Source: Paraspadella gotoi (taxonomy: Eukaryota > Animalia > Chaetognatha). From it: a DNA stretch of 64,000 nt. Below the pieces are notes generated by a model. The model was not told the origin of the DNA. It did no database searches and saw only the letters and a program-made list of their open reading frames with translations. The stretch covers positions 28,426,260-28,490,259 of the forward strand of contig CM119265.1 in the NCBI GenBank assembly GCA_051294375.1, written 5' to 3'. Made by a program: the position numbers and the translations under genes. Below, piece after piece: positions 1 through 64,000 of the stretch (positions are counted from its first letter, which is position 1; each line of letters opens with the position of its first letter).

Positions 1-40
1 TGCTGTATGATTGCTCTATCATCATACAGACGTGACCCAC

Positions 41-734
41 CGCCTCGTAAAGATCGACTGTTTGAAACAGTTCGCTTTTATCGACGCCGTATTCCTCGCA
101 GGAGCTCAGGAAGTTGCCGATGTTCTCCATCTCCTTGAAGGCCATCTTGGATTCGTTGATCTTGGGGACCGCGCCGGGATTTAACGCGTTGATCAGGCGG
201 CAGAGGCGCTGCCCGTCCTTTAACTGCGAGTGAAAGGTGTCCCTCGATCCTAAAGTCAGTCAGATTGATTATTAGTTTTGCCGCGCGTATTCGCGGAGCA
301 TCTCGGTCGGTCGGACTGTCCCTCCGTCTGCCTAATAGTGGGTCTGTCCAACTTATATTTTAAATGCTTATAACTACGAAAAAAAAACTTCAATCAATTA
401 ATTTTACTTGTGAAGTCATGCGATCGCCGAATAAGGCGATCATGAGGAAGACTTGTTCCGTTCACAATCACATAATTCATGAGATACTGAATCGTTTTAG
501 TTTTAACTCGACAGAAAGACTTGTTCCAATAGAGCTTATCAATTTTGTATGGGAACCCTGTAAATAAACATTTAGTGAAATTGTACCACCCAACTTACCG
601 GAACAATCCAATGTTTCGTCAATGTAACTGGCGATCCATTCCATCGCTTCCTTCGCCAATTGTTGGTCGTATTTTTCCTCTTTTTTCTTTTGTAATTCAG
701 CGGTGAAACCGAAGCCTTTCGGTCGAGACGCCAT
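41..734 (-). CDS. Myophilin/transgelin/calponin-family CH-domain protein, 5' exons (734-599 and 249-~41); continues beyond the window start
   Basis: MASRPKGFGFTAELQKKKEEKYDQQLAKEAMEWI splices (G|GTAAGT at 598, TTTAG| at 250) in frame to GSRDTFHSQLKDGQRLCRLINALNPGAVPKINESKMAFKEMENIGNFL..YGVDKSELFQTVDLYE, the typical transgelin/myophilin motifs. Confidence 0.93.
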
Positions 735-1575
735 AGTATGTAATACTATGTAATACTATGTATATTAGCTTGTTGGCTAAGTAGTCGAGGAAAGCTTGGC
801 GTTAAAATAGCGATCCGAAGCAAGCTTTTGATTCTCGCTGGAGGACGTCTTGAATCTTTACCAATTCTCGGCTAAAAAGAGAATTTGTATGACTGGAGAA
901 AGATAATTAGCAGGTAGGACAATTTCGAAGGAACAAGAAAGGTAATTCCAATGTGTTGCGCCGCAGGTTTTTTTCTGTCTTAAGAAACGAGCAGTCAACT
1001 GTAGGCGAATTATATGCATTTTTAATGTAAGTGGGACAGACCGACAGACAGACATACCGACGGATCAACAGAAAAGTAACTAATAGAGTTGCTCCACGAG
1101 TACTGGCGGCGTAACTAATTAACTTGTCTCTGCAGCTGCGGCTGCTGATGCTGCAGTAGTAAAAACAAAGAAAGAGCTGGAATTACTTGTAGGTATTTAG
1201 GCGGGCCAAAATTGAACACTTTTTATAACTTCTAGTTCTCTCAAAAAAATTCCTTTTTTACTTCTATTACTAAATCGATTTTCAATGCAACTGTTTGAAT
1301 TAGTTCATTGGGTTGTTGCACTGAAGCTTTTAAATATTTATTAATATATAAAAAATGACCAAAATTTTTTTTTAAAAAAAATATTTTTTAAGAACTGATT
1401 CCTATAGAGCTTAAAAAGTTAAATAAAAGTTAGTACTACAATTTTTTACAATTTTGATAATAAATTGGTTAAAAATAGAAAAAAACCTTAAAAAACCATA
1501 ATCATCATCATCATTGGCTGGATTTTATAGTTTTTTAAAATTTTTATCAATAAAACAAAAAGTTGTATTAATAAT

Positions 1576-2502
1576 TGTTGCGGATTTCGGGCCGCAAAAA
1601 AGATCAATCCTACAACTACCCAGTAACTACTTTTTCCTATCAGGAAAAACGTTTTATTAGAGTCAGTATATAAGGTGATAGACAAACGCGGGTCTATTAC
1701 CCCTCTCCTTCTCATTCACCTCCTCTTCATCCTCCTCCCAGGGATTCGGGGCCGCGTTCACGAGATTCAGTTCACCTTTCTCTCTTCTCCTACTCGTTTC
1801 TCTCCCTTTTTTTACCCTCATTTTTGTCTTCGTATAGATTTCCCTTCCGTCAATATATTAGTTTCCCTCATTCTCGTCACTTTACTTCCGGTTAGGATAC
1901 CTTTTCAGAGTGGCGCCCAATGTGGGGCTCGAACCCACGACCCCAGGATTAAGAGTCCTGTGCTCTACCGACTGAGCATCCTTTATTTCCAACAGTGAGG
2001 GCCGTTACCAGGCCAAGGATTGCCTATCCAGGGAGATTTGGGCATAGTTCCTCTATGATCCCGAGTCCCAAGGTCCACTGGTCTTGCTGGAGCGCAGTTG
2101 TTCTTCTTTCTTCTTGGGAGGCCGCTGAACTGCCCCCAGAAGCCTTGTTACACTCCTTTTTATAGAAAAATCTAGCCTACCCTTCCTCCTCATCTACATA
2201 AAATAGAGCATCTCATTGGTGCAAGGCTAAAGAACCTGAGTACCCCTTGAGGACCCTCAGCTCTCCTCTCTCTCCTATTGGCTGAGGGCTGTGGTATCTG
2301 AGATCTCTCACTCCTCTCTCTCTTGCTGAGGTGTGCAAGCTTGTCATTGGTTCTTCTGTTTTCCCGCCAACTTCTCATTTGATGATCTATGCTGAGATAG
2401 CTGACATAGCAGAGGAGTGATGAGAAAACTTGCTCAGGTACCTCTCTCTTCCTTCCTAACCTTAGGTTGCTGAGCAGGGGCGAGATCCCTAGCCTCGTAA
2501 CA
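1576..2502. mobile_element. 927-bp LTR-like insertion with an internal PBS and antisense tRNA-Lys
   Basis: Termini TGTTGCG...CGTAACA; 5-bp TSD ataat/ataac (the empty site in the 13-kb MITE copy reads gtatta-ataac-ctt); TATA at ~1667; TTTTCA-gag-TGGCGCCCAATGTGGGGC at 1902-1928. Confidence 0.8.
1911..1977 (-). pseudogene. tRNA-Lys(CTT)-derived sequence with encoded CCA, lacking ~9 nt at the 5' end (extended PBS)
   Basis: Reverse complement GCTCAGTCGGTAGAGCACAGGACT-CTT-AATCCTGGGGTCGTGGGTTCGAGCCCCACATTGGGCG-CCA. Confidence 0.85.
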
Positions 2503-2881
2503 ATAACCTTTATCTAATTTTTAAAGCTCTATCAGAATCTATTAAAAAAAAATTAAACTTTACATAGTAATAAAATAATCTTTAAATGCTTCCGTGCGCT
2601 TATTAATAAGATAAATTTTAAATTTTTTTTTTATTTTCATATTCTCTAACAGTCACTTAACCATTATTTATTTGAGAGAACTTCTAGTTTTCAACCTGTT
2701 CCGGCCTAGTAGGTATAAAGATTTTAACACTATTTTCCAAATGCTTATTGCTTAATGTTATTCTTATAATAAGGAAATTAAGGAAAATTAAGGAAAATAT
2801 TGACTATACCGTAGAAGGTCCAGAAAAATCGGTCAAAAATGATAATTAGTTAAAAAATGCTTAGCTTAGCTATCATTTGAG

Positions 2882-2948
<67 letters not shown>

Positions 2949-3559
2949 GAGAGAGAAAGAGAGTCGATCTCTCCAGGGGATAAGTCGGCGTTAGACTCCG
3001 GGATCAGGGCGAAAAACCCTAACCGAAAAAAGGTGTGGTCGGGGAGTAGGATGTGGGGGAAAAGAGGGAAGTGGTCTGGAGAGTAGTTAGCGTACATATA
3101 GGGAAAAAAGTTTAAAAGTGTTTAACGTGAGGCAGAAGTGTTTTAGTTAAAAACGGATTGTGTACTACGTATTGTACATTAACAATATGGTTTAACAGCT
3201 TACAAAGTTAACTATGGAAAGCTAAAAAAAGCTTTTAAAACCCGAAGCATTGGCAAAAATCAGCAATGCAAACAATTGATAAATAACATCAAAAGAAAAA
3301 AAAAACACAAAATATCGGAGGGTTTTTTTTTATTTAATCGTTTTCATCGTCGTCGTTGTTGTCGTCGTCGTCGTCGTCGTCGTTTTTGCTACTATCCTGA
3401 TATTTGTTGCAAAGTCCGTTGTCTTTAATCCAATTTGAAATCTACCAAAGTCAGAGGTTCTCATTTTTCTTTCTTTTTTCTTTTTTCTTCTTTCTTTTTC
3501 TCGTTGAGTTGACATTTCTTTTCCCTTTCGAGGTTACGAATGAGAGGGAGAGAGAGAGC

Positions 3560-3595
<36 letters not shown>

Positions 3596-3699
3596 CCATA
3601 GAAAGACTGGAAACAAATAGAAAGGAATGAAAGAATAAAGATCAGAGAAAAAATTATAAAGAACTGTTTCAAAGTAAAAGGACACAATTATTCTCACAT

Positions 3700-4025
3700 T
3701 TTTCAAACGAATAAAAATAACACAAAAACCCAAAAGTAAAATAAAATTATGCAAATAAAAGAGCAATTAAATAAAATTTTATGCCTTTTGTTTTTTGTCC
3801 TAAAAAAGAAGAATTCGTTCTCTTTTTTTCCATCGAAACTTGATTTCCAGCTAAATCAAACACTTCCCTACCCACATACAAAATTTCAAGTCAATCGCTC
3901 CAAACAATCACGAGTAATTGGCGTTCAAAGCTAACGTGGGACGGACGGGAAGACGGACAGATTGACGGACGGACAGATCGACGGGCGGACAGACAGACGG
4001 ACTGACGGACGGATTATGGACGTCT
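3700..4025. repeat. Interspersed repeat with (GGAC/AGAC)n core, Helentron/DINE-like family
   Basis: Shares CATCGAAACTTGATTTCCAG, CTACCCACA.ACAAAATTTCA, CACGAGTAATTGG and the GGACGGACAGAC tract with 53350-53820 and 57340-57960. Confidence 0.65.
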
Positions 4026-4587
4026 TTAAAGACAAGGAAATTGCAAGGATTTCGGTATAATTGACCAAATTGATATGAAATTGACATAATCCAGTGGCCA
4101 AATCTCCCCTTGACTTTTGTTGACATTTCTGTCAGAAAAACATTAAAAAAAAGTTATAAGGCGAAAGCGCGGTTTACTTTTATACCCAATTTTTTAAAGA
4201 TTTTTTAAATATAATATTATTTAATGATACCTTTGTTAAATACGATGGCGAGGTTAATCTTTAGCAGGAGTTAAATACTAGTGGGTGTCATATTTAGGAT
4301 TGCATGAAAATGCACGATCGATTTAATTTGTAGACAAAAAAATATCATCGAAGGAGATGAATCTCACCAAAATCCAAAACGGATCGGATCGCCGCCAGAA
4401 TGGAATCGCTGAACGCTGATTGGCTGAGACGGAATCGGAACCGACCAATCAGCTTGCAGAAACAATGTCTTTTGTTATAAATAGCTTTAGTTCTTTCTTA
4501 GTTTCAGTTTCAGCGTCTCACTTTGTTTTACTGAGAATAAAATCGAGTTGATTTCAACCTGAAAATCCATGAGATTTTCCTTAAATG

Positions 4588-4630
4588 TGGTGGCATCGGT
4601 GGGATTCGAACCCACGCCTCCAAAGAGACC
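4588..4630 (-). pseudogene. 3' half of tRNA-Leu with CCA, flanked by 21-bp direct repeats
   Basis: Reverse complement GGTCTCTTTGGAGGCGTGGGTTCGAATCCCACCGATGCCA-CCA; flanks ccatgagattttccttaaatg (4567-4587) and ccatgagtttttctttaaatg (4638-4658). Confidence 0.75.
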
Positions 4631-4958
4631 TAGAGACCCATGAGTTTTTCTTTAAATGATATATACAAAGTGGTAAAATTAACCTTTCTAGTATCCAAGG
4701 TATTTTTAGATTGTTGCTTAAATAACGAATCTTTTCTACAATTTTGTTTCAGTAAATGCCTAAGCTTCCTTTTATTTCACTTTCCTTATAATTCCCTTCA
4801 TTACAATTTGAAACTACTTGAAAGCCGCAAGCCACTGGTTTCATTCGCGCCCATATAAAATGCTCACTCGTCTGGGCGACTTAACCTCATCCGCCGGTCG
4901 ACTCAAATCAAAAGATATAATTATTACGACAAAACAAAATACAAAACAAAACGATAGG

Positions 4959-6957
4959 ATGTCGCGTTTTGTTTCTTCGACTTTCGTCGTTTTGTTCGTC
5001 GTCGTCGTCGTCGCTGTCGACGCATCTGTTTTGTCTCGACTTGAAAGAAAATTAAGGCAACGACAAATTGATGGTAAAAAAAAAGAGGAAATTTATTATA
5101 AGTTGTTATTATAGTTTAGTATAGAATAGTATAGTTTAGTTAAATAAGTGAATAATTTAGTTTTACGAATATCGTTTCTTCCGACTGATGAAAAATATTT
5201 AGAAAGTTTAGTAGACGAATAATTATTAAACAAAATTTCAGAACTGGAAAGAAACAGAGTGATAAAACTATAAAACTATTAAATCTCCGGTCATGTTATT
5301 ATTATGAAATGTTATTATTAACTTGTTCTTCCTTCAGACGAAGTAGGCGGACCCCGGGGATTACGACGAGTTGACGTGAGTTTGAAATTGTGAATGTTAT
5401 CCCTTTATTTTTTTTTAGGAGAGAAACGAAAGTTTAGCTTAGTTTATGAATAGTATACGTAGATGCATTTGTTTTGTGCGGAAGCATGAGAGAAAGAGTT
5501 TATCCTAAATGTCTGTATGGTGGACTAAAAATCAACCAACCGTTCGTCAGTGGCCATTGGTGCCGGAGGCAAGTTATTCGCCTCCCAACCCAAAGGTCCG
5601 GAGTTCTCGCCCGGTGGCCGCCTAGCAGTTGAGAGGGACGGGGCGCTTAACCCGCCTGGAACATGGTGTTACAGCCTGATCCAAAGTTCCGAGACTGCTT
5701 ATATTGAACGGTTCTTTCACTAACTCATAACAATTACTGTCTCTTCAGTTGGTGAAATGTTTTACTCCTTAATTATATTGAGCAAGTTTTCAGGAAGGGT
5801 ATTTTTTTCTTTCAATTTCTGAGGCAAAGGCTTTTTTTTTTCTTAAAATGTATTAACGGTGACAGTGACTCAATAAATTAATCAAAGACTGAATATGTGT
5901 AATATGACGTATAGGACGTATGAAATAAAATTCACGAATGTAAATATGACGTAAAAGAATGTATACGAGGATAAACATAATGATTTGCAATGATGAAATA
6001 ACAGTAATAAACCTTCAATATGTAAATGAGTTTAAAATCGTTTAAAATGATCTACAAACACGGAATAAATCTCGGTTGATCTTTTGTTTTTTTCTCCAGG
6101 AAGCTTTTAACAAAGTCAAAGGAGAAATTCGTCAGTTCAACAATCAGTTCGAAACTTTTTTGGAAAAACTCGGGCAGGAATATGAGCAACTGGTTATTGC
6201 ATACGCTAAAGGTAATTATTTAGGGTGGTATTAGTATATATCAGTAGGTGATTAGCTAATCTAATCTTTATCAGGTGAAGAATAGATAAAAATAGCAGTA
6301 AGGATAAAAGAAATATAAATTTGTTTCAACAACGATACTAATTTACTTTTGTAAACAAAATAAGAATGGTTTTTACCCATAACAAAACGAAAGTAAGGTC
6401 ATAAAAATAGTAAAAAGCATGTATTAAAAATGTTAAGACTTAAGTTTATATTATTTTATTGCTATACAATTTTCGTTTCTTCTTCACAGATTTGTCTAAA
6501 TTGATCGAAGCGACTCCGGCGGAAGAAGTGAGAACTTTTTCCATCGCAATTCTAAAAACATCAAAAAAAGCGTTTAAAGAAATTTATGAAGTTTATCAGG
6601 ATTACAGTGAGTTGGAGAGAGAGAGAGAGAGAGANNNNNNNNNNNNNNNNTCCACCACACACCCTTCCATCCCCCAACACCTTCCAGATCCCCTCCACCC
6701 CCGCAAAGAGGACGATGGGTTCGGCCCTTTCCGTCGCGCCATCTCGACCCTCTCGACCTTCGGAGGTTCCATCCAGGAATTCCTCAAGAGTCTCGACGAT
6801 TACGTCGTCCATTATATCGACGAGGAAATTGGGAACGCCTTGGTCGAATGGGAGAAGCAGTAAGTCAAGATGGCAATCAATCAATAAATCAATCATTCAA
6901 TCAATCAATCAATCAATCAATTCAATCAATCAATCATCATCAAACCAATCAATCATC

Positions 6958-7001
<44 letters not shown>

Positions 7002-7502
7002 AGCCAATGGTGAAGGCGTTGGGCAAATGGCGGAAGCACTAAGTCAAGATGACAATCAATCAATTAATCAATTAATCAATTAATCAATCGAGCCAATGCC
7101 AATGCCAATGGTGAAGGCGTTGAGCAAATGAAAAAAGCAGTATATCTAAGAAAGAGTTCAATATCCTATTACCCACCAATGAGTTATAGTTGAGCCAACA
7201 CTCGTCGTTTGCCAATAACAGTAATTAATCCTTAACTAATTTATTATTAATGAATTGATTAATGGTAAACTACTTAATATTAATGAGTTGATTAATGGTT
7301 AACTACTTTATTATTAATGAATTGATTAATGGTTAACTAATTTAATATTAATGAGTTGATTAATAGTTAACTAATTTATTATTAATGAATTGATTATTCT
7401 TTTCCACACAGAATGGATTCGATGATCGGACAAATGGAAAACTTAGACGCAGAATTCGTTAAGCGAATGCTTTTGCAGTCGCTTCAATTCAACTTGATCT
7501 GA
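4959..7502 (+). CDS. Secreted helical protein, paralogue 1 (exons ~4959-5073, 5338-5375, 6101-6211, 6490-6607, 6688-6860, 7412-7502)
   Basis: Signal peptide MSRFVSSTFVVLFVVVVVAVDA; GT-AG exons join in frame; NPLHP..FRRAISTLSTFGG motif shared with the two downstream genes. Confidence 0.85.
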
Positions 7503-7850
7503 TGCGAACAGATGCAAGCAGATGCGAACAGATGCAGATACAAACAAATGACGTCCTGATGCAAACAGAGGAAGAGCGTTGGTCACCGACGCTACTTAAC
7601 AAAAGACGAGACAAATATTTTATAAATGAAAATAAGTTTTTGAATATTAGCAATTACAGACCCAAAAATCCAAAAAAACTACAAAAAAAAATACCTGCAG
7701 TTGTAATAATTTATAGTAATTTTTAATTTTGAGCGCATTTTGTGGTATTGAAGTGTTGTAATAACGATTCATTTTTATGGCTTCAATTGCAACTTTTTGA
7801 CATTTTAAGAATAAAGTTTCAAAAAAAAAAAAAAAAAAAACTATTCTAAG

Positions 7851-9844
7851 ATGGCGCGATTCGTCTTTGCCTCGATTGTCGTTTTGTTTCTCGTCACCGA
7901 CGCATCGGAATTTGCGAGACAAGAAGAAGAAGGTAAGTTATATCATCATCTCCTTTGTTTGTTTGTTATAAATGAGCTGTTTATAACGTTTTTTTTCTGC
8001 TTGAATAAACAGAGTACGGGCCTGCGATTATGCAATCTTACGCGATTACCGTGAGTTTTGACCAATTATTTAATTATTTATTTATTTTTTTTTTAAATTT
8101 ATTTATTTACCGTGAGTTTTGACAAATGATTCACCGTCTCTTTATTATGATTGTGCGCCGTTCAGTTCTTTTCTGTTTTAGATTTTCATTTGGTAATAAA
8201 AAACAATTTAACTATCTTATATTTACTTAATTAAATATAACAGTATTTCTTTTTTTAACGAAAAACTATTAAAAAGTAACAAAGTGTCTTTGTAAAATAG
8301 TTCTTCCATAACTCTTCATGAACTTTTCTTTTTTCTTTGTCAAGAAATCCGCGCATAAATTGGAAACGGAACTGGAGAATTTCGAAAAACAATTCGCGAT
8401 TTTCTTTAAAAAATTGGGAAAAGAATATGAAGAAGTGTTTGGGGAATACGGAGCAGGTAAGGAAAAGAATATGAAGGGAAGGTAGGGAAGGAAGGTAGGA
8501 AGGTAGTTTAATTCTTATGTACCTACAATTTATTGTTAGCAATAATTTATTTAGATTTCTCTTTCTGTGGATCATATCATATCATTCTTGCTCAAATTAT
8601 ATATATATATATTTCTCCCCCACTCAAATGTTTTTTTTTGTTTTTTTTTATTTCTTTTCTTTTTTCGTTTTACAAATTCTTTTTTCTTTCATTTCGATTC
8701 CCTTTTGTTCAGATATGTTGATCCTCGTGAGGGCAGCACCGGAGGACGAAGTCAAAAGTTTTTGCCTACGAATTTTAAGGACGACAAAAGTTGGACTGAA
8801 AGACTTTCACGCCGTCTTGCGTGACTACAGTGAGTGATAATGATGTTTGTGACATTGTGATAGAGAATACAATCTTTATTAGAAACAGCGATTGGAATTA
8901 TAGATTAGTTTAAATTTTATTAAGGGGTCCTGCTTGGTCCGGCTAGTAACATTTAATATTTTTGGAGGCCTTAAACCCAAAAGTCAAAAGAGAAGATAGC
9001 TTATTTATTGCCATAGAGATAAAAACCAGTTAATACTACTCGGTTCCCTTAAGACGAATCTCTCCCTCCACATCCCCCTTACCCCACATTACCCCTCCCT
9101 CTTCCAGACCCCCTCCACCCACTTAAAGAGGGCGACCACCCCTCTCTCTACCGTCGGGCCATCTCCACCCTCTCCACTTTCGGCGGAGCGTTGGAGGAAC
9201 TTCTCTCCAGCGTCGACGACGTCGTCGTCAACTACGGAAACGAGATGCTTGACGACATGTTGGAGAAGGCCGAGGAAAAGTGGGTGGATGTGGATTAGAA
9301 GGGGGGAAGCAAGCATGCTTGGTGGGGAAAGGGGAAGCAAGCATGAATGGGAGAAGGTGGAGGAGGAAAATTGGGGGGAGGGAGAGAGGAAGCAAGCATG
9401 CTTTGTGAGAAGGGAGAGGAAAGATGGGTGGATGGGAGGAAGGGGGGGAAGCAAGCATGCTTGGGAGAAGGGAGAGGAAAGATGGATGGAAGGGGGGAAG
9501 CAAGCATTTTTGCGAGAAGGGAGAGGAAGAAAAGTGGGGGGAAAGGAGTAGAAAGCATGGTTGTAAGAATGCCTCGGGAAAGGGAGTGGATGGGGGACAG
9601 AGGGAATGGCGGATGAAGCAAGCATGCTTGGGACAATTTTGTGAAATCACTAATTGCTGGTTGCTATTAGGACTTAAAAAAAACTACCTCATTACTTTTA
9701 TACATTTAATTAATTATTATTATATATTTTTAAGCTCATTGATCATCAAATTTATTTTTTCTCAGCATCGACGCGTTAATTCGCTTCGTTGAAGGAATGA
9801 AACCCGCGCATCTCAAGATGCAATTGGAGCACACGCTGTCGTAG
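7851..9844 (+). CDS. Secreted helical protein, paralogue 2 (exons ~7851-7932, 8013-8050, 8345-8456, 8713-8829, 9107-9280, 9766-9844)
   Basis: Signal peptide MARFVFASIVVLFLVTDA; same exon phases as paralogue 1; APEDEVKSFCLRILRTTK and YRRAISTLSTFGG. Confidence 0.85.
9295..9630. repeat. Intronic purine-rich minisatellite with GGAAGCAAGCATGCT core
   Basis: Core recurs about six times at irregular ~25-50 bp spacing. Confidence 0.8.
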
Positions 9845-10332
9845 CAATGTGCAATAAAGAGTCCAAAAGCGTTGGAGCGAAAGAGTCAGAAAAAAGTTAC
9901 GCTTTCCTCCCTTGGATATTCTATTGGATCTGTTGCTCTATTTCTACTGGAGCAGTCGATTTATTTCTACTGGAGCAGTCGATTTATTTCTGATATAATT
10001 CCTAAAACACAACATTTTCAAATTTTTGTTTGAAACGTTTTGAAGTGTTTAGTTTTCACATGTTTACTAACGTGTTTAGGTTGAAAATAAATTGTACGGC
10101 AAATTAATTTAGAAAAAGGAATTAAAAAATGTTGGTTACCATCGAGAAAAATTTGTTTATTATTTACATTATTTTTTATTAGATAAGTCTATTTATATCT
10201 GAGAGAGAGTTTGATTGTTCCATTGTTCCGGCACGCTGATTGGTCGATTCCGGTCTCAAACTCACAAACTTTAGTCACTCAGAGATTTATTTTTATCAAT
10301 TACTTAAGATATATCTTTTATAGATTGTTATC

Positions 10333-10397
<65 letters not shown>

Positions 10398-10558
10398 TTA
10401 CAAAGTATTCAGAAAAGACGTAAATTTTTAAAAGGTTTTCATATTTTTGTTTTTAAATTATCGCCTCAAAAGCTAAATACTTATTGCCTAAACTTTTAGT
10501 CCTAATTTAAAAAGTTAATAAACAAAGTAAACAAAAGATGAAACAGAAAAACAAAAAA

Positions 10559-10843
10559 ATGTTTCGATTTGTTTTCCTTTTCGTTCTTTCGTTCGTCGTG
10601 ATTGAGGCTTTGAATCCCGAAGAAATCAGGAAGAATCTTCGCAAACAATTTCAGGGTGAGTTTGACCCACTCTCTCTCTCTCCTCTCTCTCTCTCATCTC
10701 TCTCTCTCTCTTCTCTCTCTCTCTTTATTTTCTCTCTCCTTTTCTTTGTATCCTGGTCTTCCTTCCTCTCACTCACTCACTTACTTGATCTTTCTATTTA
10801 TATCTCTATCTATTTTTTTTTTCTCTCTCTCTCTCTCTCTCTT

Positions 10844-10886
<43 letters not shown>

Positions 10887-10959
10887 CTTCATCTTTTTTT
10901 TTCTCACTCACTTACTGGATCTTTTTCTATCTATATTTTTATCTATTTAATTTTTCTCT

Positions 10960-11039
<80 letters not shown>

Positions 11040-11119
11040 CTTTTTTTTTCTCACTCACTTACTGACTCTTTCTATCTATATCTTTATCTATTTAATTTTC
11101 TCTCTCTCTCTCTCCACTC

Positions 11120-11157
<38 letters not shown>

Positions 11158-11200
11158 CACTCACTTACTGACTCTTTCTATCCATATCTTTATCTATTTA

Positions 11201-11271
<71 letters not shown>

Positions 11272-14200
11272 CCTTCTCCTCTCTCTCTCAAAGAGATCCA
11301 AGACGAAGAAGAAGACGACACCGAGAAGTCTTTGGAAGATTTGATAAACGAACTTCGAAAATCCTTGGAGGATAAAGAAGAAGATTTTCTGCGCGAATAC
11401 AGAAAGTACAGCAAGAAATACAGTAAATACGACACCGACTTCGTCGTTAGAGATCATTTTCTTTATGAAAATGTAGGAGGAGAGGAGGAAGAAAAAGAGG
11501 AAGAGGAGGAGGAGGAAGAGCAAGAGGAGGAAGAGGAAGAGGAGGAAGAGGAAGATAAAGACGAGATTTTCCAGCTGCTGACTACTTTCCTAGACATCAA
11601 AGTATGTTCATTTCCTTATCGAGGCTACTTACCAAAAGGTTGTAGCGGTATATTCACACAGCCTGACCTATTTCCACATTGGACCAATCTTCATGGCTCA
11701 GCGTAGGAGCGCACTGTCCGAAATGACTTTATCACTTATGGCTGCTTTGGCCTAGCGTGACGGTACTGGAGCAACCGGTATCTAAGGCAGCCCGCTGTGG
11801 TACTTAATTTGAGTTTATTCTTTATGTCCTTGTATTTCAGTTTACTTAATTATCACAGCCAGCGGTCGCCATAATGCCACAATGCCATAATGATATGCAA
11901 TTAACATCGGAGGATTCCGGGTTCCGTTCCACCTTAAAACCTCACCGAGTCACCGTCTGCCACCGAGAATTTGTTTAAATTGTATTACAATAGCAATTAT
12001 AAACAATTCAATTATGAACATTATTTAAAAAAAAATTACGTTTTTTAATGTTCGCAGTAGGCTATATTTATACTTAGTACTATCATTATAAAAAAATTCA
12101 AAATTGGCTTTTCTTAATTTTGAATTCCTCGTCAAAAGTTGATAAAAGAAAATATAAATCATTTTTATAAATTTATAAATTTCGATCGAATGACAACAAC
12201 AAATGATTTTAAAAATCATTAATGAGAAACTCATAATATCTACAAGGCTGAACAAATTATCTATTTTTATATTATGATTTTTGATCAACTGAATGAAAAT
12301 ATTAAAAAAAAGTGTTATATTTTACCAACTTTTCATGACGAATCCAAATCTGCAAAAAAAAAAAAAAAAAAAATCATTTTGAAATTTTAACATTTATTGG
12401 ATTAGTACTACGTATAAATATAGCTTAATGCGTAAATTTTAAAATTTAATACATAAATCTTCATTAGTACAATGTTGTTCCTTTCTCACTTAAGGATTTG
12501 AATTAAAGTTATATTTAGAATTTTTACTACGCTTTAATAATCAAAGTAATTGAGACGATACAACCTCTGCGGTTATAAATTGATCTTTTTAGTCAACCCC
12601 ATGATGTAACCCTAGCTAAAGAGTGGGACACGAACGCCCTTTGCTGTACAATTTGCGTGACCCCAAAGATCCAGACCCCAAACTCATCGAATGGAACTTA
12701 TCTTTGGTCAGGACGAATCCATCGACAAAGGTTGGAAGGAGTTGGCTCAACCTTTTCTAGATTTTCTGACTAAATGGGGAGAAGAGCAAACAATGTTGAA
12801 GAAATATTATATTAGAGGTAAATTATGAACTGCTCTTATACGAGTGATCTTTTTATACAATTGAAACATACTTTGAAACGTTTTACCACTTCATTTATAT
12901 TGAAGCAAGGTGCTTTGGGTGAGAATAAACGAGACTGTGAGAGAGTCTTGATTGAAAGCTTGCAGGATCTGCTATGTCATTATCTTGTAAGAGTGATGGA
13001 GGCCCTTAAACCACCAAAGCCTGTCAAAGTCAGAGGCAAGATAGCTTATTTATTAGGCCGGAACAGGTTGAAAACTAGAAGTTCTCTCAAATAAATAATG
13101 ATAAAGTGACTGTTAAAGAATATGAAAATAAAAATAATTTTAAAAAATTATCTTATTAATAAGCGCACGGAAGCATTTAAAGATTATTTTATTACTATAT
13201 ATAGTTAAAATTTTTTTTTGAATTTTTCAATTTTTTTTAATGGATTCTGATAGAGCTTTAAAAGTTAGATAAAGGTTATTAATACAAATTTTAAAAAATT
13301 TTGTTGTTTTATTGATAAAAATTTTAAAAAACTGAAAAATTCAGCCAATGATGATGATGATGATGATTTTTTAACGTTTTTTCTTGTTTTTAACCAATTT
13401 TCTTGTCAAAATTTTAAAAAATTGTAGTACTAACTTTCATTTAACTTTTCAAGCTCTATAGGAATCCGTTCTTTAAAAAACTTACTTTTTTAAAAAAATT
13501 TTTTGTCATTTGTTATATATTAATAAATATTTAAAAAGCTTCAGTGCAACAACCCAATGAACTAATTCAAAAAGTTGCATTGAAAATCGATTTAGTAATA
13601 GAAGGAAAAAAGGAATTTTTTTTGAGAGAATTAAAAGTTATAAAAAGTGTTCAATTTTGGCCCGCCCTTATTATTTATGAAATGAATGGATAATTTTTTA
13701 ATATTGGTTGTACCAATTTCATAGCCATCCTCCGCTGTCACCTCACCAATCAGCATCAATTGTCAAGGCATTGCTAAATAGCCCAGGTCTTTCTAAATTA
13801 TTCTCGCAAGCGGCTTAAAATATAATCCAATGGTTATCATGTAGCAAACTATAACTAGTATCTAGTAACTAATTCCCCTCTTGTCCCCATCTCCTCCTCC
13901 TCCTCCTCCTCCTCCTCCTCCCCTTCCATCTCTTCCTCCTTCCTCTCCCCCTCCTCCTCCTCCTCCTCAGAGTTCTCCAATCTTCTCCAGTTTTCTCCAC
14001 CAGACGAACTCAAGAAATTGACTCTCAGAATTTTGAGAAAAACTAGAAAAGGAGTCACTGACTTTGCCGCCATCTTCCGCCAGTTCAGTGAGTCAAGTGA
14101 AAATAATTATACTGCGATGCAGAAATACAATCGTCGGAATATATTGTCAATTTTCTTCGTTTTTTACTGATGCGCCGTGGCAAACGCCGTGGCAAACGCT

Positions 14201-15366
14201 CTCTCTGTGCATATAATTTGCCTGAAGTTGGTTGCTCATTTGTTGAGACAGAAAAATACCTCGATTCTAAGGGACTGCTTGCGCCGCTTTCAGGAATTCT
14301 TAAAAAATATAAGGAATAAAAGAGTGTATGTCATAAAGACAAGTTTTTTATTTATATAATATCATGTCATGTCTTATCATGTGATCACGTGAAAATAAAG
14401 TCACTGCGGCGCAACACATTGGAATTGCCCTTATTGTTAGTTAGAAATGTAGCCTTCAGTCGTGACCCGATGGGTTATTGAGTAATACCATCAGCTCATG
14501 ACCATTAGGTACTGGGATAGATCCCCAATGATACCTACCCTGTGGGAGCGTGGAAAACCCTCAATCCTGGATCCAACAGCAGGACCCATTCCATGGCTGC
14601 TAGAGGGGGTTAAAGAAGTTGCAGATAGCGCTCTTCAACCCACTCAGCTCCTTATCAATAGGAAATCCATGGTCGGTCGGTAGGTTGGTATGTCTGTCCA
14701 TCGGTCTGTCCCATTTACATTTTAAATTGGGTAAAGCTTTATCAACTCAGTATTTATTAAATAGAAAAGTGAGTTGCAGAGGATTTTTCGTGTGCATAAG
14801 TGCATCATGCAGTTAAGAGATCACCGGAAAAAAAATCGATTACACGACCTAAAATACAATGTGGCATAATTAATTAAGTACGGAATCATTTTAGTTGATA
14901 CTCAGCCGACTGATAATATATTATTAGATGCTTCTTGTGCATATGTTTTATATTAAATGCGTCCAGCCTCTTCGGAGGAGTGGGTTCGAAGTCGGGTGTC
15001 GAATATACACGGGATAACAAAATCACTGCGTCGCAACACAACATTTGAATTTCCCTTCTTGTTCTTATTAATCCTTCATATTTGATGAGCCCAAACCCCG
15101 CCTCACATTTGGCCCTTCATCTCCCTTTTCCCTTTCCTCCTCTTCTCCTCTGCCTCCTATTCCCTCCTATTCCCCTCCACCCCCTTCTTCCCCCAGACCC
15201 CCCAAACGACGAGAGCCACCTCGGACTCTTTCGTCGCCTCTTTCTCGCCCTCTCTTCCTTTGGCGGCGAGATCAAAGGAATCGTTTCCATAGCCGACGAT
15301 TACTTCGTTGTCTACAACAACAACATCCACGAGGAATTGATGGAGCATATTGAGGATAGGTGAGGA

Positions 15367-15401
<35 letters not shown>

Positions 15402-15812
15402 TATTCATTCAATAAATCTAATGAATCAAACCAATATGAAGCAATTAATCAAATAATATATTAATCAATCTATTTGACAAATTATCAAATTATCAATCAA
15501 TCAATCAATCAATCAATCAATTTCAAGAGGCAATAAATACATTTTTCGTTCAATTTATTGTTGCGCATCAATTTGATAAAGAATTAATGACTTAAAAAAT
15601 ATTTTAAATCGTTCCCTAAATTATGATTTCAAAACGCATTTACGCATGTATGTTTTTCACAATCTCATTTTATCGATTTTTAAATAGTATAATGTAAGCC
15701 TCACATTAAAATAAGGTTGGACAATTTGATCCAAAATTTGGAAGCGATGGACTCCTTGCTCGTCAGAGTTTTGCTGCAAAAAGTGCTGCAAGTTTACGCC
15801 GATGCAATTTGA
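10559..15812 (+). CDS. Secreted helical protein, paralogue 3, with an expanded poly-Glu exon 2 (exons ~10559-10655, 11293-11601, 12712-12817, 13971-14087, 15197-15359, 15716-15812)
   Basis: Signal peptide MFRFVFLFVLSFVVIEA; SPPDELKKLTLRILRKTRK and FRRLFLALSSFGG align with paralogues 1 and 2; canonical splice sites. Confidence 0.82.
13054..13670. mobile_element. hAT-type MITE (uninterrupted copy, inverted relative to 1197-2708)
   Basis: Exact 8-bp TSD TTATTTAT (13046-13053 / 13671-13678); imperfect TAGG.CGG termini. Confidence 0.85.
14476..14660. repeat. Interspersed repeat, inverted partner of 19690-20045
   Basis: ATTGAGTAATACCATCAGCTCATGACCATTAGGTAC matches the reverse complement of 20009-20044. 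Confidence 0.65.
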
Positions 15813-16572
15813 TTCTACTCAACTGGATAGATATACTTCCTCAGGCCGCTAATGCTGCAAAAAAATTAGCTTGATTTTTTTTATCGCCCAATTTGTAATT
15901 TCTACATAGAATACATACGAGCATTTTATTTTAACTCTTGAAATTTAAAGTTTTTATTGTTTTTAAAAAATATATATATATTTTACTTTGCCCTGTTAAA
16001 AACATGTAATCATAGAGTCGAAATATTGCTGTTTTATTTTAACAAAAAATTCCTTTTGTAAACAATAAAACAAATTGTTTTCTCTAAATTTCAAACACAA
16101 CGAAATACAAAGTTAGAAATTAAATATCAAAGTTTACATTAATTTCCGGGAAGGAACATAAATGGGGCGCTTTAAGAAAATGGCGCCCACAAAATCACTA
16201 AATCACACATTGACGCCAAAACAAAGAAAGTAAAAACTTTTTTTGGATGAAAAAACGAATAAAACGTCTAGAAAACGAAAGGGATTGTGGTTAAACTTAA
16301 TTCAAGCTTTGACCAACGAAGGCGTGAGAAGAAAAATACGAAAACACAAGTGAATCTTTTCGTTTTCCGTGAAAAATCAACAAAAAGTGAAGAAAACGGC
16401 GGAAAGGGAAGCGGGCGGCCGCGGCGGCGTGCGGCTGCGGCGGCGGGTGGCGGCGGTGGCGGGAAAGTTTAAAAGGAAAGGAACGAAAGAATTAAATGAT
16501 TAAAAAAATCCTCTTGCATTTTTTTGTCTAAAAAAGAACCGAGGCAATTTTAAAGAAAGAAAACTTTGAAAA

Positions 16573-16857
16573 ATGTTGATTTATTTTCTTGTATTACATG
16601 TCACTTTGTTAACGAGGTTCTTCGACTGTCGCGTGATTAAAATAAAACCCCATCATGGCGACAATTTAGGTTCGAGACAAAAAAGGTAACGAAGCTATTT
16701 TGAATATCATATCGATCACGATGACTAATGTAACTAATGTCGACTTGGTTTCCAGACAAACTCCAGACTTTCACGGACCTGGATATCAGATGGGAGTCGC
16801 TTATCCTCAGACCATGTCATTCACTGGAACGGATAATGAAGTGATTCTATATTTGGG

Positions 16858-16889
<32 letters not shown>

Positions 16890-18899
16890 TTCTAAATCAA
16901 TCGATATAATAATTGAGGAATTCATCAATTAAATAAACTTATATATCAATTCATTAGTATGTTTTTATGAAGGTCTAAAACTAAGACTTTATATCTGTGA
17001 TTTTTTTCATTAAAACTAAGAAAACTTTTCTAATCTCGAATATCAATTCATCTATTAATTCGTCAGTTACTTCAGGGGCCAATTAATGAATCAATAAGTT
17101 AGCTAATGAGGCAATCAATCAATAAATCAATCATTATGTAATATTATGAATTATTAAATCAATAAATCAATCAACCCATCAATCACTAAATCCGTTAATC
17201 AACCGCCCTCTCTCCCACAGGGTCACAAAATGCACGTTCACTATCACCGTCACAACATGATGAATCACTTGGCCAATTCTCACCAACTTCACCGGGATCA
17301 CGTGAAACACGTAGTCGACCATCACCTCCACGATCACGTGCATCACAATCACTTCAACTTTCAGACGCAACATCATCTTCCTCAGCATTCAGTTCTTCAC
17401 AGGTGTGATCATTTGAAAATGTGAATGAGGGAAATATTTTCTTCTTTTGCTACTTTGCCTTCTTCTCTCTCTCTNNNNNNNNNNCTCTCTCTCCAGATTT
17501 CACTACGACCACCACTCAGCTCATCATCAAGCGAATATGAACAACAAACTATTTTATAGACCCCAAGTCAGTAACGCTTACGCCTTTGTCAAAGATCATC
17601 ATCATCATCACAAGTAAGAACTCATTTAAGTGTTTGTATTGTCTTAATATTAATTCCCTTTCATAGACGAATCATTCAATCAATCAATCAATCAATCAAT
17701 AAATGAATTAATTAATCAACCAATTAATCTATAAATCTATAAATCCCAAAATGTAAACCAATCAATCAATAACTGAATTAGCTAAGTCATCTTACAATCA
17801 TTTCCTCAAATAACTAATTAATAAATCAATTAAGCAAATAACCATTCTAATCAATCAAACAATCAATCTTTGGACCTCAGGCACAAGAGAAACAAGTACC
17901 ACCACAATTATCCATCCGAAGAAGTCGTTGATCATGAATACAGAGATCACGGATCGAGGGGACATTTGAGATTGCAGGTTTCACGGTTTCACTTGTTGTA
18001 CTTGTATTGTATCATAAAAGTTAATGTTTATATGTAAAAACAATTTATTATTAATTTCTCAATTATTACATTAGGGCCATATTTATTACTATTACTTACC
18101 TAATAAAATGTCAAAAATGTAAAAATGTTTTTTTATATAAAAGTATAAGCCACTGAGAAAATTTAAAAATAAAAAAATATATATATACTTATTTACATAC
18201 AAAAAATGTTTGTGATTCACTATTTGAATTTGGATTTTATTTTTTTTTTTTTGAAATTTTCACAACGCTTAACATTACATTACGCCTTATCATTACCAAC
18301 TGACGAAACTTACCATTAACTTACCTCACCCCGCCCACAGCCTGGACAAAACGCTGCGACGTCTCTCTCGATGCCTGATCGGTCAGGCGGCAGTCAAAGC
18401 CATCGACTGTTCGATCCCACGATAGAAGCTCAATCAGGCGCTCAATCTCAATCAAGAATAGACGCCTGGCAACCTTTGCAGAATAATCAGGCGATGCAGT
18501 CTCACGCCGGGATGCAATACCCTTCGCCCATGCAACCAGGGATGGAATATGGGATGCAATCTATGATGCAATCGGGGATCCAATCTGACATGCAAGCAGG
18601 GATGCAAGCAGGGATGCAAGCAAGGATACCATCTGACATACAATCAGGGATGCAAGCAGGGATGCAATCTGACTTACAATCAGGGATGCAAGCAGGGATG
18701 CAAGCAGGGATACCATCTGACATACAATCAGGGATGCAAGCAGGGATACAATCTGACTTACAATCAGGGATGCAAGCAGGGATGCAATCTGACATACAAT
18801 CTGGGATGCAAGGCGTCCCTTCCTATCTTCCTTCGTCCCAAACAGTCGATCTCAATTCTTTTCGACTTTCAAATGATTTCCACCCCGCTGCATCGATCA

Positions 18900-18935
<36 letters not shown>

Positions 18936-19465
18936 GCGGTAGCGCCGATCCGACCATCTCTCGATCTCTCCGCCATACGAACGATGCCGGTGAGGCTGCG
19001 GCGCTATCAGACGGCGCCGTAGATTGGACGTCTTTCGATGCGCCGTCAGAAGCAGACGCCTTGACCGACAAACGACCGACGTCTCTTCGCCGCATGGAGA
19101 AACTTCGCTACGGAGACGACGTCGGGCAAAATGTTCGTGAAGGACTGACCGACATCGAACCGACGCAGCTGTTGACGAGATCGGGACTTTATGAAGGGAG
19201 GCAGCGGATGCAGGAGATGCAGCAGCCGTCGAGATTCGGGCTGCAGATGACGTCGCTGCAAGGAAGAAATTTGCAAAATTGGGGGAGTCCGATGCAGGGA
19301 GGAATCGAAATGCAAAGGATGCAAGAGATGCAGCCGATTCAGCAGGGAAATGCGATGCAGGGGCTGCAGAGAATTCAAGGGATGCAGCAGGGAAATGCGA
19401 TGCAGGGGCTGCAGGGAATGCAGGGGATGCAGCAGGGAAATGCGATGCATAGAAGATTCTTTTAA
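16573..19465 (+). CDS. Secreted His-rich and Met/Gln/Gly-repeat protein (exons ~16573-16685, 16756-16840, 17221-17402, 17497-17613, 17881-17977, 18341-19465)
   Basis: Hydrophobic N-terminus MLIYFLVLHVTLL; exons 3-5 are very His-rich; the last exon has MQAG/MQSD/IQSG tetrapeptide repeats and QQGNAMQG repeats; GT-AG boundaries. Confidence 0.78.
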
Positions 19466-19689
19466 AAAGCGAGATGTGTTTAGGAATTGTCATTGTTGAT
19501 ATTTGTAATAAATACTTTTCATGCTTTTCAGTTTGGGTAATTTATCTAAAAATACTAAAAAAGGCTTTTCCAAGTGGATGCTGTACATGAATTTAGTGAT
19601 AAAGATTGACTGGCGTTTACAGTTATTATGCTGGGAGACAGTTGAAAAAGATGTTTTAATCGGGCTGATATTTAACAAATTGCGCCATT

Positions 19690-20045
19690 ACGGGGCTGTT
19701 TTAAGGAACAATCCCACAATCAAAATGTGGATAGGGGGGTAAGTGGGTTGAGGATCTTCTATGCCCCCTGAGCAGCCATGGAACGGATCCTGAGCTAGGA
19801 TCCAGGCTTGGGGGTTTTCTAGGTCCCCAAGGCGGGTTACAGCCGTCCTCACGGTTCCCGCAGGGTAGGTAGCATTGGGGATCGATCCGGGTACAATCGG
19901 GGATCGATCTCGGTACAATTGGGGATCGATCTCGGTACAATTGGGTATCGATCTCGGTACAATTGGGGATCGATCTCGGTACAATTGGGAATCGATCCCG
20001 GTACGGCGGTACCTAATGGCCATTAGCTGATGGTATTATTCAATG
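19690..20045. repeat. Interspersed repeat containing a 22-bp tandem array (GGGGATCGATCTCGGTACAATT, ~6 units, 19877-20003)
   Basis: Tandem units read directly; inverted similarity to 14476-14660. Confidence 0.8.
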
Positions 20046-21946
20046 AGCCAAAGGTATCTTGCTGGGGTGGGGTGAATTTAGGCAATTCCCGACTACAAAT
20101 ACAAGGGAAATTCTATTTAAATTGTGATTGTTTTACAAAAATAAAATATATATAATTTATATAATAACAAAATATTTGTGCGGATTTTGGGGATTTCTTA
20201 AAACTATACTAGATATACCAATCGTATTTCAATTGAGCTAAACTAATAGTCATAAAAGAAATTCAATAGTACTAAAATTGTGTTTAAACATAAAATTATA
20301 TTGTTAAATAAATTTTTATTCACACATGACGAATAAGATAACAGACTCAGAGAGTAAAAAACAAAAAGTGCCATCTCTGAATCCTATAAAATCTTATAAT
20401 CTTATATCCTATAAAATGGAAAACTTAATGCGGTAGGTCTGCAAAATAAGATCAAAGAAGGATTTTCTTCAAAAGCTAATTTAAAAGAAGTCAATCTAGC
20501 TGCGTCAATCCTCTCTTTTCTCTCACTATCATTTGCTATCTCATTGTCTCTCTCCTTCTCTTTGTTCAATACAAAACGATACTAAAAATTTGTAAACTAT
20601 ATTTAAATATATCAACAAAATTTAACAATTCAAAAGATGCGGTTTAAAAAAATTTCACCAAAAGAAACAAAATTGCAAACAGAGATTTAAAAAGCGGAGA
20701 ACTGTTTCTGTTTTTTAAAAAAAAATTACAAAAATTGTTAAGAAAAGTTAAGAAACTGGATCTTTATCGCAAAACTCTGAGGCACTATCCACATTGCTCC
20801 GTCTTCGTCTCGTCGCGGCGAGAATAGAACAATAGAGAAGAAAAAGAGAAAATGAACTAAAACTCGCCGTGGCGATGGAACAAATGAACCTCATGGAGAA
20901 AAAACTGAACTTCTTCTCTGATAGAGAAGAAAACTGGAAAATGACCTCGACTTTTTGTAGTTTGGGAATTGGAATGGTATATTAGGACTAAGCTCTGACG
21001 AAAAAAGTCAGAGGTTTTTTAATATATTCTTTGACCGGCCAATGTAGATTGATGGCAATATTGCTATTGTTAAGTTTCAAAAAAATCCGACCATAAATAT
21101 AGAAAATATTAACCAAAATCTTCGGAAAATCCACCCCTTCTTTGGAAGATTTTCGCCATATAAGATTTTTCCGAATCTGACTCCCGGTTGAAAACTCTTA
21201 GAATTCCGATCGTGAGCTCCTCTTTTACTTTTACTTTAAATAAAAATTTCACCAAAATGGACTAATTCACTTTACCATGATCGTATCATATTAAAATAAC
21301 CAAATAAAATGTGAAGAAAAATTTTGAGAGCCCTTCAGACATATTTCTATCGGATTCCTGAATTTGAAGTTTATTGTAAAATGACAACATACCTTAAATG
21401 CGTTGACATTGTATTGAAGTTGAGAAATCCCTTTATTTTATATATAAAAATTCGTCAAAAATATTTTCCCGAGCTGACCAGTCTATTTGAACTTGATGGT
21501 TTGATGTCAAAATGATGGTTAATTGTCAAGAGAAAAAAAATGCGAGCCCTTGAGATGTAACAGGATCGGAATCGAGTGTTTTTACATCTGATTTTTACCT
21601 GAATTTTTCCTAGGGGCGTTGACATTATTTGGTAGTCAGATTTTAATGAATATCTCCATTGAAAAAGTCTTCCTCGATTTCTAAGAACGACTTTGATAAA
21701 TCATCAAAAAGAAGATGAATAAAGAAAAAAAAAAGATCATAAGGAATATTAACCAAAGAAACTGTCTTTCCATCTGACATAATTCAACAGGCAATGTCCT
21801 TGCAATTACCAAGGATGCAGCCAGACAATGGTCGTTCAAGGTTGCCAAAAAATAGAGACATTCATCAGAGAACATAATCGAAAACTACACGAAAAGCTCT
21901 TTAATAAGAATTCAAAAATTAAAATAATGAGTTATATCAAAATATC

Positions 21947-22136
21947 ATCGGTAGAAAATGCCGGAACGAACTTATTTTATTGTTCAATCTGTCCTTTGCC
22001 AGCAGCAAAAATACTTCATTGCTTGCTTATCTCAGATTTTAAAAGTCACGCAAGACATCACTTAGCCATGGATGAATTAATCAATGACAGCAATCCCATC
22101 GTGTGCAGTAGAGCGTTCAAATATAACAAAATATAA
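21947..22136 (+). pseudogene. Small ORF with one C2H2-like zinc finger
   Basis: FYCSICP..SDFKSHARHHL pattern only. Confidence 0.3.
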
Positions 22137-23320
22137 GATATTAAATTCCATTCATAATTGTTTTACTGTAATAAGGTCTGAAGAATTCGATGGTGATGAC
22201 CATTTTAATCGAGCCATGACCGGAGAAGCCGGTTCAGGCTCGATTTTGATTCGGGTCAGCTTCTTTGTGACGTCGTCGTCGTCGTCGTCACGCTTTTTTG
22301 TATAAAATCTACTACGCTTTTATAGTTTTGGCTGGACTTACCGTTTTTTTTTAAATAAAAATTATTATTAATTACGATGAAGTTTTATAAAAGTGTGTGA
22401 TCATAGTAAGTTAAAAATTTAGATATGGCTTCTCATCTTGAAAAAGCTCTGATATTTTTTATTACATTTGGATTTAAGTATTTTTTTGTCAGTAATATTT
22501 TATTTAGCCTCCGATTAGTAATTAATTCTTAATTTCAAATTTTGTCTCTCTAAATTTTCTTAGTCTCAAAGTTTAATATCCTGTAGATTCTCAGAGCTCG
22601 GCTCCTATTTTGTAAACATTTAGTGAAATAGATAAACAAAGGAAGAGAGACGGGAAGGAGGCAGAGAATTAAGTGCATTCCATTTTTCGGTTCCAAGGGA
22701 TTAAGTCGATTTATTAACATGGTTTAAAATTACAATTTACAACTTGGGCAATCTACAATTATTTCAGGTAACTTCAAATACTAACTAGACAGATTATGCA
22801 TAATCCAGCTCTCTATCCGTCATCTTTTGAGGGCCACAGACCACGTTACCAACATGGTGGCCAGCGTTGTTCGCTTAACGGACAGCCTCGAAGTTATCTG
22901 TGCGTACGGATATTTGATTTTGTCCGAGTTGATAAGGGGGTGATGTTGAATAATTTTTCTTTTCCCCGAGAGGTTATTAGACTGGTATGAAGGAGTTTTT
23001 CCTGATTATAAATATGGAATTGTTTTGTTTTTATTTCGATTTAGCCTCTCTGACGTTATGATGAATTATTTGGATCGAATTTTCGAGATTTTTGTATAAT
23101 TCTACGAAAACCAAAACATTAATTGGAGCCAAATACATAGATCACGAATGTTTTTTTTTGACAGTTGTTTTTCGGGTTTGAACGATTTCGGTTTTTCTCT
23201 CCACAATCGATTCGGATTACTTGCCATTAAGACGATTGCGAATTTTTCTTCGAAAAGTTGGATTATTGCGTTTTTGCGTGTGTCTCGATCTTGCAAATTT
23301 TAACGACGGAAAGAAGCGGA

Positions 23321-24492
23321 ATGGATGACAACAAGTGGGTCGAGGAGATGGAGTCGATGGACGAACTGGTTGGGAACCTGTCCGTCGGGGACGATTCCTC
23401 TGCGTCAGATGATGAGAGCGCCTTGGGCGCTGTTGGGGGCGCCGGAAGATCAGGTGTTCCCGCGGATACTTTTCGGATGGAGATGATGAGATGGCTGGAG
23501 ATATGAAGTGGACGCTAACGGCTATGGTTTTGGTTGTCATGAATTCGAGAGAGAGAGAAATGCGAGGAATGTGGAGGTTTACCTCCTGGATAGAGAGATG
23601 TTGGCGGTGACGCCGCCCGGCACGATCGACGGGTTCGGAATGGACCTACTGGTTGAGGGGCCGGGAACCGCGCTGGGACACCCGCGGTTTATGCGTCTAT
23701 TTTCGGCGGGGGAAGATGCATGGGGGCGAAGATGCCGCTTAGATTTTATAAATGGACTGACACTCTCTCGATTTGTTCGAGAGTTTTGGGAGAGGAGCGA
23801 GTAGCAAGGCCTCCGAGTCCCGTTACGGACTCCGACTCGGAGAGAAGAAATGCCGCCTCTGGAAAAGGTGGGTAACGACCGATCGGAGCCGGTGGTGGAC
23901 CGGGATGTCGAAGTGGTGCCACTCCTTCAGAGAGTGTGGTATGACCTCGTGAGGAGAATTAATATTCTACCGGCGGTTCCGGCTCAAATGGCGATTGATG
24001 GCCGACTAATCAAAACACGTCGACCATGGTTTACTTAAAAGAATTCGAATAGCCGTTTATGCTGGAGGCGAGCTGCCAGGTTCTTGGAGATGAAAAGAAG
24101 TGGGGTCAAGACAGTGATTCCTTTTTTGAGGATAACTTGTACCCCGTGATGGAAATTCCGCCTATGCGTTCGCTCGTGGATTTCATGGATAGGCATCCTC
24201 GTAAGATTTTTCAAATTCAGACGCGCCCGTTTTTTTGTAGGAAAAACGAGGTTGTGCTAATTCGGCGACGAGGGATCCATGGCACTGGACGACAGCGCCA
24301 TAGATCGATATGAAGGAACGCATAGAAGCGCGGGTCGCCAGATGAGAAGGCAGGTACACCGACAGGACCCTCCGAGAGAAAAGGCCCGTCGTAGGCAACC
24401 GTTGAGATCACACAGGACGTGGTGAATCTTGAATTATTGCTTGAGGAGTGGGACGGTATGCTCCGCTCCAGATTTGCTGGGGACTTGATATC
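23321..24492 (+). pseudogene. Degraded intronless orphan ORF, truncated where the virus-like duplicate begins
   Basis: Consecutive GC-rich ORF pieces 23258-23506, 23508-23804, 23850-24038 and 24059-24313 separated by single stops or shifts. Confidence 0.5.
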
Positions 24493-24493
24493 T

Positions 24494-24923
24494 TCCTACT
24501 ATTAGGGCCAGCAAACCACTGCTAACACTCAGCAAGATCCACAAGTCAGCCAAATTGTCAGAAGATCACAGACAATTAGCTCTGTCCAAGCAGCCATGCA
24601 GTCGACCCAATCTGCCCAAGCTGGATCACAGCATCCCTCACCCCCAAGTAATCAGCATCAACCACAACCACCCCCACAAAGCTCACAGCACCAGCAAAAT
24701 CCGTCCCAAACTGCTCAAAATGATCAAGCTCCAACTCCCCAACCACCACTTCCCTCTGTCAATACCTCACTTCCTGGTCCATCGGGTTTTCGCTAAGAGG
24801 TGAACAGGGTCCCGATGATCACCTCGGCCAAGTAAGGGACACCAACACCTCAGGAAAAGATGCCAGGACTGCAGAGATTTTCTTAACAGACGGATCTATG
24901 TTGATGTTTTAAACGAAAAAAAA
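24494..24923 (+). repeat. ~430-bp duplicate of the ORF1/ORF2 junction of the virus-like cassette (26661-27086)
   Basis: Near-identical sequence from TTCCTACTATTAG to GATGTTTTAAACGAAAA, differing by a few 1-nt indels and substitutions. Confidence 0.95.
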
Positions 24924-25207
24924 ATTCTTTAGAATATCTATATGCTTCTCTCTTAATGGCAGAACACCCCTCATGCTTAATGTTTCTTAATGTTTTTCAA
25001 ATCTGCCAACATCTTTAATTTAATACAAGTTTGAAAACAAAATTGTTGAATCTTAGAAATCAGCACGTGTTTAAGAAAACCCTTCCTACTGGCTTAATAA
25101 CCAGTGAGGAGAGGGACTTCCATCTCTTCTGTTCAATTTACAAACCCAAAACGCCCACCTCCATCGCCATCGATAATCCTATCACCAGTCACCTCATCTC
25201 AAGAAAA

Positions 25208-26963
25208 ATGTCTGTTTCAGCAGCTGGAGGACCTTCACCCTCACAGATCTTTTCTGCTAATCTATCCACAGAAGTAAAAACCAGTAATTTTACTTACAAT
25301 GGTAGGATCTTTGATGGTATTACAGTAAACTCCACTTCATCCATGTCTGGCCAAATGTTCTCAGACTTTCTAACCCTGTCCCAACGAGGCGACGTCGCTG
25401 TATCCCCAAATATCGCACACCTTCACCGATACGTTGAATTATGTAGGGAATGGTGCTTGCAGAGTGGTGCAAGAGCCATCGGTGGGAACTGTGTCCTCTA
25501 TACCAACAGGTTCCCCCAGACAGAGATAGCCCCCGCCGTGACAGTTGTACACCAAACTCAGGACATATTGAGAAGGCTTTTCCCTGGTGGAGGAAATGGG
25601 GGAGCAGGTGGGGGAGGATTCAACGTTCAAGGGCTGGCACAATACTATGCCTATATGGGCATCTCTGGAGTTGGTGGGGGAGTTGGCATGGTAATGAACG
25701 GAACATCTACCCAACAGCAGGATCCCATACCCATTAATTACAATAACGTCTTTTGGTGGGCCATTGTAGGAATGATCTTTCACGTCTCCCGCAACCAAAC
25801 CATGGAGCAACTATTGACCAGACTTCAAAGCTTTATTTTAAATTCGAACTCCAGGACAAGAACGTCTGCGACAGAGGCTGAGGTGAACTTCCTTAAGAAT
25901 GCTCTGTCTATCCACCAGTTTACCCAATGTGACTCTAGAAAATTCCCTGCATACACTCTCACAACAAAAAAATTGAGCATTGGAGTTAGACTGGGCTTTG
26001 CCCTCGTCTTTATGAATGTCACAGGGAAGCACTGCAGATGCAGTGAACCAGAGGAGCTTCCCTTTGCTTACGAACAAGCCCAGGCCCTTCATCTCTTAAC
26101 CAGGAGGTTCAATTCTGCAAGAGAAGATAACCAGAAGGTTAATCTAGGACATATTGTCCAGCATTGTTTGACAGATAGAACTTTCTTTACAAACTGCGTT
26201 AACACTGACCCCACATCTCTACAGTATACTGCAGGCTCATCAGTTCAAAATTCTTATGTTTATACCAGAGACATTCCTTCGATGCAAAATTCTGTTTCAT
26301 GGTTGCAATCAGGCATTGCCTGTATTCAGATGAGGAACTATAACTGGATTTCACAAATGCCACCAATTGTGGGCGGAGGAGGAGGTGGTGGTGGTGGAGG
26401 AGGCAGTGGTGGTGGCACCGGTGGAGGACGAGGAAGCGGCAGAGGCGGCAACTCAGGTGGGACACCCTCTGCAGGCTTCAGCAACCCTGGGCCAGCAGGC
26501 TCTTTGTTTGGAACAACAATCACTCAGGGTGGCAACAGAGGTGGAGGACAAGGTGATCCACCATCCAACCAAACGGCTGAGCTCATGAGCTTACTTAAGT
26601 CACTTATCCCCGACCCATCGCAACAGGGATCACAACAGCCACCTACAAATTCAAGCTGGTTTCCTACTATTAGCGGCCAGCAACCCACTGCTAACACTCA
26701 GCAAGATCCACAAGTCAGCCAAATTGTCAGAAGATCACAGACAATTAGCTCTGTCCAAGCAGCCATGCAGTCGACCCAATCTGCCCAAGCTGGATCACAG
26801 CATCCCTCACCCCAAGTAATCAGCATCAACCACAACCACCCCCACAAGCTCACAACACCAGCAAAATCCGTCCCAAACTGCTCAAAATGATCAAGCTCCA
26901 ACTCCCCAACCACCACTTCCCTCTGTCAATACCTCACTTCCTGGTCCATCGGGTTTTCGCTAA
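25208..26963 (+). CDS. Endogenous RNA-virus-like ORF1 (nucleoprotein/capsid-like; folded ~390-aa N-part, Gly/Gln/Pro/Ser-rich tail)
   Basis: Long intronless, CpG-poor ORF unlike the host exons; two 1-nt deletions near 26810 and 26845 relative to the duplicate shift the tail; the restored end is PGPSGFR* at 26963. The viral call rests on architecture, not on a search. Confidence 0.6.
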
Positions 26964-27006
26964 GAGGTGAACAGGGTCCCGATGATCACCTCGCCAAGTA
27001 AGGGAC
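26951..27006 (+). promoter_or_regulatory. -1 programmed ribosomal frameshift signal (second copy at 24784-24840)
   Basis: In-frame G GGT TTT, 6-nt spacer, stem 1 GAGGTGA(A)CA/TG(A)TCACCTC, stem 2 GTCCC/GGGAC; the -1 frame leads into ORF2. Confidence 0.85.
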
Positions 27007-28483
27007 ACCAACACCTCAGGAAAAGATGCCAGGACTGCAGAGATTTTCTTAACAGACGGATCTATGATTGATGTTTTAAACGAAAATCCGATACTAAACC
27101 AACTAGAGGAGGCAATTAACTTAGCTAAGCCAGAAGAAAAAATTAGGTTTCATAAAGAAAGTTCCGATGTAGTGTCCGTGTATTTATCATTGTTGACATT
27201 GCCAGAGATAAGACAGAGCAGAATTCAATGGTTGACGGAGTGGGTGGAAGGAAAGGGCACAGACAATACCGAAAAAGAACTATTGAGAACACTCAAAGAA
27301 CTCAAAAAGTATTATACAACAAGAGCTTATAAGTGGAAATCCAATGGTGAAGAAGAAGCTATTGTTAACTCTGCTGTCAAAGTAACATCTCAAAGGCTCA
27401 GGGCTAGGAAACTGAAGATCTGTGTTCCATACTATGAATATTCACCAACAAAACACTTTGAATTAGAAAAAGTCATATTCCTAAGTGCTAAAGTGAGATT
27501 AATGACAATGATATATGCTGATGAGAAGAATTATTCTGCTGCCATCAATGTAGTAGACGATGTCCTCAGGGATAGTAAGCAAGCTTTGTTGAATATACAT
27601 AAGGAGCAGGGGGCCAACATTAACTTTGATGTGCCGTTGACATTTCACAAAAGCCCTTCTAGGTATATGTTGAGGGATGAGATGTACACAAATGTTAAAT
27701 CACTATATGAACTAGACACCATAAAAGACTACTACGATGATAAGTTCCCTTCAAAATGGCTAACAGACTATGGTGTTCCCCCTCAATTTTGGTATTGGCA
27801 GAGCCTCAGAGGCAGAATTGAACCCCCAATCCCCGACACTCAATCAAGTGTGACTTCTTCTAATACTGTTGTTAACCAGGAGTTTTGTGCCAACAATACC
27901 CATTCTTCTGCTGATCCAATTCTCCCTGAACCTTCACCACCCCTAGTTACCTGAATAACAATGCCAAACTTGCCTACTGCAGAAGAAACTGGAATAAAAA
28001 CAACAGAAATTGTATATCCATCAGCAGACACCTCAGGCGGTCAAATTATTGCAGAAGTTTTGTTTCCTGATAGTGTACATGCAAATGAACCTGTTGAATC
28101 TAACACTCCAGCTGAAAACTCAAGTGAAACTCAGAAAGAGACCGAAACAACATCAGAAGAAGCAGAGACCCAAGAAGATGCTTCTGAGGATGAAATAGAA
28201 GAGACAACAACATCAAGTCAAGCCTCAAGGGGATGTAACGGACTCTGACGAAGACAGCTTATTCAACTTGTTGCTTGACGATACATCAGAGAGAAGGCAC
28301 CCCTTGGAGTTACCTGTAATAGCCAGTTATAAGAACGGGAATTTGAAAGATATGGATGAACTCATCATGTACATTGCATCTAGTACAGCAACGGACGACT
28401 TGATACAGTATTTTTCTGTTAATGATATAATCAGGACTGCTTATGGCATGTCCTCAGACTCCGCCAATGTTTCCATATATTAA
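26957..28483 (+). CDS. Virus-like ORF2 in the -1 frame (~500 aa reconstructed; 1-nt deletion ~26993, in-frame TGA at 27952, frameshift ~28225)
   Basis: ORFs 27064-27954 and 27961-28248 are in the same frame, 28268-28483 follows after one shift; folded N-part, acidic S/T/E linker, small C-terminal domain; no RdRp or RT motifs visible. Confidence 0.55.
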
Positions 28484-29098
28484 GTTGAATTTGACTCTAA
28501 GGTGGACTTTGTTATATTATTTTATCATTTGTTCTAAAAACATTTAACTGATAACGTTTTTTGCTCATGTTTTACAGGTTTATTCGACTCGTGGGGGGTG
28601 GCGGCGGGCGTCTTATCCGCTTCCCGCCAAAATTTAACAAGTTTATCCGCCTCTTAGCAACGACGACGGGCTCGCACTCTGTTTCTCGCTCGATTTAACG
28701 AGTTTATTTCTCGTTTAGCAACGACGCTGACCGTTTGGACATTCCTCGCTTCGATCAGATTTATAGTATATGTATTGTATCCTCGACTTTCACTCTTCCA
28801 TTCAGTAGAGTTACTCTAGGCTTAGGTTGGTGATGCGTTGCGCCTCCTCTTCATCCAGCGGTATATTTCATCCTCTCCCAGCGGTAAATATTTCTCACTC
28901 GGAGGTACTTTTGTTTCCTCTTCTCTCCGGGCGCGGCTCCTCGGGTCCTCGCCGATCGATTCTCCTCTTCCTCTTCTCCCTCTGCGTTGATTCTCAGAAA
29001 AGTTTCGAAGTCTTTGGGGAGGGCTTTCATAACTACGCTCTCCGGACCTTCCGTACAGACCTCTCCTCTAAAAAAAGATACCTTGTTTCAAAAAAAAA

Positions 29099-31143
29099 AT
29101 GGCGCAACGGTCTTTGACTTCTTCTTTTGTCTCTATCCCCGGTGTTCTGCGATATTTGGATGAAATCTTTCCCGTGCGCGCCGACGGCGTCCAGTTTCGT
29201 CCAGATGCCTCCACCCTTCAGCTGCATCTGCTGATGGGGGAGTTGCTCGGGCAGTTCCCAGACGACGGCGAGCCGCGTTTCTCTCAAGCGCGGTGGGGCG
29301 CCGTTCGGGCCGCCCTCCTCGCCTCCTCTTCAGAGTTTGGCATTACATATCCATTGTTTCGATCGTTTCTCTCGCGGCTCTCGGCTTGGTGAGTACTTTT
29401 TCTAGTTTTGCTTGTTGAGGGAAAAGAAAAGGTTTTCATATTGAAAATCAATCTCTCTCGTTTTCCGTTCAGTTCCAATGATCGGGCGGGCGCCTTCTAC
29501 TCCGGGCCGGCCTCTGCGCTGGTCGACCGCGCCGCCTTCGGTGGGCGTGCCGAGTACTTCACGGTCCGGCCCGTTTGGTTTGCCTGGAGGGTGGCGATAT
29601 GCCCGTCAAGGCCGTCGGCGGTGCCCGCGTCGCCGGGCGGGTCTACTACGGCCAGATCCGTCTCCCCGTGTCGGACGCCGCCAACCATCTCCCGCTGTGA
29701 GTGTATTTTTATGCGATTTTACGCCATGTTAATTCTCCTGCTTGATTTGTTTCTCTCTATAATCCTGTTTTCCTCGTTGTTTTATTTACTACAACTCTTC
29801 CATTTTATTTTCAGTGTTCAAGTCTGGCCGCACGACCAGCGCCGCTCGGAAGTTGTCGACGCATCCGCCGGGCATCTTGGGCGCTACCAGCTGCCACGTA
29901 ACCGTCCCGTGACGCCGCCGGTGAGAACCACGTAGTTCCTGCTTTTATTCTGCTTTATTTTCTGTCGTTCACCTACGTTTATTTATTTATTCATTTATTT
30001 ATTTCATATACTTTATCGTTTGTTTATTTTTGACCAATTCCTTTCTTTTTTTTCTCTGACGCCGACCATGTCGTCGTCGGTCAGAGCGGGCATGGCGTCA
30101 ACGCCTCTCGTAAGTACTCGTTGTTCTTAGCTCTTTTCGTTTGTTTTTGTTTCCGTTTGTCTGTTTTCTCAGTAATGATGGAAGCGAGATTATTCTCATA
30201 GTGTGCCTCATTGTTTTCTCAGATTCAGGCCGCGCCCGACACGACGGCGTTGACTGTCCTGGTGGGCTCCTCCCGTACTTCCGCCAGGGCGCCCCCCGTC
30301 TCCGTGGCGCCTAGGGCGTCGTCCAAGGCCGCTTCGATCTCGGCGCCGGCGCCGGCTCCAGCCCCCAGCGATCTGACGACAAGTCGTGGCGTCGTTCGTC
30401 CTTCCTCGCCCGGCGGGGAGTCGTCCGGGGACTCATCGTCCTCGTCTCCGGTGACCTCCGCCTCGTCATCATCCGAGGCCGTTTCCCTCCGCAAGTGTCC
30501 CTGGCGGCCCGCTTCCCCCTCGTCAGTCGAGGAGCTCGTCGCATCCAAATCGAAGCGGGTTCGCGGCGGGAAAAAGGCGGGGAAGGCTCGGCGGTTGAAA
30601 GGGCGGTCTTCCAAGGTGAAGGCTGCCTCCCACAAGTCATCGAAGGGGTCTCGGCGCTCACCTGTGGCGGCGCCCGAGACGGCGTCATCTGCACGGCCGG
30701 GTCCGGCGTCCTCAAAGGACCGGACCCCTAAGAAAATGTCTAAAGTTGGCGCCGCCAAGGTGACGTCGCCGGCGGCAAAGTCGTCGGGAGGCGGGGCCAC
30801 TGGGACCGGGCCCAAGGCGGCGTCTGGCTCGCCGAGGGAGAAGGGCATTCGGGGTGGGAAGGCCCGGCGCCGTTCCCGGTCTCCTGCCGCCAGCGCCAAC
30901 GCCCGCACCAACGCCACCAACAGCTACACTGCGGCTGAGGGCGCCTCGAGCGCTGCCCGGGCGCTCGCGAATTGGCGCCCGTGTTCCAATCCGGGGCAGT
31001 ACGCGACCCCATGCCGCGTTGTCGGCTCTATAACAAACCCCCGGTGCCATCATCAGCGCCTACCCGCGGCGGTCATCATGGCCGGAAGTTCTATCCCCGG
31101 CATTAGCCTTTGTGTTATTTATTCATTTTTAAATTTGTTTTAA
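29099..31143 (+). CDS. Spliced orphan gene ending in a basic S/A/P/K/R-rich region and a WRPC-x9-C-x9-CHH motif
   Basis: GC-rich blocks bounded by GTGAGT/GTAAGT donors (29389, ~29697, ~29921, ~30109) and TCAG acceptors (29472, ~29814, 30222); C-terminal motif shared with 42277-42939. Confidence 0.55.
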
Positions 31144-31889
31144 ATTTGTAATGTTTTTATTTTTTTCTTTAAATTTGTTTCACTTTTTCCATGCCTGTAG
31201 ATATTCGTTCCTTGTTTTTTTTTGTTTTCTCTGCTTTGCATGTCCTTTATGATAACGTGTTTCGTAGCTATATATATCAATGCCTATATTAATATATTTT
31301 CATATCTCGTAAAGGAAAGCTTATGTACTTGTTTTGATTCGATGAGAGAGAGAGCTCGGTTTAGTAAATTGAAGAGTTTGTGTAGATAGTTGCCCATGGC
31401 AACGGCAGGTAGTTTTGATGGTTTTAGCATCAAGTGGTTCAATCGAAAGAAGTAGAAAGGTCCTGCATCACGGGACGAAATAGAACCCATTTTCGGGTAT
31501 TGTAATAATTTTTCGCAATTTTCTGCGTATAATAGTTGATGCTGATTAGATTTTTTTCTCGCTAGCCGGCTAATGCAGGAGTCTTCACGTGCAACAAGTG
31601 GCCATCTCGTCGGCCGTGAACTGGAAAGGACGTCCCGCTGAGCGAAGTAACGGGGGCGTGGTGAAAGCGCGCGGGCGATCCTCGTTGTTGCAGCGCGTTT
31701 CCAGGTGGCGCTGTATCATCTTAGATTGCCGGTAGCGGAAGCTCGCGTCGCTCTCCACTTACACCTTGAGGCGTGGTTCACGCGTGCAAATGCACGCGCT
31801 GCCACTAAGTAATGAACGGGGGCGTGAGGAGCGCGCGCAAAGGCCACGCGCTCGACACTTACACTTGAAAAAAAAAGATCAGTTTTCCT

Positions 31890-32182
31890 CCGGGGTCGTG
31901 GGTTCGAGCCCCACATTGGGCGCCGCCCTGAAATAAGTCACTGGCTAAAGAAATACTCGAGGAATAGTGGTGAAGCGTATATTGAAAAAAGACGATCACA
32001 AAAATAAAAATATTACAGAGAGGCGGAGAACAGGTCTTAACACAAGAGAAGGAAAGTGGGAAGTGAAACTCGAATGGAAAAATCTCGTGGCTGCGCGAAA
32101 CCCCCGATCGAAAAGGAGGAGGAAGCGAAATGGGAGGGGGAAGAAGATCTGCGCGTCGCCTCCTCCTCACGCTTATTTATAG
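31890..32182 (-). mobile_element. LTR-like segment (TATA-R-U5) followed by a PBS extended into the 3' half of tRNA-Lys
   Basis: Reverse complement CTATAAATAAGCGTGAGGAGGAGG...TTATTTCA-ggg-CGGCGCCCAATGTGGGGCTCGAACCCACGACCCCGG; homologous to 33038-33296. Confidence 0.75.
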
Positions 32183-32574
32183 CATGATTACAAATAAATA
32201 GTCGGTACAAAAACCCTTAGCAATGAGGCGACTTAAACCCGTCAATGTCAAACAAAAGTCAAATTTTATAACAAAAGATTTACATAATCAAATAATGACA
32301 AAAAAACAAAGAAACGAGAGAGCAATCGGTTGACGAATCTAGAATGTTGGTCTTATGCAAAATTCAAAATTTGTATTGAGGCGCGGATCAAAAATGACTT
32401 GTGTGAGATTCGAATTTCAGCGCTGACGTCATGGTCTTTTGTATGGGATTATTCAATTATCTGTTGTTTTAAAGCATACGGCTTACAATCTGCATCTACT
32501 ATTAATAGAAATAAAAACTATTTATCATTGCTGCAATAACTACATTTCATATTAAAATTTTCACATTTATAAGA

Positions 32575-32740
32575 ATAAATTCCAAGTATGTCGTCACTTT
32601 TAAACCATAGAAATTCAATTACATCCTCAACATTAGTTTGTCTTTAATCTTTAAGCATAAATTCCAAGTATGTCGTCACTTTTAAACCATAGAAATTCAA
32701 TTACATCCTCAACATTAGTTTGTCTTTAATCTTTAAGCAT
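32575..32740. repeat. Perfect tandem duplication, 82-bp unit x2
   Basis: TTCCAAGTATGTCGTCAC starts at 32580 and again at 32662. Confidence 0.9.
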
Positions 32741-33037
32741 CTGAATTCGATGCTTTTCACGAAGTAATCCTCTTTGACATCAATTTTCATCGAATATGGG
32801 TAGAACCTTAGTTCCATCTCTTTTTCATCATAGTCCAACGCAATTAAATTAATATAAAACCTCTAAGGTCGGGTAGAGCTGACTGAGCCTAGGTAAGTAA
32901 GGACGAGGAAAATGGTAGAAAAAAAAATCTTAAAAGAATAGTCGCATGAGCAAAGGTGATAATTTAATTAGTTAATAATATTTTAATACAATATTACGCT
33001 TTAAAAGAAAGGATTAAAATAGTTTTTCTTTTATATT

Positions 33038-33296
33038 GCGTGAGGAGGAGGAGATCTTCTTCTCCCTCCCATTTCGCTTCCTCTTCCTTTTCGATCGGGG
33101 TTTTCGCGCAGACACGAGATTTTTCCATTCCAGATTCACTCCCTACTTTCCCTCTCTCTCGTTAAGACCTATTCTACGCCTCTCTGTATTTTTTATTATT
33201 TTATGATCGCTTTTTTTCTCAATATACGCTTTACCACTACTTCTCGAGTTTTCCTTTTAGCCAGAGTCTTATTTCAGGGTAGCGCCCAATGTGGAG
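33038..33296 (+). mobile_element. LTR-like segment with tRNA-Lys PBS, inverted copy of 31890-32182
   Basis: GCGTGAGGAGGAGG...TTATTTCA-ggg-TAGCGCCCAATGTGG. Confidence 0.75.
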
Positions 33297-34994
33297 TCTT
33301 GTTCTCTAACCACGAACCGCCCTGGATCTCTTTATATCACAATTTTACCTAAAATCTTTTTTTTTGTCTAAACCTTCGACTTCAAAATTTTTTTTTTTCT
33401 CTTTTTTTTCCTTTCTCTCTCTTTCGTCGGATCGATCGCCTTCCACTCCGGTTCTTTCTATAAACTTTTTCCCCTCTCCGCCTCCCATCCAAAAAGAGGA
33501 AAAGAAAAGAAAGTGGGCAGCCGATAGGTTGAGAAATCTTAACCAAACCTTTCCTCCCTGAGCACCAGAAAATTCATCCACAAAGGAGAGAGGACTCTGC
33601 TTTCGGCAGCCCCGGTGACGAACAAACCGGAGTGGAGAAGACGTCAGGCCGACCTGAAGCGATCCAAGGAGAGGAGGCCAACCAGGAGCGATCCGAAGAG
33701 ACGAGGAGGCCAATCAGGACCGATCCGAGGAGACAAGGAGGCCGACCAGAACTGATCCGAGGAGACCGAGTTGAAAGCAACGAAGAATAAGAATAAGAAT
33801 AACAAGAATAATTAAATTTAATTACAGACCGATGGACATGACCCAGGAGATTTTCTTTGATCCCCATTGAGATTTTGTGATCGGGGGAAGGTTCTAGTTA
33901 CCTTCCTCCAAAGTGAACTCTTTAATTCAAAGTAGCAAGGTTTATGATCCAAAACAATGGAAAAAATAAAACTAAACTAAATACATTATAATCGTTCTGT
34001 GACAAAATATGTATAAAACAGTAAAATAAACAGACTAAATTCAGATGAAAATGTCCATTCCCTTCCAAAGGAGACACAACTTGAAATGGTGATAAATAAA
34101 TGAATAATAAGTAAATAAATGATGAATTTCAAATAAAAGGAAATTTTTTTTATTATCCAATTTTTTTTTTCGATTTTTCTATCAAATCTGAGTCGGCGCT
34201 TGGCCACCTATAAAAGGGGAAAGGAGTCTTACTCATTTGCTCCCGAACAATTTCCCCTCGTTGTCCGTCATTTTCATCAAATTTTCGTTTTTTCCCGATT
34301 CAACAACGGACAACATGCGCCTCGCCTCGGGCCTCGTTTTCCTCACGCTTATATCCCTGGGGTAAGTCTTTACAAAGGAAAGGGATCGGCTAAGTCCACG
34401 GAAAAATGACAGAGCTAAATGCATGATAATTTAGTCAGCAAACAGCAAAATATGTATAAGAGAACAAATACACAATATTATCACTAAACATTTACCAACG
34501 AAAATTCGACAGAATAGGAGTGAAATGAAAACAACCGTTTGTTTACGATTTTTCGAATTTCAAAATAGGAAATTTTGACAATTACGATTTTCACTTTTGA
34601 GGCAGTTTCGTCGTAACTCCTCGTCACTTTGAACGGATAGGCATCTTTGGTGATGGTAAAGTCGGTTATTCATTGACTTTAAAATTGACAATATCACAAT
34701 ACATATTACAATAACATTTTGTGACAACACCTAGGTTACATTTTATAGGGATTACAAATCCGAAAGGATCATGACAATGATTAATATGTAATTAATAGTG
34801 ATTATTATTATTCCCAGGGTAACTAAATATTTGAGTAAGCGACAATTAGTATGAATTTAAGGCAATCCGGCTATTATTTTATTGATTATTTATCTCTTTT
34901 ATCTTTAAGAATAAATGGTCGGTCACGTTTTTGTTTATAATCGAATATTTTAGTTTGAAGCTTTTTTAGCTGTTTTCAAATTTTTTCCTTTCAG

Positions 34995-36557
34995 AACTCT
35001 CCAGCCGCCACCCCTCCGACCAGTGGACGAGAGGGACGACGGCGACCTGCCCGACGCCACTCCTGGCGCCTCCTCCAGTGCCGCCGTTCCTCGGCCTCCG
35101 CCGCCGCCGGTAAGAACGCCAGCGTACCTACCCAGGGGTCTGTCTCCAACCCCGGTTGAACTCCTCTCCCGAGAAGAGCTTCACTGGCTCTTTACCTGGA
35201 TCCGGCGGTATATCAGCCATCGTGAGATGACGCCGGTCGAGCTCCGTCTCTCCTGGCGTTTCACCTTCGGCGGAGGCATTTTCGTAGCATGGGAGCGCGA
35301 CGACTCCACGTGCTGCGATCCTCCAAGCTTCACCATCGAGGAGATGCACACCGAAAGGTGTGGATTTAATCCTCTCCTTGTATTCGCCGCCCCGCGGCTT
35401 CACCGCGCCCACCGAGTAAGGCTTGCTTATTTAAATTGAATTAATTTAAATCATTCCGATTTCATTCAAATCATTCACTTGAATTTGTTCACTTTGATTT
35501 TTCGTTCACTTCCGGTCATATTTGTTTTTTTGGTCGATCTTTAGTTTTCGTTTTTTGTGTTAAGGCTCACTACTCGAATCTTTACCAAACTTGAAGAAAA
35601 TTAATTTCTCCTTTTTATCTGTCTTTAGGGCTGCCTCCAAGGGGGTAGGAGAGGCTGTGACTGCTATCCAGTCTGTCCTCGCCCTGCAGAGTTCCGAGAC
35701 GGCGCCTCTGATGATTCCCCCGGCAGTCTCAACACAGCTGGTGCGGAGCTCTCCTCATCCGCTTTCCCCAACCTCGACATCACCTCGGCCCTGCAGATGA
35801 GCGTCAGCAGGTTCTTTGGGAACGCTGGTTGTTCCAGCGCTCTCCCTGGATCCGCGGATACCGCCACTCTCCGGATCTGCCCTCCAGGTGTGAACCTCTT
35901 CCGCCACCTGCCGCCGATGGGTCAGCGCCGATGCCGGTGCCATTTCACCAGCTCTTCGGTGGTTGGGTTCCGGCTTCGCTNNNNNNNNNNGCTAACGACA
36001 TGGGCCTGGCGCCCCAACTCCGCGTGGTGGATCCGGCGCTCGTCTCGCCGATCCTCCCGGATTTCACATCAACCTCTTGCTCCGCGTCCGGTTCTAACTC
36101 CGCGTCCGCTTCCGGTGCATCAGATCTCATCGAGTACGTCGAACTCGTCGAGCTCTCCCCGACGGGAGACAAGATTACATTGGTCGCGCCAATGCCACCG
36201 GACGCCCTCTTTGCACCAGCGCCAGTGCCTTTTATCGCCACCTCCATCGCCGGCCGCCCTTGGCGGGAACCCACCATCCATTGGATAAGTGACTCTCCCG
36301 CTGGGTCGCCGGAAATCATAGAGGTAGAGGTGACGCCTGAGATTATTGATGTGACGCCAGTCTCGGTACCTTTGGAACTTTCTCTCCCCGTCCACTGGTC
36401 GCCCATCTCCTTCTCTCCCTCGGCGTCCGGCGCCCCGAATCTCCTCGGGGTGCAGGACCTCGACGTGGAAATCCTCGAGGAGGCGGCTGCGGCGCCACCT
36501 CCAGCAGAGGTGTCATTAGGCTGGGAAAATGTCAAAATTACCTCTATTGAGGATTAA
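34995..36557 (+). pseudogene. Spliced or fragmented Pro/Ser-rich orphan ORFs
   Basis: GC-rich ORFs 35023-35439 and 35829-36557 after acceptors at ~34994 and ~35628; upstream TATAAAA at ~34209 and donor GGTAAGT at ~34361. Confidence 0.35.
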
Positions 36558-37201
36558 AAATAACAGATTGACATATGTCGATTCTATATAGAGATGCATG
36601 ACCGCGTCTCTGTTTTTTTTAGGATTTTCATACCCGTTAAAATAGACTCGTTTGTGGAGTTACGGGCGGGCTATTGGGTATTTCTTTCTAAAATACATAT
36701 TTTATTTTTACGAGTTAATTTTGCGTTCTCGATATCGCTATTTCATCGGCCGGAGATTTGGATTTTATTTTCTACTTGCCGGAGCGACGACTTACATGGA
36801 TTACTCGCCAAATTTAATAATAATCGAATTTTCCTACATTTCGCAGCATAAATGTTGTCTTTTACGTGACTGAAATTTATATGTCGTTTTTTTTCATCAT
36901 ACGAATTTTCGTTTAATTTTGATATGTTTCGAAGTTATTTCGAATTTTATTTTCATCATATCAATAATCTGCGCGTTGTTCATTTGTCTTATTTTACGTT
37001 TTGCGCTTGCTAACGCGCCTTATCCGTTGCGACATCTGGCGACTGAAACAAAAATTATATTTTCGGAAAAATCTTACTAAGACAAAAGAACATCGTCTAC
37101 GTCTTATTTTTTTTTCTCTCTTCTCTATTTTTAGAAACTGTTGCTTTTCTAATTTACATTTTATTTTCATCAGTTTGGATCAACTCGTTTGAAACCCAAG
37201 T

Positions 37202-37822
37202 ATGGAGCCGATTGACAGATACTACGCCACAAAGTATGTTTTCGTTGAATTCTCGTCGACAAACTTTTGCGGCCGGCCGCTCCGCGTCCGATCGGCCGCA
37301 TTTTTAATACCGCGCCAATTGTCGATGACGATGGCCCCATCCTCTGCCATGAGCCTCAGAGACATCTCGAATGACGAGTGCTTCTGGTTTGAGGTGTCGA
37401 AGCAAATTGCACTCTTACCAGACTTCGAACTTTCCGATTCATTTTGCAGATGGCCGAAGACCACCATGGGCATGGTGGTTGAGGACGATGGCAGGTATGC
37501 CGAAATGGCCGTCCTCCGCCACCGTGGATCGCCCTCCTGGGACGATTCAGCCATCACGGGAACCTTTGTCGAGGCTTTCCCGTTGACGCCATGGCGATAT
37601 GCCCATGAGGATGGGCAAAACTATCTCGATATAAAATCTCCGAGATCCTACGACCCCCATCCGGATTTAATAATATCGACGATGCACCTTACTGAGTGCC
37701 TTGATGGCTTGATCCACTCAACGCGTGCTGGCGATTTGGCATCATCAGTCAAGTTGTCCTCGGAGATGCTCTTCTTTCTCTCAAACTCTGTGTTGGAAAC
37801 TTTGCAGTACAATTCGCCATAA
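37202..37822 (+). CDS. Intronless 206-aa orphan ORF
   Basis: Clean ATG-to-stop ORF of globular-like composition on a GC-richer island; no family recognised. Confidence 0.45.
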   Translation: MEPIDRYYATKYVFVEFSSTNFCGRPLRVRSAAFLIPRQLSMTMAPSSAMSLRDISNDECFWFEVSKQIALLPDFELSDSFCRWPKTTMGMVVEDDGRYAEMAVLRHRGSPSWDDSAITGTFVEAFPLTPWRYAHEDGQNYLDIKSPRSYDPHPDLIISTMHLTECLDGLIHSTRAGDLASSVKLSSEMLFFLSNSVLETLQYNSP

Positions 37823-38162
37823 GGACATAACAACCCTGAAAGAACTTTCGCAGCTAAGAAAATGCTGGACGAAAATAGAATGCGGAGTGGCAAAATTACA
37901 TTCGGTTCCGCTCGCACGTTCATCGCGAACGAACAATGAGCGAAAACCTCATATCCTGTCTGTTACACATATCCGAGCCAGACCGTCACGCACGAAGGAC
38001 TGAAGTTTTCCTGGTCCGTCGCTTCCGAATCGATCGAAAAGCTTTGCTGTAAGTTTTTTTTATAATTTTTTTATTATGAGCTCGTATTATGTCGCCATTG
38101 AAAGCGAAAGCAACTCAATAAAACATGTGGAGTGCCGAGACGCTTCAAACCATCGCAGAATC

Positions 38163-38484
38163 GCTCCTCTTCTCTCTCTTTTCCTCCTCCCTCCTCATCC
38201 TCCTCACGGGGATTCGGGGTCGGGTTCAAGTTTAGGTTCAGTCCATCTTCTCCTCTCTCTCAGACTCTTTCTCTCTCTCCCTTTTTTTGGACCTTTTTAT
38301 ATTTTCGGATAGAGTATAGAACCCAGATATGAAATATACTTATTCACCTCCCATGCCTTTCCGTTTCCGATAGACGTGAGTTTTAGTTAGGCCCAGAGCC
38401 CACCAGTTAGAGTGGCGCCCTTGTGTCGTCGCTCAAACTTTTAACCACAAAAGACCCCATCCTCCGAGTCCTGTGCTTCTACCG
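38163..38484 (+). mobile_element. LTR-like repeat A1 (38163-38412) plus degenerate PBS/antisense tRNA-Lys
   Basis: Direct repeat of 44749-44996; followed by TGGCGCCC and, further on, GAGTCCTGTGCTTCTACCG matching the tRNA anticodon/D arm. Confidence 0.8.
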
Positions 38485-38759
38485 GCAAAAAAAATCTTAA
38501 CCAACCTTGACTTGAAAATAAGAGCCCCAGAATAAACAAAAATAACCAGGTCCTTGACCCCTCCCCCGAACTTCACCCACTTTCTCTCTTCGGTCTACGA
38601 CCTTCTCTCCCACGCCGACATTGACCCGAATTTTCGCCGCCACCTGAACGATTTTTTTTTCTTCTTCTCCCGCCATCTCGATTAACCCTGGACTAATTTT
38701 CGTCAGACAAGTCACTCTCAAGGTTTACGCCTTTAACACCAAAGGCGCACAAGTAAGAT

Positions 38760-40117
38760 ATGCTTAAAAAATGTCAAAATGAAATCGATAAAAGTTATAA
38801 AGAAAGGCAAGAACTAATGGCTGCTCTTGATTCGTTGAACTCTAAAATAAACAACCAAGAAACTGAGAAAAGTGTCATCCAAAATAAAGTTGATGCATTG
38901 GTTGCGAGAGATGAAAATACTTTCCTTGAGGCGAAAAAACAACTTGATAACTCATTTGCTCAAGTAAAGCAGTCCCAATTAGCCATAGAGCACAACTTTG
39001 TTGCATTTGCTCAGGCCGAGTTTAATATTAAATTTAATGAAGATGAAGATTGTGCGAATTCTAAAATCTTAGAAAGGATTGCAGATCATAAAAACTACTG
39101 CAGGATGCACAATACCCTCAAAAACAATAAAGAGTTCCTCGCGAAACTTCGTGATAAACTAAATGCGGAAGAATCTGTGGAGGTGAACGTTCCAATCTCT
39201 GAACCACGTGAAATAAACTTTTTATGCACTAACACAAACGACAACATTGACACTCCAATGGAGAATACTCAAAATATCCATGCGGATGAGTTAGTTTTTC
39301 TTTGTGATCAGTTGGAGATTGAGAATGGAGGTGATATGGATGTTGGTGAGTGAGGTTCACTCACAGATTTTAAACAAACTCAAAGATGTCGACGGTAGTC
39401 CTGGAGAAGTAGAAAGTGTTAAAAATGCAACGGAATTGGGGGATGGTGTACAGGACTTAATAGAAAGTACAATGGTATCGGCGGATGGTGTACACAACTT
39501 AATAGAAGAATTTTGGTTTTTGTCTCAACGGACATTGGGGGAGACCTTGGAGTAGGTGAAACAAGAATTAATATATTTTACGATGGGTCCATTTCCTCTC
39601 CATTGGTCCATTTAATTAGAGACCCCCTGTTCTCCGAAACAGTCGCTCACACTGAAGGTGACAATGCTAAGTTATTAGAAGACGCATTTAATTGTTCTAC
39701 GCTATCAACTCCACCTATCACCATGTTCAACCCTGTCCTCTCAGTCGAAGACTTTGGTGAGGTTTTATTTCCTTCTGATATCACTTTAAATAACTCGCCG
39801 AACCACTCTACGCCAAAGAAAAGTGCTTCCCTCTGAAAATAACAGCGCTATCTAGCCCTAAAACGTCGCCACCTCTAAAACGAAAAAACAAATTCCGTCT
39901 CAGAAACAACACAGAAAATGAACCGTCGGTGCTTGCTTATCTAAACCGTTGCGACAATCAAGGCAACCTGGGTTTACCTTCAACGAGTAAAGAAGTTTAT
40001 AACCTAAGCAACGCTGTTGAGTATTATTCTACTAGTCTTAGGAGTGGCGAAGACGATTTGGGGGCTGGCGATGACCTAATTAAAGAAGCGTTAGCTTCAT
40101 CAAAAATATCTGGTTAG
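38760..40117 (+). pseudogene. Frameshifted orphan ORF, coiled-coil N-terminus and acidic tail, downstream of the A1 PBS
   Basis: Overlapping ORFs 38760-39353, 39304-39555, 39513-39836, then 39929-40117. Confidence 0.45.
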
Positions 40118-42276
40118 TGAGTTAATAAACATTAATATAATAATAATTATATGTAAAGAATTTAAGTTAAGCAGTGTTGAAAATGAACTTTTGTATTTAT
40201 TTCGGTTGCTTTACTATTATTTTATTTATAAAAAAGTTTTTTTTATAAATATGATACAGTTGTTCTTTTTTTTGTCTAGTAATAATAGTGCCCATAATGT
40301 TTTTAAAAAATGTAAAAAGCTAATTTAATTAAATTAGTCAATTTTTTTATGAAATGTAAAGTGCAAATCTACAAGAAAGGAAAATTTTTATTTAACTTTT
40401 ACCTAATATGCAAAAAACATTGCAATTTTCTCCGGAGTATAAAAAATGATGAGACATAAAAAAATGAAAAGGTTGAAAGAATGTTTTATAAGATTAAAAA
40501 GATTGGATTAATAATTATCTCAATATCTTTTGATTTATCTTTTTTAATTTAAATAAATGTTAAGGTAACTCAAATGTATTTATTTGTTTATTTTTAAGCT
40601 TAAATAACTACGGGAACAAATAAATAGTTTTTAGTGGGTAATGCACTTATGATGTAAACCATAATTAGTTTTTTAAACCAATTTTCTCTTTTCTTTAGAA
40701 AACAAATTTTATAGATGGATAAAGATTGGAACATATTATTTGAGATGGACATTTAAGGTTAACATTAAGGTGAGCAAATTTTCATGTATTGAAGATATAA
40801 TTATTCTTTGAAATAATATTAATACTCGATTTTTTGCTCAAAGGTATCATGTTTTTAAAATGGGGGATAATATAAAGGTGAGCAAATAATTGTGTATTAA
40901 TCATTCTTAATATTAATACATAGTTTTTTTTGCTCAAAGGATTGTTTATGGATCGTGTTGGTATATCAAAGGGATATTAGAAGACTTTCGCCGGGGATAT
41001 CGTTATTAAAGACTCAATAGACATTTTGTACAGATTTAATTTGTCCTTTTGTTTGAAGTATTTTTTTATATTGAACGTTAGTTTTACATTTTACTTAAAA
41101 AATTAGATATCGGATAAAGATGGAGAGAATTGTCAGTAGGTACTGTAACAGGGACGTAAACGTACATTTCCGCAGAATGTACGTTTATGAGAGACCCATG
41201 AATGTGAAATTGGATGAATTTACAGTCCCAAAGACCTGGTCTTCGGGATTGATTCATCAAAAGGATAAGATTGACATCGACATGAGCAAGGACAAGCTAT
41301 ACAATTACAGGCTTCCGACTCAGGAAGCCTTATAGTCCATGGTGGCCTCGTGGCCGACTAAACTTTTCGGGATCGTGTACAAGGAAGACTGGGAATGTAC
41401 AAAAGCTACATTCCTAACCCCACCCAGACACCAAGTAGACACTTGGGTCTGGGATACTTTGCCCGAGATGGCAACCTGTGCTTAGGATGGCATGGGATGG
41501 CATCGTGCATGTGCGAAGGTCAAAGGTGAGTCTCAGTGCATGGAAAAGCGTAGATGGCAAGCGTGTCAACATGGGGGGAAACTAACATCATGCACATAAT
41601 TAAAAACAACGAATAAAGTCAATTACAAGTCATCAAACAGTAACATCAAGTACAAATCAGAAAAAAAAGGGGGGGGAGGATCATCACAAACGGGGACAAC
41701 GTCAGATCACATCATTGGCAAGCTCAGACGATCAAACAAATTATCACAAAAAGATGGGAAGCAGTATCACCAGGGGCACCATAGGTATCATCATGAAAAA
41801 AAAAAATATCACAATCATCATTAATATAAGCAACATCATAAGCATAAAAAAAAACAAAAAACATAAGAGAAAAAAAATATATACGCAAAAAAAATTCAAT
41901 GATTCAGTGGATGCTGGGTGCCTGTGCGGAGCGTTATATTCATCCCCTATGTATCCTGGTCATTGGAGGCTGAAGGCGGGGGGCGTGACCAGCGCATGCG
42001 TAATATAGGTGCGTAAATAGTTTTTTTTTATTTTGAAGATTTTTTTGCGAGGCTCAGCCGCCTCCTTTTCTCTGCATTCTAATGGACTACGTCGTCGGTC
42101 ATGGGATTGTAGGGCGTGGCCCGGAAGTGGGCGCGGCTCAGAATCCGAAGTGCCTCGGGAGGGCGAGGGCGTCTCAGGGAACGGCGAGAGCGCTCCCAAG
42201 CTCAAACTGATGCGGCTTCCCGCTGTGCGGTTCCAGCTGGTCGAGGCAGAGCTCGACTTCCTCCAAGCGGGCGAGG

Positions 42277-42939
42277 ATGGCGTTCAACGACACAAGATTA
42301 TTCTTGACGACCTCTTCCACGTCCGTATTTCCGTTCTTCTGCCCTCCGATTTCGCCGCAGCCGGCCATCATGTCCTTATCAAGCGTCAGCACCATGGAAC
42401 GCTCGTCGCGAAAGCGCTCATGGCGCCCACGCCAGTCCTCCTCGGAGCCCGACGTCGCGCCAAAGAAAGCCGTCGGTCACCACCATCGCCAGAAAGGGGG
42501 CGACGTTTCTTCAAAGGCAACGTCTCCTAAGCCAAAGGCGTCAAAGGCGCGCCTCTCGCCGGTGACGGCGCCAACACCGGCTCCCGTCGCTCCGTCGACC
42601 ACCAAGAAGGCGCCTGGCAAGTTGGGGCGAATCCCCAAAAAGACAAAGGCTGAAGCGAGTGGGAGCTCAGCTCGCCCGGCGTCTCCTACACCGCGCGGCG
42701 AGGCGCGGCGCCGCTCTCCACCGCGGTCGCAATCACCGCGAGCCGAACCGGCGCCCTTCAATGCCGCGGAGGGGGCGCATGCGGCCGCTGCTGCCCTGGC
42801 CCGGTGGCGTCCATGCGCCGACCGCCACCGGTATTCTAGCGATTGCCGGGTGGTCGGGTCGCTATATCACCCCGTCTGTCATCATAAGCAGACGCCACGC
42901 GGCGGGCGTCGCGGTGGGCGTGGCCCATATCGGAACTAG
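42277..42939 (+). CDS. Basic S/P/K/R-rich orphan protein with WRPC-x9-C-x9-CHH motif, paralogue of the 30211-31143 ORF
   Basis: FNAAEGAHAAAAALARWRPCADRHRYSSDCRVVGSLYHPVCHH vs YTAAEGASSAARALANWRPCSNPGQYATPCRVVGSITNPRCHH. Confidence 0.65.
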   Translation: MAFNDTRLFLTTSSTSVFPFFCPPISPQPAIMSLSSVSTMERSSRKRSWRPRQSSSEPDVAPKKAVGHHHRQKGGDVSSKATSPKPKASKARLSPVTAPTPAPVAPSTTKKAPGKLGRIPKKTKAEASGSSARPASPTPRGEARRRSPPRSQSPRAEPAPFNAAEGAHAAAAALARWRPCADRHRYSSDCRVVGSLYHPVCHHKQTPRGGRRGGRGPYRN

Positions 42940-43377
42940 AACTAAAACTCGAACTGAAAAGAGAGAGGAGAGGGATGGGAGGAAAAAGAACTCCCGCGAG
43001 CTCGACGGAGAAGAGGATGAGGAAAGGGGAGGATGACGATGCCTTCGGCTGAACCCCTCCTCCTCATCGGTTTTATTTAGTTACATTATTAAATTGACAT
43101 TAATTGTGACATTTATAGTTACTTATTTGATTAGATTGATATGTTTGTTTTAGTATTGTATTGATTGATATTGTCGTTATAATCACTTGGGTATGTTTGT
43201 TTAGTTTATTAGAAATGATAACATTGGTTTATGATTTTTTAATTATAAATCTATATGGTTAGTAGTAAGATTACAAAATAATAGCTAGTTATAACCAGAA
43301 GTAAATAAGAAATTGGTGACAGTCTTTTTCTAAGTATTCAAAAGTAATTAAGTCATCAAGTAAACTATTCCAAAACT

Positions 43378-43612
43378 AACCGGATGTAACCGAGACCGGA
43401 GGTGACTGGGACCGGCAGTGGCCAGACCGAAAGTGACTGTGACCAAAAGTGGAAGAGACCAAAACTGGCTGGAACCGGAAGTGATTGAACCAGAAGTATT
43501 GGGGTTTCCCAATAAAAGTAATGACGTCATCGATCTATATATAGAATGTTGACATTATCTCAGAATGTGTGAAGTCATCAGGGCGTGACGTCATCAGCTA
43601 GACCGGAAGTTG
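43378..43612. promoter_or_regulatory. Cluster of ETS-like (ACCGGAAGT variants) and CRE (TGACGTCA x2) sites around a TATATA
   Basis: accggatg, accggaggt, accggcagt, accgaaagt, accggaagt, accagaagt, accggaagt; TGACGTCA at 43522 and 43586. Confidence 0.45.
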
Positions 43613-44424
43613 GCTCCCAAAGTTACCTTATTCTATCTCTTTATATAACTATTATTTCTTTTTTTCCCACTGATTAATATAAAACACGCTTTATTTAAAA
43701 AAACGGTTGCCTATAGTTATCCTCTTCTTATAACATAGAACTCACTGGGTGAATTTCTATGCTTTCAAAATACGGTAAGACATAATTTCTTTTCGTTAAT
43801 CATTCTATTTATGGTATCTGCCCTAATTAAGATGAAATTAAAATGATTTTTTATGTTAAGGGCAACTTTTAAAGATTAAAATGTTCATCTATAAGGAATA
43901 GGCCTCTGTCTCGTCGTCTTCCTCCCCTTCGTCTTCTCGCTTTCTTCTCTCTCGTCTTCAAATTTCACAGCTGCCCCAGTCCATCCCGGATGTTTCCCGC
44001 TCTCTCTAAAAATATCTCTCCTTTTCCCTTTTTTGTCTCTCTCTCTCTTAGCATCTCGACGTTTAAGACCATAAAACTGATCGTAAGAAAGGCGTCGGGA
44101 TTCTCGTTGTCGTTGTTGTCGTTGTTGTAGAAATATTCGGACTTTGAGAGAGGCGTTGCCCCGCGTCGGCCAACATGTAAGGAGCTGATTGGGGGACGGC
44201 CGCGTTCCCGACGCGACCGTCCGCCAATCGGGAGACTTGGGCGATTCTCGACCCCCTCCACACGAGCAAAGATATAAAAGCAACAACTCTGAGGCATCAG
44301 GGAGCAGCCTTATAATAATTATTTCTACTCCATCAATTTTGTAAGTGTTCTTCAACACTTTTACTTGAGAGAAATAAACTATTTTGCCTTCATTTTGTGA
44401 ACCAAAAACTTCTTCTAAAATTAA

Positions 44425-44571
44425 ACTCTTCTCCTCTCTCTCCTTTTCCTTTGTAGAATATTTGCTGTGGCCTTAACCCCTTTTTATTATTACGTACTTA
44501 CCTTACTTACCTCTTTTACTTGGTGAGAGGGTAGTCAGAACCTATTCTAGCCAGTTATCCTATCTTCAGAG
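44425..44571 (+). mobile_element. LTR-like repeat B1 ending TTCA-gag at the PBS
   Basis: Direct repeat of ~46375-46538. Confidence 0.8.
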
Positions 44572-44647
44572 TGGCGCCCAATGTGGGGCTCGAATCCACG
44601 ACTCCGGGATTAGGAGTCCTGTGGTCTACCGACTGAGCTAACCGGGT
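44572..44647 (-). pseudogene. Full-length 76-nt tRNA-Lys-derived copy with encoded CCA (anticodon now reads CCT)
   Basis: Reverse complement ACCCGGTTAGCTCAGTCGGTAGACCACAGGACTCCTAATCCCGGAGTCGTGGATTCGAGCCCCACATTGGGCG-CCA, directly abutting repeat B1. Confidence 0.85.
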
Positions 44648-44748
44648 CTCTAACCTGGGTCTCTTATCTCTTATCCTTCTCTCTCTCTCTATCTCTCTTT
44701 CGCGTGTTCTTTCCAGAATCGAAGGCCGGTAGACGTCGCGGGTCTACA

Positions 44749-44996
44749 GCTCCTCTTCTCTCTCTTTTCCTCCTCCCTCCTCATCCTCCTCACGGGGATT
44801 CGGGGTCGCGTTCAAGTTTAGGTTCAGTCCATCTTCTCCTCTCTCTTAGACTCTTTCTCTCTCCCTTTTTTTGGGCCTTTTTATATTTTTGGATAGAGTA
44901 TAGAACCCAGTTATGAAATATACTTATTCACCTCCCATTTCCTTCGGTTTCTTCTAGACGTGAGACTTAGTGAGGCCCAGAGCCCACCAGTTAGAG
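44749..44996 (+). mobile_element. LTR-like repeat A2 (no PBS after it)
   Basis: Direct repeat of 38163-38412; upstream TAGAC...CGCGGGTCTA is also seen at 1679-1697. Confidence 0.8.
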
Positions 44997-46374
44997 CTTT
45001 CCTCCCAAAAAATCTCGAAATTGACGAAACAAAATTTAAAAACAAAAAAAAAACCTTCACTTCCTTTCACCTTCGGCGACTCTCCAGCAGAATGTCCATC
45101 TTCATGGCGACATTCCCGGTCAACGTCGTCATCCTTCTCCTGATCATCTGCAGCGACCTCAATGGGACTAACGACAATCGTCTTCTCTCTTGCTCTCTCT
45201 TCCCCCTATTTCCTTTTCTGTGTAACTCATGACCCCCTTTTTTTTTTGAAAAATAGTTATATATTTTTTTAGTTACAATTACAGTTCAAAACAGTGTGTT
45301 ATTGCATGGATTTCCCGTTTCTATTTTACTGTACAACTTCTCGGAAAGTAAATTTTTTTTAATTTTTAATTTTAGATTTTGCTTTAATTTTTTTTTTTGA
45401 AACATAGATTGCTGGAAGTTTATAATTGCATTGTGCGTTTCATCATTTCGTAGTGTGTTTTATTTTTAGTTCAGTATGATTCTCAGTCCTTTTTTCCCAT
45501 TAAATTTCGAATTTTAAAAATTTATTTTTAAAAGTGAAAATTGAAAATTAGTTTTACAGTATGATTTATTGCTAGTTACAAATTTATTTTCTTGCCATCT
45601 CTTCACGTCAAATTCCTGATTTTGAAACCTTTTAAAATAATTTTTAATATTCATTGAAGCGTTTCTAGTTTCATATTTAGTGTGTTTTAATTGTTAGTTT
45701 TGCTTTAATTCATCTTTCCCCTTTAAGTATCCTTTTGTTTTTGTTTTTTTTATGAAACAACTCCCTTTTTTTATTTTTAATTTGATTTTGATTTTGATTG
45801 TTTATTTTTTTTTGCAAAAAAAATAAAGAAAAACAAAACAAAAAAATATAAATTTTGACTATTAAAAGTAGCGTGTCTTTCCCACCCCTTGAGCAATTGT
45901 ACCCCCCATCCCTCCCCAAAAGCCAACCTCGCTGACGAGACTCAAGGCGACGTCCGGTTCCGCCCTCTCCGACCAGCGCCTCGTCCAAACCAACCAATGA
46001 GGAGCCTAAGACGACATTCCCCCCCACCCCCCAAACATCGCGTCCACCCCACCAATCCGCCTGACCCGGCTGGCGTCCGCCTCTGCCCCTGACTTTCCAC
46101 AAGCTCCACGCCCACACCAAGATGATGGCGACGCCCACCTGTGACATTCAAGACCCAAGTGGGCGTCTCTGACCAAGAGAGGGGCACAAGATAGAGGCTC
46201 ACCCTATCACCAGGGCCTTCCCTCTCCCGCCGGGCTTCCTCTTCCTCCTCTCAACGTCCCCCTCCTCCTCCTCCTCTCGTCGCCTCCTCCTCCTCATCCC
46301 TGGGAGTGCATCGGGCTTCCTCTCTCTCGGACGGCACTCACGGCGCAAGGGCTACCAAGACCGCGCGATCCCCT

Positions 46375-46538
46375 TTTCCTCTCTCTCTTTTTCCTTTGTA
46401 GTGTATTTGCTGTGGCCTTAACCCCTTTTTATTATTACATCTTTACCAGCAGATGTCTACATATTTACCTTACTTACCTCTTTTACTTGGTGAGAGGGTA
46501 GTCAGAACCTATTCTAGCCAGTTATCCTATCTTCCGAG
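46375..46538 (+). mobile_element. LTR-like repeat B2 (no PBS after it)
   Basis: Direct repeat of 44425-44571 with one ~20-bp indel. Confidence 0.8.
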
Positions 46539-47582
46539 CACTTACTTCTACAGTTTTTTTAATTTGCCGATTTTCCAACGTTCGCCATTTTAAGCTCGTA
46601 GAGAAGATAATAGAATTGAAAGAATTGAAACAATTGAGAGTGATTGCCGTGTATGATCTGGCAATAAACTAAACAAAAGAATCAGCTGCTCAGCGTTGCC
46701 GAGTTTTCCATTTACAACAAATAAGCGGTGATTCATCCTTTTTCTCTCCACAAATTTTATAATAAAAAAATGAGAAAAAAAATTAAAAAAACAAATAAAT
46801 GCAGTTCACAAATGAATAAATGGTATAAACCCAAAAATAGAAGAAAATTATGGAAAATGATTCCTCGTTCTCTTATTGGCCAATCACATCGAGGATGGGC
46901 CAATAGCAAAGCGGTCTCGAGCCTCTATTTCATCTTTAATTTACTCTGTTCGAAAATTGATACCGTCATTTGTATATTTGGTGTTGCAATCCCTGACTGC
47001 TTCCTTGAATATGGCGGCAGCGATGATATTATAGACTTATAAAAATAAAGAAGTTCGTTTTTTAGCTTAATCAACAAAATGAGGTAATTACCACACTTTT
47101 TGGTACAAATTATTTTAGTAAAAACCTAAATACGTACTACAATGTACTTTGAAAGCTCTACTTTCAGATTTAAATTCACTCAATATCTCCAGTTTTACGT
47201 GTGATGACATCGCAATCAGTAGCAATGATGTTGTCATTTTGAAACAGTTCTCCCCTTTCTATGTAATCACAGTTATTTGTGCATACTGCATAGGAATGTA
47301 GGAATGTAGAAAAACGCGTAAAACATAACAAATAAAAAAACAAAAAACAAAGGATTCTTTTTTTTGCCAAAGGCAAAACATCCTTTTCAAAGTCTTTGGG
47401 AAAAACTTTCATAAAATACTCGTTTCTTTGTCTGTTTGTCTTTGTCTCGTTCTCTTTGTCTCTTTGTCCTTGTCTCTTTGTCCTCTAATCAAATGTCTCT
47501 CTTACTTGATTTAGCACGACTTTCGTCTCGAGCCCAAGCTTTGTCTTTCTTTTAAAGTCCCTTCTTTACCCCAATCACCGTG

Positions 47583-50500
47583 TCACTTCCCCAAGAGACT
47601 CCTCCGCAGCCCAATCTCGTCTTCAACGACGGGCCACACTTTCAAAGCCGCCGCCAAATTCTTCTTCGAGGGAAATGATTCGAAGACGACGGAAGATTCC
47701 ACTTCTTTTTTCTTCAATGGAGGAGGAAGGAAGAAGACGACGCGAATCTTTCGAGAGAGGAAGAGATCGTGGATGATGGGAAAGGCCAATCTGAATAGAA
47801 CATTGAAAGAAAAGACAATGAGTAAGGCTAATCTGAATAGAAAATTGAAAGGAAAGCCAATGAGTAAGGCTAATCTGAATAGAAAATTGAAAGGAAAGCC
47901 AATGAGTAAGGCTAATCTGAATAGAAAATTGAAAGGAAAGCCAATGAGTAAGGCCTCTGAATAGAAAATGAAAGGAAAGCCATCATAAGGCCAATCTGAA
48001 TAGAAAATTGAAAGGAAAGCCAATGATTAAGGCTAATCTGAATAAAAAATTGAAAGTAAAGCCTATGAGTAAGGCCAATCTGAATTAAAAAAAATCTTAA
48101 AAGCATAAGGATCGTCGCAATCGCATAAGAAAAATATGGATTGACAACAAATTTTGATACTAAAAAAAATAAAATTTGAGAAAAGAAAATTAATTTATAA
48201 ACAGAAAGAAAAATTATATTTTATAAATTATAAATTAAAGTTACAGTTTCTGAAAAAAAAGAAAACAAATTATCAAAAAATAAATTAATCAGCAGACGCA
48301 GCCCCTGAGGAAAAAAAACCAAAAAAAAACCTGATGTTGCGATAGCAAAATGATAACATACACGAATGCGATGCTTATTTTTATGAGTTCAATCCTATTT
48401 CAATTTTTTTTTAATAAAAACGCAGAGAGAGAGAGAGAGAGAGAAAAGAAAGAATTCAAAAGGCAGCAGCAGAAGCAGCAGGAGAAAAGAGAGAAAAAGA
48501 ATAAGCCCCTGCAGAGCCAGCTGCAGACTCGTTTTTTCCTATGATTATGAATCAGTGATGAGGGAAAAGAGAGATGTAATTAAAAGAGAAAAGAGAGAGA
48601 GAAAGAAATATGAAAATAAAAGAAAAAAAATTTGTTTGTTTTGATAAAACGTAAACAAAACATATTTAATAACTGTCCAGACTCAATTTTAAGCACATCG
48701 ATGATGAGAGGCTGTATATAAATTTTCAGCTTCATAAACCCAAATTTAATCATAAAAAAGGCGATCTATAATTTGGAACGCCGACGACGACAACGACGAC
48801 GACGACGCCACTTATGGGCAAAAGCGATACAATATCGTCGCAAACGCTAAGCGATTGCGACGATAAAAAATGGAAAGAGGCAAATTATGAAGCCCAATCT
48901 GAATAGAAAATGGAGGGAAGGCTAATTATGAAGGTCAATCTGAATAGAAAATTGAAGGAAGGCTAATTAGGAAGGCCAACCTGAATAAAAAATTGAAAGG
49001 AAAGCCAATGAATAAAAAATGGAAAGAAAGGCAAATTAGAAAGGCTAATAAACAGAGAAGAAAATGATTATTTGGGGATTAGAAAAAAATTAGGAAAATA
49101 TTAGAAAAAGATTAGGAAAAAATTAGGAAAAGATTAAAAAAATATCATGAAAAGATGAGGAAAAAAATTAGGAAAAGATTAGGAAAGAATGAGGAAATGA
49201 AATGATAAAGAGAACCTTACCTTCCGCTTCTTTCTTGCAGCCGCGCCATCTTCCCTTCCTCCTCCTCCTCCTCCTCCTTCGCCTCCAAATATTCCAGCGT
49301 CAAATACACCACAGCCGCTTCCGCCGCCTCAGCCGCGTCGGCGACGGCGTCCGACGCGGCCACCCCCACCGGCCACGCGGCGCCGTTTTCCACGAGGACG
49401 TCGAGACCGCGCCGACGCAGCGGCGCCGCCACGCGGGCGTCGGCGTCGTCGACGGCGTCGTAGGAGCAGAGGACGAGTACAGCGGCGCCGGGATCTAGAT
49501 GGCGCCGGTCCAGCAGCGCCTGAAGGAGACGGAGCCGGATCCGGCGCCGATGGAGGAAGACGACGATGAGAGAGACGACGACGAAGCCGACGACGACGCC
49601 GGAAACGATGGCGCGAGGACGAGGGTCGTCGGCGGAGCGGAGAGAATAAGAGGCCAAAGGGGCTGTGGAAGGGGCGGGGGTTAAGAGGGAGGGGTAAGGA
49701 AGGTGGTGGAGGAGAGTTAGGAAGGGGTGGTGGAGGAGGGAAAGGGGGAGGAAGAAGAGGTGGAGGAAAAAGAGAAGGAGGAAAATGAGACTTAAACCTT
49801 TTATAAAGTTTTTTTTTTTTTTTTTTTTTTAGAGAAGCCTTTTTCTGACTCATGTAGTCATTTTAATAAACGCTCCTGTTTAGACTTTATATTACAGGAT
49901 TTTTACATTTTGACTATTTTGAAACAAATTATATTTAGACATTTTATACTACTTTGGGGCAAATATTCGTTTTTTTAAAGCCTAGTATTTTTTTGGGGGG
50001 GAAGCCATTTGGAGACCCTTAGAAGCTTAGATCCTTTGGCCCCAAGGACCTTAGACCCATAGAATCTTAGACCCATATGAGCCTAGAGCCTGATACCATT
50101 AGAGCCTAAGAGCATTAGACTATTAGATCCTGAGAACCTTAAAACCCCTTAGTCCCTTAGACCCTGAAGCCTTAGACCATTGAGCCTTAAACCCTTTGCC
50201 CTCTCACCTTTCCATCCATTCCCCGTTCTTCCTAAGTCGACAATCCATTTCCCCTTCGATAGAATCTTCGCTCCAGTCTATCTCGTAGTCATTATCGAAT
50301 CTACAGGGCGAACAGGAGCAAGAAGTGGAGCAACGCGTAGAGTTGAGATCAGAGGAAGAAGATGAAGACGACGGACGCCACCACCAGTGAAGGCAGCAGC
50401 GGCCGCTGCGGGGACAGGAGGCGGAGCAGGTGAGCCGCTCTGCCGCGCCGGGATGCAGGGCCAAGCGGCGGCGGCGTTGAGGCTGCAGGAAAGTATTTTT

Positions 50501-53500
50501 ATGTTTTTTTTTTTTTTTTATTTTCATGATTTATTTGCTAAATCATTTCCGCATCGCTCTAATCAGCTTCTTATTTCATCACTGACCCCATCACTCACCC
50601 ACTTACCTGCACCCCATCTCCTCCTTTAGGGCAGCAAGCCCCCTTCACTCCATCAATGCAGATAACGAACGAGGCCTCCCTTTCTCCAGCACGGCATTTT
50701 AGACTAAGGTGAGGGAATTGTCCGCCGAAGCAACGGGTAGGGTCGGGCCGACCGCTGCCCACGGTGAGATCGAGGTAAGGCGATCCTTGGTGAGAATAGA
50801 AGCGGGTAGGGACGGATTCGAGGCTTGGGGAGTAGGAGGAAGTCGGTTGCCAAGTGGAGGGGGATGTTTCGACGAGCCACTCCACGTCGGCTGGGGGAGA
50901 GAGAGGAAAGGGGAAATCGGGGGAGAGATAAAACGGTTAAGGAAATAAAATAATTTGAGGCCAAATTAATGATAAATATCCCGGACTATAAATACTGTTA
51001 AATAGCAACATTAGGTGTAGGGAACCATAACGAGGGGGGGGGGAAATTGAACAAAAGAAACTCGTGTCTCGGCTCCGGCTCCACATCCCTGGTTCTGGAA
51101 TGTCTCGGCTCCGGCTCCACATCCCTGGTTCTGGAATGTGAATGAATACTTTTTAATTTAATTATTCATTCAATTGAAAAATAGGCTACATATCTCGACT
51201 TTCTTTTGAAAGGCTATTGTGGGTTAAGGGCTTCATGCCTCTTGCAAGATAAAGTAACTATATAACAGTACCCAGGACCCAGGAATAATAAAGTCGAGTT
51301 TATCAACTCCCAGAGCGCCTGTCTTTCTTATCAAGAAGTGGCAAAATACTGGCCTTATTTTCGCGGAACACCCAATTTCATCTTAATTTTTTTTAATGAA
51401 AGATTAAATTGGAAGTAAAGGTTAAATATTAAGTTAATGATTAATAATAATAATTTGGTTAATGATTATTAGGATGAAGTGAAAGTTTGGAATCAAAATT
51501 TAGCAGTTATATCTTGAAAACTATCATATTAATGAATAGTAATCTATAGTTATTTTTCTTTTTTCACAAATATAATAGCCCAGTCAGTTTATTTTGTATA
51601 TACAATGTCAAAATTAAAATTTTTTTTAATTATGAGAAACTGATTCAGATTCCTCGTTAAAAGTTAATAAAACAAAATAATAAAATTATAAAAAACTATA
51701 TTTTTAAGCTAGAAATTGAAAATTGGCATTTTAAATATAGTTTTTTTACATTTTTAGCCTAGTTAATGAAAGAATTTAAAAAAAATTATAATTTCAAAAA
51801 AATTCAAATTCGATCTTAAAATTTAAAAATTCGCAACTTAAAATTTTAGCCTATTATATATTTATTATTATATATAAATATAGCTCACTGGTGCCCACTA
51901 ATGTACAAAATTAAAAAATAAATTTACCAAAATATTTTTTATTGGTTTTTATTTTCATAATTTATATGCTAAATTTTAATTTTCTAAAATTTTATCATTT
52001 TCACATCACTCTAATGATTAGAGTTAAAGATGAAAGCTAGAGATTAGGAATAAGGGTTTAGGATTATATTAGGGTTTAAGATTAGAGTTCCGATAACCGT
52101 TAACTGGTAACGGTTATTAACGGTTAAAAATAATTTTAACTTAACCGTTAATATATTTATTTTAATGGTTAAATTCGGTTAATTTTCAAATGTGATTTTT
52201 TAGTACGAAATCTTTAAATTTAAAAAAAAAACTATTTTTTTCCTATCCTCTCTTATTTTCCTCTCCCCTTCTCACCATATTTTTACCCCTCTCTCTCTTC
52301 TCCACTTTTTCTCTGCTTTTTTCCTTTGTTATTTTCTTCTTTTTTTTCTATCCTAATCTCTCTCTTATTCTTTCTTCCCCTTTATTTAACTCCTCCCGTT
52401 TCTTTCTTTTTCTTTCTCACTTTTCCCCTTTTTCTTTTCCTCTTTCTTTTCTCTCCTTTTTTCTCCCTTTTATTTTACCCTTTTCCTTTTTTTCGCCCTC
52501 CCATATAATAATAAATAATCAAGTTAGCTAAAAATAAATAATCCCTCTTATTTGACTTTTTTTCTCTTTTTCTTTCCCTTTTAAAATTAACAAAGAAGCA
52601 AATGAAATGAAACCGAATGAATGAAAAAAAATTAATAAAAAACCAAATACAAAAAATTATTATAAAAAATTTAAAAATTGATAATAGAAGAAACGAATCT
52701 TAAAAAAGACATTAAGGCTAACTAAAACTTTCCTTCAATAATGATGATATACTTTTTAATTAACTGAAAAATATATTTATTAATCAATAAATCTTTTGAT
52801 CAATCGATAAATCAATCAGTCTATCAATAAATTAAAATTCATATTTATGGTCAAAGACCATTGGTCATTAAAGTGTAGTAAAATTTCTAAATTTAAATTT
52901 AATTAAAATTCTAAAAGTGAGGAACGAACAATATTATACTAATGAACATTTATGTAATAAAAACAAGTTTGAGCAAACAATGTCGGATCTACCCACGATC
53001 ATTATCGGTAATAATTAATTATTAATTAATTAATAATTAATTCAAGTTAATTAATTATTTAATTAATTAATAATTAATTTATTCAAGTTAATTATTTAAT
53101 TAATTAGGCAATTAATTAATTAATTAATTTGATCAGAAATGTTTGTTTTGATTGATTAATTGTTTAATTAATTATTGATTAATTAATTAAATAATTAACT
53201 TGAATAAATTAATTATTAATTAATTAAATAATTAATTAACTTGAATTAAGTATTAATTAATTAATTGACTAATTGATTAATTAACTGATTAATTATTTGA
53301 TTAATTAATACATCTTGCATTTACATTTAAAATAAAAGAAAAAAGAAGCATAATCAATTAGTGAAATAGGTTCTTTGTATTTTCCATTTAAACTCATTTC
53401 CACTCAAACGATTCCATCGAAACTTGATTTCCAGTTTAATCACACACTTTTCTACCCAAATATTAAAGTTCAAATAGTGAAATTTATTTTTTTATTTTTT

Positions 53501-56500
53501 TTCAATTTAAACTCATTTCTACTTGACGATTCCATCGAAACTTAATATACAGCTCAATCACACACTTCTCTACCCACACACAAAATTTCATTCCAATCCA
53601 TCCTTTCAATCACGAGTAATTGGTGTTTTTTGCTAAGGTGGGATGGACGGACGGACAGACGGACGGACGGACAGACAGACAGACGGACATCTTTTTTTTG
53701 CATAATTAATCATAATTCGATGTTCTGACATGATATAAGTGACTGCCCGACAATATTGAGGGAGCGGACCGACAAAGTGAATTATAGAGTCGGGATCTGC
53801 TGAAAGCAGATCCGACTAAAAATATGAGTCATGCAGAGGCAGCCAGAAAAAAGAAAGATATCAAAAGGCAGCAGCAGAAGCAGCAGGAGAAAAGAGAGAA
53901 AAAGAAAAAGTCCCTGCAGAGCCAGCTGCAGGCTCGTTTTTTTCCCGATGAATCAGCACTAAAAATGATCATAAAAATGATGCAAGTAAAAAAAATGATG
54001 CAAGTTAAAAAAATGATGCAAATTGAAAAAATTATGTGAGTTGAAAAAATTATGTGAGTTGAAAAAATTAAGTGAGTGGAAAAAATGATGCGAATTGAAA
54101 AAATGATGCGAGTTAAAAAACATTTTAAAAAAAATTGTGATTTATCATCTGATTATCTGATTAATTATCATAGGCAGATCCGACATTGTTTGCTCAAACT
54201 TGTTGAAAAAAATGTTTACTTTATTTTACGAGCAATTCTAATACGGTCTTAAAATTTAATAACAAATTAATTTCAATTCATTACAATATATAAATATAGC
54301 TTAAAGGTTTCAAGTAATGTATAAAATTATAAAAAAAATCACAAGCTATTTTAAGACACTTTAATTGTACTTAGGCTAAAAGGGCAAAATAGGCAATTTT
54401 TTTTTCTTGTAATCTTGTAATTCACAGAAACTGATGATGTTACATTCTTGTTAATTTTAATTTTTTTTCTTATATTTTGTATTTCATGTATTTATCTGTA
54501 ATTTAATTTGTTTTTGTTTAAAGAAAAAACAAAAACTGAGTTGTAATTGAAAATATGCTTGTTTTTATTTAATGAAAATATTTTTCTAATGAACGATTAT
54601 TAATTATATTACATTTATAAAATATAGTCTCGTCTCTTACACTTGGATGGAACTTTCACGTCTTCCAGACCATTCTTGCTAGATTAACCCAGTTTGCCCG
54701 CAACCTCCGCCACCAACGCAGCGAACTGATGCCGATGCTGTGTTCGTCCAAGACTCGACAGCTGCTAATTAAAGTTTTAAACATTAGGACACCCCAGAGA
54801 GACCGGTGAACAGCTTCGTGATCGTAATAGAGCTGTGGATGCCTAAGCTAGCGCTGGAAATGTCATCCAGTTTTGGTCTGAGACGACAACGATGACAATG
54901 TCTTTGATGGAGAGCATTGTCTAGTCATCGTCTCTGCAGGGTTTGAACCCTCTTTCTTTCCTCCACTCTTGGGTGACTAGCCATCTCGTATAATGAGACA
55001 TATATCTTCGAGAGTTTAATATTTTTATGAACTTAAAATAATTGATAATCAATGTAAATAAAAGATTTTTCATAGAGATTCGATCTCGGGAGTTTCGGCC
55101 CACATCAATTTGCTTAGTGGAAGGCGCCACTCTGTTTCACAACATTTATATATTCACTTTTACAATTTATCTATTGTAGTATGTCAATAACATTTTTAAA
55201 ACAAAAGACACTATAACACATAGTTTAATAGGTGTCATCACTAGTTCTATTATGTTCATTATTGTTATCTACATTTCCATTGTTAAGTCTTTAACCTTCA
55301 CAAAGTATTTCTCTTAATGTCATTTATGTTTACTACTTCATTTGTTGATATTTATTGATTTCGTTAATGTTTATTTGTATTAATGTTACTGTTTACAATA
55401 TTGTGTAATATAGATATTTTGATTGCTTGTCGGTAAAAGCAGCCAGAATATCTATATGCTTTGATTATTTTATTAAGGCCTGTTTTCAGGAATGAACAAA
55501 TGAAACTTTTGTTCCGGAGAATATTTTATTATTCATACGAACTTTGGAGTCAAATCGTTTTAGCCACATTGGTGAAACCGACGCAGAACTGTAACGCCTC
55601 CATCATTCCGCGAGGCGTCACCCAACCTCTCGACGAAAAGCCAATGAAACCGGACCTCTAAGCTTTTGATAAAGAAAATATCGAGATCTGGATTCGGCGA
55701 GTCGAATCCGCATATACTCGCGCAAGAGTAGTCAACGCCAAAGACAAGTTTGCCTTTTTGGAGGCCAAGATCCCCGTCGACACGAATCCCCGCATCAACG
55801 AGCCTACTGCCGGCAATTGTACTCTCTTCCTCGAATATTTGCGCCGCGCTTACGGCCTTACGAATCCCCGACAAGCTAAGTTACTCCTCGACAGGAAGGT
55901 CAACGAAAAGTCGACGACCGTCTTTATAGACGACATTCGCAAAGAACTGGTTCTCAGTGAGCTCCCTCGAGACATCCGGACCAATCTCATCGACCGCGCT
56001 GAAACGGCAACCGCGGCCGAGTTAGCCAAGGCGGCCGACAAGCACTTCGACGCCAAACGTCAAACGAGCGCCGCCCCTCAACATGATCGTCGACGACGCC
56101 GTCTCCGACAATTCCAGCGACGACGATCACATCTATCCGATCAGCGCCGTCAACAGGCGCCACGACCATCGCCCAAAGCCTCACCAAAAGCAAAGCCGCC
56201 CTCATGACACCTCCAACGCCTCGTCAAGCAGATCAAGTGGCGNNNNNNNNNNGGACCTGGCTGATCGATGGAGGAGCTCTCACTAATTCCTCCAACTCCG
56301 AAGCGCGTCGCCGGCAAACGGTCCTCAGCTTCAGGCGGCGAACGGCACGCCCATCGCCTGCTACGGAACGGCACATAAGCGGATCAATTTGGGCCCAAGA
56401 TTGTTCCCATTTTAATTGCTTATCGCGGACGTCACCCAGAGCTGATTTCTTGGCGGAGTTTTTCTTGGCCGCCAATCACCGCGAAAGGAATTCTTTTGGA

Positions 56501-58850
56501 TTTTTCAACAATCACCTGCGCCCGCTCGTTCGTCAAGACGGTGGCACACGTCAATTTTGTCGATCAATCCGACAAATATTATCAACTGCTAGACAAATTT
56601 TCAACCGTGCTCACGCCGACATTTGAAATTCGAGAGCCCAAACACGGCGTCCGCCATTTTATCCCAACACAAGGTCGCCCTTGTCAAGCTCGGGCGAGAC
56701 GGCTCTCCCCAGAGAAACTGGCGGTTGCGAAGGCAGAACTAGATAAGATGGTGGAATTGGGCGTCGCACTACGAGCAAAAAGCCCATGGTCATCCCCACT
56801 CCACTTCTCTTAACCTTATCTGACCGATTCTTTGGACTCTCTGGTCACCTTTGGCTTCCTTTGGGCCCGATAACTAATAACAGATAGAGAGAAACTTTTA
56901 AAAATTGACATAAATGTGTCTTTTGGTTTTCTTTTTTAAACTCTTTTTTTATTCCTACAATTCCATCAAAAACTTATATCCAGCTTAATCTCATTGTTTC
57001 TACCCACACACAAAATTTCATTTCAATTTATTTATCCAATTTTTAATCAATATAATAATTATTGATTGATTAATTAACTGATTAATTATTTGATTAATTA
57101 TTATATTATTATTATATATATTATTATATTATCATGCATTTTCATTTAATATAAAAATAAAAAGAAGCATAATCTGTTAAAGATTTCTTGCCTCGTTTAC
57201 TCATTTTCCGCCATTTTTAGGCCAATTCATTTTACGGTCATATTTTCGCGGGATTAACAATAATCAATTTCATAGTTAATGAAATAAAGAAGATGATCGA
57301 ACCGCGGGCGTGAAGACAAATCAAAGGAAAAAATCTTCGCATAATCAATTAGTGAAACAGATATTTTGTTTTTTCCATTTAAATTCATTTCCACTAAGAC
57401 GATTCCATCGAAACTTGATTTCCAGCTTAATCACACACTTTCATACCCACATACAAAATTTTAAGTTCATTGTCCCATCCACTCATGAGTAATTGGTGTT
57501 CAAATAGTTTAAACACTTTTTCACTCGCACGATTTCATCAAAACTTCATATCTAGCTCAATCACACACTTCCCTACACACACACAAAATTTCATTCCAAT
57601 CCATCCATCCAATCACGAGTAATTGGAGTCTTTTGCTAAGGTGGTACGGACGAACGGACGGACAGACAGACAGACAGACAGACATCGTTCTTTTTTTCAT
57701 AATTTATCATGGTAATTATCCTTTCTTTTTCGTTGTTTGAGAGATTAACAAAGTTTGATTTTATTTTTGCAACGAATTTTATTTTACAAGAGCAGACATG
57801 TTTCGGCTCACAATACGTGCCTTCATCAGCGCATAATTTATCATAATTCGATATTCTGACATGATATATGTAGTTAGCACACAATATTGAGAGGGCGGAC
57901 CGACGGACCGACAAAGTGAATTATAGAGTCGGGATCTGCTTATAAGCAGATCCGACTAAAAATTATAATAAATTTTACAATTTACGCAGTCGGCCATATT
58001 TATACTAGTACTAAACCAATAAATGTTAAAATTTTAAAACAGTTTTTACTAAGATTTTTTTGCAGATTCGGATTCGTAATAAAAAGTTGATAAAAAGAAA
58101 TATAACTCTTTTTGAAAAATTCCTTCATTAAGTGGGTCAAAAATTAAAAAAAAGCTATATTTTAATGAAAGAATTTTAAAAATGATTTATATTTTCTTTT
58201 ATCAACTTTTGACGAGGAATTCAAATCTGCAATCAAAATTAAGAAAAGGCTATTTTGAAATTTTTAGAATTAGAATTCGATGGTATCCTTTTGTTTCGTT
58301 GTGTTTTGAAATTAGCAAAATATTTGTTTTTTTACAACAACAATTTTATTTGACGTAAAAAAACAGACATGTTTCGATTCTGTTTCGAATCTTCATCAGC
58401 GCATTCAGGAGCCAGAGTTAAAGAGAAAATACCATTAAATGCTTTTGTTTGTTTTAAATCTTAATATTTTAAATTTAAAGTTAAATTATAAAATTAACCG
58501 ATCTTAATGGTTAACCATTAAAATATTAGTTTTAACGGTTAGGCGAATTTCCTAAAAAATTAACGGTTATCGGAACTCTATTTAAGATTAATATTTAAAA
58601 TTAAGGTTTAAAATTATATTCTAAATTTAAAAAATATATTTAAATAAAATATTAAAATTAAAATTAAATTCCCGTATAAAGTAATCAAAATAGGGCGCTT
58701 TTGTAAAAGAGAGCCCATGTCTCACTCTTACTCACCGGATCTTCTTTCGAACATTGGACATATCACAGTTCGATTCGTACAAAACGTGAGACTCAAAATT
58801 TTTGCGTCGGACGAAAACAAGAGTAGAAGAAAACAAAAGGCAATCAACAT
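47583..58850 (-). CDS. Single-pass receptor with signal peptide, Ig-like ectodomain, TM and divergent TIR-like domain (exons 58850-58736, 51381-51272, 50482-50208, 49662-49221, 47790-47583)
   Basis: MLIAFCFLLLLFSSDA signal; LTCSA..C.HW..EGEMDCRL Ig-like pattern; TM AIVSGVVVGFVVVSLIVVFL; VLVLCSY..LRRRGLDV..WPVG..DAVADAAE..AVVYLTLEYL fits the TIR pattern; three of four junctions are in phase, the 50208/49662 junction is off by 1 nt. Confidence 0.65.
47783..48085. repeat. 39-bp minisatellite built from a splice acceptor; looser copies at 48885-49050
   Basis: Unit AGGCTAATCTGAATAGAAAATTGAAAGGAAAGCCAATGAGT; reverse complement contains TTTTCTATTCAG|ATT. Confidence 0.85.
52962..54204. mobile_element. 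Helentron/DINE-like repeat block bounded by ~30-bp inverted repeats
   Basis: AACAAGTTTGAGCAAACAATGTCGGATCT at 52962 and its reverse complement ending 54204; internal (GGAC/AGAC)n and hairpin AGTCGGGATCTGC-tgaaa-GCAGATCCGACT at ~53788-53817. Confidence 0.6.
55570..56813 (+). mobile_element. Ty3/Gypsy (CsRn1-like) LTR retrotransposon remnant: PBS, gag, protease and RT start
   Basis: CACA-T-TGGTGAAACCGACG (tRNA-Trp-like PBS); FDKENIEIWIRRVESAY gag; WLIDGGA protease; HGVRHFIPTQGRP..RRLSPEKLAVAKAELDKMVELG..SPWSSPLH RT; frameshifted and truncated. Confidence 0.9.
57340..57960. repeat. Second Helentron/DINE-like copy with 3' hairpin
   Basis: Homologous to 53350-53820; ends AGTCGGGATCTGCTTATAAGCAGATCCGACTAAAAA. 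Confidence 0.65.
57792..57832 (-). ncRNA. Minimal type I hammerhead ribozyme (Penelope-like/retrozyme type)
   Basis: Reverse complement GCG-CTGATGA-A-GGC-acgtattgtga-GCC-GAAA-CATGTC-TGC: full core, stem II, palindromic stem III, GUC site. Confidence 0.75.
58363..58402 (-). ncRNA. Minimal type I hammerhead ribozyme, second copy
   Basis: Reverse complement GCG-CTGATGA-A-GATTC-gaaaca-GAATC-GAAA-CATGTC-TGT. Confidence 0.78.
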
Positions 58851-59545
58851 CTGAAAAGAGAGAAAGAATTGAGAGATGAGAAAAAACAAAAGGCAATCAA
58901 CATCTGAAAAGAGAGAAAGAATTTAGACATTAGAAAAAACAAAAGACAATCAACATCTGAAAAAAGAGAAAGAAATTTAGAGATGAGAAAAAACAAAAGG
59001 CAATCAACATCTGAAAAGAGAGAAAGAATTTAGACATTAGAAAAACAAAAGACAATCAACATCTGAAAAGAGAGAAAAAATTTAGAGATGAGAAAAACAA
59101 AAGGCAAACAACATCTGAAAAGAGAGAAAGAATTTAGACATTAGAAAAAACAAAAGACAATCAACATCTGAAAAGAGAGAAAGAATTGAGAGATGAGAAA
59201 AAACAAAAGGCAATCAACATCTGAAAGAGAGAAAGAATTTAGACATTAGAAAAACAAAAGACAATCAACATCTAAAAAAAGAGAAAGAATTTAGAGATGA
59301 GAAAAAACAAAAGGCAATCAACATCTGAAAAGAGAGAAAGAATTTAGACATTAGAAAAAACAAAAGACAATCAACATCTGAAAAGAGAGAAAAAATTTAG
59401 AGATGAGAAAAAACAAAAGGCAAACAACATCTGAAAAGAGAGAAAGAATTTAGACATTAGAAAAAACAAAAGACAATCAACATCTGAAAAGAGAGAAAGA
59501 ATTGAGAGATGAGAAAAAACAAAAGGCAATCAACATCTGAAAAAA
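58829..59545. repeat. ~51-bp minisatellite (alternating dimer, ~14 units) built from the acceptor and start codon of the TIR receptor
   Basis: Unit AAAACAAAAGGCAATCAACATCTGAAAAGAGAGAAAGAATTTAGA(CATT/GATG)AG; reverse complement TTTTCAG|ATGTTGATTG. Confidence 0.9.
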
Positions 59546-60049
59546 ATAATAGGGGAAAAGAGGAGATGGGGAGAGAATATTAAACAATTACCGACGAGAA
59601 TGCAGATAAAATTTTAAAAAATAATTATACGTAATAAATTTAAAAAAAATAAATTAATGAAATAAAATATACAAAATACAGATGAAACGATTTCAAATTA
59701 CTAAACACTAAACTTGTTTTAAATTAAAGCCGAATATTGATTCAACAAAAACTTAAGATAATTGAATATTTAAATTCCTGGAGATCAATGCCCTCTGGAG
59801 GCTTATGGGAAAACGAAGAGCAAGGTTTTTCTTAAAAAAGTAACGGAAAAAAGAAGAGGAACGAAATGGAACTGAAGAGGATAACGTTTTGGGAAAAAAA
59901 AATAAAGGAATTAGGATATCATAATTTTTCTTTTAATATTTTTTATTTTTGTTATATGAAATTGGTACAACCAATATATATTTGGGTAAAAATTAAGGTT
60001 ACAATAAATTATGGTTAAGAATAAATTAAGAATAAGTGTAAGTTAACTA

Positions 60050-60205
60050 GAAAAATAAGTTAAGGTTAAAAATAAGTTAGGGGTAAGTTAGAGTGAAGGG
60101 TAAGTTAGGGGTAAGGGTAAGTTAGGGGTAAAGGTAAGTTTGGATTAGGGGTAAGTTTGGGTTAACGGTAAGTTTGGGTTAGGGGTAAGTTAGGGGTAAA
60201 TTAGA
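60050..60205. repeat. Degenerate TTAGGGGTAAG low-complexity array
   Basis: Irregular GGGGTAAGTTA units. Confidence 0.6.
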
Positions 60206-61933
60206 GTTAAATTTAAAATTAAGTTTCGGCTTAAGCATACAATAATTTAACTTTTCAAAAAAATAATATTTAAATATTAATAAATTTATAAAAAAATATA
60301 ATAATAATATTTATAAAATAACAAAGTTTGTATTTATGATTACAATGATGATCATTGTAATGATCATTTAATAATTCGGAGAGAGAGAGAGATATCAAAA
60401 TTAAAATTGCCTTTCTCTCTATCTCTCAAAGTTAGTATCCAAATATTTATTAAAATTTTTAAAGGTTGAAGGTTAAAAAAAAAACAATAACCAAAACATA
60501 TCCGAATTATTAAATGATCGTGGTTATCACAAATAAAAACTGTCATTTTGTAAATATCTATCAAAGGCAGTGAAAAAAAGAAATATTACAATTACTAATA
60601 TTTAAAAAACATTTTTTAAAGAATTAAAAAGAAATCCTTAGCTCGTGAAGCTTAAAAAACGTTTTTAATATCATTGTTGTTACGGTCTTAAATTTTCTTT
60701 TCTGTAAAGAAACAAACTTTACTTTTTCTTCTTCTTTCTCTTCGTTTTCCCATAAGCCTCCAGAGCGTATTCAACTCCGGGATCGCCGTTTTTTTTTTAA
60801 ATTTTGAAAATGTGTTTTTCGATTTTGATCTGAGCTCAAAGTTTGGTGAAGATAAAATGCATGAAATAAAGAACCCGCAGACAGGCTCGAATGAGTGAAA
60901 CCCGCATATTCATAAGCGAATAGTTTTTTCTTTTCTTTTTTTTCAATTTTTTGGAAAAACTAGAAAGATTACAAGAAGTTTTAGAGCAAAGCAGTGCAGC
61001 TCCTCCGCTGCAGGGAAGCGAATGAGCTGAGCAGCGAAGGCAGCAGCCTGGATCGACCGTGAAAAAAGGAGCAGAGTAGTAGAGCAGCTGCGGAGAATGC
61101 TGCATGCTGCTCCTGAAGATCCAGGGTTCACGATTTAGAAGATTCGTATTAAATATATTTAGAAAAATTGATGATAAATAATTAAATAATTAAATAATTA
61201 GTTAAAACGAATAAGAAAAAATCTTGATTAAAAGGTTAAAAAAATAGGGATTATTTAAGAGGTTATTAAAGAGATAATTTAAAGATATTATTTGGAAATG
61301 AAAATAATGACCTCTATAATGACTGGATAGAGAGAGAGTGAGTGTGTGTGAGAGAGAGAGAGAGAGAGGGGTAGGGAGGGAGAGTGAGAAAGAGAAAGAA
61401 CATCTGTGAAGTGAGTTTTTCTCACAAATCTGTCACTAGATTGACATTTTCAGGCAGCAATAAATTTAAAACAAAAAAATGCTGGATGTTTTCTGTCCGT
61501 CTGTCTGCCAGTCCAATTTTCTTTCGTTGCCCGTATGTTTAAAATTTTGAGTAAAAATTTAAAAAAATAGATAAATAATAAAAAAAAAGAAATTCTGAGG
61601 CTTTTGTTTTTATTTCATTGTTAAACCAAAGCGCTACCTACTTTTAGCGACTCTAAACTATAGCTGTATAAAAGAAGATACGTTGTTAGAATTTTATTAA
61701 ATAAGACATAAGACACAATATCGCAATTTGTCTACTCTGCTCGTGATCATTTGTAACTGCGACCCATGGCCTATTCTCGGCCCGTCCTCTCTGAATGAAT
61801 TCTAATCTGAAAAAAAAAAACTTTATGTTCTTAACTTTTTTTCTTTTTTTCTTTGAGAAACAAGTGAAATAACAATCTCAAGAGACATTTAAACCTGAAC
61901 TTTGCAAAATCTATCATTTTAGCTTACGTAGAC

Positions 61934-61969
<36 letters not shown>

Positions 61970-62330
61970 CGTCAATATCACTACTCAATCAAAACCAAAT
62001 GCTACTTTCATTAGGTTATTAGATTATCAAGAAATAACATCACATATCAGAGATAGTTCTAATTCCAATGTGTATTTCAGAGTTTTAGCTTAACAAACGC
62101 ACCAATGAAAATAAAAATGATAGAAACATAAAATCCGGTACTATTTTAGGAATTATATTATTATTAAAAAGAAAATTAAATTTAAATTTAAATTTTTTTT
62201 CAGTGTGAATTTTTTTTTAAAATAATGTTTTGATTTATTTTGTTGTTTCATCTTTAAGGGCACGAGGGCAAAAAGGCGAGAACATAATAATTCAAGCTGC
62301 TATGTAGTAACGAAATAAATTGGGGGGAGG

Positions 62331-62383
<53 letters not shown>

Positions 62384-62658
62384 GATAAAAATAAAATACT
62401 ATGCAAAACAAAATATCACCCATTTAAACCACAGTTTGTTTTTTTTATACAATAAGATCACAAAATGACGTCATAAAAAAGTGAACATTTTTTGTACAAC
62501 TGGAAGTAAAACAAAAGAGAGGGCGGGGGAAGGGAAATTGAGAGTAAAACTTATGACTTAGCCTAAAATTGAGAATTAAACTTATAACTTCGCCCAAATA
62601 AAAAAATTAGGGGAAAATTAGGGAAAAATGGAGTGAGAGAGAGGGAAAGGGGGAAGAG

Positions 62659-62761
<103 letters not shown>

Positions 62762-63389
62762 ATGTTACAAATTTTGGCACAATTAAGGGAATTTTCGGTT
62801 CTCATTGTCTTCTTTGAGTGTCACACGACTAGCGTCACACACTCGTCGAACCAATCAAGAGAAACCGAGGACTAGTTAAGGTTAATACTAATTAAGCAAA
62901 TGTGAGCTCGGTTAAAAAAAAATTACAGCCTCCAAACAACGTGAATATAACTTAATTTAGTATTATTATTGGACTTTTTTTTAAATCCTTAACAGATTTT
63001 CAAAAACGATTGATATATATATATTTATAAACACGATTGTATTAAAAAAAATGAAGAGGATTTAAATAATGCCCATCCAAATCCCAACATTCGTGTTTTT
63101 ACGCTCGAAAGTTTCACTCGATGAGATAAACTTAATTCAAGCGAAAAAGAAAATAAAAGAGCAACTCTAAAAAAAAAGTTTAACCGACAATAGACGCGAT
63201 TTTTAAAGATATGATTTGGATAAACTAAATAATAATGATTACGAAACTGGTTTGAAAAAAAAAACAAGACAAAGGTATTTAAGCGAAATGTGTTTTGAAA
63301 AATGTCAATTGAGTAGTGATAAGTAAAAATCATGTGAGCCAATAACTCCAGTATATAGATAAAAAAAGGCAAGCTCTTTCTAACCAAGC

Positions 63390-63960
63390 ATCCCAATCAA
63401 TCAACGTCTTTACCAATCATTTCCTAATCCGTCACAGCCTGAACATATTATATTCTTCTTTCAATCCCCAGTTCAAACAATCAATTCGACAAAACAACCT
63501 ATCTACCAATCATTTCTTCATTCAATCAAACAATCACTTTCACGACCAATCAATCAATCAAACAACCCTTAAACATTTCTACCAATCATTTCGTTATTCA
63601 ATCAAACAATCACTTTCACGACTATTTAATCAATCAATTAGCCGTTAAACCTTTCTACCAATCATTTTTTAATTAATCAAACAATCACTTTCACGACCAT
63701 TCAATTAATCAATCAACCGTTAAACCTTTTTTCCAATGACTTTATCATGAATCAACCAATCAATGCTACAACAACTCATTTCCTTAATCAATCAAACAAT
63801 CAATCAATCTCTTGCCTAACCAATCACTTCAACAAATCATTACTTCGACCAATAAAGCAATAACTTTCACAACGAATCAAGCAATTATTTCAACCAATCA
63901 CTTTTCCACAACCAATCAATCAATCACTATTCACAACCAATGAAACAATCAAACAACCCC
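63390..63960. repeat. Degenerate ACCAATCA/(AATC)n satellite
   Basis: Recurrent CTACCAATCATTT..AATCAAACAATCACTTTCACGAC units. Confidence 0.7.
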
Positions 63961-64000
63961 GTTCCCCAACATCGTCTTTAACGTCTTCATCTTCTCGGTC

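Follow-up and report, generated by a model that had tools for sequence, protein, structure and literature searches.

The GGGUUUU heptamer followed by a pseudoknot is the capsid-RdRp fusion signal of the totivirus/artivirus IMNV. The Gag-Pol frameshift of this virus is listed among known cases (PMC3542737, Table 4), and the cassette that we describe here, which lies in a 64-kb window of DNA (the whole stretch that was analyzed), resembles it in having a putative structural ORF, a slippery heptamer by the stop of this ORF, and a downstream structure. Unlike the totivirus/artivirus system, ORF2 of the cassette has no RdRp motif, neither a coat nor an RdRp profile was matched, and the composition is not dsRNA-like. 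Frameshifts into ORFs that do not encode a polymerase are already known (PMC3542737), and in Acyrthosiphon pisum virus a -1 frameshift produces a capsid extension (PMC3542737). As in that virus, a -1 slip at the end of ORF1 would give a minor extended form via a non-polymerase 3' ORF (PMC3542737). While ORF1 of Acyrthosiphon pisum virus is a long picorna-like polyprotein (PMC3542737), ORF1 of the cassette is a single orphan of ~585 aa, with its own leader and poor in CpG.

Frameshift sites have been predicted in gene overlaps of rhabdoviruses, and in some viruses such overlaps lie in the N unit (PMC4334499). If the source of the cassette was negative-stranded, the likeness would be a second ORF in one transcription unit, reached by a proposed -1 slip (PMC4334499). 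The rhabdovirus sites are U-rich motifs with a stem-loop and are predictions only (PMC4334499). Unlike these sites, the cassette has G GGU UUU and a pseudoknot leading into an ORF of at least 300 codons, and no rhabdovirus N homology was found. A frameshift also occurs on segment 4 of Jingmenvirus. This segment encodes a capsid and a membrane protein (PMC7150890), and the cassette is similar to it in the pairing of a putative capsid ORF with a second, non-polymerase ORF (PMC7150890); the second Jingmenvirus protein has many transmembrane segments (PMC7150890), whereas ORF2 of the cassette has none (highest 19-residue hydropathy, 1.07). For negative-strand viruses, the literature surveyed contains -1 frameshifting as predictions only, namely the rhabdovirus overlaps, a tunicate PB1 contig with a predicted -1 frameshift (10.1101/2024.12.15.628590), and a proposal for Ebola L, and in none of these is a nucleoprotein joined to a long ORF through a pseudoknot-driven slip. 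Should the source have been negative-stranded, the cassette would reveal a way of expressing genes that is new for such viruses.

In invertebrates, endogenous viral elements of non-retroviral type are intronless and compositionally foreign, lie near repeats, are part-duplicated and decaying, and occur as more than one related insertion. The cassette has the same set of features; it is present in the DNA of several individuals, with contigs crossing its 3' edge and with segregating deletions. Such elements are normally recognized by their homology to known viruses, but none was found for the cassette, which belongs neither to the totiviruses nor to gag-pol elements (it has no polymerase and no Gag) and fits no virus family. 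We interpret the cassette (Table 1) as endogenous DNA copied from an mRNA or a segment of an undescribed, perhaps negative-stranded RNA virus in which a -1 frameshift fused ORF1 to ORF2, and we assign this reading a probability of roughly 0.6. The initial annotation had also proposed an insertion from an undescribed RNA virus; composition, layout, and decay make such an origin likely, while homology to any virus does not contribute to this judgment.

Table 1. Positions of the cassette features in the 64-kb window.
Feature	Position	Strand	Remarks
Upstream copy of the 428-nt repeat	24493..24919	+	ORF1-tail end, full frameshift signal, -1-frame start; 98.4% identity to 26661-27086
Upstream-copy signal	heptamer 24784-90; stems 24797-806/24816-25, 24809-13/24836-40	+
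Leader, ~290 nt, 5' of ORF1	24920..25207	+	CpG-poor, o/e 0.49; contigs continue from leader into ORF1
ORF1 as in the window, 560 aa	25208..26890	+	ATG 25208; stop 26888-90
Slippery heptamer G GGT TTT	26951..26957	+	Main copy; second instance 24784-24790 in upstream repeat copy
-1-frame stretch, ~35 codons, slip site to first ORF2 ATG	26958..27063	+	Open in upstream copy; third-position clustering in diverged copy
Predicted H-type pseudoknot	26964..27006	+	S1 26964-73/26983-92, S2 26976-80/27002-06
ORF2 first part, 296 aa from ATG	27064..27954	+	Mostly helical prediction, low confidence
Acidic low-complexity stretch and 94-codon C-terminal piece, other frame	27955..28483	+	Decayed rest of ORF2 or broken ORF3 from ATG 27961
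A/T-rich 3' tail	28484..28580	+	Host-level CpG density resumes from about 28585

The insert of ~4 kb, at about 24493-28580, is intronless and decaying and is embedded in repeat-rich eukaryotic DNA. A calponin/transgelin-type exon (2-259, minus strand) is the sole clear host gene in the 64-kb window, and transgelin and calponin are the nearest relatives of this calponin-homology exon among solved structures; the exon points to an animal host. The observed/expected CpG ratio is 0.35 in both ORF1 and ORF2, compared with 1.04 in the whole window and 1.30 and 1.24 in the two flanks, and the two 1.5-kb blocks of the cassette have the lowest CpG of the 42 blocks in the window. All three codon junctions are depleted (observed/expected in ORF1: 4/25, 7/24, and 21/42), and CpG density changes in sharp steps near 24470 and 28585, at the cassette edges. 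The lowest CpG ratios are those of ssRNA(-) viruses and high ratios those of dsRNA viruses, regardless of host, and strong CpG loss is unusual in dsRNA and invertebrate ssRNA(+) viruses (PMC10714974). Because the ratio is low in both ORFs, a negative-strand source is favored, albeit at somewhat less than even odds (PMC10714974). The parallel with IMNV-like totiviruses drawn in the initial annotation holds for the signal only; the composition is closer to that expected of a negative-strand RNA virus than of a totivirus and speaks against a dsRNA source. Host methylation is an alternative cause, gene-body methylation in invertebrates being another possible route to CpG loss. A look for repeated gene-start and gene-end signals of the negative-strand type gave a few A-run motifs, near 25053-25080 and 28533, among which no consensus clearly recurs.

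On its left side, the cassette adjoins a CpG-rich high-copy repeat (23000-24492) with many variant contigs and no Pfam match, the contig depth of which is several- to many-fold above that of the cassette. At the right edge of the cassette, a polypyrimidine run that ends in CAG (28560-28578) appears splice-acceptor-like by eye, and the insert may sit in an intron.

A canonical -1 signal consists of an X XXY YYZ heptamer, a spacer of 5-9 nt, and a downstream structure (PMC3542737), and G_GGU_UUU is listed among the most shift-prone heptamers (PMC5009743). The cassette has a heptamer in the 0 frame with the stop two codons on, the spacer and a predicted structure, and an open, likely coding -1 frame. 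The heptamer, the 6-nt spacer, and both stems lie exactly where the initial annotation had placed them, although it did not mention that S1 has one A-A mismatch (9 of 10 pairs; S2, 5 of 5); the spacer contains the stop of the heptamer frame (26961-63). None of 300 dinucleotide shuffles matched the pseudoknot pair count of the signal. When all 1,959 X XXY YYZ sites of the window were ranked by helix energy, the two copies of the signal came first and second, the values at the top being -18.9, next -16.6, and then -12.5. When pairs were simply counted, 15 of 250 heptamers sampled from the window equaled the signal, and nearly all of these were within A/T runs. In the nested minimum-energy fold, the 5' arm of S1 pairs with a more distant downstream site, which makes this fold a competitor of the pseudoknot. 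Judging from the sequence, the signal is real and not a product of chance, frameshifting itself being predicted, and it was very probably functional in the source. Rfam gave one chance-level match and no frameshift family. A pattern of the heptamer plus the S1 arm occurred at 63 loci in IMG/VR, none of them with tblastn similarity and one with the partner arm close by, and a fuller pattern of the signal occurred at none.

ORF1 encodes a compact-looking region of ~387 aa (pI 8.8) followed by a low-complexity tail rich in Gly, Ser, Gln, and Pro. The heptamer had been described as being in the ORF1 frame two codons before the stop. This is true of the upstream copy, in which the ORF1 tail runs in one frame through the heptamer to its stop and the -1 frame, as had been quoted, is open as far as the ORF2 start, but not of the ORF1 that the window contains, which ends at 26888-90 in another frame. 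Nine public runs from one organism and three studies contain the stretch, with no RNA run listed among them, and the contigs of seven were compared with the window; two of the runs, X7 and X8, have equal depths and are apparently a single data set. The repeat in these short-read contigs shows three single-base gaps relative to the main copy in six of seven runs and at least one of them in the seventh, and the unique parts of the cassette agree with the window almost letter for letter. Because the contigs of other individuals lack the frame breaks of the window inside the 428-nt repeat while the unique parts match, these breaks are probably assembly errors, which may reflect failed polishing in repeats. 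ORF1 of the source likely extended to the stop at 26963, with a length of about 585 aa. The 428-nt repeat was also considered as an LTR and rejected, as it is internal coding sequence.

The copies of the cassette are not exhausted by those in the window. The contig depth of ORF1 is about twice that of ORF2 or more in every run, hinting at a second copy of ORF1, with the reservation that depth is no copy number; one run has a 4-nt insertion in the ORF1 tail. The left junction of the upstream copy to host repeat DNA is a loose end in four of four runs. At 24916-24920, the leader contig starts with ~50 letters unlike the window in three of four runs, so that the window may be misassembled, or may carry a private variant, where the upstream repeat copy meets the leader. 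At 27085, a contig exits the repeat end into sequence other than ORF2 in three of four runs, which shows that the cassette also occurs in another, truncated arrangement.

In all seven runs, a further contig (1,035 nt in X6, 431 nt in X9) aligns to the cassette across the signal region alone. The block aligned to the upstream copy is 24779-24875; against the main copy, the block is 26946-26992 (47 nt at a threshold of at least 80% identity), with one difference whose position is not fixed, such that the heptamer or a stem may be hit. Among the differences listed (at least four, from 40 of 234 rows), those at 24826, 24833, 24843, and 24844 are found in four of four runs. All listed differences fall within the final loop or downstream of S2; the stems, 11 nucleotides of which are third positions of the -1 frame, carry none of them. 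On each side of the aligned block, 30 letters of the diverged copy are still window-like. In X7, judged by eye, five of seven differences in the upstream flank are at third positions of the ORF1 frame (p 0.045), and eight of nine in the downstream flank, before the ORF2 ATG, are at third positions of the -1 frame (p 0.001); in the two flanks together, the count is 13 of 16 (joint p 1.2e-4), in 60 letters of one contig from one run. Because the differences cluster at third positions while the signal stays alignable, the pattern indicates a coding stretch before the ATG, a switch of frame at the signal, and conservation of the signal as RNA. The -1-frame stretch between the slip site and ORF2 is likely to be coding. 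This pattern, taken from 60 letters, is the strongest evidence for function, and the second copy is a natural comparison for a short, testable signal.

The diverged copy was found in seven of seven runs, and its divergence shows selection but not where selection acted. It could be the working paralogue in a host gene family that makes use of -1 frameshifting and was perhaps domesticated long ago, as PEG10 was; the window would then contain a decaying duplicate, and CpG loss would be explicable by gene-body methylation. We regard this as unlikely. ORF1 has no relative in any other organism among 1.84 billion representatives, no Gag, PNMA, or other domain was found, and the composition edges are sharp next to a repeat; moreover, saturated third positions beside a frozen RNA signal would be typical of fast-evolving RNA genomes. 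The RNA-virus reading can be taken further, to an unknown negative-strand lineage in which a pseudoknot-driven -1 slip fused the nucleocapsid to a large cofactor domain, with a fixed share of fusion per nucleocapsid, and two related strains of which were endogenised independently; this extended version is speculative, and we give it perhaps one chance in a few.

The downstream ~500 aa, treated in the initial annotation as one ORF, exist as such in reconstruction only. ORF2 is interrupted twice, by a stop codon (27952-54) and, around 28200-28245, by a break in frame, and the read contigs list no difference at either place. An 8-nt deletion in ORF2 was seen in three of four runs and a 1,088-nt deletion in two of four, both of the latter from the look-alike pair X7/X8. 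Because the stop and the frame break are shared and the two deletions segregate, ORF2 is decaying, and it is decayed in all individuals seen. A separate acidic ORF3 could start at an ATG (27961) that lies 6 nt past the 27952-54 stop and has no UGGGA ahead of it. As had been noted, the downstream ORF has no visible RdRp, protease, or RT motif: a motif scan of ORF2 gave no GDD/SDD/GDN, SGxxxT, protease, RT, or CCHC zinc-knuckle motif and one YYDD word without context, and Pfam was blank. The signal statistics, the conservation in the diverged copy, and the absence of such motifs lend good support to the predicted -1 frameshift into a non-polymerase ORF. A 39-nt match at 28204-28242, with seven differences, was taken as chance.

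HMMER searches with ORF1 residues 1-387 over 1.84 billion representatives of protein clusters gave no match, and the cassette points to a virus lineage that is recognizable by its recoding signal alone. Word-seeded searches (for ORF2, limited to 162-518 aa) found no relative of either ORF, and there was no homologue of ORF1 or ORF2 in the ESM Atlas, PDB sequences, IMG/VR, or metagenomes, nor of the last piece (27955..28483) in Pfam, PDB sequences, or IMG/VR. Pfam and NCBIfam searches with pieces of the ORFs returned weak matches far below cut-off and no Gag, PNMA, RT, RdRp, or coat domain. ORF1 matched neither a totivirus coat protein, very remote homology to which is possible, nor a profile of a negative-strand N protein of Mononegavirales, Jingchuvirales, or their kin, and no polymerase gene (L) of the source virus was found among the 150 of 151 window ORFs that were scanned. 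AlphaFold single-sequence models of the two proteins, mostly helical at low confidence, had pLDDT values of 33.0 for ORF1 and 39.5 for ORF2 and are unusable; Foldseek on these low-pLDDT models gave no match at E ≤ 0.001. With no sequence relative and with models of pLDDT 33 and 39.5, the earlier description of ORF1 as nucleocapsid-like and ORF2 as P-like was not confirmed, and the labels "nucleocapsid" and "P-like" are guesses. The mildly basic compact part of ORF1 and its low-complexity tail fit a nucleocapsid protein, and that ORF1 is a nucleocapsid or capsid is somewhat short of an even bet. A bacterial locus (L064) with 33% identity across 58 aa, its E value being relative to 17 candidates, was rejected as chance.

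The order of a structural ORF, a -1 slip, and a downstream ORF is also that of Gag-style elements, and partial duplication and several junctions are likewise what a mobile element, non-autonomous or of an unknown kind, might leave; ORF1 would then be gag-like, and frameshifting would lead into an ORF2 that encodes no enzyme. The cassette lacks, however, a CCHC knuckle and any protease or RT motif, and it has no Gag match in Pfam; its depth is low and its CpG ratio different when compared with the neighboring repeats, and the 428-nt repeat is internal rather than terminal, all of which make a mobile element improbable. We hold in equally low regard a piece of a dsRNA totivirus-like or positive-strand virus, with ORF2 as an unrecognizably diverged replicase or a capsid extension. 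Frameshifting of the -1 type is common in those viruses, for the replicase or for the capsid extension of Acyrthosiphon pisum virus (PMC3542737), but dsRNA viruses and the ssRNA(+) viruses of invertebrates do not usually show CpG loss as strong as that found here (PMC10714974), no RdRp or coat domain was matched in Pfam, and ORF2 lacks a GDD-type motif and has an acidic low-complexity middle. Within this alternative, a positive-strand virus with a capsid extension may still be the source. CpG can be scarce in small DNA viruses as well, and the origin of the cassette is inferred rather than proven, but a DNA-virus piece, or entry into the -1 frame by splicing, polymerase slippage, or reinitiation with the pseudoknot serving another role, is very improbable, as a simple pattern found no splice-donor-like site in 26850-26963 and the heptamer, spacer, stop, and pseudoknot lie in exactly canonical geometry.

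In the RNA virus that we prefer as the source, ORF1 would be an abundant structural protein, nucleocapsid or capsid, with a disordered tail. Most ribosomes would terminate just past the heptamer and release plain ORF1, while the pseudoknot would pause a fraction of them, which would slip to the -1 frame and add ~35 linker residues and the ORF2 domain. As in Gag-Pol or the capsid extension of Acyrthosiphon pisum virus (PMC3542737), frameshifting would thereby fix a low ratio of the extended form, by which the ORF2 domain would be carried into the particle or nucleocapsid. The leader, the two ORFs, and the short tail would have made up one mRNA or segment, which may have been reverse-transcribed, inserted beside the high-copy repeat, and then part-duplicated. 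The copy in the host probably no longer yields the fusion, or yields a shortened one, and ORF1 may still be readable.

Several other features were observed in the window. An A-rich frame of 117 codons at 21783-22133 has, by eye, C2H2-zinc-finger-like Cys/His spacing, with no Pfam match. Two ORFs (30736-31143 and 42277-42939) have a common Cys/His C-terminal motif after Ser/Pro/Lys-rich stretches, as in a repeated gene or element family. An inverted repeat pair (31911-32172 and 33038-33294; 84% over about 260 nt) surrounds around 870 nt and is either MITE-like or a short repeat present twice in opposite orientations. Finally, a 364-aa ORF at 18371-19465 contains a 12-nt tandem repeat that codes for units rich in Met, Gln, Gly, and Ser.

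What the first reader, a model, noticed from the sequence alone, without database searches (positions are those of the whole stretch)
44425..44647. LTR-like elements whose primer-binding site has grown into a whole tRNA-Lys with CCA
Seen at five loci with several distinct upstream LTR-like sequences: (TTC/TT)A-g(a/g)g is followed by antisense tRNA-Lys of 67 nt (1911-1977), ~36 nt (31890-31925), ~17 nt (33280-33296), degenerate near-full length (38413-38484) and full 76 nt (44572-44647). Known: PBSs are normally <=18 nt because plus-strand copying stops at m1A58; eukaryotic tRNA genes do not encode CCA; a tRNA-plus-strong-stop origin has been proposed for tRNA-Lys SINEs. Inference: a lineage that copies the whole primer and so carries an antisense Pol III promoter pointing into U5. 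It might supply its own primer or make a tRNA-U5 RNA, analogous to the 5S sequence in Cassandra LTRs.
Basis: partly seen in the sequence, partly recalled or inferred. Interest (0 to 1): 0.75.

Follow-up and report, generated by a model that had tools for sequence, protein, structure and literature searches.

The report
Primer tRNA fossils on retrotransposon scraps
Short repeat pieces of several families in this animal genome end in a reversed copy of a lysine tRNA of varying length, and they are likely dead copying intermediates of jumping genes, primer still attached, that were patched into chromosome breaks rather than a new self-priming element.

Summary
The bodies are 145-340 nt pyrimidine-rich pieces of four families; none has a second LTR, TG...CA ends or a tail. 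At 1664-1977 the empty site is visible: body plus tRNA replace 17 nt of a multi-copy solo LTR, with 3 nt microhomology and no target duplication. The 76-nt copy is single-copy and decayed (4 of 21 stem pairs broken, none compensated, B-box G53 and anticodon changed). In other organisms 119 of 120 such primer sites are 18-25 nt; one full-tRNA case sits inside a broken gypsy pol. Best reading (0.62): strong-stop cDNA with variable lengths of its primer copied in during break repair, as known for yeast Ty1. Against: tRNA position 58 shows no misreading, and no parent element was found. A self-priming long-PBS lineage is not supported. The scan noted similar fossils in two other genomes.

The parts
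44428..44571 (+). Family A body (left-truncated), pyrimidine-rich, ends TTCA + 3-nt spacer GAG
   Evidence: 82.5% to 46373-46538 with one 22-nt indel; multi-copy in contigs, left junction on a single-copy contig
44572..44647 (-). Full 76-nt tRNA-Lys copy with CCA, decayed (anticodon CCT, pairs 1-72, 11-24, 28-42, 53-61 broken)
   Evidence: junction contig 44565-44742 at single-copy depth
44648..44713 (.). Filler: near-repeat of the tRNA end followed by short tandem CT-rich units
   Evidence: sequence; read as slippage during repair by inference
44714..44996 (+). Family B body without any tRNA; starts CAG + short hairpin, ends exactly at spacer GAG
   Evidence: 93% to 38163-38412; three other contigs start matching at 44714 (table 8); hairpin
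46373..46538 (+). Family A body without any tRNA, ends exactly at spacer GAG; extends further left (limit not fixed)
1576..2502 (.). Unrelated solo LTR (TGTTGCG...CGTAACA, flanked by ATAAT/ATAAC) that hosts the 1664-1977 insert
   Evidence: empty site at about 13280-13284; about 20-fold single-copy depth in X3
1664..1910 (+). Family B' body, starts CAG + hairpin homologous to B, ends TTCA + GAG
   Evidence: 77% to 44737-44872; left junction from joint 1663-1975
1911..1977 (-). tRNA-Lys(CTT) positions 10-76 with CCA; last 3 nt shared with the target LTR
   Evidence: Rfam tRNA 46.7 bits; 14 of 14 scorable stem pairs intact
31926..32172 (-). Family C body, ends TTTCA + GGG
   Evidence: 84% to 33038-33294
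31890..31925 (+). tRNA-Lys positions 41-76 (36 nt)
33038..33279 (+). Family C body, second copy, same left boundary
33280..33313 (-). 15-nt primer site plus weak second block resembling tRNA positions about 33-15
   Evidence: P about 0.01-0.02
38156..38412 (+). Family B body (hairpin deleted), ends GTTA + GAG
38413..38484 (-). Gapped, degenerate tRNA-Lys match (8-nt start, T-arm remnant, 18-nt block at positions about 33-17)

Best explanation
These are likely dead-end reverse-transcription intermediates of several tRNA-Lys-primed retroelement families, most likely strong-stop cDNA with the primer tRNA still attached, that were likely patched into chromosome breaks, with a different length of the primer copied into DNA each time. 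Shown: body + 3-nt spacer + antisense mature tRNA; tRNA length 0 to 76 nt; fixed left ends within families; at one locus a 17-nt target loss, 3-nt microhomology and no duplication; single-copy long junctions; uncompensated decay. Inferred: the bodies are the 5' leader (R-U5) of the parent RNA; copies that stop at the spacer had the primer removed by RNase H; a reverse-transcribing polymerase ran from the cDNA into the RNA primer during end joining. Minus-strand cDNA with attached primer is favoured over over-extended plus-strand DNA (about 60:40) because B and B' begin at the same CAG + hairpin without a clear U3.
For: Two of 7 window copies end exactly at the CCA/body junction and keep the spacer that an integrase would trim; random 5' truncation would give this with P about 0.001-0.002. 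Empty site for 1664-1977: joint 1663-1975 skipping 311 nt with 17 other letters, depth 686 against single-copy 30-36 in X3, and two X1 contigs stop matching at 1663 and start at 1975. No tail and no convincing duplication at the Lys loci. Long junction contigs at depth 23.5 versus 26.3 for unique flank in X1 and 29.9 versus 36.4 in X3; two other long copies at depth 13.9 and 16.1. In metagenomes 119 of 120 hits of the 18-nt site extend only 18-25 nt; the one 75-nt case (L032) has the LTR end of the gypsy element L068 (29 of 29 nt) and lies inside a pol region between 124-nt duplicates. Precedent: Ty1 LTR-region cDNA with cDNA-only extra nucleotides captured by end joining (PMC11372161, passages); LTR-element fragments with microhomology and no TSD in mouse zygotes (PMC4516963, passages); tRNA read-through products P1-P5 (PMC13191261, passages).
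Against: Position 58 is read correctly in all 4 window copies that cover it and in L032, and no other letter is listed there in the laid contigs, though copying across m1A58 should often stop or err; host tRNA genes may dilute this, or primers may be under-modified. No parent element with a plain 18-nt site and gag/pol was found. Seven copies in 64 kb with no normal solo LTR or provirus of these families is unexpectedly dense for a by-product. The empty site was seen for 1 of 7 copies only, on one X3 contig whose shorter side is 21 nt. A 5-nt repeat (CTTTC) flanks 44714-44996 and could be a target duplication. End points (41, 10, 1) do not match the known stops 58/55/54/37 exactly.
Confidence: 0.62

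Rival explanations
1. Several SINE families with a tRNA-Lys + CCA head and a purine-rich body, read on the tRNA-sense strand; variable tRNA length would be ordinary 5' truncation during target-primed insertion.
For: [quoted passage not shown]
Against: No tail and no duplication at the one locus with a known empty site; two copies truncated exactly at the junction; lack of T4 is expected from composition (2779 of 5000 shuffles); four different bodies share only the LTR-end-like TTCA/GTTA + 3 nt; no family-specific head changes seen.
Confidence: 0.16
2. Some copies (38413, 33280) are not captures but worn 5' ends of parent elements whose leader has a split primer site: a short PBS plus a second block pairing with the D/anticodon arm. 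This would hold beside the best explanation for the clean copies.
For: Both keep the same block (positions about 33-15). In 95 non-redundant metagenome contexts 4 score P<0.01 and 11 P<0.05 for such downstream complementarity (L032, L066, L118, L045, L033). An ATG-started 197-aa ORF begins at 38760. Drosophila Gypsy has two tRNA-Lys2 sites (PMC1635307, abstract only).
Against: The ORF has no retroelement match; the two downstream regions are not alike; 38413 also keeps T-arm and variable-loop remnants in order, as a decayed or error-rich copy would.
Confidence: 0.14
3. One reading: a self-sustaining LTR lineage whose primer site is a whole antisense tRNA, giving a Pol III transcript into U5 or its own primer.
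For: Five of 7 copies run past or resemble more than a plain site; other full-length copies exist in contigs (pieces 4 and 20; loose ends at 1977); one family A variant runs to at least nt 26 at about 2-3 copies in X5 (piece 25).
Against: Different length in each copy; long junctions single-copy; uncompensated decay and damaged A or B box in both long copies; no paired LTRs; 1911 copy is a one-off insert; the multi-copy X1 contig with a B-like body (depth 204) adds no such depth over the tRNA beyond about nt 26 (55.6).
Confidence: 0.06

Closest known systems
Ty1 cDNA intermediates captured at double-strand breaks in yeast (PMC11372161, passages read; Moore and Haber 1996, Teng et al. 1996, Yu and Gabriel 1999 seen only in its reference list, content recalled)
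   Same: LTR-end fragments with cDNA-only extra bases, joined by end joining with microhomology, sometimes several fragments at one break (as at 44428-44996)
   Different: Here natural, inherited, from four families in an animal, dense in one window, and with up to the whole primer copied
HIV-1 over-extended plus-strand strong-stop products P1-P5 (PMC13191261, passages read)
   Same: Reverse transcriptase can copy the primer past position 58, up to its 5' end when the tRNA is unmodified
   Different: Those begin at U3 and are not integrated; end points here (41, 10, 1) are near but not at the listed stops
TRIMp3: Cassandra, Helenus, Ajax (PMC10886601, passages read)
   Same: Small-RNA-derived sequence associated with an LTR; the 1576-2502 LTR copy with its insert shows the kind of accident that could seed such an element
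   Different: TRIMp3 have two LTRs, PBS, PPT and 4-5 bp duplications, with the small-RNA part fixed inside the LTR; none of this is found here
tRNA-Lys-related SINEs and the tRNA + strong-stop origin model (Ohshima/Okada 1993, recalled; not found in the passages of PMC3747384 that I saw)
   Same: On the tRNA-sense strand each copy is exactly tRNA + CCA + complement of a leader, the proposed raw material
   Different: No LINE-type tail, no duplications, no sign of amplification of a tRNA-headed master
Tailless tRNA retropseudogenes (PMC5322556, passages read)
   Same: tRNA copied into DNA without a poly(A) tail
   Different: Those are 3'-truncated, stand alone and have duplications; these keep the CCA end fused to a repeat body and lack duplications

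Membership tests
Captured LTR-element reverse-transcription intermediate | Complement of mature tRNA 3' end (with CCA) directly behind an LTR-like end and short spacer | tested here: met
   5 of 7 copies; TTCA/GTTA + 3 nt; CA lies 1-4 nt before the site in 94 of 120 metagenome hits
Captured LTR-element reverse-transcription intermediate | Insertion without target duplication, with target loss or microhomology | tested here: met
   One locus with known empty site: 17 nt lost, 3 nt shared; other 6 loci have no empty site to test
Captured LTR-element reverse-transcription intermediate | cDNA-only bases kept (spacer not trimmed) | tested here: met
   44996 and 46538 end at the spacer; assumes the LTR ends 3 nt earlier, which needs the parent
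Captured LTR-element reverse-transcription intermediate | A parent element with the same end, a normal site and gag/pol | tested here: inconclusive
   None in the window; no genome held; shown only for the other-organism case L032/L068
Captured LTR-element reverse-transcription intermediate | Stops or misreads at modified tRNA bases (58, 55, 54, 37) | tested here: not met
   Position 58 correct in 4 of 4 window copies and L032; no variant row there
tRNA-derived SINE | Head with intact A and B boxes | tested here: not met
   44572 copy G53 changed; 1911 copy lacks positions 1-9; masters elsewhere not seen
tRNA-derived SINE | 3' tail and target-site duplication | tested here: not met
   No shared tail; best flanking repeats 0-6 nt in simple sequence; none at the known empty site
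TRIMp3 (Cassandra/Helenus/Ajax) | Two LTRs around PBS and PPT, 4-5 bp duplication | tested here: not met
   No paired bodies in the self-comparison
TRIMp3 (Cassandra/Helenus/Ajax) | Small-RNA-derived segment fixed inside the LTR across copies | tested here: not met
   The multi-copy form of the 1576-2502 LTR lacks the tRNA insert
TRIMp3 (Cassandra/Helenus/Ajax) | Pol III transcription from the embedded segment | not testable with these tools
   No run on record as RNA
Host tRNA gene | Intact cloverleaf, no encoded CCA, followed by a T-run terminator | tested here: not met
   CCA encoded, stems broken or truncated, followed by repeat bodies without T4

The most novel reading that the evidence does not exclude
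The parents are tRNA-Lys-primed reverse-transcribing elements of an animal that have no working integrase (pararetrovirus-like or episomal), so that break-repair capture of primer-linked strong-stop DNA is their main way into the genome; these tRNA + CCA + leader fossils would then also be the missing raw material of the tRNA-plus-strong-stop model for SINE birth. Hints: 7 of 7 window copies are aberrant, none is a normal solo LTR, and one B-like contig variant stands at about 8, 1 and over 100 times single-copy depth in three runs, which could also be library type or a polymorphic repeat.
Probability: 0.12. Interest if true: 0.8.

Novelty: new member of a known kind. Interest (0 to 1): 0.33.

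Why it matters
If the best reading holds, it is a natural animal example of a process shown by experiment in yeast and mouse zygotes, and the copies form a countable record of how far primers are copied and where tRNA modifications stop a polymerase in the germ line. It also warns that such loci are called as tRNA genes (here a false tRNA-Arg) and shows how a tRNA promoter can land inside an LTR, a possible first step to TRIMp3 elements or tRNA-Lys SINEs. It is not evidence for a new self-priming element.

Tried and rejected
No whole genome is held, so the genome-wide tally could not be run. Three scans of viral contigs found nothing. No RNA holder listed; X1 is only guessed to be RNA and looks like the same data as X2, so the two are not independent and either may be the source of the assembly. 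Other near matches to the 10-nt start (16181, 29886, 36007, 42421, 43611, 56474) do not continue as tRNA-Lys sites. The gypsy pol remnant at 55662-56813 has no Lys site beside it and is not linked to these bodies. ORF 38760-39353 as a parent gag: one hit in 1.84 billion proteins, a chance match to a repeat protein; atlas scores under 0.8. Absence of Pol III terminators as SINE evidence: rejected. Compensatory cloverleaf change across copies: none. Summed contig depth is not a copy number, and tRNA stretches like human DNA may be filtered, so depth ratios are used only as rough contrasts. The metagenome scan covered 34 of 64 parts; its 120 hits are 93 distinct contexts and include chance matches; 16 of the 80 long-flank loci matched two gag/pol probes. 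Paper searches listed no paper on whole-primer copies at LTR-like ends in an animal genome; the library lacks most subscription and older papers, and no supplements were opened.

Full report
Observation. 44572-44647 is a 76-nt tRNA with CCA on the minus strand; ARAGORN names it Arg(CCT), but the 1911-1977 copy has CTT and laid contigs carry the 1911-type letters at 44595, 44603, 44606 and 44613 in nearly all of the X3 depth, so it is a mutated Lys copy. The gapped copy at 38413 beats 5000 of 5000 shuffles without its anchor. The 33280 copy is 15 nt plus a weak second block (51 of 5000). The window is repeat-rich animal-type DNA with introns and a gypsy remnant; the host is not identified.

Anatomy. 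The upstream bodies fall into four groups: A (44428-44571, 46373-46538), B (38156-38412, 44714-44996), B' (1664-1910, related to B in its left part) and C (32172-31926, 33038-33279). All are 64-69% pyrimidine, lack AATAAA and ATTAAA, and end in TTCA, TTCC or GTTA plus 3 nt. If these were SINEs cut at random from the 5' side, two such exact ends among 7 would have a chance of about 0.001-0.002. Left ends are fixed within families: both C copies begin at the same base; B copies begin at CAG (38156, 44714, and three other contigs); B' begins with the homologous CAG and a hairpin whose outer pair differs on both sides from that of B. A fixed left end with no tail fits the 5' end of a template RNA (inference).

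An empty site. 1200-1578 and 2502-2711 match one continuous repeat at 13051-13666, which shows that 1576-2502 is an insertion with TG...CA ends and a near-perfect 5-nt duplication, that is a solo LTR. Contigs of run X3 show this LTR at about 20 times single-copy depth in a form that skips 1664-1974 and has 17 other letters there; two X1 contigs stop matching at 1663 and start at 1975. The window copy therefore gained body B' plus 64-67 nt of tRNA, lost 17 nt, shares 3 nt at the tRNA end and has no duplication. This is the pattern of break repair, not of an integrase or of target-primed insertion (established knowledge; PMC4516963 passages). The joint rests on one contig with a 21-nt short side, and only this one of 7 copies could be tested so.

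No sign of a propagating long primer site. The contigs over the 76-nt copy and its junctions are at single-copy depth (23.5 against 26.3; 29.9 against 36.4), and two other long copies elsewhere are at 13.9 and 16.1. The 76-nt copy has 4 of 21 stem pairs broken, none compensated, with G53 of the B box changed; the 67-nt copy lacks positions 1-9. No body occurs as a pair around an internal region. Next to the 76-nt copy lie a near-repeat of its own end, short tandem units and then a tRNA-less B body in the same orientation, which resembles multi-fragment repair inserts (inference).

Other organisms. A metagenome scan for the 18-nt site gave 120 hits in 118 loci (34 of 64 parts scanned; 93 distinct contexts). 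119 extend 18-25 nt; one, L032, has 75 nt. L032 shares 29 of 29 nt of LTR end plus site with the gypsy element L068, and sits inside a pol region 71% like that of L068, between 124-nt duplicates. So whole-primer copying recurs as a rare accident of an ordinary gypsy lineage whose LTR also ends in TTTCA. A few ordinary elements have a second block complementary to the D arm downstream (4 of 95 at P<0.01, 11 at P<0.05), which leaves open that 38413 and 33280 are worn parent leaders.

Mechanism. Shown: structure, length series, one repair-type junction, single-copy status, decay. Inferred: a Lys-primed element makes strong-stop cDNA; with or without its primer it is caught at a break; a polymerase able to read RNA runs some way into the primer and rejoins by microhomology. 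Yeast Ty1 gives the precedent, with LTR-region inserts that carry cDNA-only bases (PMC11372161 passages; the 1996 and 1999 papers seen only as references). Reverse transcriptase can copy an unmodified primer to its 5' end (PMC13191261 passages). Against this reading: position 58 is never misread, no parent was found, the density is high, and a 5-nt repeat flanks 44714-44996.

Comparison. It works like Ty1-type cDNA capture; membership is met on three features, open on the parent and not met on the modification signature. It fails the tests for SINE, TRIMp3 (PMC10886601 passages) and host tRNA gene. Papers: passages of PMC11372161, PMC12214859, PMC10886601, PMC5322556, PMC3747384, PMC13191261, PMC4516963, PMC13524379; abstract and outline of PMC1635307; the Okada model and the Leu label are recalled. 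Earlier scan notes describe like fossils with tRNA-Pro and tRNA-Trp in two other genomes; I did not check them, and my reading was stated before I saw them. Notes on this genome concern twister-bearing LTRs, a different element.

Verdict. Real, partly misread, most likely by-products of a known process; interest 0.33. The bold alternative, an integrase-less tRNA-primed parent, is not excluded (0.12).

Noticed in passing
window 4588-4637: Antisense 3' part (43 nt, with CCA, T arm and long variable arm; Leu-type by recall) of a second tRNA, between 21-nt direct repeats (4567-4587 and 4638-4658, 2 mismatches), behind an LTR-like stretch with TATA and AATAAA. Either a retrocopied tRNA half with a target duplication or a second over-extended primer.
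   Followed up: partly
window 25019-27954: Two long intron-less ORFs (623 and 322 aa) in a row, with a 429-nt 98% direct repeat (24493-24919, 26661-27086). No Pfam, atlas or homolog hit; could be an endogenised viral stretch, untested.
   Followed up: partly
window 30202-31143 and 42211-42939: Two GC-rich, low-complexity ORFs that share a Cys/His-bearing C-terminal motif by eye; no Pfam hit.
   Followed up: no
window 38760-40117: ATG-started 197-aa coiled-coil-like ORF followed by further open frames in other phases, 275 nt behind the 38413 tRNA remnant; unidentified.
   Followed up: partly
window 55662-56813: Broken gypsy gag-pol remnant, about 60% like environmental gypsy polyproteins.
   Followed up: partly
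L032 226-300 on the reverse strand; L045, L033, L066, L118: L032: LTR end plus whole tRNA-Lys inside a gypsy pol. The other four: a block complementary to the tRNA D arm 30-100 nt behind a normal site.
   Followed up: partly
window 44761-44871: A 2.1-kb contig with a B-like body has depth about 8 times single copy in X1/X2, while the same variant letters stand at about 1 time in X3 and over 100 times in X5; unexplained.
   Followed up: no
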